Origin: Octopus vulgaris | Lineage: Eukaryota | NCBI GenBank assembly: GCA_951406725.2 | Contig: OX597823.1 | Span: 38,068,001 to 38,132,000, forward strand | Reading direction: 5' to 3' | Length of the DNA stretch: 64,000 nucleotides | In this document: in pieces, positions 1 through 64,000 of the stretch | How the letters are laid out: each line of letters begins with the position of its first letter | Position numbering within the stretch: position 1 is the first letter of the stretch | Translations under genes and position numbers: made by a program | Notes under the pieces: model-generated | Databases searched by the model: none | What the model saw: the letters and a program-made list of their open reading frames with translations, nothing else | Told to the model about the DNA's origin: nothing

Positions 1-885
1 GTCTATAGCTTACACCGGGTACATCATATGGAGTTTCTACTCACACCATTTTTACAGATCAAGCAGGGCCATCTACCTGAAGGGGATTGTGGTTTGACAG
101 CTTTCCTACTTATTAAGACTTTGGTTTCTGCTAGGCTGACCCTAAGGCCCTTTGATTCTACACCTTGCTTCCACACCAGAAACTTCGTCTCTAGTTCTGG
201 CAGTGACTCGGCTATTAAGGCAAGGTCGTCAGCATAGAGGAGTTCCCAGGAGCAGCATGTCTTGAATTCCTCTGTTATTGCCTGGAGGACTATGATAAAT
301 AGGAGGGGGCTGAGGACTGATCCCTGGTGAACCCCTACTTCTACTCAGAATTCTTCACTATACTTGTTTCCAACTCTCATCTTACTGACAGCATCCTTGT
401 ACAGCTCTTACCAAGCACTCAACCATCCCCAGTTTCCGCATCGACCACCAGATAAGGGATCGGGGGACCCTGTCAAAGGCTTTCTCCAAGTCAACAAAAG
501 CCAAGTACAAAGGTTTATCTTTGGCTAGATATTTCTCCTGCAGTTGCCTTACTAGAAATATAGAATCAGTGGTGCTTCTGCCTGGCACAAAGCCAAACTG
601 CATCTCATCTAGGCAAACTCTCTCCTAATTAGTTGGGCTATGACCCTCTCTGTAACTCTCATCACCTGATCCAATAATTTGATACCCTTATACTTATTTC
701 TATCTAAGGCATCACCTTTACCCTTGTAGCAGTTGACTATGGTGCTGCTAGACCAGTCATTGAGTATGAATCCTTCTTGAACTACTTGATTTACGATGCA
801 GGTGACATAACCCACACTGCCCGATATTTTAAGCATCTCAGCAGTGATTCCTGATGGGCCAGGTGCTTTCCCTTCCTTCATATCC
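1..885 (-). mobile_element. RTE-clade LINE fragment (RT domain, degenerate)
   Basis: Minus-strand ORF pieces KAPGPSGITAEMLK, QFGFVPGRSTTDSIFLVRQLQEKY...AFVDLEKAFDRVP and a YADD motif near 225-240; frameshifts and an internal deletion. Confidence 0.9.
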
Positions 886-914
886 TTGCTTTCCCTGTCT
901 TCGTGAATCTGCTC

Positions 915-3900
915 AGTCAGATGGCTGCACCAGTCTCCAATCTGATCAAGCAGTTTCTACAGCTGGATGCCCTTCCTAATGCCGACCACTCCGAGAGTGT
1001 AGTGGGTGCTTTTACGTGCCACCGGCAGGAAGGCTAGTCAGGCAGTGCTGTCATCGGACACATCAGCGAATTTGATTTCAATGTCACTTGCCTCAACAAG
1101 TCTTCGCAAGCAGAGTTTAGTGTCCAATGAAAAAAAGGTATGCATAAATGGGCTGGTTACACCACTGGCATAGGCCACAGGTTATGGTCTCACGTGGCTT
1201 GCCAGGTCTTCTTAAGCACAGCATATTTCCAAAGGTCTCAGTCACTAGTCATTGCCTCGGTGAGGCCTAATGTTCGAAGATCGTGCTTCACCACTTCATC
1301 CCAGGTCTTCCTGGGTCTACCTCTTCTACAGATTCCCTCAACTGCTATCCTCATCCATTCTCACCATATGACCATACCAGTTCAGTCATCTCTCTTGCAC
1401 ACCACATCTGATGCTTCTTAGGTCCAACTTTTCTCTCAAGGCACTTACACTCTGTCAAGTATGCACACTGACATTACATATTCAGCGGAGCATACTGGCT
1501 TCATTCCTTGCAAGTTTACGCATGTCCTCAACAGTCATGGCCCATGTTTTACTGCCATATACCATGGCTGTACATACACATGCGTCATACAGTCTACCTT
1601 TTACTCTGAGTGAGATGCCCTTTGTCACCATCAGAGGTAGGTGCTCTCTGAACTTTGCCCAGGCTATTCTTATTCTGGCAGCTACACTTTCAGAGCATCC
1701 ATCCCTGCAACTGATTTGGTCACCTCGGTAACGGAAGCTGTCAACTACTTGCAGTTTTTCTTCCTGGAATGCGGCAGAAGTAGTTCTCAGCACATTTTCA
1801 GTGTTCTTGCTCCTGAGCATCTGCCACATACAAAAACTATCTTCCCAGTTAGCGTTCCTTTATTTACTATTGACAGCTACTTGTCCTTATCTTGTTTGTT
1901 GTTAACACGTTTCAGCTGATATAGCCTTCAGCCTTCATCTTAAGGAAATTTCGAACCTGGGTTCTCATTCCTAAGGTAATTTTTGATATTGCTGTTATTA
2001 TTATTATTCGGGTCACTGCCTAGAATCAAACTCGGAATCATGGGGTTAGTATCCTGCACTCTTAACCACTACGCCATATGCCTGGCATATGGTGCAGTGG
2101 TTAGGAATGAGAATCCAGGTTCAAAATTTCCCCCAAGGCACCTGATGAAGGCTGGAGGGTATATCAGCTGAAATGTGGTGTTAACAACAAACAAGAAGAG
2201 GACAAATATCCGTCAATTGTAAATAATTCCTCATCTCTTAAATATAGAACTGTATTAGCCTTCCTTTGATATTGCTGCACCTCTTATGTGTCCATAGCTT
2301 AAACTGGGCACATCTTATAAAGTTTCTACCTTTTCAACAGATCGAGAAGAGTCATCTACCTGAAGGGATTTGTGGTTTGTCAGCCTTCCTACTCATTAAG
2401 ACTTTAGTGTTAGCTAGGTTGACTCTAAGGCCCTTTGATTCTAATCCTTGCTTCTACACCTGAAACTTCTCCTCTAGTTCTGATAGTGAGTCAGCAATTA
2501 AAGCAAGGTCATCAGCATAGAGGAGCTCCCAGGGGCATACTGTCTTGAATTCCTCTGTTATTGCCTGGAGGACTATGATAAATAACAACCCTCTCTGTGA
2601 CTTTCATTACCTGATCCAACAGCTTGTACCTCTGTAATTATTTGTATCTAATGTGCCACCTTTAACTTTGTAGCAGTTGACCATGGTGTTGCTACATCAG
2701 TCACTGGGTATGACTCCTTCATGTATCACCTGGTTGACTATATGGGTGACTAGGCTATAGCCAACACTGCCAGATATTTTGAGCATCTCTGCAGTGATTC
2801 CTGATGAGCTGGAGGATTGCCCTGTCTTCATACCCTTAATTGCTTTATCTACTAAGGCACTGTCAATTAGGATAGCTGGTCCTCTGTTAGGCCAGCATTC
2901 AGCAGACTCTCTTTCTCCCATTCATTCTCTTTATTTAGCAACCTTTCATAGTGGCGTCTCCATACCCCTTTCTTTGCAGCCTCGTTTAACGCAAGTGAAC
3001 CATCATCCATGTGGACACATTTCTCTCCTATGACATCTCAATTCTCTCTCACACAATGTCTTGCAACACAAAATACCTCAAGTCTTTGGTGCTCACAGCA
3101 CAGAAGATTGGCAAATTTTTTCTTATCTGCTTCCCCTCTGGCTAAATAAACCTGTCTCCTAGCTTCCCTTCTGGCAGTCTGGTACCATTCCCAGCTACCA
3201 CTGTTCTTCCAGTCCTTCTAAGCCTGTTTCTTTTCCCTAATGGCTCTGCCAACAACACTGTTCCACCACCATGTTATCTTGGGTCAAGAGGGGACTTTGC
3301 ACCATCCATATCTGGTCCGTGGCAGCAGGTTGTCCCGTAGAAACCTCCAGTTGATTTCCACATCATGTAATGTTATATCCCTCTCTATTTCATAAAAAGC
3401 TTTGAGTAATATGTCTCTGAATCTCTGTCCATTAGCAGGAACTTTAAGCTTTCAGACCCTTCTTCTCCATGCTGGTCGTCTTCTGGGCATCCATTTAGCT
3501 CTGATCCTGAAGTCGCTAACTACTAGTCTATGTTATAAAGTACATGCTTTGCCTGTGAAGGCTTTGGCATTTATAAGTAGCCACCTTTCCCTTTTCCTGG
3601 AAAGAATGTAGTGAATTTGACTAGTGTGACTACAAGATAGGTAGGTGACTAGGTGACTGGCAGGTTTCCTAAAGTTAGTATTGCAAACCATAAGATCATT
3701 TGCATCACAGAACTCCAGCAGTCTGGTTCCCTCATTACTGCAGGAACCAAAACCATAGCCTCCATGTATGCCATGGAAGCCTCCTGCATGTTATCCAACA
3801 TGTCCATTGAAATCACCAGCCACAAAGAGAAGGTCCCTGTCATTCATCAATGAGGTAGTCAGCAAGTGAGTGTCATAAAATCGGTCTTTCTCTCCATCAG

Positions 3901-4330
3901 GTAGCCCCGGCTGAGGGGTATAGGCCAAGATAATGGCTGCTAACCAACAATGTAGCACTAATCTAATCTTAAGTATTCTATCGCAGACTCTGACTACCTC
4001 GATTACTTTATCAACCCATTTCTCTGCAAGAAGTATACCCACACCTCTGACCCCATCAGTGTTCCCTGCTCAGAAGTTCTTGTATCTATGTTCTTTGCCT
4101 GTGAGGAACCTAGCAGAACCTCCTCTCCACCTTACTTCTTGGATGCAGCACAAATCTACATGTCTCTGTTCAAGCATCTCAACAATCTCACCAGACCTAC
4201 CGTTGAGTGTGCTAACCCCGAAAGTGTGGGCCCGTGTGATCCTGGGATGGGGAGACAGCAGTGTTATGTACCTGAAAAGGAAGCTTGCATTTGGCAGAAT
4301 TCATAAATGAACAACAGCCTTCAACCTGCA
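915..4330 (-). mobile_element. Near full-length degenerate RTE LINE (APE endonuclease, RT, 3' UTR), interrupted by a palindromic element
   Basis: Endonuclease motifs GVGILLAEKW, AYTPQ and VAGDFNGHVG at 3791-4042; RT and C-terminal pieces at 1482-2921; 3' UTR at 915-1200 shared with the other copies. Confidence 0.9.
1862..2254. mobile_element. Inverted-repeat non-autonomous element with tRNA-like core and hammerhead-like motif, nested in RTE
   Basis: About 1862-1975 is the reverse complement of about 2100-2226; 13-bp TSD TTAGC[G/C]TTCCTTT at 1849-1861 and 2255-2267; CTGATGA...GAAA at 2142-2173. Confidence 0.75.
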
Positions 4331-4539
4331 TACACTACGCCATCATTTTTATGCACTATATGATCACAACCTTACATAGGAGATAGGCCCTAAGTAGGCG
4401 TGGGGATGGCATTAAACCTTTAGAAGTGTTTATGGGAGACAACCGAAGGATGTCAGAAGATAGGAACTTCCGGAATTGGTGGTGGGTGTGCGAGGGCAGG
4501 CGCACTGCGAAACAGCAATATCAGTATTAGGAATAGCAT

Positions 4540-5198
4540 ATTAATAGTAGATAGAATTTTAAAATTTTAGAAAATTCGGTTAGCTAATCTGTGACAAAAT
4601 TAGAGAAATGACTAATTGACGATGCAACAAAAGTAAATGGATAAATGAATGAGTGACGATAGGGTATTCATGTGAACTTAGGTTTGTTTTATAAGACGGA
4701 TGACGCAAACTATGTTTACAGAACTAAGAGGGGATTATGCTCTGCACTGAAATAGAGGTGAAAGATGTACTGAATTGAAAAAAAAAACAAGATTCCTTAT
4801 CTGAACAACAACATCTGGCTGGATCTGTATTCTTTTGGCGGGGTTATTGAAATATAGTAGGAATCCGAGAGAGCAAGTTTATATAGAGTGGAATGGTGGA
4901 GGAGGGTTAGGGTTGTGATTGGAGAAGCAAGTGGTTATCGAAACAGGGAGAGAGAGAGAGACAATGCTGGTGTTAGGATAGAACATGAGGGGGAGAGAAA
5001 TAATTGTTTTGGTGTTTTTGCGAAACATAACTTTAATGAAGTAGCAAATTAATAGTAGATAGAATTTTAAAATCTTAGAAAATTCAGTCAGCCAATCTGT
5101 GACAAAATTAGAGAATTGACAAATTGACTAAAAGACAAAAGTAAATAGATGAATGAATGAATGAGTGACAATAGGGTATTTGTGTGAACTTAAGTTTA
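4540..5198. repeat. Diverged direct repeat of about 150 bp upstream of the RTE
   Basis: ATTAATAGTAGATAGAATTTTAAAA...GTGAACTTA[G/A]GTTT occurs at about 4540-4685 and about 5048-5197. Confidence 0.8.
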
Positions 5199-5210
5199 CA
5201 CACACACATA

Positions 5211-6799
5211 TCTCTTATTATAAAAGGCAGATTTTATCTGCCTCCCTTTGTAACTTATAGAAATCTACAATATAGGATTTCTTCAATTACAATTTACCTA
5301 GCATTTTTAAGAGTAGAATGCATCGGGTCATGCCAGGTCCAATTTTTAAAATTTAAACTCCAATTAAGCAAAATTTACAGAAAACTCACATTCTGGTGTG
5401 TATGTCAAATGCTTTTCTTAATGTGGTTTACACCACACGCACACAGTGTGCAACGAATAAAATGAAAGTAAATAGCGACAGAGTGATTTGAGGAAGACTA
5501 AACTGAAAGTATTTAAACCACTACTCAAAAAATAAAAAAACACAGCAAACAGAAACAAATAAATACATAACGATTTACTCCTCACACAATTTCTTCAATT
5601 AGAGTTTACCTAAGATTTTTCAAAGTACTCCATTCGGTCATGCCATAATATATTTCTTTCAATTTCACCCCCAATTAAGACAAAATTCGAGGAAACTCAA
5701 TATTTTAACATTTCACTCCGAAAGCATTGATGTACATGTGTGCGTGCATGAGTGTGTGTGTGTTTGATGGGTTGTGCGACACAGAAAGTGTGGTGTGTAA
5801 GTGAAGTGCTTTTGTTAGTGTGTGTAAAGAAACAGACAGAGTGAAAGACAGAAATAACTGAACTTTTTTTATTCACTTTTTGTAGTGAGTGACTGAGAGA
5901 GAAAAGAGAGAGAGAGGTTATGTATGGCTTCAGTGACACACAAAAACACATACCTACGTACACCTAAAGCACGCACACATACACACACAAGCAGAGCGCG
6001 AACTTCAAAATTTTGGTAGTATTAATTTGCGAGCGTACTTCTAAGCGCGCGTAATTGAAAGTTTTCACTATGATATCATCACGTGCGAAAAAATTTGAAG
6101 GGTTTTGAACAATTGAGATACAGATGTCATGCCTGTATTGAAACCATTGCTAAGCTGCCGTAATTGCTTAATTAAGACTTTGTTTAAATTGAAAGGGGCA
6201 AATATGTGACGAGGTTGAAAAAAAATACCCCAGAAAAAAAAATGTACTGCTGGTATTTATATAATTCACTACTATTTTGCTACAGTGTCATGAAAAAGAA
6301 AAAATTTCCCCGTTCGCGTTTGTGTAAAAAAAATTATTATTTAAGTTTTAAAAATTATTTACTTTCTTCAAAAAATATTAATATTAATTAATTTTCAAGA
6401 ATTATTTAATTTTATTCTGTAAAATAGTAATTAATTCATTTATCTGTAAATCCGCGAGGTTGTTACTCAGGCACCTAGAATGGTAACCTTCAACTAACAC
6501 TATCTCCTCCAAGACCCTGCGGCGCAAGTTGACCAAAATTGAGAGTATGGTAGAAGAAGGGTTGCTCTTCCTTCCGTAGAACATAAAATTCAAATCGGAC
6601 CATGTTAACACCAAAAATTATTTACATCAAAAAGATGCTTTTTTCTATGAAAATCCCTATTTTTTACGATTTTTTCACTGCTGTGTTGCCACTTTTCAGT
6701 GTATTTCAACCAGAAAAATGTTCACAAAATTTTTACTTTTCAAAATTACAATTCCAGCGGGTCGAAACAAACCCGAGCAACGCCGGGCGATACTGCTAG
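5211..6799 (+). mobile_element. Non-autonomous Helitron
   Basis: 5' TC start (A|TCTCTTATTATAAAA), 3' GC hairpin CCCGAGCAACGCCGGG followed by CTAG|T, inserted between A and T. Confidence 0.75.
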
Positions 6800-6859
6800 T
6801 ATATATATAGATATATATATATATACATTCATATATAAACATCATCATATAACAACCAT

Positions 6860-8030
6860 TGTTCATGCTGGCATGGACTGAACAGTTTCACCAGAGGTGG
6901 TAAGCTGAGGGGCTGCACCAGACTCCAGTCAGATTAGACATGGTTTCTGCAGCTGGATGCCCTTCCTAACACCAACCACTCCTAGAGTATAATGGGTGCT
7001 TTTATGTGCCACCAGCACAGGTGCCAGTTGCATGACACCAGTATCTACCACAACTAGAATTTCACTTGGCTTGATGGATTTTCTACTGAAGCACAGAATA
7101 TTACCAGCACAGGTGCTAGTTACTCGACACCAGCATTGGCCACATAGCCTCCATGAGGCCCAACGCTCAAAATTTGCTTTTTACGTGCCAGTTACGTGAC
7201 ACTGGCATTGACCACAATGATGATTTCACTTTGCTTAACGAGTCTTCTCAAACACAGCATATCACCAAAGGTGTTAGTCACTTGTCATTGCCTCTGTGAG
7301 GCCCAACGTTCAAAGATCATGCTTCAATACCTCGTTCCATGTCTTCTTGGGTCTATCCCTTCACAGGTTCCCCCTACAGTCAGAGATTGGCACTTCACAC
7401 AGCTATCCTTGCCCATATGCATCGCACGACTATACCAGCACAGCTATCTCTCTTGCACACCACATCTGATGCCCAACTTTTCTCTCAAGATGCTTACAAT
7501 CTGTTGTGCATGCACAGACATTGCACATCCAGCTAAGCATGCTAGCTTCATTTCCTTCAAGCCTATGCTTGTCCTCAGCCATCACAACCCGTTTCACTGC
7601 TGTATAACATAGCTATTCACACACAGTCTGTCTTTCACTCTGAGGGAGAGGCCCTTTGTTGCCAACAGAGGTAGGAGCTCTCTGAACTTTGCCCAGCCTA
7701 TTCTTATTCTCGCAGTTACACTCTTGGAGCAGCTACCACCACTACTGATTTAGTAACTAAGTTAACAGAAGATATCAACTACCTCTAGCTTACCCCACTG
7801 GCATTTGATGGTGTCTATCTTCTGTTTATTGTACTTGTGCACCTTCCACATACAAAATACTATTTTCTCAGTTAACTTTCCTCTGCTATTGCTGCACCTC
7901 TTACATGTCCATAGCTTGCAACAGGTATATCTTACGGAGTTTCTACCTATGGCTTTTCTACAGTCAAGCAGGGCCATCTACCTGAAGGGAATTGTGATTT
8001 GTCCACTTTCCTACTTACTAAAACTTTGGT
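6860..8030 (-). mobile_element. RTE LINE 3' fragment
   Basis: Homologous to the RTE C-terminus (GRNSVR..CKLWT.KRCS) and 3' UTR seen in the other copies. Confidence 0.85.
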
Positions 8031-8084
8031 TTATATACATATATATATATCATCATCATCTTCATATATAATTCACAGTTCATG

Positions 8085-8900
8085 TGTTTCAACAAAATCT
8101 GCTATGGAATCTTTTGCAGTTTTAGATAAATGTTTCCCAAAATCAAATAGATACCATACTATCTTTAATAGATACACTGTGAAGGTATGATACACAAACT
8201 CCACTGACTTAGAACAACACATACACTGCATTAATAACAGAAAAATGAACCAAGCATCGAATAACCTACCCACTGGGCTCCTAGCATATGACAGGGAAAC
8301 TACTGCTGGGACAATGAATAGAAAGGATAGCAATTATTTTGAACAAAATCTGAAGAAAAGTAATACCAATCAGAATAAGCACCTGCTGCGGCCACATCAG
8401 AAAAGTAACGAAAATAGAGATATACCCTACATAGTAACAGTATCAGAAAATGAAATCAGAAGAGCCACAAACGCAACTAAATGCTCATGCAGAAAAAAAA
8501 AAGTGTCTATTGACAAACCTCTGTAGGAGTACCAATGTTGTATATAAGTGCACCATACACACAAGGGGAGGACCATACATTTACAGTGGTGCAACGCCTG
8601 ATTCATTCAAGAACCAATATTGAAACCGTGTTTCCATATCAATAAAATCAACAGGAGACACTTGACATCTTTGGCTGATTTTGTGTGGCAAATTAAGGTG
8701 GATAAGATCAAATACGATCTCACTTGGTCTCTAATAAAACATGCACAAGCATACAATGTCCTTTCCAGGAGATGCAGACTGTGCTCTGAGGAATTGATGT
8801 CCATTTTGTGGACCAATGAAAAGCTCATTAACAGAATTTCCGAAAGACTATAGAGATGCTTGCATGCTACAAAATGCACCTTGGCACAATTCAGTGGACA
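8085..8900 (+). mobile_element. Penelope-like element (PLE) 3' fragment: RT thumb, CxC linker, GIY-YIG region
   Basis: LDKCFPKSNRYHTIFNRYTVKV, KCSCRKK and HLTSLADFVWQIK...LTWSLIKHAQAYNVLSRRCRLCSEE resemble the PLE C-terminal endonuclease region; frameshifted. Confidence 0.75.
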
Positions 8901-8984
8901 CGAATAAGAGTAATTGTTGACTAAATTAATAACCTACAGCACCATCTTGGGAAATTTTAGTTGAACTAATCAACACCAGTAATC

Positions 8985-9248
8985 ATTCTATTGGTCTCTT
9001 TACTGAACTAAGTTATAGGGACATAAACACACCAACACTGGTTATCAAGCGGTGATGGGGGACAAACAAAGACACACACACATATAAGACAGACTTCTTT
9101 CAGTTTCCGTCTACCAAATCCACTCACAGGGCTTTGGTTGGCCCAAGGCTATAGTAGAAGACGCATGGCCAAGGTGTCACACAGTAGGAGTGGACCCAGA
9201 ACCATATGGTTGGAAAGCAAACTTCTTACCACACAGCTACATGTGCAC
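8985..9248 (-). mobile_element. tRNA-derived SINE (family A), degenerate
   Basis: Reverse complement of the family at 30603-31050. Confidence 0.75.
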
Positions 9249-9278
9249 CTATATATATATATATATATATATGGTGTG

Positions 9279-9761
9279 GAGGCGCAATGGCCTAGTGGTT
9301 CGGGCAGCGGACTCGCGGTCATAGGATCGCAGCTTCGATTCCCAAACCAGGCATTGTGAGTGTTTATTGAGCAAAACACCCAAAGCTCCATGAGACTCCG
9401 GCAGGGGTGGGGGTGAACCCTGCTGTACTCTTTCACCACAACTTTCTCTCACTCTTTCTTCCTGTTTCTGTTGTACCTGTATTTCAAAGGGCCATGCTGA
9501 ATCTCTCCGAGAACTACTTTAAGGGTACACGTGTCTGTGGAGTGCTCAGCCACTTGCACGTTAATAAATGAGCTGCGACATTACTGGTGCCAAGCTGTAT
9601 TGGCCTTTGCCTTTCCCTTGGATAACATTGGTGGTGTGGAGAGGGGAGGCTGGTATGCATGGGCAACTGCTGGTCTTCCATAAACAACCTTGTCCAGACT
9701 TGAACCTCGGAGGGTAACTTTCTAGGGGCAATCCCATGGTCATCCATGACCGAAGGGGGTC
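9279..9761 (+). mobile_element. tRNA-derived SINE (family B)
   Basis: A box TGGCCTAGTGG and B-box-like GCTTCGATTCC; second copy at 22834. Confidence 0.8.
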
Positions 9762-9874
9762 ACAAAATATATATGGTGTATATCAACAAGAAAAACACTA
9801 AATGTGTTTTATAAGAGGTATCTCTCTGCAAGAGAGATACAAAACTTTTTACTGAAGTTGTTGTTAATACTTAC

Positions 9875-10018
9875 ATCAGATTTTTCTAGAACTTCTTTAA
9901 TTTTAGAACGAGTCATCTTTGGTTCATAGACAGCTTCTATAAATTCACCTTCAACTTCTCCAGCTGATTTCAAAGTATTGTTCATCATAGCCATGACATG
10001 TTCATTAGTAATCACAGT
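9875..10018 (-). CDS. GON4L: GON4-like protein, coding exon 3
   Basis: AG/GT-bounded 144-nt phase-0 exon TVITNEHVMAMMNNTLKSAGEVEGEFIEAVYEPKMTRSKIKEVLEKSD; matches the GON4L motif VITNEHVVAMM...FEPKMTRSKLKEVVEK as I recall it. Confidence 0.9.
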
Positions 10019-10059
10019 CTGAAATTACAAAAGTTTAAAATATTAATAATTGTTTCTAA

Positions 10060-10865
10060 TTTAGGCACAACGTGAGCAATTAGGAAGGAGATAGTTGATA
10101 AAATTAACCCTAGTATTTGGCTGTTAATTTATTTTATTGACCTTGAAAGGATGAAAGGTAAAGTTGACCACTGCAGGATTTCAACTCTGAACAATAAGCT
10201 AAAACATTTACTGCAAGCATTTTCCTAATGCTCTATGATAATTACAAAAGAATTAAGAAGATAAATTACAGTAAATATGAACTATGTATGTGTAGAACTT
10301 ATTGAAAATGAGTGACAGAGTGAGTTTGTAGACACAAATCTAGATAAACAGATCCTGACAACAACTGCGAACAGACTATATCAACACAATCAATAATTGT
10401 TTAATAGAAATGATACACTGATGATAACTATCCACAAACATTTATAATATTGGTTTCAAATTTTGGTACCAGGGCAGTAATTTCAGGTTGGGGGTAAGTC
10501 AATTACATAATAAACCCAAGTGCTCAACCAACTGGTACTTATTTTATCAACCTGAAAGGATGAAAAGCAAAGTCAACTTCAGTGGAATCTGAACTCAGAA
10601 TGTAAAGAAGGATAAAATGCTGCTAAGCGTTTTGTCAAGTGTGCTACCAGTTCTGCCAGCTTGCTACCTTAACAAACGTTTATAATACTGGTTTGAGGGG
10701 AGGAGATAAGTTGGTTACATCAACCCCAGTGCTCAACTTGTACTTATTTTATCAACCCCGAAAGGATGAAAGGCAAAGTCAGCCTTGGCAGAACATATAG
10801 AAGGATGGTATGCCGCTAAGCATTTTGCCCAGCATGATAACAGTTCTGACTGCTTGCCACCCTCA
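10060..10865 (-). mobile_element. Cluster of SINE family C copies
   Basis: Repeated TTATTTTATC...GAAAGGATGAAAGGCAAAGTC blocks; reverse complement of the element at 55060. Confidence 0.7.
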
Positions 10866-11518
10866 CAAACATTTATAATATTGACAAGAATTTGTATGAC
10901 TAATAGGCATAGGCTTGGCTTATAGGTGCAGGTATGGTTGTGTAGCAAAAATCTGAATGAAATTGAACTATAGCTCTCAGATTTTCCCAGTCTAGAACCA
11001 CAAACTAATGTATCTCATAAAAGGCATTAATGCCTAACATGAATATAACCCAACTGATCAATACTGGCTGACTTATGCCTGGGGTGGCAAATTTCAAAGG
11101 AAATAAGCAAATTTTACTGTTAAACAGTTTCAGTAAAGATTCTAGAACTTTTGTGTTGATAGTGATAATATACAAGTGAATTAAACTTTTGGTATAAATC
11201 CATGTTTACACAGATCATGTTGCTTTTTCCCCATATGGTAGTCTCTCACTTATTCAACCACAGACCAGAGCCTTAGATAGCTAGTGGCTCTGGCCTGAGG
11301 TTGAAGAGGTAAGAGACTATCATACAAGGAAAAAGCAACAAGACCTTTATAAACTAGGGTTTGTATGGGTCATGTACACTCTGTAAAGTGATTGCCATTA
11401 GGAAGGGCACCAAGCACAGAAACCATGCCAAAACAGAGATTGGAGCTTGACGCAGTCCTCTGGCTTATCAACTTCTGACAAATCATACAATCCATGCCAG
11501 CATGGAAAACAGACATTA

Positions 11519-11551
<33 letters not shown>

Positions 11552-11816
11552 TACACCATATACATACACACACACATTGACTAACTAGACTGTTGATGTC
11601 AGCTGTTGTTATATAGCCTGTTAGCCCTACCCAAGCATAACTGTAGCTTAGAGATGTTGGTTACATAGACATAAAGATATAAAGTGAAATAGTTATAACT
11701 GAGAAATGAAAGTAAATTGTAGAGAATTTACTGTCATAGCACAGTAAACACCATAGAGACATGGGAACTTATTGCCATACAGCAATCATCACCATACAAC
11801 TTTTGACATTACTTAC

Positions 11817-12003
11817 ATGAAGTATACTTTTGACATTCATTACACTGAGGTTGTTCTTGCGAGCATTCTCTTCTAGCCTCCGATCCATCTCAAATTCAAA
11901 GTCAGAACTTGAATCAATTTCCAAATCTAATTCAGAAGATTCTGTATCTGACTTCTCAGGAGGAGGGTTTGTTGTTCTTTCAGACTTTTTACTTCTTTTG
12001 GCA
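11817..12003 (-). CDS. GON4L: GON4-like protein, coding exon 2
   Basis: AG/GT-bounded 187-nt exon ending MDRRLEENARKNNLSVMNVKSILH; matches GON4L [24 protein letters not shown]; phases fit both neighbouring exons. Confidence 0.9.
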
Positions 12004-13328
12004 CTAAAATTTAAAAAGAGAAATTTTATATCATTAAACTCTTAAGAACATCGCACTTAATTTCTTTTTCTTTCACATTTTCAACAATAGTTTACTTATT
12101 CCAGTATCAGCTGGAGTTGGATGAAATACAACACATTGACATAAATAGTTGTTGTTTAGCTCTGTTGCCTTGCCAGCATCAAATTTTGATGGAATCGTAA
12201 GGCCTGTGACATACAACATGCCTTAGGCATCTAAGCCTAGCAAAGCATAACCCTCTCCAAAACTAACAAGTCATTTCTTCCAGAGAGAGAGAGAGAGAGT
12301 CAATCCCATGAGTAAAGTTCTAAATAGCCCAGAAGCTTAAGAGAGGAGAGATGAGAAAGAGACAAGGGGAGTGAAAGTTATGTCTCTCGTGAAAGGAATG
12401 GAAACTAGAAATTCATGCAGTTTGTTAAATTATTCAGATGAAACATGAGGAAATTGTCTATGTCTGAGATAATCAACAACCTAAATAAATCTTATTTACA
12501 GTGCCATGACATGAACCACCAAATTCTCATTCGGTTGTCTGGTATCATTCAATCCAGTCATTCATGCTCTTCAACAAAACAGAGGCAAATGGTAGGCATT
12601 TAGCAAAAGTATTAACAAAATTCCAACAATGGGACAATTGTACATACATTTCACAGAAGTTTAGTAGCATGTACAAGAAATTGGATCTTTATTAATTTTA
12701 CCATGTATCTGCTCTATAGCAAGACACCTGTTTCTGCCTCTCTCTCTGTTACACCCTAACATTTCATCATCTGACACAAGATCACTTCCACCAATGCCCC
12801 CTCACCTTTCACAATTCCTTGTCTTGCAAGTTACTTGGTGACCCTGTCAGTGCTGGTGCCATGTAAAAAGCATCCAGTCCACACTGTGAAGTGATTGGCA
12901 TTTGGAAGGGCATCCAGCTGTAAAAACCATGCCAAAACTGACCTCACCTGTGCTAGTGCCACGTAAAAATCACTCGGTCCACTCTGCAAGGTGGTAGGTG
13001 TTAAGAAGGCATCTAGCCATAAAAACCATGCCAAAATAGACACAGCAGCTTCTATTTTGGCCAGCATGGAAGGTAGACATCAAATGATGATTTATATAAA
13101 ATAATGAATCTTTTATTCTTTTACTTGTTTCAGTCATTTGACTGCGACCATGCTGAAGAACCGCCTAATGATGTACATATTCATTCTTAATACAGTGCAG
13201 CAAATTCGAACCAGAATATGCTAATTCCTGTTCAATTTCATCATTGAAGAATGTATCAAGAATGAATGTGTACGTCATTTTACCTCTACTCTCTGTGCAC
13301 AAAATGAATTACCATTTAACATACTTAC

Positions 13329-14818
13329 CCTAAATTTTTCTTCAAAATACTACGAATGAAAGATCCTTTCCTCTTTCTTTCTAGTCTCTTCTGTTTGTCC
13401 GATTTGTGAAGCTGGGTTGCTAACTTCCCACTTTCTGAATTTAGAAAATTCAGTTCATCACTGATGAACTGAAAATCTGGCTGGCTTTGGACACAGTCCA
13501 ACTGACCAGACTTGTTAGTAGCAAAAGTTTTGTTAGACATTCCACTAGAATCTGAGAATGTTGGCTTTTTTATCACAGACAAGCTAGGTTTTGATAAAAC
13601 TGAATCTTTTAATTTAAAACTTTTCTTTTGACATTGCAAATACTTAGTTCTGTTTCTCAAAGGTTTGGATGTGGATTTGGAAGGGGGTGTCTTTGGAAGA
13701 GTAACAATGACACTTCTTGAAGAAAGACAAGTGTCATTGCCACTTGCAGAGTTCTCTGCAACACAATCAGTTCTAGCTAAAAAATCTTGGTTATTTTCAT
13801 TCTTTGCTTTTACCTCTGGTTGCTGCCTTTGTTGATTGTTGCTAGCAAAGTCAGATTTTTTGCTCACTCTCCTACAAGTTCTGCTGGAACTAGACTTTGA
13901 TTTTTCTTTATCTACTACAATAGATCCATGATTGGCTGCAGAAGAATGATTTTTAGACGAATAATTTTTTACTTGATTAATTTGGTTTTCATTGCTATAA
14001 TCCATTGGAAGTTCCCTAACACCATTTTTATCCTGGTTTTCAAGTGTATGGGGAATTATATTGTTTTCTATAGTACCAGTAATATTTTCTAAGTTTTTCT
14101 GATGAAAAGATACCTCACTAACTTTACCATCTTCTTTGAGATTACTGTGAAAATTAGATTGATTATCAAGATTAGCCTCAATTATTTTGTTCTCTACTTC
14201 AGATGAAATCTCTTTCTTTTCAGCTTCATTTAACAACTCAACTGGTTCAGCATCAATAATGGCAACCTGGCATTCTACAGCTGACTGATCACAACTCTCT
14301 TCTGTCTTATTTACTTCTGCTTCAATGTCAACAACTGCAGTATCAACCACAGAATCACTTTCTACACTGGCACTAACTGAGTGCATTTCTGTTATCTTTT
14401 TTGTTGCCGATAAGATTTTGGGAGATTTCTCTACTTGTTCTGCTGCAGTGACAAGTAATTTCTCAGCACTGTCACTGCCATTCTCATAATCATCTTCATG
14501 AGGAGAACAGACATCAACCTTCTTGACTAATTTATCTTTACCATGATCTTCACAAGACTTGATCACCACAAAATCAACTTCTTTCTCATCCATACTGTTG
14601 GGCACTGTTCTGTGTTCTTTCGAACAGGTATTGCTAGAGAGAAATTTTTTCAGTTTCAACACTGACTTAGCTTTAAATATACGACAAGATTTATGAAATG
14701 CCAAAGTGTTTTTACGAGCTTTCATTTCTCTATAAGGCCAATAGTAATGACTTCTTTGAGAAAATGAGAGATTTCTCCTTTTCTTTTTATATTCAATTGG
14801 AGAGAAAAATTCTGGCAT
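13329..14818 (-). CDS. GON4L: GON4-like protein, large low-complexity N-terminal coding exon (exon 13329-14999; start codon uncertain)
   Basis: 517-codon open frame; phase-2 GT donor at 13328 matches the next exon; acceptor AG at 15000-15001 follows a pyrimidine tract; first in-frame ATG after the upstream stops is at 14818. Confidence 0.8.
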
Positions 14819-17324
14819 TTCATTAAATATTTCTTCCGAATCATTGCAAGAATTTAAACCAAAACATAATTTAAACAATTGTAAAAATGCCCTTTAAAGT
14901 CAAAAGTTCTGTCTTCCAATTTCCATGCATCTTTGAAAACTCATTGAAAAAAGGTTGGATAAATGATAAGTTGATATTTGAGATCTTTAGTTCTTGAAGC
15001 TGAAAAGAGAAAAAATAAATAAATAAAAATAAATAAATAAAAATGATTACAACAAAGGAAATATCTAAAAATCTATTTATTTAAAATCATCAATTTAATA
15101 ATCAACTATTATTAGATTTTCCTGCTAGTATTTAATTGTATATGTAAAAAGCTTAGAACCTAAAGAAGCCCACAAATGTCTGTTCTTACTATTATGGCCA
15201 ATCCAGTCGTGATCAATCCTTGTAACTGGGTTTGCTTCAAGCAAAAACCATGTGGTCGAAAAGCAAACTAGAAGTTTGCTTTGTAACTATGTGGTTTAGG
15301 GTTAATTCACAGTGTGTGCCAGAGGGCAGATGTCATCTACTGTGAAGGAAATTGGAAGACAGAAATTGTAAAATACCTGTCATATGTGTGTGTGTGCTTC
15401 TGTTTTCCCCTTGTCTTGAAGTTGCTAGTGGGCTATATAAAAACAAGATCAGTGTCTACACAAACAGTATCAGTGTTTACAACCTGGCATGAAAACATGT
15501 CCAGTCATTGAGCTGTCCATTGTTTGAAGGCTTAGGGAAAATATTATCTGACTTGAAAACAGGTAAGCAGTGTTAACAGAAAGAGCTGCCAGCTATAGAA
15601 AAACTGCCTCAATAAGTTTCATCTGTCAGCATGGAAAAATGGACATTAAAACGTTGATAATGGTATATGGTTAATGAAACTTCATTCACTATATTACACT
15701 TTACTCACTAATTCCTACCGATTCCTTCAATGGTAGCCAGAGGGCATCTGGTTACATGGATCATTCGGAGATCTCTGTGATGCTAATATTTCCAGTGGTT
15801 GTGGAAGGTTCAACATTCTTGTTGACATCTCCAATTCTCAGCAGATGTACTCACAAACACCAACAGATGTACACTGCAACAAAGAAGGCAGGAGTCTTAT
15901 ATGAACTGAGAAGAAAGAATTACTGACCACAATATGATCCATACCTTCTTCTTTGAGAAACATTGGTTGAGTAATGTAAACTTGGTGGACAGACTGAACA
16001 CAACTGATCTCAGAATGCATGGCTGTGTGGTTAACAAGTTTGCTTCCCAACTACATGGTTTTAGGAGTCCCACAGCAAGGCACTTTTGATCAGTGTCTTC
16101 TACTAAAGCCGTAGGCCAACTAAAGTTTTGTGAGTGAATTTGCTTGATGGAAACTGAAAGAACCCCATCCTATGTATGTGTGTGTTTGTATCACCTTGTC
16201 TTGACATTGTGTGTTTATTGTAAATGAATGTCACTGTCATCACAAGCAGTGTCATTCTGTTCTAAAATTCTGCAAAAATGTCTGGCTGGAGGGAAATATT
16301 ATTTTGCTTGGAAACAGATGAAGGCTGCCTATAGGAAGGGCATCTGACCACAGAAAATCTGCCTCAATATACTTTCATCTGACCCATGTAAGTATGGAGA
16401 AGTGGATGTTGAAATAATGGTGATGATGATGAAGTACTTTAAAATGGTAGAGGATAGCCTCTACAAAACAGAAGTGGACCAGAAAACTGGGAAGTGGAAT
16501 TTCAAAAAGATCTTAGACAAATATTCTCATGAAACATTCAACTATTTAAAGCAATAATAGATTCCTTCTGATAGGATACATTCTAGAATACAAAAGTAAT
16601 TTTCTTTTTGACAATATACAGTAAGTAAGGCAGTGAAGTTGAAGACTCAGTAAGTACCCTACAGTCCATTCTCACATCACATGCTGCCATGACAAACTTT
16701 GTCAGCCATCCAATTATGCACCAATTACCACCATCAATCATCTGAATCAGCTTTCTCATTACTTGTTACTACCTACTGTGTTGCTAGCTACAAAACAGAG
16801 AGGTTAAGCAATCCAAAGTCAATAAAATACCAGTCATACTTAAATCAATTGACTATAACCACTTCTATAGAAATTTATGACCATGTTCCAAATGTGACAA
16901 ATCAGTAATGTTGAATGTTCCAATCAGTCATGTGTGCAAGGAGACTGAGGACAGAGTTGGTTAAAAGTTGTGCTGCAGTATGGTGTGGAACTCTACTGCA
17001 CACCTCATCATGCAGTGTTAGGACCAGTGGAGTGCAATGTGACAGCCTAAACATGTGACAGTTTGTAGACATTTCTGGAAATTTGGTTGTCATGGTAATA
17101 ATAATATTTGATTTGGTCACTAAAGCATTAAACTTTGTTATTAGTTGATATTTTGATTTAATTGTACATTAAAGAGCATTGACAGGAATTGGGTAAGAGA
17201 GCAAGTAGAGCAGCGTTAGTTTTTGGTTGACATAAATGTATTACATTTATGATGATATTAAAATGTTCCATAAATGGACAAAATAGAAAACAAATAATTT
17301 TGCAACTGCATTATTATTATTATT

Positions 17325-17740
17325 GAAAGCTGATAGAACCGTTAGTGCATCGAACATAATGCTTAGCAGCATTTCTTCTGCCTTTACATTCTGAGTTCAA
17401 ATTCTACCAAAGTTGACTTTGTCTTTCAATTCTTTCAGGCTCGTTTAAATAAATACCAGTCAAGCACTGAAGTCGGTGTAATCAACTAGATCACTCCCTA
17501 CAAAGTTTCAGGTCCTATACGTATAGTAGGATTATTATTATTATTATCATCATTAGTAGTAGTAGTAGTAAAGGCTAGCAGAATCGTTAGCGTGTCGGAT
17601 GCAATGCTTAGCGACATTTCTTTCGGATCTTTATGTTTTGAGTTCAAACTCTGCTTTTCATCCTTTCAGAGTCGGTGTAATCAAAAAGACCCCTCTTCCA
17701 AAATTGCAGGCATTATGCTTATTGTAGAGAGGATTATTAT
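17325..17740 (+). mobile_element. Two degenerate SINE family C copies
   Basis: GTTAG...ATGCTTAGC...TTCTGAGTTCAAA blocks similar to 55060-55290. Confidence 0.6.
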
Positions 17741-19216
17741 TTGATGGAAATAAATTGTCAGCGACACTGTTAAAGAGAGCAATTCAGAAAAATTAGCTTC
17801 TTTGAAACATTTTAATTTCACTTTCATAACGAAGGTGCTAAGACGAACAGAACAGATGTTATGACAATTTCAAATAGCAGAAGCATTCACTTAAATAGTA
17901 GCTAATATTTTTATGTGGAAAAAAAAAAAGTTAGACCCCATAATTCAATGTACTCCATTATTATGAATTTAAGGTTTTGTTCCAGTAAGAAATAATTATT
18001 GTAGCATTAACAACAACGAAGGCAACTGCTACTGTATGACAATTGATGACAAGAAACTTATGATGCTGAGATAAACTTCGCATGTGACCAATTTCCTGCA
18101 AAAAATAATAAATAAGATAAAACATTCAAATAATTTTAATCTATACAACGATACTGTCCATAACGGAAGAAATTAAAAAACAAAACGAAAATATTACAAC
18201 TACAAAAACATATAAATACGGTATTATGTTTGAAGAAAATATCAACTGTGCGATGGGTGCTGAAATCTGCTAAACTTGTGGGGTAATAGCTGATTACTAG
18301 GTTAAATTTGAACAACAGCCAAACCCCTTCAGTTGAAAATAAGAATCACTACAAACACATATAATATACGCATTATCTAACAGACAACTTTGAATAGTTG
18401 TTATTTTATAACCGACCACTATATATGTAATGTTCTTGATAAAATACGTGAATATAGTACTACAGGACCTTTCTGTATGGCAATGATAAACTAATTTGAT
18501 AAGTCTTTATTGTCCACAATATTTAAGAGACCATAATTGTCACCATAAATGCTATTGTATCTTGGTGAATTTACTTTTTGATTAAATACTTGAAATAATT
18601 CTCAATATAAGCAATATTAAATATTCAAACACAATACTCCAGTCCACACTTAACCCTTTAAAAACAACACATCGAACATGCACATGTATATATATATATA
18701 TATAATTTCATGATGGAATAAAACCCGTGTTTAAAAAATATACTGATCTCAATCATGTTCTAAACCTAACTTGCTGAAATTCGGAAATAAATATGATCGC
18801 CAGCAGACGAATATCAACCATAATGCATCTTTCAGAGAGAAGTTCGATAGTTGCAGAGAAAATGCATAAATGCATGCAAAGCAAAAGATAGTTGCTTTGC
18901 AGAGAAAAGCGAACGAGCTTCTACCTCACATTATCTATCACAAGCTGAATCACAGGGGAAACGAAAAGGTAATTTTGATCGTGAAAAATCCTAAAAGCAT
19001 TCTACCACTTAATAAAGCTATAACGACAATCTGATCCCCATGCAAATTAAAATATAATAAAGCAAGATAGGTGCTATTTTCATCGCCCTGTGTTAGAAGG
19101 GGCCAGTTTTCACTGACAAGTGAAAACAACGATATATGCTGGTCTCAAAACGTTACGGGTTATCATCAAACTTAGCACACATTGGATATATTTAGTTCGG
19201 ATATTTACCTATATAC

Positions 19217-19380
19217 CTGTAGCTCCAAAATGTAGTCAAATTTTCAGAGAATAAATAAATATTAAAGAATTTCGCTTGTTTTTGGTATCCACCATTTTCC
19301 TGTTATTCTACTGCCGCCACACTTTCAGAATGAGGCTAAGTAAACATCCCGGTGCTAACCGGTAACCGCCATTGCTATGT
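19217..19380 (-). promoter_or_regulatory. Candidate GON4L promoter and non-coding first exon
   Basis: Local CpG cluster, YY1-like CCGCCATT at about 19366 and minus-strand donor-like CAG|GTATAT at 19217/19216. Confidence 0.35.
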
Positions 19381-20905
19381 TCTCTGTGTAAATATATTCC
19401 TATTAACAAAAAGAGTGAATTATTTCTCTTAGATTCGTACATCGAATATTAAATATTGCAAAAGGATTGAAAAGCTAAGGAAGCGGTTCTGTCTTCTGTT
19501 TATTTATTTTTTAAATGGAATATATTATGAATATAGTACTTCTTCAAATGTATTTTTATACACATTTTATCAGATATAAAAAAGAAGTTAAGTCATTATG
19601 TGACGGGTACAAGTTTTGAGCAATTCATGTTCGCAGAGAAATGCAAGAACTTTATATTCTTATCTATTAAACCTTACAAGTTCCATTGGGTGATTAAGTC
19701 ATACTGCATTCATTTATTCTATGCGCAATTTGTAAACTTATTTGTGCATGTGAGGTGATTGTATAAAATATTTTACTCTTGCCAAATGAGTACTCTTTGT
19801 TGAACCTTATTACACGGATCAATTCATCATCATCATATATATATATACACACATATGTATGTGTGTTTATTAAAATTTATTGAAATATGTCAAGATAATT
19901 AAAAATAGAAAGAATTAACTAAAATTTAATACAATATTGCAAAATATAAACTAAATTTTAAACTGCACAGTCAAAATAATTATCACCTATCCATAAATTA
20001 AATATTTTATAAGACAAAAAAAACAAAAAAGATTTTTCTAGAGTTCTTCAGTTATATGTATTCAAGAGAAACCATCTATCTGGGTTATTTCTCAATATTT
20101 TTAATGCAAGACTCCTGTGCAGATTTTTATTTTGCACGTCACCCAATGGACAGGAAGAAAATACATGCGTACAATATGGCCGCCAACAAGTTTTTTTTTC
20201 CTGGTTTCTTGTTAGTTTCGTTGCCAAAGCTAAAACTTAATTTTGATTTTTAATGTTTTAAACGAACAAAAATTTAGGTTTGTAACATAATAAATCAACA
20301 GAAAATTTTGGTTTTTGAAATTAACCTTACTGATTCAGTATAATTTGTCATAAAACTGAGCGTAAAACTGTTTTGTTTATAGCCATTAGATATAGGACAT
20401 GTTCACAAATCAGAAATCAGTATTATTGACTGTCTATTGAATTATATCAACTTCATCGCTCTTCTTCAGCTGATTTGCTGGTTTCAGATTAAATTACAGT
20501 TTTTTTAAAAATTATATTTGAAGTTTTATGCATGTAAAGTTGTCTACGAAACGTGTTCCACAAGAAACGATGACATGCATTTAGTTAATTATAAATAATA
20601 ATTTCTATAACGAACCTTGAACATAATCCATAATGTCACCAAAATTTTACTCTCCCAATACATAATTTAGTAATATTCCAAAACCTTCCCACAGCTTTGT
20701 AACTCCTACAGATATATATATAGAGAAAGAGAGATGTATTTATTTATTCCTATGACTAATTAATAAATAGATCTGGATAAACTTTTGATTACCTCCACTT
20801 ATACTTATTATTCAATTGTACTATTGCCTTGCAACATTAAGCATTTGGATATAAATAGGTATACTTCCAGTAGTATATTTCTTTTACATGACTGTCTAAC
20901 CTCTA

Positions 20906-20945
<40 letters not shown>

Positions 20946-22833
20946 CAATTTCCTCCTGTAAAATAATTTAAACAAATAATATTAATAAACTAAGTTTAAT
21001 GGTAATTAATTGGCTGCGATGAACCCCTTGTTCGTTTAGTTATAGAGTTGGTGTAAAAGTTGGAATATCGCCATTGTCAGTGCAATAGAGAATTGAAGCA
21101 ATTTACCAATTCATGAGATAGAGAAATATTTATAGATTTTAGAATTTAACTGGGTATTAGGTATCATATTTGAATTTTGATCTGAAAGCATTATCTAATA
21201 TGCTTTTATTCCTTTTTGATTCATTAAAAAACTTTGCTTGTTCGTTTCATCTTGAGTAACGAACAACTTGTAATGGCTGAAAGTAAATTATATATTTAAA
21301 GCTCAGTAAAAAAAAAAAAGACTTATGAATTACAAAGACGGTTCCTGGCAAAATGCCACCTTGTAGCCGTTAGAAATGATTTGATAGTTTTGATCCTTTC
21401 CATTCTTTCTGTAATGAAATTATTTACCGTAATTAAAATGCGCTTTAAAATAAAAGTAAACTAGCGAACATTTCTAGTTTCGAATGTTAATACTATTGTC
21501 AAATACATGAACCTAACAAGCTTACATTAATCATTTCTCTGAAAAGATATCGTGCTTAGCTCAGATTCTAGCTTTCACAAGTACAATATTTTATATTCAT
21601 CTTCTGAACAAATTGCGACATTACACAAAAATCATCATGCAACAGTTATTCTTTATTACGTTGTCTCTCTTTTTTCCTAAATACTCGCCTACCCGCCCAG
21701 TTTACGGACTGTAGAAGCTGTTGTATGATTACAAATTAAAACTACAATATAGAGGGGGGAAAAGTCATTGACTTATTGGGTAGCAAATCAATGACTCGTG
21801 GCTCTAGTTCGATCGAATTATGGATCTTACTGCAAAGCATCTCTGGCATGTTTCTCCATTTCCCTGAGCCGCCTCAAGACTATAAGTTAGTATTTCTTAT
21901 AAAGGGGTGGGGTATCTCGTAAAGATTGAAGAAAGGTAGACAAAATTTCATGTTTAATAAAATCAAGATCGTTTTAAACTTTGTCCGCCATCACAGCGAA
22001 GAAAGGTCTATATGACTGCAAGCTCTTATCGTCTATCTCAAATCTTCAGACTAAACCTGTAATTATTTGATTATCTTTGTTACAATAATTACAAAATCTG
22101 CAGACAAATCAATGATTGGAGAGCAAACTAAATGGAACCTGCTCAATTTGCCATACTGCATTGACATAATACTTAATACTGTAAGATTTCACAGATTTCT
22201 AAACCTTACCGAAGCACTGCAAATCTGATGTGCCGGGGTTGTTACTTATTAATAAATGTTCAACAGCTGTGTGTTTTTGGAGCTTCTCACACACATTTGA
22301 TTGGAACTTAGAACGTTATTGTTGTAGTTTCTTGTTACTTCCACATTCAACGCACAACCAGTGAGCTAAATGGAGATGTAGCCGATTAGATTAACTCAAA
22401 TACATGCATGGCGCTTATGTCATCATCCATAGAGGGACAGAATGCATGCAAAATTGGGCAGATATGAACTCAGAAAATAAATGCAATGAAGCATGTAACT
22501 CAAGTGCTACAGTTTCTGACAATTCGCAACAAATCAAATCATATGGTGTGCCTGTGTAGCAAACAAAAATACCGGTTTATTGGTACTGCAGTTATTTGTA
22601 AATTGCAATATATGGAAACGCTGTTTACCTTTTCTCCTCACGTCAAATCACAAACTTTATTTCACGTAAATAAATTATACAAGTTGAGTGTAGAAGGGAT
22701 TTCTCAGTAAACTATTTGCTCGCTTTAGATCACGGTTTGTAACCATTTCATTTGCTTACAACTGTAAATCCTTTGAGAAAGACATGAGCACTACATAATC
22801 CTTATTTTTCATCTACAAATTTATTACATGTAT

Positions 22834-23120
22834 GGAGGCGCAATGGCCCAGTGGTTAGGGCAGCGAACTCGAGGTCGGAGGATCGCGGTTTCAATTCCCA
22901 GACCGGGCGTTGTGTGTGTTTATTGAGCAAAAACATTTAATAGCTCCACGAGGCTCTGGCAGGGGGTGGTGGCAACCCCTGTTGTACCCTTTCGCCACAA
23001 CTTTCTCCTAGTCTCTTGTTTCTTGAGTAACGCTGCAATGGACTGGCGTTCCGTCCAGCTGGGGGGAACACATACTCCCGGGAAACCGGGCCTGGCCAGG
23101 CTTGTAAAGAGCGACGTTTA
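22834..23120 (+). mobile_element. tRNA-derived SINE (family B)
   Basis: GGAGGCGCAATGGCCCAGTGGTTAGGGCAGCG...GGTTTCAATTCCCAGACC; same head as the copy at 9279. Confidence 0.8.
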
Positions 23121-24989
23121 TCGTTTTATCGTACATGTACGACAACGTCTATTAACACTGTGGTTCTCAAACTGACAAATACTAACCACCTGAAAAGTAT
23201 TAAGGGGAAAAGTTCTTGCTACTCCCCATTTTTTATTAACGAAAAAAGGAACAACAAAAGCAAATAAACATAATATCCATATAATTGTCCTTTCTTCGCC
23301 ATGATGTCGCGCAAGTTTAAAAGCTTTTGAAATCATCTAAATTTCATTTAACACGGTAATTTGCCCTTTCCAGACTCATCAGGCGGTATGTTAGTTAGTA
23401 ATCACGGTTAAATGGGTTTTGCTGCATTCAGATGTAAAATCCCGTTCTGGCTAGTTTGTTCCATATTTCAAAATAGCAATATTTTTAACATAAGCAAAAA
23501 TCATACATTTATCGTGTATGATCTATAAATAAAATCTAACCACGGTACTTGACTGCTACTTAATTTATCGACTTCTAAAAGAATAATCTCGACGGAATTT
23601 GAAATCAGAACATAAATAATACGAATAAAAAATAAAGATTTTATTGCACGCTTCTCTCTCTTTCTCTTCATAAACCGGCTTTCTTTATTTTACAGAAGTG
23701 AAAATATTAACGATGAATCGTAGCAATGTTCATGACCAATACAGTCAAAGGATAATAATAGTCAAATTATTAGCATATTTGACGCGGTAAAAAAACTTCT
23801 GTGAAATGCTATGTAAAAATGAAATTAGTAAAAGTGCGAAATTCTCACTTTATTTCAACAGATAATTAATTCAGGATATAATTTAATATATATTTAAAAA
23901 AATCCAAAATGAAGAAACTATATTCAACCTGACGAAAAGAATGAAATAAACCGTCACACTGTTTCGTTAATTACCACTTGAACACGGCTAACTAATGACC
24001 TAACTGCAGGAGGTCATTGTGGTATGAAAATAAACACAAAATAATGTTATTCATGTTTGTCACATCTTGTTAGTTATTCAAATGAGAATTATATACACTT
24101 TTTTTGGACAGAGCACGTTCGTAGGTCAGAGGTTGGATTGTGTTAGTGAACAACCTAATACCACTCATTATAGATACAGTCTGAGATGTATATAGTAGTA
24201 GCACCGTCCCACAATCAAACCGACTGCAATAGTTGAGTGTTACTTATTTTACCAACTTCTGAAGCATAAAAAGTAAAATGAAATTTGAACTCAAGGTGTA
24301 TAACAATAGAAACTAATTAGCGAAATGCATTTTTCAGGCGCTCCACTACACCTGCTGCCCCCCTCAGCTGTTAATAATTCGCCTAACCCGTGGAAATTCC
24401 GCCTTTTGTATGTTCTTATTTCTATTTTGATGTATAAATTTATAATCTCCATAAAATGATTTCTTTCTGTTCAAAAATGGTGATAATGTCTCCGATTTCG
24501 TTCGATAGTTAAAATAAACCACCCGCCCACCATTAACACCTCACTTTCCCGCCTCCTTTACGGCAACAGATAAAAGGGGAAGATAAGGTTATTTCCCTTC
24601 GAAAGCATAACATTCGAACAGAAGTTGTGACAAACTGAATAATTTTAGATAGTTCCTAAAATAAACACACAGTCACAAATTTCGGGAGTATTCTAGTTGA
24701 TTTAATTAATTCCAATATTTGATTAGTTTGTAATTATATTTCTACTAATGTTATTCTTGCGTGAAATAAATATTTTCTTTTATATACATATACAAAAAAA
24801 AAACAACAACAAAACATCTATATTATTGGAAATGTGTTATTAGAATGCTGTGACGTTCCTGTATTTCCTGAGAGCATATTATAAAAAAATAAATAAATGA
24901 TGCTAAATACTTGGACACCATCCGTATGAAAAACAATAGATGAGATAGACATACAACCCCGACCTTTACTGTACCATAGCGGGCGGCTA

Positions 24990-25028
<39 letters not shown>

Positions 25029-25084
25029 GAAATTTATAGAAAAACAAAAAAGGACGAAGACAGGTGTATTAGTTATACACACAC

Positions 25085-25370
25085 ACGCACCGAAAGGATG
25101 AAAGGCAAAGTCGATCTCGAGTGGAATTTGAATTCAGAACGTAAAAACCTTTTGTGCAGCGTGCCAACGGTTCTGTCAGCTCACAGCCTTCTGGTTTCAA
25201 ATTTTGGCAAAAGGCCAGAAGTTTCGATGGAGGGGCTAAGTCGATTACATCAACCTCAGTGCTCAATTGGTTCTTATTTTATCGACTCCGAAATGAGGAA
25301 AGGCAAAGCTGATCGCGGCGAAATTTGAATTCAGTATGTAAGAACGGACGAAATGTCGCTAAACATTTTG
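25085..25370 (-). mobile_element. SINE family C copies
   Basis: Two GAAAGG[A]TGAAAGGCAAAG...AATTTGAATTCAG blocks. Confidence 0.65.
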
Positions 25371-25374
25371 CAAG

Positions 25375-28300
25375 TTTTGTATTTCCCACAAGGGGGCAAC
25401 ACAGAGGGGACAGTACAATCTGATATGAGGTCAGATTTAACGTATGAATTGTCACGAACTACTGAGTCGACGATGTGATCAATTTCAATGATCCACCTGA
25501 AGAAGCCAAGACCGAGGCCAAAACTGTGCTAGAATGGACACCAGGTAATGATGGTCTACCCTATGAAAAGCCTTTGATTGGTCTAAATGGACTACCGCCC
25601 CTCCCTTGCCAGAATCATTATTAAACCCCTCTACAGTGTACCGTAGAAGATGGAGATTATCCTGAATGGTTCTACCGGGAACGGCACATGTCTCTGCCTT
25701 CCTGATCAAGCCATCCGCGACACGCGCCAATCTTTTCGATAACACTTTGGCCAAAATCTTCAACTCTGTGTTTAGCAGAGTGATGGACCGAAAATTATCA
25801 ATGCAATCCCCCTTGTTCGGGTCCTTTCTGATAAGCATCACCACTTCCCGGCGCACAGATCTGGGAAAGAACGCTTCCTGCTGCCAGTTCGCATAGACAT
25901 TCGCCAGCAGGTGCCCGAACAAGTCTGGCATACTCTTATACAGTTCATAGGGTAGACCATCCAGTCCCGGCGCCCTATCCGCTATAGCCTCAATTACCTC
26001 TGCAGGCGTGATCGGCACTTCATAACACTCCGCGTCCTGCCCCGAGAGGTGCGACAGCCAGTCGAGGAAGTCCGTTAGGTTCTTCCTACTGTCGCCCTCC
26101 CCCCGAAAAGCTGGGCGAAGTGGTCCTGAAAGACCTCACACATCTCGGGCTCGTTTATCAACTAACCTCATTGGTTCGTCAAAGATCAAATTGTACCATC
26201 GTTGCCACGTTGGGCTTAGGGTTAGGGTTTGGCCTTGATTCCTTCCCAACCTAATGCACGAATCCTAACTCTGACAATTCAACCCATATGCTGGTTTAAC
26301 GACAGTCACTTGGCCGTCACCTGAGCTGCAGAGCCAGATTCCATTGCTTCCTCTAAGTCCTTAGTTCATGCTAATTCCTTCCTAGTCTCTCTAACCACTA
26401 AACCTATGCTATATCTAATGGCTCACTTGAGGGCATACCACCATTTGTTATTAATAACAGATCCTGTTAATGCCTTCTGAATCAATAACTTAATCCTGTC
26501 CCTGTACTCCTCAATCGCCAAAAGGGACGTATTAAGTTTCCAGTAGCCGGATCCTCTATTATATAACTTATCTATATCGAGCGTACAGGTGATCATTTTA
26601 TGATCACTGTATCTGACCGGGGAAAACTGTGGACACCTAGCAATATCCTTATCTGCTTTTCTAATTAACACCCTATCTCGGTATGACTTGGAAGATTCGT
26701 CGCTGTTTGACCATGGAGCGTTCGGAAATTCCAGCCTATAAGGATCTGCTAGCTCATAGCAGTTCCAGGAAGCAAGTCAACACGAATCAACATACACGTG
26801 CGTCGCAGATTGTGTTATAGTCTTCTAGCACAACTAAAGAATGTGATGTACCGAGAAACTTCTCCAGGTTCCGAAAATACTCACTTTGTCCGTTTTCAGC
26901 GGGTGCATAAATTGCAACCAGTCTGATAATCTTACCACGACTGAGCGTCAAATCCACGACGACCAGCCTACCTTCTGGATCTAAAAAAATTAATTTTTTC
27001 TCAGAAACCCGGTTTCTTTTTAATATTATCATCTTAATCCGGTCTCTGTACACCTTAATCGCCAAAAGGGATGTATTAAGTTTCCAGTAGCCGGGACCTC
27101 TATATAACTTATCTATGTCGAGCATACAGGTGACCATCTTGTGATCACTGTAGCTGACTGGATAAAACTGTGGACACCTAGCTATCTTCTTATCTACTTT
27201 TCTAATTAATACGCTATCTAGATAAGACCTAGAAGATCCATCGCTATTTGCCCATGTCCACAATGGAGCATTCGGAAATTTCAGTCTGTATGGATCTATC
27301 AGCTCAAAACGTCTTAGTAGATCCTGGAAGCAAGCATTACTTCTCCTATTAACACACGATCCAACATAATCTACGCGTGAATCGCAGATTGTGTTATTGT
27401 CTCCTAACACAACTAAGGGATGTGATGTACCGAGAAACTTCTCTAGGTTCCGATAATACTCAGTTTGCCCCGTATCTTGAGGTGCATAAATTGCAACCAG
27501 TTTGATAGTCTTACAACGGCTGAACGTCAAGTCAATGACGACCAGCCTACCTTCTGGATCTGCAAAAATCAACTTTTTCTCTTTTTAATAGGACCAACAC
27601 CCCGCTCCCGCTATGACGACAGCACGGAGAGATGAAACTCTCGTAACCGTCAAACAGCGGGAGCAGATCTTTTGGCCCCTTCAAACTTCTGTAGTAACAT
27701 CTAAATCCCGTGACCTGACGTCATTTAGGAGGCGTCCTTGCTTCCAACTAGACGTCAGGCAACGCACATTTATACATCCAACGTGAATGCTTGACATGGA
27801 CTTACCTTAGTCAGTGGTACTCTCTTTTTCACTGGTTCGTGGGGGTAATATTCTGACATAGGTCCTCGTACACTAACTCGTTAAAATCAAGTCTCGAAGG
27901 ACCCATGTCAGTTCGGTGGTAGTTTTTTAAGACGCGATAGTTCATTTATCTATTTTATAAATGGCAATATTTTCTGGAGATTTGTGGTGATGCTTGTAAA
28001 TTGACGCCGTTGGTATTAGCTTTAACCTTTTTTTTTAATTGTTCGTTATCATTGTTTATTGCAGCCAGTATTTCCTTATATTCGTTAGATTTTCTTGGAC
28101 TTGATATCGAGGACAGATAGCCTAGGCTTGGCGGGTGAGGGGTGATATCTGAGAAAGGGGGGAAATCCGAACTAGAGGGGCAAGGGGGGGGACTCATTGC
28201 CGAGGGGGGAATAGGATGGGGAGGAATCTGATATTGTTGACTTTTGGGGGGAATAGTGGTGGGGTGAGGTAATTTTTTTTAGTGTTCTGAGTTTTTCTTT

Positions 28301-29045
28301 TGGTTGTTGTAGGGTTAGATTGGTTGTTATTATTTCCCTTTTTTTGGTTCTTACTACCGACCAGCCGTCCTTTCCCCCGGCTTGTTGAACACCATCAGTG
28401 CCGGAGTTCTGCTGGTTGGTCTTTCGTTCTTTTTTTCTTCTCCTTTCTCCTTGGGGGTGAAGCAGTTTACCCGAATGTGACTTTTTTCTCCACATTCGTA
28501 GCATCTGGGTTTCCTGCCCTCCACCATTACCCGCAAGGTGGTTTCTCCGATGTGAATGTTCTCTGCAATTTCTTCTAACGTCTGGGGGTGGGGGGACGCT
28601 TGGACTATGGTCTCTAGCTCTTGGCCCCGCCAGTTCTGTTGTTGCATTCTGGAAGCTTCAATCATCTTGATTTTATCCTCAAGCCCCATTAGAAGGGCTG
28701 AGATAATCCAGATGTAATTTATTTCTGGTGGGGTTTCCTCAATAAGTACTTTTGATGTTCTCCTACCCATATAAGTTGGTAATAAAATGACTTCATTGGT
28801 TCTTATTGGTTGGAGCGAGTGTTTTATAGCCATTTCCTCATTTTTGAAGTACACCACTACTGTGACGCATCTTCTCCCTTTGGTCAATAACTCGATGTCT
28901 TGACAGATGGGTTGTAGACACTTCTCGATTTGTTCTTTGTATGCCTTGTCTATTTTCTTGTCTTTTATTATCATTGTCTTATATGTTACTATTTTCCTCT
29001 TTGTTTCTTCGATGAGTTCGTTAGGGAGGATGGCTTTAACATCAA
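25375..29045 (-). mobile_element. Tx1/L1-clade LINE (ORF1 with zinc knuckle, ORF2 APE plus partial RT), rearranged
   Basis: ORF1 CYECGEKSHIRVNC (28354-28974); endonuclease motifs IYAP, LGD.N, SYLD, SDH and GYWKLN; RT motifs APGLDGLP, FRSITLLN..LKILAK and LDQSKAF; 3' tail at about 25380-25420. Confidence 0.9.
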
Positions 29046-29049
29046 AACC

Positions 29050-29663
29050 GGATCTTTACCTTTTGACATACTGATTTTAAAAATAATTTTTTGTAACTAA
29101 ACACTTTCAAACTTCGGACACAGGCAGAATGTGTCATATAAAAGCATTTTTGAGAAAAACTTATATTTACGAAGTTATTTCACGTCAAAGTTCTTGTATT
29201 TCGGTAATTTCAACCAATCAATGACGTGTATTCAGCTGAATAAAATTATTGCCGTTGTTTGTCTACAACTATCAGCGGTGTATTTTTCATTTGTCACTGA
29301 TATTTATGACATCGTTCGTGCGTTTTTAGTGGTTTTAAGGTTTTAGGGTTAGGGTTACGGTTACGGTTTTAGGGCTAGGGTTAGGGTTTTCATAAATAAC
29401 AATGACAAACGAAATATACACCGCCGGAAGTTCTTGTTGACAAACAACAGCAGTAATTTTATTCAGCTGAATACACGTCATTAGTTGAAATTACCGAAAT
29501 ACGATAACTTGGACGTGAAATAACTTCGTAAATATAAATTTTTCTCAAAAATGCTAAGAGAAAAAGATATTTTATATGACACATTCTACTAGTGTCCGAA
29601 GTTTGAAAGTATTTAGTTACAAAAAATTATTTTTTAAATCTGTAGGTCAAAAGGTAAAGATCC
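29050..29663. mobile_element. Fold-back MITE with long inverted arms and a central TTAGGG-like tract
   Basis: Ends GGATCTTTACCTTTTGAC...GTCAAAAGGTAAAGATCC; arms of about 270 bp; TTAGGG/TTACGG repeats at 29335-29388. Confidence 0.85.
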
Positions 29664-29880
29664 ACTTTTTTTAACTTCATTGAAAACAAATGTAGTAACC
29701 GTTAACCTCGTTTTGGTTGGGAACTTTTAGGAAAATGGGTTATTTTTAATGAAATTTTATAGAAATACATTACGATTATAAAGTAATTTGTGGGAAAAAA
29801 CTTTTCCAAAGGGTGGGGGAGAGGACTTCGGAAAAGTCACAAGATCCAAGTTTTTTCCTCGTAACTATATATATATATGT

Positions 29881-30292
29881 GGGATCTTTTCGGTTTGAAC
29901 GGCAGTTTTTAACATAATTTCTAGGTAACTAAAAAATGTTAAACTTCGTATACTGGTAGAATGTGTTTATAAAACATATTTTTCTCTTGGCTTTATTGAG
30001 AAAATGCTATAGTTTGTAAGATATGTGTTGTTTTTTTCTTCAATTTCTGCAGTTTCAACCAATCACTGACGTCTATTGTGGTAAAAAACATTCTGTGCCG
30101 TATGAATATGTCCCTCGTTTAAGAAACAGATTGGGTCTATTTACATTTGTGAAGAAAAAAATGATACCCTTCCCCCCACCCTAACCCTAAAACAGATTGA
30201 AATGCAATATATCGATACTAGGGTCATAATTATGGGTGACAATTTCATATAACACCACTAGAAAAAACTGCCGTTCAAACCGAAAAGATCCC
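29881..30292. mobile_element. MITE with TIRs of about 30 bp
   Basis: GGGATCTTTTCGGTTTGAACGGCAGTTTTT ... AAAAACTGCCGTTCAAACCGAAAAGATCCC; internal CCCTAACCCTAA. Confidence 0.85.
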
Positions 30293-30424
30293 GGGAGGGC
30301 ATTGGCCCCATAAAAAGTTCTTACATCGAATGAAATTAGTTTTGAAGAACTAGATAATTTCCGACGCTATTCTACACGATCACCCTACAACAATTGACCC
30401 CCCCCCCACTTAGGGATTTTTTTT

Positions 30425-30762
30425 TTCTGCAAAAAAAATCTGCATTTCAAAATTTTAATTCCTCCTACACCCTCACCATTTTCCTAAACTTTCACTTTTT
30501 AAAAAAATTTCTTTTGCCGAAATACGCAGAAAAATACGGAGATTATGATTGTGAAAAAAAAATTGTAAAAGTTCAATTTTTCAAAAGAAAAAAAATAATA
30601 AAGGCGCAAGAGTGGCTGTGTGGTAAGTAGCTTGCTAACCAACCACATGGTTCCGGGTTCAGTCCCACTGCGTGGCATCTTGGGCAAGTGTCTTCTGCTA
30701 TAGCCTCGGGCCGACCAAAGCCTTGTGAGTGGATTTGGTAGACGGAAACTGAAAGAAGCCCG

Positions 30763-30842
<80 letters not shown>

Positions 30843-31651
30843 ATGTTTGTGTGTCTGTGTTTGTCCCTCTAGCATTGCTTGACAACCGATGCTGATGTGT
30901 TTACGTCCCCGTCACTTAGCGGTTCGGCAAAAGAGACCGATAGAATAAGTACTGGGCTTACAAAGAATAAGTCCCGGGGTCGATTTGCTCGACTAAAGGC
31001 GGTGCTCCAGTATGGCCGCAGTCAAATGACTGAAACAAGTAAAAGAGAGAGTAACCCCCTCCCTTCGTCCTATGACAAGAAGTGAAATTAAAGTGCTATC
31101 TCTACTAATGTTCCATAGAGTTATAAAATAGCAGACGCAAAAAGTATCTAAACAGCAAACCTGACATGCTAGAAACACGTTTTCAAAATTTTAACACGAT
31201 TTACCAAAGAAAGAGTTTCAAAATTTAAATCCGCTCCAACTGGAAATCTGACAAGCTAGAAACAACAGCCAAACCGAGGATCAACTTTGTAAATACGAAT
31301 TACCAAAAGAGAAAAAAAAAATTAATATCGTTTAGTTGTGTGTACATAAAATCTAATTTTTACGTTGACCACATGTTGGGCTATGGTTCGTCAGGAAAAC
31401 ATTAGTAGAGAGAACGCTTTAGTTTCACTTCTTGTGATAGGACGAAGGGGAGGGGGTGTTTATTTAATCTATTTTTTGCTTTGAAAAATTGAAATTTTAC
31501 AAAATTGTTTTTTCTGAATCATAATCTCTGTATTTTTCTACATATTTTGCCCCACCCCCACCCCAAAACTTTTAAAAAAAAGTGAAAATTTAAGAAATTT
31601 AGATGAGGGAAGGGGGATTTAAATTTTGAAATGCAGATTTTTTTTTGCAGA
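30425..31651. mobile_element. Diverged fold-back element with a SINE inserted in the left arm
   Basis: 30425-30600 plus 31053-31113 are the inverted counterpart of about 31395-31651. Confidence 0.7.
30603..31050 (+). mobile_element. tRNA-derived SINE (family A), well preserved, with internal (TA)n
   Basis: A box TGGCTGTGTGG, B box GGTTCAGTCCC, CORE-like CTTGGGCAAGTG and tail GAAACAAGTAAAAGAG; many copies in the window. Confidence 0.9.
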
Positions 31652-31894
31652 TTCGGAATCTCCGCACTAGACATAGTGGGTTCCTGTAAAAAACAAAAAT
31701 CCCAAAGGATGTGCGGTCCATTGCTTTTACCTCCGCCCAACTATTTAATTGTTCAAATGCCAGTTACGTTATGTACGCAACTGAGTTCATTAAGAATTGA
31801 TTTAGTTTAAGTATGTTTACTTAAGTATAAGTATGATTACTATCGGATCATATTGTGTACACAATTATATCGACAAAGACAAAAAAATAAATAA

Positions 31895-32036
31895 AAATGC
31901 GTGACGACGAGACAAAGTAATTGAGAGATGTGGTGACAAACAGCTGGCTAATAGCTTCGCAGTGTTTAGGTTAGCTAAATCACGTGCTAAAATGGCGAAA
32001 TGAAATACACGTGTGCTTCCATACATGAAACTTTGA
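31895..32036 (+). promoter_or_regulatory. Candidate MOCS2 promoter and 5' leader
   Basis: E-boxes CACGTG at 31981 and 32008, YY1-like AAAATGGCG at 31989-31997, TGACG half-site at about 31902, CpG enrichment just upstream of exon 1. Confidence 0.55.
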
Positions 32037-32075
32037 ATGGACTACTCATTTGCAGAAAAAGAAGACCTAGTGAAG
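32037..32075 (+). CDS. MOCS2: MOCS2A (molybdopterin synthase sulfur carrier) exon 1
   Basis: ATG...MDYSFAEKEDLVK followed by the donor AAG|GTATGT; phase 0 matches exon 2; promoter-like context. Assigned by context, not homology. Confidence 0.65.
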
Positions 32076-32851
32076 GTATGTTTAACATTCCCCTGGCGGT
32101 GTTTTACAACAGATGTCCTTCGAATCTCACGACAGAAAAGTAGTTTTTTTGCTTTCTTATTTTTTAAGCATTCTCAGATTTCATAAGGCGGAAACTGCGA
32201 TTCTATGAAAACCTCAATTTTAGTTCTTATACTTTACTTTTACTCCGCATTTCTTCCCCGTTATGTATGGGACTTTGGAGGAGAGGTTGATCCTAACTCC
32301 GAACATTTCCACTGTCGCGTTGACTAGTATACAGTTATGTTACATCTTCTGTCTCATAACTTATCTCATTCTTTGCGGATTTCTTTTTTGAGTGTTTACA
32401 ACGAATAATAATATGACAAATAATGGGAAAATGAAAAATATATAATTTGAAAAATATTTATGATAGTAATTCTTGTTTCTGGCATAAGCACAAGGCCAGT
32501 AATTTTGAGGGGTGTATGTTAGTCGATCATGGCCTTTGACGGGCCCTTTCGACACCCAGATGGGTGAATGGCAAAGTTATCGCAAATGTACGAATCCGAA
32601 AAAATATTTGTGACGTCTGTGACAAAAGTTGACACCGGCGGGATGTGACTTCAGAAAGTAAAAAGTCGAAACAAACACCACAAGGATATTTTGTAACAAT
32701 AGTATGTCTTTAATAATAAAAATAATCCTAACATATATACAAGACTGGTTATTAATTGATGACTGCTGCCTTATTGTGTGTGTGTTATTGTAAACAAATG
32801 TCATCAATGTAAGTTGCGTTAGAGGTCACGCGTTCACAGATCCTGAAATAC

Positions 32852-33660
32852 TAATTTCTTTATTAACCATAAGGTTGAGAAAAAGAGGGGACGATACGAG
32901 GACAGACAAAACAAACATTGGGGTCTGGGTATCGAATGAGACGAAACGTATGAATAAACAAACAATTACAATATATACAATTAAATGAGAATGAGTGATT
33001 TACGAGAAATTAAGCGGAGGACACGGCCGACCCCACAAACTACATACACTGAAGACTTTGCTTTCTCCCTTTTATATTCTCATTTGAACAGGTTCTTTCA
33101 CTCGCAACATACGTGCTATATATTTCCATCTTTTACGAAACACACTTTGCGACAGGCATTTCTTCTCCAGCCTTATTTTCCGTTTCATGTGGGAAACGAA
33201 AAAGTCGATTAACTCGAGACTGGAGATGAACATGCCTGTTGCAATTCCTTTCACTCTCGTATTCCATACTACCTCTTTCGCAACAGCAACTACCGAGAGA
33301 AAACCGGCTCGCTCCTCCCTATTCAGGGAGGTCGGCGGAACTATCTTAATTACAGATTCGCTCGACAGTTGCACTCTTCTCGAATGCGATAGCAGGTATT
33401 CGACATAATCCCAGAGCTCAGTCACCTTGGGGCATTGCACAATCGCGTGCAGAACCTGTTCTGCTCGCATCTTGCACAAACCGGCGAAGGCGCACACCCT
33501 TGTCTAAAGAGCTTATCTCGAACCGGTAAAGCTCCTCTGTAACATTGCCAGGCCAGGAGTCATTTGAACAAACGAGGTATCTCCACGCAGCAGCTTCACT
33601 TGCTAATTCTCCCGCATATCTTTCCCTACCCCTGCTACCTTAAAACGAGAAAGACATTGG
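32852..33660 (-). mobile_element. Tx1/L1-clade LINE 3' end (C-terminal zinc-binding region plus 3' UTR)
   Basis: LAWQCYRGALPVRDKL and LC...HAIVQCPKVTELWDYV; tail ends in AATAAAGAAAT. Confidence 0.8.
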
Positions 33661-33806
33661 GGCGATCTTTCGTTTTGACTTGGAGAACTGTCATCTGGGA
33701 TCTTTAATTTCCGTAAAAAATTTAAATTTCCTTTTGAAAGATGTATGTACGTGTATATGAAATGGGCGTGTGAGAAAGAGTAAGTGAAAAGGTGCGTTGT
33801 TATGTA

Positions 33807-34175
33807 GGCGCTGGAGTGGCTGTGTGGTAAGTAGCTTGCTTACCAACCACATGGTTCTGGGTTCATTCCCACTGCGTGGCACCTTGGGCAAGTGTCTTCT
33901 ACTATAGCCTCGGGCCGACCAAAGCCTTGTGAGTGGATTTGGTAGACGGAAACTGAAAGAAGCCCGTCGTATATATATATGTATATGTGTGTGTGTCTGT
34001 GTTTGTCCCCCAACATCGCTTGACAACCGATGCTGGTGTGTTTACGTTCGGCAAAAAAGAGACCGATAGAATAAGTACTAGGCTTCCAAAGAATAAATCC
34101 TGGGGTCGATTTGCTTGACTAAAGGCAGTGCTCTAGCATGGCCGCAATCAAATGACTGAAACAAGTAAAAGAGAG
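33807..34175 (+). mobile_element. SINE family A
   Basis: Nearly identical to 30603-31050. Confidence 0.9.
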
Positions 34176-34559
34176 TATACGTACGTACATTAATACATAT
34201 GCATACATCTCTTTGTATGTGCGTGTGTGTTTGTGCGTGAACGTGTGTTTTCATGTAAGTGAAACACTCTCCCTCTCTGTCTCACACACACACACACACA
34301 CAAACAGGCCCATTTCATATACGCGTTCATACATCTTTCACTTTCTCCTCTCTTTCACTTAAAAACAAACGTAGATAAATAAAAATTCTTACGGAATTTA
34401 GCGAACAAAACAGCTGATCCAGATGACAGTTTGTTGACAACTTTGTGAGGTATTACGAAACATCCCCAACAGGTTGAAAATTCGTTGTACAACGTGCTCT
34501 TGCATCTAATTTTTATATTGACCTTTATATATATAAATATATAGATATATAAATATCTA

Positions 34560-35340
34560 TGCATATAGGCCATGACTGCGGAAGACATGCGTACGCTTGA
34601 AAGCTAGCTTGAACCGCTGGATGTGTAATGTCAGTGTGCACGCACGACAGAAGGTAAGCGCCCTGAGAGAAATGCTGGACATAAGCATCTGATGTGGTGT
34701 GCAGGAGAGATGTTTGCGTTGGTATGGTCATGTACTGCGGATGGATGAGGAGAGATGTGTGAAGAAGTGCCACTCCCAAACAGTTGAAGGAATCTGGAGT
34801 AGAGGTAGACCCTGGAAGACATGGGATGAGGTGGTCAAGCATGACCATCGAATGTTGGGCCTCACAGAGGCAATGACGAAAGACCGAGACTTCTGGAGAG
34901 ATGCTGTGACTGCGAAGACCCGACAAATGAAGTGAGTTCGTGGCTCGCAGGACAGCCTGCTGTGCTTACCTTGGATCATGGGATGACCTGCTGTGATTGA
35001 GGAGACCTATTAAGTCAAGTCCATCAACATCAAAATAAAAATCAAATGGAAATTGTAGTTGTGAAACCACGTAAAAAGCACCATCCGAACGTGGCCGATG
35101 CCAGCGCTGCCTTGACTGGCGTCTGTACCGGTGGCATGTCAAAAGCACCAACTGATCGTGGACGTTGCCAGCCTCCTCTGGCTCCTATGCCGGTGGCACA
35201 TAAAAAGCACCCACTACACTCATGGAGTGGTTGGTGTTAGGAAGGGCATCCAGCTGTAGAAACACTGCCCGATCAGACTGGACCACGGTCGAACTGTCCA
35301 ACCCATGCTGGCATGGAAAACGGATGTTAAATGATGATGA
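34560..35340 (+). mobile_element. RTE LINE 3' fragment
   Basis: QERCLRWYGHVLRMDE...RGRPWKTWDEVVKHD, followed by the family 3' UTR ending in (ATG)n. Confidence 0.9.
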
Positions 35341-35349
35341 TATTAATTA

Positions 35350-36250
35350 ACTTTTTATTTTCAATTTTCCCTGTTATAATATGAAACAGCACGGCCTGGG
35401 GACTGTAAAGTTTTGTATAAAACAAATGGAGAACAGGACTTCTTTCTTTTTTAAGAAAAAGAGAAAGAAACAAAAAATACTAATAAATAAAATTTAAAAA
35501 AACAAAAAGAGAGAGAACAGGATGAATAATAAATAAATAAATAGAAAATAAAATAGACCACACACTCAATTGTCAATCACCCATAAAATCTCAATACAGT
35601 CCTACAAGAAGTAATACTAGAGGACTACCATGTGTTTACCAACTCAAGGTAGAGCCTCCATTTTTTATAAAATTCATCTTGCTTGTTTTCATTATATGAT
35701 CTGTTTTTTTTTTTTCAATTAGATATCTGTCATGCACAAAGCTTTCTAAAAGTTTGGAAGTTGAGTGTTTTTTGCCACTTAGCTTTTATATATAAAAAAA
35801 TTTTGCTAATAAAATTAGCAAGTCAAAGATGCCATCAGTATATGTGTTTTTTTCTCAATCCGAATAGAATGAACTGTGGGTCAAGTTTCATGTTGCGAAC
35901 ATGTATGCACTTTTCATACAGCAAATCTAAGAAGCATTGCCAGAAGACTTGTACACATTCACAATACCAGAAAATGTGTGACACCATCTCTACTTCACGT
36001 TAACAAAAAGTGCACAGGTTGCTTTCAGCCAGTTTAATCTTGAATAATACTCTTTTACTTGTTTCAGTCACTTGACTGCGGCCATGCTGGAGCACCGCCT
36101 TTAGTCAAGCAAATCGACCCCAGCATTTATTCTTTAGAAGCCTGGTACTTATTCTATTGGTCTCTTTTGCCGAACCGCTAAATTATGGGGACGTAAACAC
36201 ACCACCATCGGTTGTCAAGCGATGTTGGAGGGACAAACACAGACACACAA

Positions 36251-36283
<33 letters not shown>

Positions 36284-38110
36284 CATATATATGACAGGCT
36301 TCTTTCAGTTTCTGTCTACCAAATCCACTCACAAGACTTTGGTTAGCCCGAGGCTATAGTAGAAGACACTTGTCCAAGGTGCCACGCACTGGGACTGAAC
36401 CTGGAACCTTGTGGTATGTAAGCAAGCTACTTACCACACAGCCACTCTTGCGCCTTAGAGAATTAGTTGCTAAAATATTGTGTCTAATTCTAAACTGGAA
36501 CCATTGTAACCTAGTATCTGTTGTCTTTATAGGTAGTAAAAATATTTTTTCCCCATTCCAGTTCACCAAGTATACACTTTCCATTTATGTTTGAATATTA
36601 GACAAGTCTCAACATTGTTTAAAACATAGTAGTATCGTTTGGCACCTTTCCTAACAGGCATGAGCTTTTGGATAGCTGTATTATCCTCAGAATGTTTGCT
36701 TATTTTAAACTTTGTTTGGTAGCTTTTAATCACCCTGATAAGCCCATTATACTGGAGAAAATTTGTATCTAGTTTAAGTAAATTCTGGAATTCTTCCAGG
36801 GTAGGGTAAGATCCATGTAAATTGATAAAGTCACAAATCTTGCTAACACCTCTCTCAAACCATGCAGGTAAGAAGAGTGTCTCTTTTCCGACCCTTAAGT
36901 TTTTATTAAAGTAAATTTGTTCTGTTATGAATTCATCAAATGAATTAGGCTCCATCTTATTTGTAAACTTGTCAAAGGCAGAAATACAATCATCTGATAG
37001 TGTTAGCTAGTTTGCTCGGAAAAAGGTTACCAAATACAGCTAAAGTTTTCAGTTTTGTGGAGGAAGCATGGCATAAGAGTTTCAATATGGATTCATAGTG
37101 AATGTCCATCAACTTTCTCATCCAAGATAGTTTTAAAGAGTTGATGTAAACAAAAGCTTCTACCATACCAAGTCCACCTTCTTTAACAGGCTTACAAGCA
37201 AAAACTCTCTTAATTTTTCCGATTTTCCACTCCAGAGAAATTTAAATAATATTTTGTTTAGTTCGTGAAGAAATTTACCCGGTGGATTTGGTAGAGTAAG
37301 GAAGAGGTAGTTCAATTTTGAAATGAGTAGTGATTTTATAACTGCAATTCTACTCATTGGTGTAATTATTCTTTTCATCCTTCAATTAATTATTACCTGA
37401 ATTTCAAATAATTTATTTGCAAAATTCTTTTTGGCCATGTCCTTTAAATCTATTGAAAATATTACACCTAGAAACTTAAAGTGACTTGGGTTCCCTTTTA
37501 TATTTAAATTAGGTAAGTATCTGGCTTACACTACTCCTTCTTGAACCTATCCATATCACCTGGGACTTATCATAGTTAATTTTAAGCCTGGATATATCAA
37601 AAGAAATTCAAGGTGTCTACTGTAGCTTCTAAAGACTCTTGTGAACCATCTAAAATGAACTCTGAATCGTCAGCATATTGCGTTAACAGATATTCTCCAT
37701 CATCCACTGTAATTCTTTTAATATCTTGGTGTTTTTCTTATTAGACCAGCCAAGACCTCAACGCATAGGATAAAAATATATCAAGAGAGAGGATTGCCCT
37801 GTCTACATCCCCACTCATCAGGGAACCAAGGAGACAATGTACCGTTAATTAACAGGCAACATCTAGCACCATTGTACAGAATATTGAACCATCATGTCAT
37901 CATGTCATCACCAAAGCCAAAAAAAGCTAGTGTCTTGTTTATAAATGACCATGAAACAGAATCGAATGCTTTCTCAAAATCTATTAAAAACAACATTTCC
38001 AGTATGTCATTTGATTCTGTGTAGTTCATCAGATCATATATCAATCTTAGGTTGTCCCCAATGTATCTGTTAGATAGGAATCCTGTTTGAACAGTACTAA
38101 TCAACTTTGG
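35350..38110 (-). mobile_element. L1/Tx1-type LINE, 5'-truncated (RT to C-terminus), with a nested SINE
   Basis: QTGFLSNRYIGDNLRLIYD...IDFEKAFDSVSW, QYADD at about 37667-37681, KSLLISKLNYL and LQWFQFRIRHNILATN. Confidence 0.85.
36050..36454 (-). mobile_element. SINE family A nested in the LINE
   Basis: Reverse complement of 30603-31050. Confidence 0.9.
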
Positions 38111-38116
38111 AAGGAT

Positions 38117-40652
38117 ACTTTTTTAGCCAGAGGGGAAGCAGATAAGAAAAAATTTGCCAATGTTTTGCACCGTGAGGACCAAAGACATGAAGTATTTTGT
38201 GTTAAAAGACAGTGTGTGAGAGAGAATCGTGATGTAGGAGAGAAATGTGTTTGCATGGATGATGGTTCATTTGCACTAAACGAGGCTGCAAAGAGAGAGG
38301 TTTGGAGACGCTACTATGAAAGGTTACTGAATAAAGAAAATGAATGGGAAAAAGAGAGTCTACCCTATGTTGACCTAATAGGGACCAGCTATCCGAGTTG
38401 ACAGAATCTTGGTAGGTTAAGCAATTAAGAGTATGAAGACAGGTAAAGCCCCTGACCCATCAGGAATCACTGCAGAGATGCTCAAAATATCTTGCAGTGT
38501 TGGCTACAGCCTAGTCACCCGTATAGTTAACTAGGTGATACACAAAGGAGTCATACCCAATGACTGGTGTAGCAGCACTATAGTCAACTGCTACAAAGGA
38601 AAAGGTGATGCTTTAGATACAAATAATTACAGAGGTATCAAGTTGTTATATCAGGTAATGAAGGTTACAGAGAGGGTCATAACTCAACTAATTAGGGAAA
38701 AAGTCAGTTTAGATGAGATGCAGTTTGGGTTCGTGCCAGGGAAAAGTACCACTGATACTATATTTTTGGTAAGACAGCTGCAGGAGAAATACCTAGCCAA
38801 GGATAAACCTCTGTACCTGGCTTTTGTTGACATGGAGAAAGCCTTTGACAGAGTCCCCTGATCCCTTATCTGGTGGTCAATGAGGAAACTAGGGATAGAT
38901 GAATGGTTAGTGTGAGCTGTGCAAGCCATGTACAGAGACGCTGTCAGCAAGGTGAAGGTTGGCAACGAGTACAGTGAAGAATTCCGGGTAGGGGTCCACC
39001 AAGGTTCAGTCCTTAGCCCTCTCCTATTTATCATAGTCCTCCAGGCAATAACAGAGGAATTCAAGACAGGATTCCCCTGGGGGCTCCTCTATGCTGACAA
39101 CCTTGCTCTAATTGCTGAGTCACTATCAGAACTCGAGCAGAAGTTTCTGGTGTGGAAACAAGGATTAGAATCAAAGGGCCTTAGAGTCAACCTAGCTAAA
39201 ACCAAAGTCCTAATAAGTAGGAAGGCAGGCAAACCACAAATCCCTTCAGGTAGATGGCCCTGCTTGATCTGTAGAAAAGGCGTAGGTAGAAACTCTGTAA
39301 GATGTACCCAGTGTAAGCTATGGACACATAAGAGGTGCAGCAATATCAAAGGAAGGCTAACTGGGAAGATAGTTTTTGTCTGTGGCAGATTCTCTGGAGC
39401 AATAAACACTGAAAAATGTGCAGAGAACAACTTCCGCCACATTCCAGGGAGAAAAACTAGAAGTAGTTGATAGCTTCCGTTACCTAAGTGACCTAGTCAG
39501 TGGCAGGGGAGGGTGCACTGAAAGTGTAACTGCTAGAATAAGAATAGCCTGGGCAAAGTTCAGAGAGCTCTTACCTCTGCTGGTGACAAAGGGCCTCTCG
39601 CTCAGAGTAAAAGGTAGACTGTATGATGCTTGTGTATGAACAGCCATGCTACATGGGCTGTGACTGCTGAGGATATGCGTAAGCTTGCAAGGAATGAAGC
39701 CAGTATGATCTGATGGATGTGTAATGTCAGTGTGCATACTCGACAGAATGTAAGTACCTTGAGAGAAAAGTTGGATTTAAGAAGCACCAGATGTGGTATG
39801 CAAGTGAGACAACTGCACTGGTATGGTCATGTGGCGAGAATGGATGAGGATAGCTGTGTCAAAAAGTGCTGCACCCTAGTGGTTGAGAGAACCTGTGGAA
39901 AAGGTAGACCCAGGAAGACCTGGGGTGAAGTGGTGAAGCACGACCTTCGAACATTAGGCCTCACCGAGGCAATGACTAGTGACCGAGACTTTTGGAAATA
40001 TGCTGTGCTTGAGAAGACCTGGCAAGCCAAATGAGACCATAACCTCGTGGCATATGCTGGGGGTGTAACCAGCCCACTTATGCGTACCTTTCCTTCTTTG
40101 GACACAAAACTCTGCTTGCAAAGACCTGTTGAGGCAAGTGAAATCGAAATCAAATTTGATGACTGGCATCCGTGGTATGGAGTACTAAGAGCTTCATCTG
40201 AGCGTGATCGTTGATAGAGCGGCTAACTGGCTTCCGTGTCAGTGGCACGTAAAAGGCACCATTCGAGTGTGATCGTTACCAGCGTCGCCTTACTGGCACT
40301 TGTGCCCTGTGCTAGTGGGGCATGAAGAGCACCATTCGAGCGTGATCGTTGCCAGAGCAGCTAACTGGCTTCTGTGCCGGTGACACGTAAAAGGCACCAT
40401 TTGAGTGTGATTGTTACAAGCCTCGCCACACTGGCACTTGTGCCGGTGGCACGTGAAAAAACATCGAGCAAGGTCATTGCCAGTACCCATGCTAGTGGCA
40501 CGTAAAAGCACCCACTACACTCTCGGAGTGGTTGACGTTAGGAAGGGCATCCAGCTGTAGAAACTCTGCCAGATCAAGATTGGTTTGCCAGTCCTCAGTC
40601 AAATCGTTCAACCCATGCTAGCATGGAAAGTGGACATTAAACGATGATGATG
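38117..40652 (+). mobile_element. RTE LINE, 5'-truncated (RT, C-terminus, repeat-rich 3' UTR)
   Basis: YRGIKLL, QFGFVPGKSTTD, VDMEKAFDRV, GVHQGSVLSPLLF, LLYADNL and WYGHVARM; tail ends in (GAT)n. Confidence 0.95.
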
Positions 40653-40663
40653 ATATATATGTG

Positions 40664-40731
<68 letters not shown>

Positions 40732-40818
40732 GTATGTGTATATGTATATATATATATATGTGTATATGTATATATATATATATATATTTAAAAAAGGAGA
40801 TGTGGAACACGAGTTATG

Positions 40819-41140
40819 ATATAAAAAAGGAAATGAAGAAAATGCTGACAAAAGAATTTAAGTAATTTAAGTAATTTAATTAGGTGAAAGTTCTTTTTAC
40901 CGGTTGCGCATTTGTTATGCTTATCAAAAGATGTTTTTTTAAGAGAGATAGAGTTACTTTCTGATAGATTTTTTCCTCTTATCAGATAAGAGGAAAAAAT
41001 CTATCAGAAAGTAACTCTATCTCTCTTAAAAAAAACATCTTTTGATAAGCATAACAAATGCGCAACCGGTAAAAAGAACTTTCACCTAATTAAATTACTT
41101 AAATTATTTTGTCAGCATTTTCTTCATTTCCTTTTTTATA
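40819..41140. repeat. Near-perfect palindrome flanked by (TA)n microsatellites
   Basis: Arms of about 160 bp centred on A40984 (CCTCTTATC-A-GATAAGAGG). Confidence 0.9.
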
Positions 41141-41194
41141 TATATATATATATATGTATGTGTGTATATATATATGTATATATATATATATGTG

Positions 41195-41255
<61 letters not shown>

Positions 41256-41466
41256 ATATATGTGTGTGTATGTGTGTATATATATACATATATATACTGG
41301 CTGTTTGAAAAGTTGCCATATGTAGGAAAAATTTATTGTTTTATAAGAAACAGTTAAATAAAAAAAAACTTTTTGTAAACTGATTCTGATAAAGAAATAA
41401 TTTGTTTTTATGTATGGTGACTTTTGAATCACTCTGTATATGTTTATATACAGATGTATATGTATC

Positions 41467-41510
<44 letters not shown>

Positions 41511-41511
<1 letters not shown>

Positions 41512-42166
41512 TAGCATTATGACCCGTCTTTGCCGGGTCATAGTGCTAGTGCATGTATATATGTGTATATGTGTACATATTACAAGTACATCTATATATA
41601 TATATATACATCTACACATAAAATACAAAATACAAAGTTATATCTTCATATCGCTAGTGATAAAAATACTGAAAATATATAACAGACTGGAATTGTAGGA
41701 CTATTCTATTTCTGCACGCTAATTTTATTTTTAATTTATTCCCATTCATGTGAAGCCACTTATTCAAGTTCAAATCATTGATGCAATTTTATACCAATTG
41801 CTATTTTTACTTTTGTTATGTTACGATTATATTATACTTTAGTTTGATTTTAATTATTACTTACTACATATAATTCAATTGTTATTATTATCTCTAATTT
41901 TTATTGTTTAAGTGAAAGTATCTGACATAAAATAGAGAAATGTTTTTGTTTCACTTTTAACACGTAATACTGAAATAGTGGAGAAGATATGATTTGCTAT
42001 GGGCTTACTCTAGGCAAGAAGTTGAACATTTTGTTTTTGCCCATGAAACTACATGGACCCTAAGTAATGCAGGTGTAAAATTTGAATGAAATTGGTCGTG
42101 TAGTTCTCAAGTTTTAGGGAAACACACAGACAGACAGACACACATTCTCAGTTTTATATATATAGA
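41511..42166 (-). mobile_element. Non-autonomous Helitron/DINE-like element
   Basis: Minus-strand start TCTATATATATAAAA at 42166, (CAGA)n tract, terminal hairpin CTAGCATTATGACCCG...CGGGTCATAGTGCTAG, ends in CTAG. Confidence 0.75.
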
Positions 42167-42499
42167 TATTGAAATCTCGAAAATGTGATATTTGAACATT
42201 TTTTGTTCAGAATCAGTTCCACCATAACCAAAAATGTGGGATTTTCTAAAAAGAAATTAATACATATCCATTTTACTGGGAGGAATGATGGAAAAATTAG
42301 ATGTGAATTTTTCGAAAGTCCCCTCTCAACCCGTCAGGCTCGTTAGCTCATTTTTTTTTTCTCATATTCATTTTCTACATACTTGTTAACACCCAGCAGG
42401 CTGGTGCATTTTCTTTTGTTCCCTGGTCAAGGTGTTTATATTGAGTGAATCAAAAAACAAACCAAAACAAATGAGTTGAAAAGTTGCAAGCGCTGGGAA

Positions 42500-42780
42500 A
42501 TGTCTCTAATGGCTATTGAGGCAGGCCAGCATGCTTGCAGCATTGCTATGGGTGATGGCGAGTGTAATGTGCTGGAACAGCCTAGTGCCTTCCTGAGTGT
42601 CACCAGTTACCTCTGCTAGGTGAGTTGCCAGTGAAAACTGGAATCTCGCAGTTAGTGGTCTGACTCCACCAAATGTCTCAAACGTTACAGGATGGAAATG
42701 TAATTGGCCAACAGATTTCGGTATTTCAGGATTTTGTTCCATTCAGCTGTAGTACTTAGTGGCTGCTTTTTCTTTTTCCA
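42500..42780 (-). mobile_element. CRE-like non-LTR retrotransposon fragment (restriction-like endonuclease C-terminus)
   Basis: KKAATKYYS...HFHPVTFETFGG...LAEVTGD...LFQHITLAITHSNAASML resembles the RLE tail K..KY...F.P...ET.G...LFQR.S.A...GNA. Confidence 0.65.
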
Positions 42781-43242
42781 TTTTGTTGTTAATACCTTTG
42801 GAAAAACTGAACACAAAAACAAATTATTAAGAAATACATCATTGTTAGACAAATAATATTGCCAGTTTCATTTCATTGGTAATATTAACAAACATTGTAT
42901 TCTCAGGGGTTGTTCATTTTTTTAACATAGAAACCACATCTTCCTTTGGAAAATCAAATGAAAAATAGTTTTAGAAAAGGATATGTCCTTTTTGTGTTTC
43001 GGAAGAAAAAGCAAATAATTAGAAATCCAGGGATCTCACAATCCTTCTCTACCAAAAATGACCACCCCTCTAGACACAAAACATCTCTTTCCAAATGAAT
43101 GTTTCACAAATTAATCTCCTAAATCTGTCGACCATTTCTGCTCCATTCAATATAGAGCCGTGTGCTTATTTTGCTTGAACTGAATCTGGGTAGTAGAAGG
43201 ACAGAAAAACTGATAACAGACCTTTTTAAATATGGTTTAAAT

Positions 43243-43454
43243 TGGTGGTTCTAATGAATTTTTTACCTATGGCCCCTTTGATTCCTATTTTTCTCAACTG
43301 GACCCCCCCTCCCCTTTAAAAAATTCTATTTTACTTTTATAATTAAATATTATTGGGAATTGTATTTTAAAAATGTTAAAATATTTTGTGTATTGTTAAA
43401 ATATACCCAATTTATTGCACGTAATCTTATATGGGCCACGGTTGAGAATCACTG
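43243..43454. mobile_element. hAT (Charlie-like) MITE
   Basis: 8-bp TSD GTTTAAAT at 43235-43242 and 43455-43462; right TIR GGTTGAGAATCACTG; left TIR degenerate (TGGTGGTTCT). Confidence 0.7.
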
Positions 43455-43560
43455 GTTTAAATAAATGATTTCAGTCGAGGTGACAGCATTATGTTGCTGA
43501 AATCTCACTTACCTCCCATTTGTACTACAGTTCCTGTTTTTTCTGTCTTTCCAATTCCAG

Positions 43561-43685
43561 GTAAATGTGCTGTTCTTTGCCAAAAGCCGTGAATTAGTTG
43601 GAGAAAATAGAAGTGAAATCAGTATCACATCGAGATCTGTCACTACTGACCAACTAACTTCCTTTTTATTGGAGACTTTTCCAAG
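43561..43685 (+). CDS. MOCS2: MOCS2A exon 2
   Basis: Pyrimidine tract plus CAG acceptor; VNVLFFAKSRELVGENRSEISI...FP matches the MoaD/MOCS2A pattern V.VLYFAKSAE; donor AG|GTAAAG. Confidence 0.93.
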
Positions 43686-45408
43686 GTAAAGTGAACAAGT
43701 GAGGTACTTAACTACAATATCAAATGTCACTTTTACTTTCTCATAATCAACGTTAATTTGTCATTCTGTCTTGTTACTTTAGAATGGATTGGTAACTTAA
43801 GTTCATATTGAAGAAGTTACAGTTCATAACTGTCACATGCAGTGCTATACTTTATTTCAAACTAAAACACAGTTCGCAACATCTCAGTTCATCTAGCTGA
43901 AAATGAGTATCATGAAAGATACAGTTCATTGCTGCACACTAGATTCTAGTTGTCTCTCATCTTTTGGATTACTTCACAAAAACTAACTAGCCTTTTCAGT
44001 GTCAGAAAATACTTCAGTAACGAATGGTAACCCTATACAAAGTTCAGATGAGATCGACAATGAAGGACTTTTCTCACTTCTTGGACAGTGCTGCTACTTT
44101 ACATTCAGCCATCCTAGAACTTCATCCACAATAAGCCTACCATCTGGTTTTAACTTATATAAAGTTATCCACCATCACAATCCATCCTCTGGATCATAAA
44201 CCTGCTGTATCATCTTTCTCTCTCTCTCTTTTCTGCCACTATTACATTGGTTACTGCTCCTCAGACAGCTCATGTTGATTAGTCTCATTCCATATGGTCA
44301 CAACAGGTGAGGATGAATTTCACAGAGATGGGGACTGACTGGGATACTGCTTGGAGAGTTGCCTAGGATGATCCAAGCAAATGCCAACAGCGCATGCCTC
44401 CATACCTGACCTTACCTCCTCTTCCTCCTCTGTCTCTATGATTGTTTTTCTCTCACTGTATGTCACATTCCTTAACTCATTGCCTGCCACCAAGCTTAGT
44501 TGTGTACGCATTGTACCTCTCTTATTTTAATTTTCTCTCTGTATCTCTTACTCTTTCTCTCTACCTACCTTTATATGACTGGAGAGACCAACCAACTGAC
44601 ATTTACATCAGCTGCTATTGTAGAGATAGCACAAGGGATAAAACATGAAATAAATAAATATACGAATGAGATAAAATAATATTTTTTTTTATAATCAAGA
44701 GAGAAAACAGTGCCCATGACCCTTTATAAGGCCTCAGAGATCAATGGGAGGGAGAGAGTATCCTCAGAAACCTGGTCCAAATGCTTACAATAGGGTGAAC
44801 TCTACTGAGATAATTTAAGGTCTCAGGTGGTGATGTTGTCAAGCTGGGAAACTGTTTAAATCTATCACCTTAGTAAGTTATGGTGGGATTTGAACTCAGA
44901 ATGCAAAGAGCTAGAATAACTACTACAAAGCATTTGGCCCAATATTCTTACAGCCTGCCAATCCATTTTTAACATGTGGTATGTATGCCCTGGTGGCTAG
45001 TTTCTGTAATGGAGATAATCACTTTTTTTTTGTTTTTCTCTTATGAAGATCTTAAGATTTCTTCTTATGAGTACTCCTGCATAACACTATTTCATTCTTA
45101 TTAAAAATCATCAGCATGACATAGCAAATTAAATAAATTAAACATTTTACAAAGCAAGGCATGACTTATAGATGGAAAATAATTGCAGTTTTATCAAGGA
45201 TGAAAAGGCAAAGTTGAACTGGTAGGATTTGAACTCTGGGTACAGTGAATCATTTCTGCAAGGCTTTGTAGCTAACACTTTAATAACTGTCAATTTGCCA
45301 CCATACTGAGAAATACCGATAAATATGATTACGCAGCTATTTAAAATCTACTTCAAAACTAGTTTACTACCATTAAAGTGTTGATATTGTTTATTTCTTC
45401 TTTTCTAG

Positions 45409-45532
45409 TTTAAAGCCTCTGAAACAGTCCATGATAATTGCTTTGAATGAGGAATATTTGTCTGAAGATGAAACCATATGTTTATCAAATGGAGATGAAA
45501 TTGCAATAATTCCTCCAATCAGTGGTGGATAA
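45409..45532 (+). CDS. MOCS2: MOCS2A exon 3 (exon continues to the donor after 45536)
   Basis: LKPLKQSMIIALNEEYLSEDETICLSNGDEIAIIPPISGG* with the diagnostic C-terminal diglycine; TAG acceptor at 45406-45408; donor GTGAGT at 45537. Confidence 0.96.
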
Positions 45533-45613
45533 TCCAGTGAGTACCTTAATCTATTGGATAATCCTATGAGTAGTTTAACATGTTTGATAATCCAATGAGT
45601 AATTTAATATATT
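45527..45613 (+). repeat. Three 29-bp tandem units spanning the MOCS2A stop and splice donor
   Basis: Units start at 45527, 45556 and 45585: [G/T]GATAATCC..TGAGTA..TTAA...[A/G]TT. Confidence 0.8.
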
Positions 45614-45635
45614 CAGTATTTGAGACACCCTTTAA

Positions 45636-45858
45636 CACTTTGCCTGTCCAAAGCATTTGTCCTAAAAGTCCATACTTGTTTTCAGATTTTTAGTTAGTCC
45701 TCGTTTCATATGTTCTGGGTAATATAAAACTTTCCTTTCATAAAAAACAAGTTGATCAGGTGGTTTAAAAAACTGGAAATTTATAATCATGTATGATGCA
45801 TGGATGTCAGAGAAATATGCCCTGTGTATCACAGGTGATGCACAAGATGGGCAAAGGG
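45636..45858. mobile_element. piggyBac-like MITE
   Basis: TTAA flanks on both sides; termini CACTTTGCCTGTC ... GATGGGCAAAGGG. Confidence 0.6.
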
Positions 45859-46419
45859 TTAAAAAGAAGTTTGTTTTTTTCATAAAACAATTGTTTTTGT
45901 TTTAATCAAATTTTTATCAATATCATCATCATCATCATCCAAATGATTTCGACATCAATTCCCATTATGTAAAACCCATGTTCTGTGTCATCACTCTAAA
46001 TTAGTTATATGTCTTACCATTAAAAGTCCTAGCTCCATCTCAATCATTCCTTTCTTCACTTCTAAAATGTGAATTGACTTGTCACTTCTCTACAACAAGT
46101 AGACCTGTTCTGCTCAGGTTCCTTCCCTTAATTCTTCACCTCATAGTATAAAGCAGTCCCCTCAATGTCCATAGTCATGCAGACTGCATGCAAACATCAC
46201 TGGTGCCAGTGTTATGAAAAAGGCAGCCAGTATGTTGTAAAGCGGTTGGAATTAGGAAGTGTATCCAGCGATAGAAACCATACCCAAATAGATAATTGAG
46301 CATGATACAGTTTTTGTACTCATTGGATCCTGTCAAACCACCAATTGCAAACCAGCATGGAATATGGACATTAAATAATGATGATATCTCCTAAAAGAAC
46401 AAGATCATTGCATTAACCA

Positions 46420-47018
46420 GTATCATAAGTCTGGTACTTATTTTATTAATCTCCTTTTGCTGAACTGCTAAGTTACAGGGATATTAACACAACAACACCA
46501 GTTGTCGAGCAGTAGTGGGAAACAAACCCAGACACAATGACCCCTCCCCCACTATATGTATATATGATGGACTCTCCCATTGAAGACAATGTATGAGCAT
46601 TCAGTTTCTGCTGAATGACATGCACAAATGATATGTTTATAGTGATCAAATGTTTGTGCTGCACATTAGCTCACTCTCACTATCAAATCAATGTTGTCTG
46701 AACAGATGCACTGTGTGCCGCACATCAGGTGCAAAGTGATTGCAGAGCAATGCAAGATGAAGTGTTTTGGTCAAGAACACAATGCACCACCCGGTCTAGG
46801 AATTGAACTCACGATCGCTAGATTGCGAGTGCAACACCCTAACAGCTAAGCCATACGAAATACTTCTTTCAGTTTCTGTGTATTGAATCCATTCACAAGG
46901 CTTTGGTCGGCCTGGGGCTATAGTTGGAGACACTTGCCCAAGGTGCTACACTGTGTGTCTGAACTTGAAACCATGTAGTTGAGAAGCAAACTTCTTACCA
47001 CACTGCCATACCTGCACC
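46420..47018 (-). mobile_element. Degenerate SINE family A with a nested tRNA-headed SINE
   Basis: Family A head at 46865-47015 and tail at 46420-46530; second tRNA-like head at about 46790-46855 on the minus strand. Confidence 0.55.
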
Positions 47019-48056
47019 TATAAGTTTCAATAAAACAAAGAGTACCCTTATGTTGATGGAGCCTGTTGTAACTAATGGAAATATTTTGACATCTTGAATG
47101 AATTTTGTCTGTCACAAGCTGCTCAAGAGAAGCAGAATTTCAGAATGCAAATCTGACACTGAGAAACAGTTCATTGATGGTCTTGTCTTGTCCAGCAATG
47201 AAGGCATAGCTAGATTGTGTACTGCCTTGGGTAGTCCTTGGATATGCTATGCCCTCCAACTCTTGTCCTGCCCCCTATACAGTCTTATATGCCAGACTCC
47301 AAAATACTACCCCCATAAAAGTGTTACTTGGGGCAGATCCCCAACCTCACTAGCTGTGTTTCTGCAGAAATCTGTTAATAAATGTTTTAAAAGGTATTGG
47401 TTGTTTAGATGTTTAGTTCCAGATCAGTTCTGTTGGTATATTTAAGACTACACTGTCAAATGTGTCTTTTCTCTTTTTAAAGTGGTAGGCTGTTATAGGA
47501 AGGGAATTTGGCTTTTACTTCTAGTAGATCACACTACTACATAGAGACTCACTTGATGATTTCATCATCATCATTTTAATGTCCACTTCTCCATGCTTGC
47601 ATGGGTTGGATGGAGTAGATTGAGGCATTTTTTCTCTAGTTGTATGTCCTTTCTGTCACCAGCCCTCACCTGTTTCTGAGTTAGGTAATATTGCCCTTCG
47701 TCAAACATGTTCTTGCAGAATATCAGAAATGAATGATGTGTGTGTTTGACAGTGAAACTCATTTACAACTATCATGTGATGTCAACACAAAGAGATATAA
47801 CCATACACATTCTCTCTCCCCCCCTCTCTCTCACACACACACATACACTTCTAAATAGATATATACAACAGGCTTCTTTCAGTTTCTGTTAAAAGATCGT
47901 AAAACTTTGATGTAGTTTCAGAAAAGGAAGATGACCAGAAATCTTTAAACTGATTGCATAGACAAAATAAATGATGATTATTTAAACATTTTGATAGGTT
48001 TTATTTTTTGTTAACTTTATCTGGTTTTTGTTATATTTTCTTTATTAGTTTCTGCA

Positions 48057-48156
48057 ATGACTGACATCGTGGAATTATCTAATGAGAAATTGAATGTTGA
48101 GGACATTTCAAAATCTGTCACTTTACCAAATTGTGGTGCTGTATCACTATTTATTG
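48057..48156 (+). CDS. MOCS2: MOCS2B (molybdopterin synthase catalytic subunit) first coding exon (exon starts at 48049)
   Basis: MTDIVELSNEKLNVEDISKSVTLPNCGAVSLFIG matches MoaE/MOCS2B CGAISLFVG; TAG acceptor at 48046-48048; donor G|GTAAGA. Confidence 0.93.
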
Positions 48157-51029
48157 GTAAGAGTTTTTAGTGTATGACATTAATTAGTCATTCATGTTTA
48201 AACCTTTAGCATTTAAACCAGCGATATTGAGCTAAAATATTATACCTGTTTTATGTTAAAACTGGCCTGATCCAGCCTCTCATATCTACCTTACAGTATA
48301 ATTTTAAAAAGAAATAATCACATCTTTGAAATCTCAAATTACAAGATAATACATGATAAGGTGTGAGAGACCAGCTCCGGCCACATTGTACAAGGAAAGG
48401 AAAGGAAAAGAGAGGAGAGAAAAAAAAAATGGAGAAAAGAAATGAAGGATAGAAAGTGAAAAAAATGTCATAATTTATGTGTGTTTATATATATATATAA
48501 TTATCATTTTAATGTCTATGGGTTGGACAGTGTTAATTGAGGCAGTTGGAAATAGGTGATGGATGGTGAGAGAAAGGGTATCTGGCCATAAAAGATCATC
48601 ATCGGACGTTAAATGATGATAATGATGATCTTTTACGGCTAGATACCCTCTCCCTCACCAACCATCACTTATTTCCAAGCAGGGAAATATTTTTCTCATG
48701 GTCAGACATGTTCTTGCAGACTATTGGAGATGAATGACAGTGATAATTGTTTAAACTGTCATGTGATATCATGAGAATGAGACACAAACATACACATTCA
48801 CTCTCTCACACACACACATGACATGATTCCTTTAGTTTCCATCTACTAAATCAGCTCACAAGGCTTTGGTTGACTTGAGGCATCTGCAAAAGTGCCATGC
48901 AGTGGGGCTGAACCTGAAACCATGTGACTGGAAAGCAAACCTCTTAATAACGCAGCCACACCTGCACATATATGTATGTGGATGTGTTTTCTTGTCTTGA
49001 CATCACCTGATTGCTGTAAACAAACATCGTTTGCTTGGAAACAGGTGAGGGCTGATGACAAGAAGGGCATCTGGCCATAGAAAATCTGCTGCAGTGAATT
49101 ACATCTGATCCATGCAAGCATTTATATTCTGATCCCTGTACCTTGAGGGTATACCCTGGCACACCACCACCATCTTTCTTTTGCTCTCACCCTTTTTCTC
49201 TCTTGCACTCTCACACTGTCATTCTTGATCACACTCTCACTTTTTCTCTTCCTTTGATTTGGTATCTCCTCTACAGCAAGACATCTGTTTCTGTTCCTCT
49301 AACATACTCTAACCTCTCATCACCTGGCACAAGGCCACCTCCTCCAGTACTCCTTCCACTCTTGAAGGTTCTTTGTCTTGCAAGTTACTTGGTGACCCCA
49401 CCAGTGCTGGTCCACACTGTAAAGTAGTTGGCATTTAGAAGGGTATCCAGCTGTAAAAATCATATCAAAGCAGACCTTGCCAGTGCTGGTGCCAAATAAA
49501 AAGCACCCAGGCCACTTTGAAAAGTGGTTGGCATTATGAAGGGCATCCAACTGAAAAAAAAAACCATGCCAAAGCAGATCTTGCGGGTACTGGTACCATG
49601 TAAAAAGCACTTAGACCCCTCTGTAAGGTGAATGGCATTAGGAAGGGCATCCAGCAGTAAAAACCATGCCAAAATAGACAATGAAACCTGGTGCAGTCTT
49701 CTGACTTGTCAGCTCCTATCAAACTATCCAACCCATGCCACCCTGGAAAACGGATGTTAAATGGTGGTGATGATGGTTGTATGGCGATAGGCTTAGAGTT
49801 TACATTTAAATAAGAAAGAAAGACTTAAAAAACTGTACAGTTGCATCTATGTCCCACTCCCCTACCATCCAGTTTGTCCCCTAGTACTTGTATAAAATTT
49901 TCAACTGCCCACAGGAGGTGGTACTACTTGGTGGAAATGGTCAAGAATCTATTGAGATGGGGATGGTGGTGGTTGTATATAGGAAGATGATAGTGTTGGT
50001 GAGAGGTGTGTTATCATTGTTTGTGTTGACATGATGAGAATAATTATGATCATAACTTGATTCACTCAAAATATTGGTGCCATCTGGAATTTTCTGCTAA
50101 ACAAAGAACACAGTACAGTAGAAGAAGATCTGCTTTGTCATTTTTACAGACAAGTAATTTATAATCTCCTCCTTCAAATCTGCAACAAATGACCACGATA
50201 AAATATGTCTGCTAATATTAAAGAATCTTCATTGAATATTAGAACATACAAGAGGAAAAAAAAAACATCCATTACAGCTTGCTAAATAATTTTGTAATGC
50301 TTAATAGGAATGATAAGAAATGAACAAACATTACAACAACAAAGAAATAGTACAAGTTCTGCAAATTTTTATTATTATTATTTTTTGCATTGCTCACAAA
50401 AGACAGACAACAGTTTAAAGAGCAGAACACTTGTGTGATATCACATAGAATAATATTTTGTGCAATGCAACATGACAGACTGTGCTAGAAGACAAGAGGA
50501 GGAAATGAGAGATGTGTACATATGATGTCGAGTATGGTGCTGATTTTCTAAGAAACAATGAAAGGCAGCAGAATTGTAACTTATCAGAAGTTTCCTAGAA
50601 TACTAATGAGATGAAGTAGAATGATCTTCTAAGGAATATGGAAAGCATGGAATAAATAAATAAATGTTGTATATGAATATTTAGTAGTAGCTGTTACCTG
50701 CTATTTCAAGAGAGATTTAGGTGTGTGCGTGTGTATGCATGCGGTTGCATAGGAATATATATATAAATATGTATATATATAAGTTCTTTGTAAAGCATAT
50801 TATGTATGTAATATGTATGTGTGTGTGTGACAGAGAGAGAGAGATTGTCACTTTACCTTGACATTGCATGCTTGTTGTAAATGAATGTCACTATCATGAA
50901 AGTGGTGTCCTTTGTTTCTGGTCTTCTGTGAAAACATGTCTAGTTATAAGGAATTAATGCCTTACTTGGAAGCAGGTATGGGTTGATGATAGGAAGGGCA
51001 CCTGACATGCCTATTCTATAATCATCATC

Positions 51030-52130
51030 ATCATCATTTAATGTCCATGCTGGCATTGGTTGGACAGCTTCACCAGGGTTGGCAAGCTGGAAGGCTGCAC
51101 CAAACTCCAGTCTGATTTTGCATGGTTTCTATGGCTGGATGCCCACCCTAACACCAATCACTCTGAGAGTGTAATGGGTGTTTTTATGTGCCACCAGCAT
51201 AAGTGCCATTTGTGTGACACCAGTATCTGCCATTACTGCGATTTTGCTCAGCTTGATGGCTCTTTTTCTCAAGCATGACATAATGCCAAAGGTTTTGGTC
51301 ATTGCCTCCATGAGGCCCAACACTTGAAAGGAGCTCAGCCACTTTGCCTCAATGAGGCCCAATGCATGAAAGGTGCTCTTTACATGCCACCTGCATGGGT
51401 GCCAGTTACATGACACCAGCATCAGCCACAACTACAATTTCACTTGGCCTGATGGGTCTTTTCAAGCACAGCATATCACCAAAGGTCTTGGTTATAGTCA
51501 TTGTCTCTGTGAGGACCAAAGTTCAAAGATCATGCTTCTTCACCTTGTCCCATGTCTTCCTGGATCTACCTCTACCCCAGGTTCCCTCTGCTGTTAGAGT
51601 TTGGCACTTCTTTACACAGCTGTCTTCGTCCACATGAATGACATGACCATACCAGCACAGTCGTCTCTCTTGCATACTAAATTTGAGGCCTCTTATGCCC
51701 AACTTTTCTCTGAAAATGCTTGCACTCTGTTGAACATACACACTGACATTACACATCCAGTGGAGCATACTAGCTGCATTTCTTTCAAGCCTACACATGT
51801 TCTCAGCTGTCACAGCCCATGTTTCACTGCCATATAGCATAGCTGTTTACACATAGGCATCATACAATCTGCCTTTCACTCTGAGAGAGAGAGAATCCCT
51901 TTGTTGCTAGCAGAGGTAGGAGCTCTCTGAACTTTGCTTAGCCTAATCTTATTCTCATAGCTATACTCTTGGGGAATCCATCTCTGCTACTGACTTGGTC
52001 ACCTAGGTAACAGAAGCTATCTACTATCTCTAGCTTGCTCCATTGACAATTTTTGGTGTTTATTGTACCTGTGCATCTTCCACATACAAAAGCTATTTTC
52101 CATGTTAACCTTCCTCTGATATTGCTAATA
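51030..52130 (-). mobile_element. RTE LINE 3' fragment
   Basis: MLYGSETWAVTAE...RRLCWYGHV...RGRSRKTW plus 3' UTR. Confidence 0.9.
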
Positions 52131-55059
52131 ATCATCGCATTTGGCAGAGTAGTCTGAATGCCAAAGGGTTAATGTCTGCTTTCCATGTTGGCATGAGTTG
52201 GACAGTTTGACATTGAGCTGGCCAGACTCCGATTGTCTGTTGTGGCATGGTTTCTACAGGTGGATATCTTTCCTAATGCCAACCACTTAATAGAGTGTGC
52301 TGGGTGCTTTTTACGTGTCTCTGGCACGTGTGCATTTACATAGTGCTGGCACAAGTATGTTTACACAGCACTGGCACAGGTGCTTTTTATGTGGCACCAG
52401 CACCTGAAAGGACAAGCCTATATATGTGCAAGACAACAGTTTTACTTAGTTTGACATGTCTTATTAAGTACAGCGAAGTGCCACATCTCTTTTTTCCTTG
52501 TCATTTCCTCAGTGAGGCCCAGGGTCTGAAGATTCTTTCTCACAAGCAAAAAGACTGTTTAATCAAGTGAAATTGCACCCATATGAAAATAAAAATTGTT
52601 AGCGTTAATGACAATTCAGTAAAGAGGTTAAGGGAGAGTAATTTGAAATATGAATTGATCAAAAAATTAAATTATATCATGCAGTGAGGAGCAAGTGTGA
52701 TATTTTGTAGTGACAGTGTTAAATGAGGACATGTTACAGTCTTATTGTATCACTCTTTCTCTCTCCCCATACACACATATTGTAATCCTAGCTGGCCCAT
52801 GTCCTATGAGCAGGATATATAGTACCTGCTGTCAACTATCATCCAGCAACCACACTTGGTCATACAGACTCATGTAACTTGACATCACCAAACGCTGTGG
52901 TAACTGTTGTTGAAATATTCACCCTACAGAATGTTGACTGATAACAGCATCCTGTTCTATCATGTGGAGTATGCAGTAGTAAAATGCTGACATCATATCT
53001 CCTCTACTACATGGAGCATAGTGAAAGGATTGCTGTTGCTAAAATGTCATACTCTATGTTGACTAACTGACACAAATATCCCATCTATCTTACCATTAGG
53101 AGTTTACAATGAAACAACTGCTAGTACTAAGATAGTTAACACACCCAAACTGACCAATGGTAGCCCAAATACTTTGAACAATCTGACAAAGGAGATGACA
53201 ACAAAACCTAACAAACGGCAAGATGTTGTTTTGGAAAAGGATCTTTCAAATCCATGCAGGCATAGAAAAGTGGACACTAAAGTGATACTTCATAGTATTT
53301 GTTCTAACCCTCCTACCAAAAGCCTCAAATCCAACCAAAGGCCTCAACATTTTCTTTCATCTTTATGGAGTCAATAAAAAAATGTATTTATCCAGAGCAA
53401 TGGATTAATAAAACTTAGAAGATTGGATAGGCTACCTTGCATGATTTTTTTTTGGCTCTTTGTGTTCTGACAACAACTGTGAAAACATTGGTGTCAAGTT
53501 GGAAGAGTTAAAATCAGTGACCTTTCCCTTGGATAAACATTGGTAGCCTAGAGGTGGAGAAACTTACATGTCTGGGTAATTGCTTCATTTTCTCAAAAAT
53601 GTTTTACCCAGGCTTGCACATACATATGTAGATGCATAATAAACATTGACTGATGGAGGTCCTACATCGTCATTGTTTTTATGTCCACTATATTAATGTA
53701 GATGGGAGATACAAGACAAAATAGTGAAGACCAACTTTAAGATGTTGAAGTGATGATAAACTATTGAGATGATCGACAAGTTGCTGTACATGAGAAGACC
53801 CATCCATCTTGGCAGAAATGAAGTCCTAAAAGTATATTGTTTTGATAAAGCCTTGCACTTAAGCCATCCCCACAGTTCATCTTCTCAGCATCCACCCCTG
53901 TATTCTCAGTATCATTCCCTATCACTATTGAGCAGCATCTCATATCAATTATTAATGACACCTAGCTTTTTGTTTATCACCCACTGTATTCACCCATTAT
54001 ACCTCTAATCTCCATCCCTGTCACTGTGCTCCCTCCCTCTCTACCCCACACTTCACATCATCTTCCTCTTTCTCTTTTTTACAGTTCTATTACAATACTG
54101 CTCTCCCCTCCCCCTTTTTGTATTGCTATTTCTTCCTCCCTGACCTATCCCTAGTTCCTTCACATTCCCTTACCTCTACTGACATTCAACATTGACCATG
54201 CCTCCATACCTGTAAGCCAGCCACTGCATTCACTTATATCCTTACTTTTAACCGTCTGTCACTCATCTTTCTATCACAAACTTAACTGGGATGGTTATTA
54301 CCTCACTTGAAAATAGATGGGAGTTGGCTTCGGGAACATGGTCTTGTCTAACCCACACAAGCATAGGAAAGTGGATATTAAAATGATGATGATGATGATA
54401 ATGATATGCATGTGTGTTTGTCTCTCACCACCTGACAACTAGTGTTAGTTTCTTTACATCCCCATAACTTAGCGGTTCTGCAAGATGAGATCAATAGAAT
54501 AAGTATCACACTTTAAAAGTAAGTACTGGAATCAATTTGATTGACTAAACCCTTCATAGTGGTGCCCCAGCATGATTGTAACCCAATCATTGAAACAAGT
54601 AAAAGATTTAACAGTGTATGTGTCATTCATCATCATGATACACACACACACACACACACCTGTCTGTCATATTGCTGGTAACTTTGGAAGAATACTTTTG
54701 CAACTATGGGAAATATCAGGAAATATGGTATATACTCTCAACTATAATTTAACTTTTATCAAATTATATAAAATGATGAAAAGAATACTAATTAAGACAG
54801 TATTTATTACCTTAAAATAAAATTATAATAAAGTTCTCATTTTTATAACCCTAACTACAACTACTCTGTCATTTACCCCCTCTCATCCTTTCCTCTGTCT
54901 CTAATTCTTTCTCTCACTCATCCTGTACCTCTTATGTTTACTCTCTCTATTTCTCCTTCACTTCCTTTTCCCCCCTCTCTCCCCATATGAGTTAAATCAT
55001 GACTGGAGAAATCAACCAATCAATAACCTTTATATCAGCTATTATATATTCATAAGGAA

Positions 55060-55290
55060 GGCGGCGAGCTGGCAGAAACGTTAGCGCGCCGGGCGAAATG
55101 TTTAGCAGTATTTCGTCTGTTGTTACGTTCTGAGTTCAAATTCCGCTGAGGTCTACTTTGCCTTTCATCCTTTCGGGGTCGATAAATAAAGTACCAGTTT
55201 CGCACTGGGGTCTATGTAAGCGACTTAATCCGTGTGTCTGTCCTTGTTTGTCCTCTCTGTGTGTAGACCCTTGTGGGTAGCAAAGAAATA
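55060..55290 (+). mobile_element. SINE family C, well preserved, with a Tx1-like tail
   Basis: GGCGGCGAGCTGGCAGAA head, B box GAGTTCAAATTCC, central GCCTTTCATCCTTTCGGGGTCGATAAA and tail CCCTTGTGGGTAGCAAAGAAATA. Confidence 0.8.
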
Positions 55291-55419
55291 TATTATATAT
55301 TCATATATATATATAAAAAAAAATATTTTCCCTAACATCTGACTAGTGATCCAATATTTTTAAGTCCATTAGTTAACACCCTTTTGTACCAATAAAGAGT
55401 TCACTTTATTGCATTTCAG

Positions 55420-55570
55420 GTACCACTCGTGATCATTTTGATGGCAAAGAGGTGTTAAGCTTGCAGTATGAAGCATACCATACAATGGCTAAAAAGAAAA
55501 TGTTTGAAATTTGTCAAGATATACGCAACAAATGGAATGTTGGAAAAATCGCTCTTGTACATAGATTAGG
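55420..55570 (+). CDS. MOCS2: MOCS2B coding exon 2
   Basis: [51 protein letters not shown]; canonical AG/GT; phases consistent. Confidence 0.96.
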
Positions 55571-55629
55571 GTAAGCATGATTTTCCTGATTATTTAAAGT
55601 TTGTTTTTCTGGGTTTTGTAAGTTGTCAG

Positions 55630-57190
55630 AATCTGTGATAGAATACTTAAGCTTAGACTAGTGCTGCAATATGGTTTAGCAACAATTATCTCAGTTTATG
55701 CCCTTCAGCCAAGGCTACCTGATGAACAGAAAGATCATTTTTATGACACCTTCTTGCAGACTACCTCATCAACAAATAACAGGGACTTTCTCTTTGTGGC
55801 TGGTGACAACATCCAGCAAACTTCCATGGTGTACGGATTTGGCTCCTGTAATGAGGAGGGAGCCAGGCTGCTGGAGTTCTGTGATGCAAATGATCTTATG
55901 ATCTGTAATGTTAACTTCAAGAAACCTGCCAGTCACCTGTTCACCTACCAATCTGGTGGACACACTAGCCAGGAAGCGGGAACATAGGTTAGAAGTTAGA
56001 AGCAAGGATCAGTCTTCAGCCTCCTCTTATTCATCATAGTCTTCCAGGCAATAACAGAGGAATTCTAAACAGGCTACACCTAGGAACTCCTTTATGCTAA
56101 TGACCTTGTTCTAATAACTGAGTCACTACCAGATCTAGAGAAGTTTCAAGTGTGGAAGCAAGGTCTAGAATGAAAGGGCCTTAGAGTCAATCTAGCAAAA
56201 ACCTAAGTCTTAGTAAGTAGGAAGGCAGACAAACCATAAATCACTTCAGGTAGTTGGCCCAGCTCGATCTGTAGGAAAGGTGTAGATAGAAACGCCATAA
56301 GATGTACCTGGTGTAAGCTATGGATACATAAGAGGTGCAGCAATATCAAGGAATGGTTAACTGGGAAGATAATTTTTGTGTGTGGCAGATGCACAGGGGC
56401 AATAAACACTGAAACTGTGCAGAGAGCAGCTTCCATCACATGCCAAGAGGAAAAACGAGAAGTAGTTGATAGCTTCCGTTATCTAGGTGACCAAGTCAGC
56501 AGTGGAGGTGGATGCTCTGAGAGTGTAGCTACTAGAATAAGAATAGCCTAGGCAAAGTTCAGATAGGTCTTATCTCTGCTGGTAACAAAGGGCCTCTCGC
56601 TCAGAGTGAAAGGTAGATTGTATGATGCATGTGTGTGAACAGCCATGCTACATGGTAGTGAAACATTGGCTGTGACTGCTGAGGACATGTGTAGGCTTGA
56701 AAGAAATGAAGTTAGTATGCTCTGCTGGATGTGTAATGTCAGTGTGCATACACGGCAGAGTGTAAGTGCCCTGAGAGAAAAGTTGGACACAAGAAGTATC
56801 AGGTGTGGTGTACAAGAAAGACAACTGCACTGGTATGGTCATGTTACATATGGATGAGGACAGCTGTGTAAAGAAGTGCTGATCTCTACCTGTGGAAGAG
56901 GTAGACCCAGGAAGACCTGGGATGAGGTGGTGCAGCACAACCTTTGAACGTTGGGCCTCACTGAAGCAATGACAAACAACCGAGACCTTTGGAAATATAC
57001 TGTTTGAGAAGACCTGGCAAGCTAAGTGAGTTCGTAGCTATGGCATATGCCAGTGTTGCATAACTGGCCCATTTAAGAGTTCCCTTCAATCGTCGGGAAA
57101 TGTGCTGTGCTTGAGAAGACTTATTGAGTCAAGTAAAATTGCTGTCATGGCTGATGCCAGTACTACCTGACCGGCACCCCTGCTGGTGGG
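55630..57190 (+). mobile_element. Internally deleted RTE LINE (endonuclease piece joined to RT and C-terminus)
   Basis: ISVYALQ...NEEGARLLEFC at 55661-55987 jumps directly to QGSVFSLLLF at about 56004. Confidence 0.9.
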
Positions 57191-57724
57191 ACTATTCCGA
57201 AGGAGATAATGTTAAAACTTATGTAAATAAGTTATTTTTTATTAAACATAACTAGTCCAGGAACTTTTTGATACTACCTTGTATGTGTGTTGTTTAACAA
57301 TATTTCCTTTTCCTTTATGACAAGACATTATGTTTTCCTGCCATTTCATCTCCCTTAGTTTAATTATATAAGAATGTAAGCAATAGTGTTGATGATAATT
57401 GGTGACAGCAAATTCTAATCTGGAAACTAAAAGAAGCCTGTCATATGTATGTATGTGGGTGTGGAACATGGAATTTTAATGGTGATGATGATGAAGATTT
57501 TCTGTCTATCTGGCTGGCTTGCTGTCTGTCCACACACACACACACACACTCAAAGAAAAAAATATTGCTATAAAATACTGTCTAGGTAATATTTTTGAAT
57601 ATTTTAAAGTAGTTAAATACATAATTTTTATTTTCCTTGAGCTTTGCTGCAACTAAGACTGCTGGATTAATCTACTCAACATTTCCATTTAATGAATATA
57701 TTTATTCTTTCCCACCTGTTGCAG

Positions 57725-57848
57725 TGAAGTCCCTGTTGCTGAAGCAAGTGTTATTATAGCCATCTCTTCAGAACACCGCAAGGAATCTCTTGAAGCAGTT
57801 CAATATGCCATTAATACACTGAAGGCTGTAGTGCCTATTTGGAAAAAG
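57725..57848 (+). CDS. MOCS2: MOCS2B coding exon 3
   Basis: [41 protein letters not shown]; canonical AG/GT. Confidence 0.96.
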
Positions 57849-57979
57849 GTAACACATACACATATGCACATGCATGCATGCACATACATGCAAGCACGCA
57901 CAGATATTGGTAAAGTTTTGATCAACCTAATGTTCAGTATTCTGTTCATGTTTCACAACCTGCCTACTCTTTCCTTACA

Positions 57980-58240
57980 TAACAAGCAGGGCCATTTACC
58001 TGATGTGAGTAGGATCCTGTCTGTTTTCCTGCTTACCAAGACCTTAGTCTTTGCTAAGTTAGCATTAAGCCCTTTCAATTCCAGGTTTTGCTTCCACACC
58101 TGGAATTTCTTTTCTTGCTCTGATACAGAATCTGCTATGATAGCAAGGTCATTAGCATATAGCAGTTCTCAGGGGCAGCCAGTCTTGAATTTCTCTGTTA
58201 TAGCCTGAAGGATGATGAAAAGGAGAGGACTAAGAACTAA
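57980..58240 (-). mobile_element. RTE RT fragment
   Basis: Minus-strand LSPLLFII...YANDLAIIA...[12 protein letters not shown]. Confidence 0.8.
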
Positions 58241-60173
58241 AATTCCATTGAGTAATCAGTGAATCTTTGAAGGCTTTTATTTCCTAAATGCCACTTATGT
58301 TGAAGATTCCTATGGCTATCTTAAAGCAACATATTGGTTACTATACTAGTAATTATATATTTTTATGGGTTTTCAAGGATGGTCAAGGAATTTATTAAGG
58401 CTATGAATCAGGCATCACTAGGCTGAGGTTTATAAACCATTTGCAGATGGGAGAAAATTATATTGATAAAACTCTTTTCTTAAATGTTCATAAATCTATG
58501 AAATTTTTTAAAGGCTATTTTGCTTCCAATTCTATCCTGTGCAGACCTTGATCCCCCCCCACCCCACACATTCTTCCAAAATCTCCTACTCCACTACATG
58601 TCTCTCATAATATAGACTGTTACTAATTGCAAAGACTAATCTCTTGACACCAACAAGATTATTAAATTGCTGGTTATTTTTGCTGTTGTCAATTCTGAGA
58701 GGAGGTTGCATTAAAGGCCTATTAAAACCAGTTCTTTACTTCATATAGACAATCCTATTAGTAGGACATCAGAAGACAACAAAGATATATCATATTGCCT
58801 ATTACTCAGTTTAATAATTCTGCCACCTATTCTGGTATCTTCAGTTTACCCATCCAGAAGATCTGTACTTCGTCTTTGAGCAATGTGGTGGAAGTACATT
58901 TGTATTTGACTTCTTATACACAAAATACATACACACTCACCTCTGCATTATATTTCTTATACATAACATTCTTGCACTCACCTTTGTTCTAATATCTCCT
59001 TTTCTATTCCACCAAATCTTTTCATCATGTAGTGTTGAACCTGAAATTAAGAGCCTGAAAAAGAAAACATTTGTTGAAAGTTATGATTGAACATACCTAA
59101 CACCCAACAAATACTATGTTTGCAATACTAATGACAGTTGTTAGTCTTATTCATGAAATTAGTGTTACAATTTAATGTGCTATGCTGCACTGTTAATTAC
59201 CAAAAGTTTTACAGTTAGATACCTGCTGTAAAAACCTTTATAAAACTGACCTTGCCTGTGCTTGTGCCACATTAAAAGCACTAAGTCCACTCTGCTGAGT
59301 GGTTAGTGTTAGGAAGGGCATCTAGCTGTAAAAGCCCTGCCAAAACAGTCACAGAAGTCCGGTGCAGGTTTTGGTCTGGCTGGCTCTTGTACCATCCCAT
59401 CCATGCTAGCATGGAACATGGATGTTAAATGATGATGATGATACCCTTCCTTTCCGCATCCACTCTGAAAGCTACCTAGGAATATCCATATTGCCACTGA
59501 TACTAGATTGACTTGCAGGATTAAGAGACTTCTTGATATGTATCAATTTTACATTAGGGTGGCTGCTTTCTGATGTGGGTTCTTCTACTGTGGTTTTTAT
59601 GGATTTCATAAATGTATCTTCTGTGTTTTAGGGTCAAATCCCTTTTAGACCAATAAGAGTTTTCGAGCTGGAGAGGAAAGCTAAATTTCTAGATGGGTCT
59701 CATTCTCAGTGACTGAAGATGCTTTTCAATTCTTGTTGGTTTGTGATTGGAGTAGAGGGAAACAGAAAATAACAAGATGAGTAAACTGTATGTCATTTCC
59801 TCAGTCAGAGGGAAGATTATTAAGACTGGCTCGGGTCTCAACTGGTGACCCTGATGGATTGAATAGGTGTCATACAAAGAGGAATGGCTCAGGAATTCTT
59901 GAATGCTGAAATGACTAAAACAGGTTTAAATGCATATTCATTCGTTTGTTTTTACATCCATTTTCCATGCCAATATGGGGTTAAATGACATGTTATTGAA
60001 GTATTGTTTAACAGCAGGATGCCCTTTGTGTCTCTAATCCTAACCTGTTTTTTAAATAAGGGTCTTTGAGGTGTTGAGGCAGTAGACAATTTTTTGACAG
60101 GTTTAAAAACACTACAGCCATGGTTTGTAGCTCAGCAAATTTTCAGAGAAATGCAGTTCTAAAAAAAAAGCAG

Positions 60174-60227
<54 letters not shown>

Positions 60228-60756
60228 TCCCTCCATTTACTTTTCACTCACAAGGCATTGGCTGTCTCAGATCTGTATCAGAAAATACTTGATCAAGGGG
60301 TTGAACCCCAAATCAGTTGGGCATGCATTTCTTAGCCATCCAGTCATGACTGTACCTAAGGTGTAGTGCAGTAGGGTTGAACCTAAAATCAAGTGGTTGT
60401 GTAAAGAACTTCTTAGTCAAGATAGCCAATCTACGCTTCTGGTCACTTGCCCAAGTTACTGAATAGTGAGACTGAACCTGAAACCTATGGTTGTGAAGTG
60501 AACGACGTAACTACAAATTCGTGATTTAATTTATTTTATTGTGAATAAATCATCTTCAGACTGATAAATGCAAACATGACGTATTGTAAAGTTTAATATC
60601 TGCTTACCTTAGTCATTATGGCATAAAAAAATAATAAATAAATAAATGTAAAATGTGAGTAGGGGAAGAATCATTGCAATTAATTGTGTCTATTAGTTTG
60701 GCTGCTATTAATTTCATATGCTTATAGAATTCTTTACATTTCTTAATTTTTTCCAG

Positions 60757-60846
60757 GAACTTTATCGGAGCAGTTCACCTGAGTGGAAAGAAAATACAGA
60801 ATACTTTTGGAAGAAGGAAGGATGTTGCAATTTCAAAATGCTCTAA
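60757..60846 (+). CDS. MOCS2: MOCS2B last coding exon
   Basis: ELYRSSSPEWKENTEYFWKKEGCCNFKML*; CAG acceptor; completes WKKE...WKEN.E.FW. Confidence 0.92.
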   Translation, partial: ELYRSSSPEWKENTEYFWKKEGCCNFKML

Positions 60847-60903
60847 CAATTTATTTTTAGTGATAAACAGTTTTTCTAAACAATATCCAATATTTTAAAA
60901 GGG

Positions 60904-60909
60904 AATAAA
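60904..60909 (+). terminator. Candidate MOCS2 polyadenylation signal
   Basis: AATAAA about 60 nt after the stop, followed by a T-rich tract. Confidence 0.5.
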
Positions 60910-61152
60910 ACAACATAAATATTTGAAAGTTTTTTTTATTCAGTTAAATAGTTGATCATATTTTATTTTCCTTCTTTGCTAGCTGCAGGCCTGGCCCTAT
61001 AGTTAAGAAGTTTGCTTTCAACCACATGGTTTCAAGTTCAGTCCCACTGTGTGGAACCTTGGACAGATGTCTTTTACTATAGCCCTGGGTTAACCAAAAG
61101 CTTGTGAGTGGATTTGGTAGACTGAAAGAAACGTGTTGTGTGTGTGTGTGTA

Positions 61153-61361
61153 TCTATATACTACTAAAACTCTGTGATTACTTGCTTGCGTGCTTCTCTG
61201 TAATTTAATACAGCTAAACTGGCGCATAATGGGAAAATACCATTATACCATTGAAATGTGAATACAGAGTAAAACAAGTTTCACTTTAATCGGTTCCCAA
61301 GATATACGTTTTTTCGGGTATCTTGAACTATTGGTGACCCAACGAGTCATGGGTAGTCTAG
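61153..61361 (+). mobile_element. Mini Helitron nested in a SINE microsatellite
   Basis: A|TCTATATACTACTAAAAC start; 3' ACCCA...TGGGT hairpin followed by CTAG|T. Confidence 0.6.
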
Positions 61362-61363
61362 TA

Positions 61364-61394
<31 letters not shown>

Positions 61395-61396
<2 letters not shown>

Positions 61397-61768
61397 CTTT
61401 TATCTTTTACTTGTGTCAGGCATTTGACTGTGGCCATGCTGGAGTACTGCTTTGAATGGTTTTAGTCAAGCAGATTGATTCCAAGTCATTTTTTAATGCC
61501 TAATACTTATTCCATCCATCTCTTTTGCCAAACTGCTAAATTACAGGGACATAACCATACCAACACTAGTTGTCAAGTGGTGGTGGGCAACAAACACAGA
61601 TACAAAGGCACACACACATGCACATAAAATACAATAGTGTTCTTTCAGTTACTGTCTACCAAATCCACTCACAAGACTTTGGTCGGTCTGAGGCTGTAGT
61701 AGAAGACACTGGGACTGAACCCAGAACCATGTGATTGGGAAGTAAGCTTCTTACCACACAGCCACATA
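61395..61768 (-). mobile_element. SINE family A
   Basis: Reverse complement of the 30603-31050 family. Confidence 0.8.
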
Positions 61769-63339
61769 CATTTATATGTATGTATATATGTTTATATATT
61801 TGTGTCTCATGGTCTTGACATTGCGTGATTGTTATATAAATGTTATTCATAACCAATCTTCCATGAAAACATTTTGCCTTGAAGAAATATTATCTTAGAA
61901 ATAGGTAAGGGTTGGCAATAGGGAGGGCATCTGACTGTAGAAAATCTACTTCATTGAACTCTGCCTGACCAAAGCAAAAGCATGGAAAAGTAGACATTAA
62001 AATGGTGATGATGGTAATATTTTATTCTTTCTCTCCATATTTCTTCATAAATAGTTGCCCTTCCTACTATTAATCATTCAGCTATGAAATATGAGTAATA
62101 CTTGTTCTTTAGTCGTTGTTGCTTGCTCAGGAACATAAAACAGTAACAGATGGTCCAAACTAATGGACTGTAGATCAGTCTCATAATTTAACCTAATCAT
62201 TTTGACTTAAAAAAAAAGAAATTCAAAATATTTTTTCTAAGTTAAAAATGTATTTCTCACATAAATCTTCTAAAATTTATTCTTTTAGCTTTTTACTGCT
62301 TTCAGTTATTGGACTGCATCCATGTTGGGGGTATCAATTATATTGAGTCCCTAATATTTAATATGTGATCTCTGTTTAATTGAGTGGCTGAATTCATCAA
62401 TTGAGTTAATTCCCTTTCACGAGTTGTTTCCCCTTGGGGTATATATACCATACGGACTTCACACTTGTACACACACTCGCAACATACATACACCATCATC
62501 GTCGTTTTAATGTCCACTCTTCCATTTTCACATGAGGTGGAGGGACTTCATTCAGGAAGATTTTCTGCAGCCGGATGCACTTTCTTTACCTGCCTTCACC
62601 TGTTCCCAAACAATGTTATATTTTACCCAGTCTGTTTAATAACTAAAAAAAAGCCCAAACAAAGATTGTGCAACATGTCAAGAAACCTGGATGTGCTTTT
62701 GTGGTTCACTGTAAGCATACAACTCTGTGTTTACAGAATTTAAGCAGGTTAAAGACAAGGAGAAATCAAACACTTGGAGTCACATTTCACATACACACGC
62801 ACACGTTTTTTCAGTTTTTGTCTATCAATTTCACTCAGAAGGTATAGGATGTCCTGCAGCTGTAATACAGAATAATATTCATGTGGTGGAGACAGAACCC
62901 CCAAAGTTCTCAAGCAAACTTCTTAACCACATACACATATGTATATATAGGTGCTGTAGTGGCTGTGTTGTGAGAAGTTTTCTTCCCAACCACATTGTTT
63001 TCAGTTCATTGTTTTCTGTCCTACTGTGTGGAACCTTGGGCAAATGTCTTCTACTAGCCTTTGGCAAATGGAAACTAAAAGGAGCACTGTGTGTGTGTGT
63101 ATATGTGTATATATGAGTGTGTGTATGTATTTGTGTGCGTGTTACTGTCTTTTTGCCTTGACATTGTGTGATTCTGATCTTGGGGAAATGTTACCTTGCC
63201 TGGAAACAAGTGAGAGTTGGTGATAGGAAGGGTATCTGGCCATAGAAAACCTGTCTCAACAAAATTCCAACCAACCCATGCAAGCATGGAAACATGGAAG
63301 TTAAATCAATAATTATGCATACATATATATATCATCTTT

Positions 63340-64000
63340 TTTTTAACATCTATTCATGCTGGCATGGGTTGGATGGTTTAACAGGAGTTGGCCAGCTGGA
63401 GAGCTGCCCTGGCTCCATTTGTCTGTTTTGGCATGTTTCTGTGGCTTGATGCCCTTCCTAGCACCAACCACTTTACAGAGTGTACTGAGTGCTTTTATGT
63501 GACACTGGCATGGGCGCTTCTACATGGCACCAATGCAGGCACTTTTATGTAACACTGGCATGGATGCTTTTACGTGGTACCAGAACAGATGCTTTTACAT
63601 GGCATCAGAATGGGTGCTTTTACATGGCACCAGCACAGGCACTTTTACAGGGCACCAGCACTGATGCTTTTACATGGCACCAGTGCCCATAACACTAGAA
63701 TCTCTCAGCTCAGAGAGGGATGTAGAGGATATGCCAGCATGCATGGACAGCCACGAATTTACTTAGCTTGACGTGTCTTCTCAAGCACAGCAAATTGTCG
63801 GAAGTCTTGGTCCCTTGTCATCTCCTCTGTGAGGCCCAACATCTGAAGATCCTTTCTCACCACTTTGTACCTCATCTTCCTGGGTCTCCCACTTCTACAT
63901 GTTCCCTCAACAATTAGAGATTGGTACTTCTTAGTGAAGCCGTCCTCATCGATATGCATCACATGACCATACAAAAGCAGTCTTCTATCTTGCACACTAC
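63340..64000 (-). mobile_element. RTE LINE 3' end with expanded 3' UTR tandem repeats
   Basis: LLYGHVMH...GRPRK; GCTTTTACATGGCACCAG units of about 25 bp at 63490-63685. Confidence 0.88.

Follow-up and report, generated by a model that had tools for sequence, protein, structure and literature searches.

How does the octopus obtain two proteins from its MOCS2 gene if the second reading frame begins only after the first has ended? MOCS2 is the textbook example of an animal mRNA that codes for two proteins, which has been explained from the human gene by an overlap of the two frames combined with leaky scanning. The gene in our window (the whole stretch of 64,000 nucleotides of Octopus vulgaris DNA analyzed here) is a variant of this long-known two-protein gene. 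A literature search that covered few subscription papers returned no paper on the structure of molluscan MOCS2 or on the mechanism by which invertebrate MOCS2B is translated.

The octopus gene consists of seven exons on the plus strand, and all six introns have GT-AG borders. The upstream protein, MOCS2A, is a ThiS/MoaD sulfur carrier of 95 residues with a Gly-Gly end (Pfam ThiS, E = 2.5e-10 for the MOCS2A part of protein P0004). It starts at ATG 32037 in exon 1 and ends with PPISGG followed by TAA. The coding part of exon 1 (32037..32075) extends from this ATG to the donor AAG/GTATGT and matches the N-terminus of the public protein CAI9728984.1. Exon 2 (43561..43685) adds 125 nt of MOCS2A, and exon 3 (45409..45536, 128 nt) holds the C-terminal part with PPISGG, the stop codon TAA at 45530-45532, 4 nt of spacer and six internal ATGs. 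Exon 4 (48049..48156) opens with 8 nt of spacer before the MOCS2B ATG at 48057 (G at -3, A at +4). Exons 5 (55420..55570) and 6 (57725..57848) continue MOCS2B, and exon 7 (60757..60909) contains its end, with the stop at 60844-60846 and an AATAAA at 60904. The downstream protein is a MoaE homologue of 154 residues (Pfam MoaE, E = 7.2e-39) on the same strand as MOCS2A. Its O. sinensis counterpart is identical at 152 of 154 positions and differs at two; an O. sinensis isoform (X2) skips exon 6. The start at 48057 is also used by the O. sinensis and O. bimaculoides models, and the public models of these two species, Argonauta and Sepia comprise MOCS2B alone, from this same start. The gene is single-copy: MOCS2B has four matches in the assembly, all of them its own exons, and exon 3 has one. 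A paralog or retrocopy that might supply MOCS2B is ruled out, since all assembly matches fall at the gene's own locus. When exon 2 was the sole query, none of the three candidates was an annotated MOCS2A, which is weak evidence. Three further ATGs occur on the plus strand just 5' of the MOCS2A start, within 31992..32036, and may belong to the mRNA: ATG 31992 (3 codons, A at -3, G at +4), ATG 32000 (35 codons, overlapping the MOCS2A start out of frame) and ATG 32025 (3 codons, with its TGA abutting the MOCS2A ATG).

The junction between the two frames is split by intron 3 (45537..48048, 2512 nt), so that the spacer is composed of 4 nt from exon 3 and 8 nt from exon 4. With donor 45536 joined to acceptor 48049, the frames are non-overlapping, in the same frame and separated by TAA plus 12 nt, just as the first-pass annotation had read them, and the DNA bears this out (TAA 45530-45532, ATG 48057). 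Sharing a frame has a prior chance of one in three. This splice is a strong prediction from the DNA. A search of sequencing runs listed no RNA run that contains the stretch: 20 of its 24 rows include part of it, 17 of these in small shares that are RNA only by guess and carry no evidential weight. We scored donors by their pairing with the 5' end of U1. The donor at the end of exon 3 (CCA/GTGAGT) gives a U1 duplex of -7.1 kcal/mol, compared to -6.5 to -8.9 kcal/mol for the other five donors of the gene; 4 of the 144 GTs within intron 3 equal it. The acceptor AG at 48047-48048 is preceded by 49 bases free of AG, by a tract of 75% pyrimidines and by a branch-like TTAAC at 48011. The same acceptor is used by CAI9728984.1, a model that links exons 1-7 from a different donor (after 45524). 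These splice signals fit a joint mRNA carrying both frames. The region of the stop and donor is also present as a tandem 29-bp repeat in three copies (45526..45613, plus strand), in which AT replaces the donor GT in copies 2 and 3. The ATGs within copies 2 and 3 were considered as MOCS2B starts and rejected, as the GT donors there score -4.1. Over 115 nt, the spliced junction has a folding energy of -20 kcal/mol, a value without a control on which no conclusion here draws.

We then asked how a ribosome might reach the MOCS2B start on such an mRNA. The MOCS2A ATG has a weak context (T at -3, G at +4), and the MOCS2B ATG has a G at -3. Between the two lie seven ATGs, at 43565, 45431, 45447, 45468, 45478, 45489 and 45495, which confirms the earlier count. 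The one at 45431 is in frame with MOCS2A and the other six are out of frame; five of the seven have a pyrimidine at -3. The six out-of-frame ORFs measure 10, 20, 13, 6, 6 and 4 codons and all end before the MOCS2B ATG. Four of these ORFs end at a common stop 35 nt upstream of the MOCS2B AUG, another ends 46 nt upstream, and the MOCS2B AUG is the first AUG after the MOCS2A stop. In 10,000 synonymous shuffles of MOCS2A, out-of-frame ATGs numbered 3.9 ± 1.0 compared to the six observed (P(≥6) = 0.04), so that no depletion is present. Given this result, MOCS2B is unlikely to arise from straight leaky scanning. The annotation's judgment that ribosomes would hardly scan past the MOCS2A start and all seven ATGs is therefore upheld. 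In 51% of the shuffles, an out-of-frame ORF overlaps MOCS2B, and in 49% none does, which is a coin toss. Given this result and the missing depletion, no selection for a route through short ORFs is visible either.

The next question is whether this arrangement is peculiar to the octopus, as the first-pass annotation implied. It probably is not. For 51 named MOCS2B proteins, we counted the residues between the annotated start and the FxGTTR motif; these proteins were hand-picked from 122, with the evident fusion models and the majority of unnamed or near-duplicate entries set aside (four distances were counted by eye where the pattern failed). This distance is 30-38 residues in 39 of 44 non-mammalian proteins (31 in octopus) and 45-57 residues in the other five, from three corals, a turtle and a sturgeon. 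Among the seven mammals, three have 73 residues and one has 87, and the remaining three are 203-residue models that join the first half of MOCS2A to MOCS2B. Buffalo and deer MOCS2B carry a methionine at position 36, which corresponds to the position at which the proteins of birds, reptiles, amphibians and fish begin; the tenrec protein lacks this methionine. In human MOCS2, position c.244 of A equals c.57 of B (as given in PMC12289762), and the MOCS2A stop lies at c.265-267 (as given in PMC9607355). From this published numbering, codon 36 of human MOCS2B begins 25 nt after the MOCS2A stop. As most non-mammalian MOCS2B proteins have no N-terminal extension, and since codon 36 falls behind the MOCS2A stop, the 77-nt overlap of the human frames looks like a mammalian extension, with the proviso that annotated starts can be wrong.

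A scan of 3 of 64 parts of a metagenome collection returned 80 loci, two of which (L001 and L002) were classed as animal because they resemble arthropod MOCS2B, which has a long C-terminal extension; the other 78 look prokaryotic by score and layout and were left out as a group. L001 is a contiguous contig of 1143 nt; of 14 named proteins compared with it, copepod MOCS2B is the nearest. The contig codes for a MOCS2A of 85 residues with four internal ATGs, followed by a spacer of 80 nt. L002 is a genomic contig with a MOCS2A of 94 residues, one internal ATG, a spacer of 125 nt and no apparent intron between the two frames. Both spacers are 2 modulo 3 and put MOCS2B out of frame, and the internal ORFs end before MOCS2B. 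Drosophila MOCS2A is catalogued as a conserved 90-residue uORF of MOCS2B that matches a bird EST (PMC2276209), and Drosophila Mocs2 is listed as a curated, conserved dicistronic pair (PMC4528330). The search of viral contigs gave no locus out of 24 candidates, and that of prokaryotic genomes gave three bacterial loci. Judged from the annotated proteins and these two arthropod-like comparators, absence of overlap looks like the animal norm, and the length and frame of the spacer appear not to be conserved. How MOCS2B is translated thus seems to be a general puzzle of invertebrate MOCS2, and the 12-nt in-frame spacing of the octopus is not common to L001 and L002.

The explanation that we favor, tentatively and at somewhat less than even odds, is that MOCS2B is made from the shared mRNA by a combination of leaky scanning and reinitiation after a short ORF. 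On the main spliced mRNA, MOCS2B would follow MOCS2A after 12 bases. Ribosomes that start at the MOCS2A ATG would produce the sulfur carrier, the Gly-Gly end of which is free. Others would slip past this weak start, initiate on one of the tiny out-of-frame ORFs within MOCS2A, and restart at the MOCS2B AUG after terminating there. A minority of the ribosomes that translate MOCS2A may also restart at MOCS2B. The 12-nt in-frame spacing would then be a chance feature of this lineage, in a spacer that differs from one animal to another. Previous work has described that reinitiation drops as the first ORF lengthens, and that eIF3 persists over 12 codons (half-length) to 60 codons (PMC10275272). This dependence favors ORFs of 4-20 codons over the 95 codons of MOCS2A as the first ORF. 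Furthermore, since L001 and L002 have out-of-frame spacers of 80 and 125 nt, animals must have a route to MOCS2B that depends neither on a short spacer nor on frame, and leakage followed by restart fits these two loci as well. The distances of 35-46 nt between the short ORFs and the MOCS2B AUG are short for classical reinitiation, and the sole O. vulgaris model that we found, a fusion of MOCS2A and MOCS2B, speaks against this route on a shared mRNA. What stands of the first-pass annotation is the absence of overlap and the implausibility of scanning past every ATG. Its further step, that MOCS2B is made by reinitiation after full-length MOCS2A, does not follow in view of the weak MOCS2A start, the ORFs of 4-20 codons and the lack of a TURBS motif. 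It overlooked leakage past a weak start with restart after a short ORF, an exon 1 that lay beyond its range and has upstream ATGs, and a donor that fuses the two frames.

A different possibility, unlikely but deserving serious attention, is that MOCS2B comes mainly from other transcripts, which would arise from an alternative first exon, from an internal promoter, or by skipping of exon 3 or of exons 2 and 3. Few or short ORFs would then precede the MOCS2B AUG. Identical MOCS2B proteins are represented by two accessions each in O. sinensis and in O. bimaculoides, which suggests transcript variants that differ outside the MOCS2B coding sequence. Joining exon 1 to exon 4 leaves a 16-codon ORF from the MOCS2A ATG, with a TGA that overlaps the MOCS2B ATG, and places ATG 32000 in frame with MOCS2B; skipping of exon 3 leaves a 59-codon ORF that ends at 48062. 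For human MOCS2, transcript variants 1 and 3 are assigned to A and B in PMC12289762, an 'exon 1a' is named in PMC8107882, and the 203-residue models of cat, sheep and deer join the first half of MOCS2A to MOCS2B. On the other hand, an N-terminally extended MOCS2B of 182 residues is not among the octopus proteins found, and L001 carries both frames on one short contiguous contig.

Coupled termination and reinitiation, as proposed in the first-pass annotation, would have ribosomes finish the 95 codons of MOCS2A and restart 12 nt later at MOCS2B. We consider this unlikely as the main route. The TURBS motif is a UGGGA upstream of the stop, and TGGGA has no match in the MOCS2A coding sequence and spacer; a TURBS signal was rejected on this ground despite a stop-to-start distance of 12 nt. 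That distance does fall within the 20-nt window of viral TURBS-type cases (PMC10275272). The MOCS2B AUG is also well placed for coupling, being the first after the stop and having a purine at -3, and the internal ATGs are not depleted. Support from other organisms is found in conserved Drosophila uORFs, the lengths of which peak at 81-100 residues (PMC2276209), and in Chlamydomonas, where short unstructured junctions support a downstream ORF, presumably through reinitiation (PMC5144980). Coupled translation of the CASQ2 type involves overlapping ORFs and a C-terminal run of Asp (PMC3923131). Such a signal was rejected for the octopus, where the ORFs do not overlap and MOCS2A ends in DEIAIIPPISGG, with no Asp-run. 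Human MOCS2 itself serves as a leaky-scanning control in the CASQ2 study (PMC3923131), and the spacers of 80 and 125 nt in L001 and L002 exceed the coupling limit of roughly 30 nt.

Fusion of the two frames by an alternative donor is a more doubtful source of MOCS2B. Two weak donors lie in 45522..45530 on the plus strand: GT 45525 and GT 45522, which precede the main donor by 12 and 15 nt, respectively. Splicing from either one joins MOCS2A to MOCS2B in frame. Minor use of 45525 (or 45522) would drop Gly-Gly and the stop to yield a fusion of 250 (or 249) residues that supplies MOCS2B activity, while the main splice supplies MOCS2A only. Such a fusion does exist as a public model. CAI9728984.1, labelled Octopus vulgaris, is a 250-residue protein with the junction PPIS-VSAM and no Gly-Gly, and the window's exons reproduce it letter for letter, though only if the donor after 45524 is used. 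The geometry resembles that of human MOCS1 type II, in which the ORFs do not overlap and an exon shorter by 15 nt removes Gly-Gly and the stop to give an in-frame fusion in about 4% of transcripts (bioRxiv 10.1101/429183). Fusion is also the one rival under which the in-frame spacing would serve a purpose, and fusion models named 'isoform X' exist in sheep, deer, coral and skate. The donor at 45525 is nevertheless weak: it matches 5 of 11 consensus positions and scores -4.6 kcal/mol, compared to -6.5 to -8.9 kcal/mol for the six real donors, and 13 of the 144 intronic GTs are as good. No fused protein of O. sinensis or O. bimaculoides occurs among the hits and cluster members, even though a minor isoform that skips exon 6 is annotated, and the Argonauta and Sepia entries contain MOCS2B alone. 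Fusion models account for 18 of the 122 proteins; 13 of these have no Gly-Gly, the junctions mostly differ, and several are from vertebrates. Several end inside PP(I/L)SGG, as expected of a gene finder that avoids a stop. The variety of junctions does not by itself prove an artefact, since MOCS1 fusions are reportedly made by diverse splices, going by the title of Gray and Nicholls 2000. We conclude that CAI9728984.1 is probably a gene-finder join. The stronger proposition is convergence of octopus MOCS2 on the MOCS1 solution: splicing at one donor would give the Gly-Gly carrier only, and splicing at the second donor, 12 nt upstream, would give the fusion that supplies the catalytic subunit. 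The in-frame spacer would then persist for the sake of the fusion, and splice-made fusions would recur across animals, as the isoform models of mammals, coral and skate might indicate. This we regard as equally doubtful.

Finally, it is very improbable that the UAA is read through, or edited twice from A to I, to give a MoaX-like precursor, with Gly-Gly retained and cleavage behind it. The spacer is open and in frame, many MoaD-MoaE fusions are built as this product would be, with Gly-Gly and a short linker in place, and A-to-I editing is extensive in cephalopods. However, UAA followed by U is a poor context for readthrough, editing would have to change both A's, the stop is not covered by an arm of any of the 18 inverted repeats found in 45000-48300, and the frame differs in L001 and L002. 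M. tuberculosis MoaX is described as requiring cleavage for activity (PMC4326299), in line with this scheme.

These observations suggest that most animals have non-overlapping MOCS2 frames with AUGs between the two starts, and that the human overlap is a mammalian addition. With its 12-nt in-frame spacer and a competing donor, the octopus gene is a compact case in which short-ORF reinitiation, coupled reinitiation and fusion splicing can be separated. As a practical matter, the public MOCS2 protein of O. vulgaris, a fusion from which the catalytic Gly-Gly is missing, is probably mis-annotated.

Comparison with known systems places the octopus gene among several relatives. One is the Drosophila pair Mocs2A (CG42503) and Mocs2B (CG10238), in which a Gly-Gly-ended MOCS2A of 90 residues precedes MOCS2B on one transcript (PMC2276209, PMC4528330), as is predicted for the octopus. 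The octopus locus differs by the intron inside the spacer, and its MOCS2B does not have the MBIP domain reported for the Drosophila protein (PMC5817353). Human MOCS2 also has seven exons, with A on exons 1-3 and ahead of B (PMC9607355), and the same domains. In contrast to the octopus gene, with its MOCS2B ATG 12 nt past the MOCS2A stop, in frame, and seven ATGs between the two starts, the human ORFs overlap out of frame by 77 nt through a 35-residue N-terminal extension of MOCS2B, which we saw only in mammals. Human MOCS1 shares with octopus MOCS2 the non-overlapping ORFs, a Gly-Gly-stop near the exon end, and a shorter form of this exon (by 15 nt in human, putatively by 12 or 15 nt in octopus) that gives an in-frame fusion without Gly-Gly (bioRxiv 10.1101/429183). 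The MOCS1 fusion has been shown by cDNA, whereas that of the octopus is represented by a single public gene model that uses a weak donor; skipping of a whole exon also produces a fusion in MOCS1, but the same skip in octopus MOCS2 breaks the frame. mRNAs in which a protein-coding uORF of about 100 residues precedes a second ORF form a known class (PMC13303939). Like the predicted octopus mRNA, the bicistronic SLC35A4 (103 residues), MIEF1, ASNSD1 and PIGY mRNAs of this class encode a functional protein of such a size upstream of the second ORF, but their products are unrelated, whereas those of octopus MOCS2 are two subunits of one enzyme. Fused MoaD-MoaE proteins of the MoaX type have the same order, the same frame and a short linker after Gly-Gly. 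MoaX is a single ORF that keeps Gly-Gly, in contrast to the octopus gene with its intact TAA at 45530 and a public fusion from which Gly-Gly is missing.

The MOCS2A stop and donor region lies in a 29-bp tandem triplication (window 45526-45613). In both additional copies the donor GT is replaced by AT, which gives rise to one ATG at 45566 and another at 45595. A weak GT follows each of these ATGs, and a hypothetical splice from these GTs to 48049 would place the ATGs in the frame of MOCS2B.

Upstream of the MOCS2A start (window 31981-32039), the sequence contains TCACGTG, which we take to be E-box-like, and AAAATGGCG, presumably YY1-like, followed by three ATGs. The ORF of one of the three terminates abutting the MOCS2A ATG. 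This arrangement of motifs and ATGs suggests that a transcription start site is close by and that MOCS2A is under uORF control. Elsewhere in the window, LINE-type retrotransposon pieces with reverse transcriptase and endonuclease matches occupy 25488-29055 (minus strand) and 38535-40034 (plus strand). Similar broken copies, judged by eye, lie near 51500-52170 and 55620-57030. A stop-free frame of 522 codons (13328-14893, minus strand) has no match in Pfam.

Two metagenome loci that carry MOCS2A followed by MOCS2B code for a C-terminal extension of MOCS2B (L001, 810-1142; L002, 3500-3800) that is likely the MBIP domain. Since this extension aligns with copepod and insect MOCS2B, both loci are arthropod-like. 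The N-terminal extension of MOCS2B behind the human overlap is confined to placental mammals in the compared protein set (annotated starts); tenrec MOCS2B in this set has lost the downstream Met that is the start codon residue in other vertebrates.

Fused MOCS2A-MOCS2B models also occur in unicellular holozoans (P0029 and P0066, Capsaspora; P0155, Ichthyophonus) and in a red alga (P0150, Porphyridium), which implies that both ORFs are adjacent in these organisms too. The A-before-B linkage may therefore be older than animals. In public animal models from cat (P0030), sheep (P0035), deer (P0047), Montipora (P0015) and Leucoraja (P0121), the first half of MOCS2A is joined in frame to MOCS2B by predicted splicing. 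These putative products resemble MOCS1 type III.
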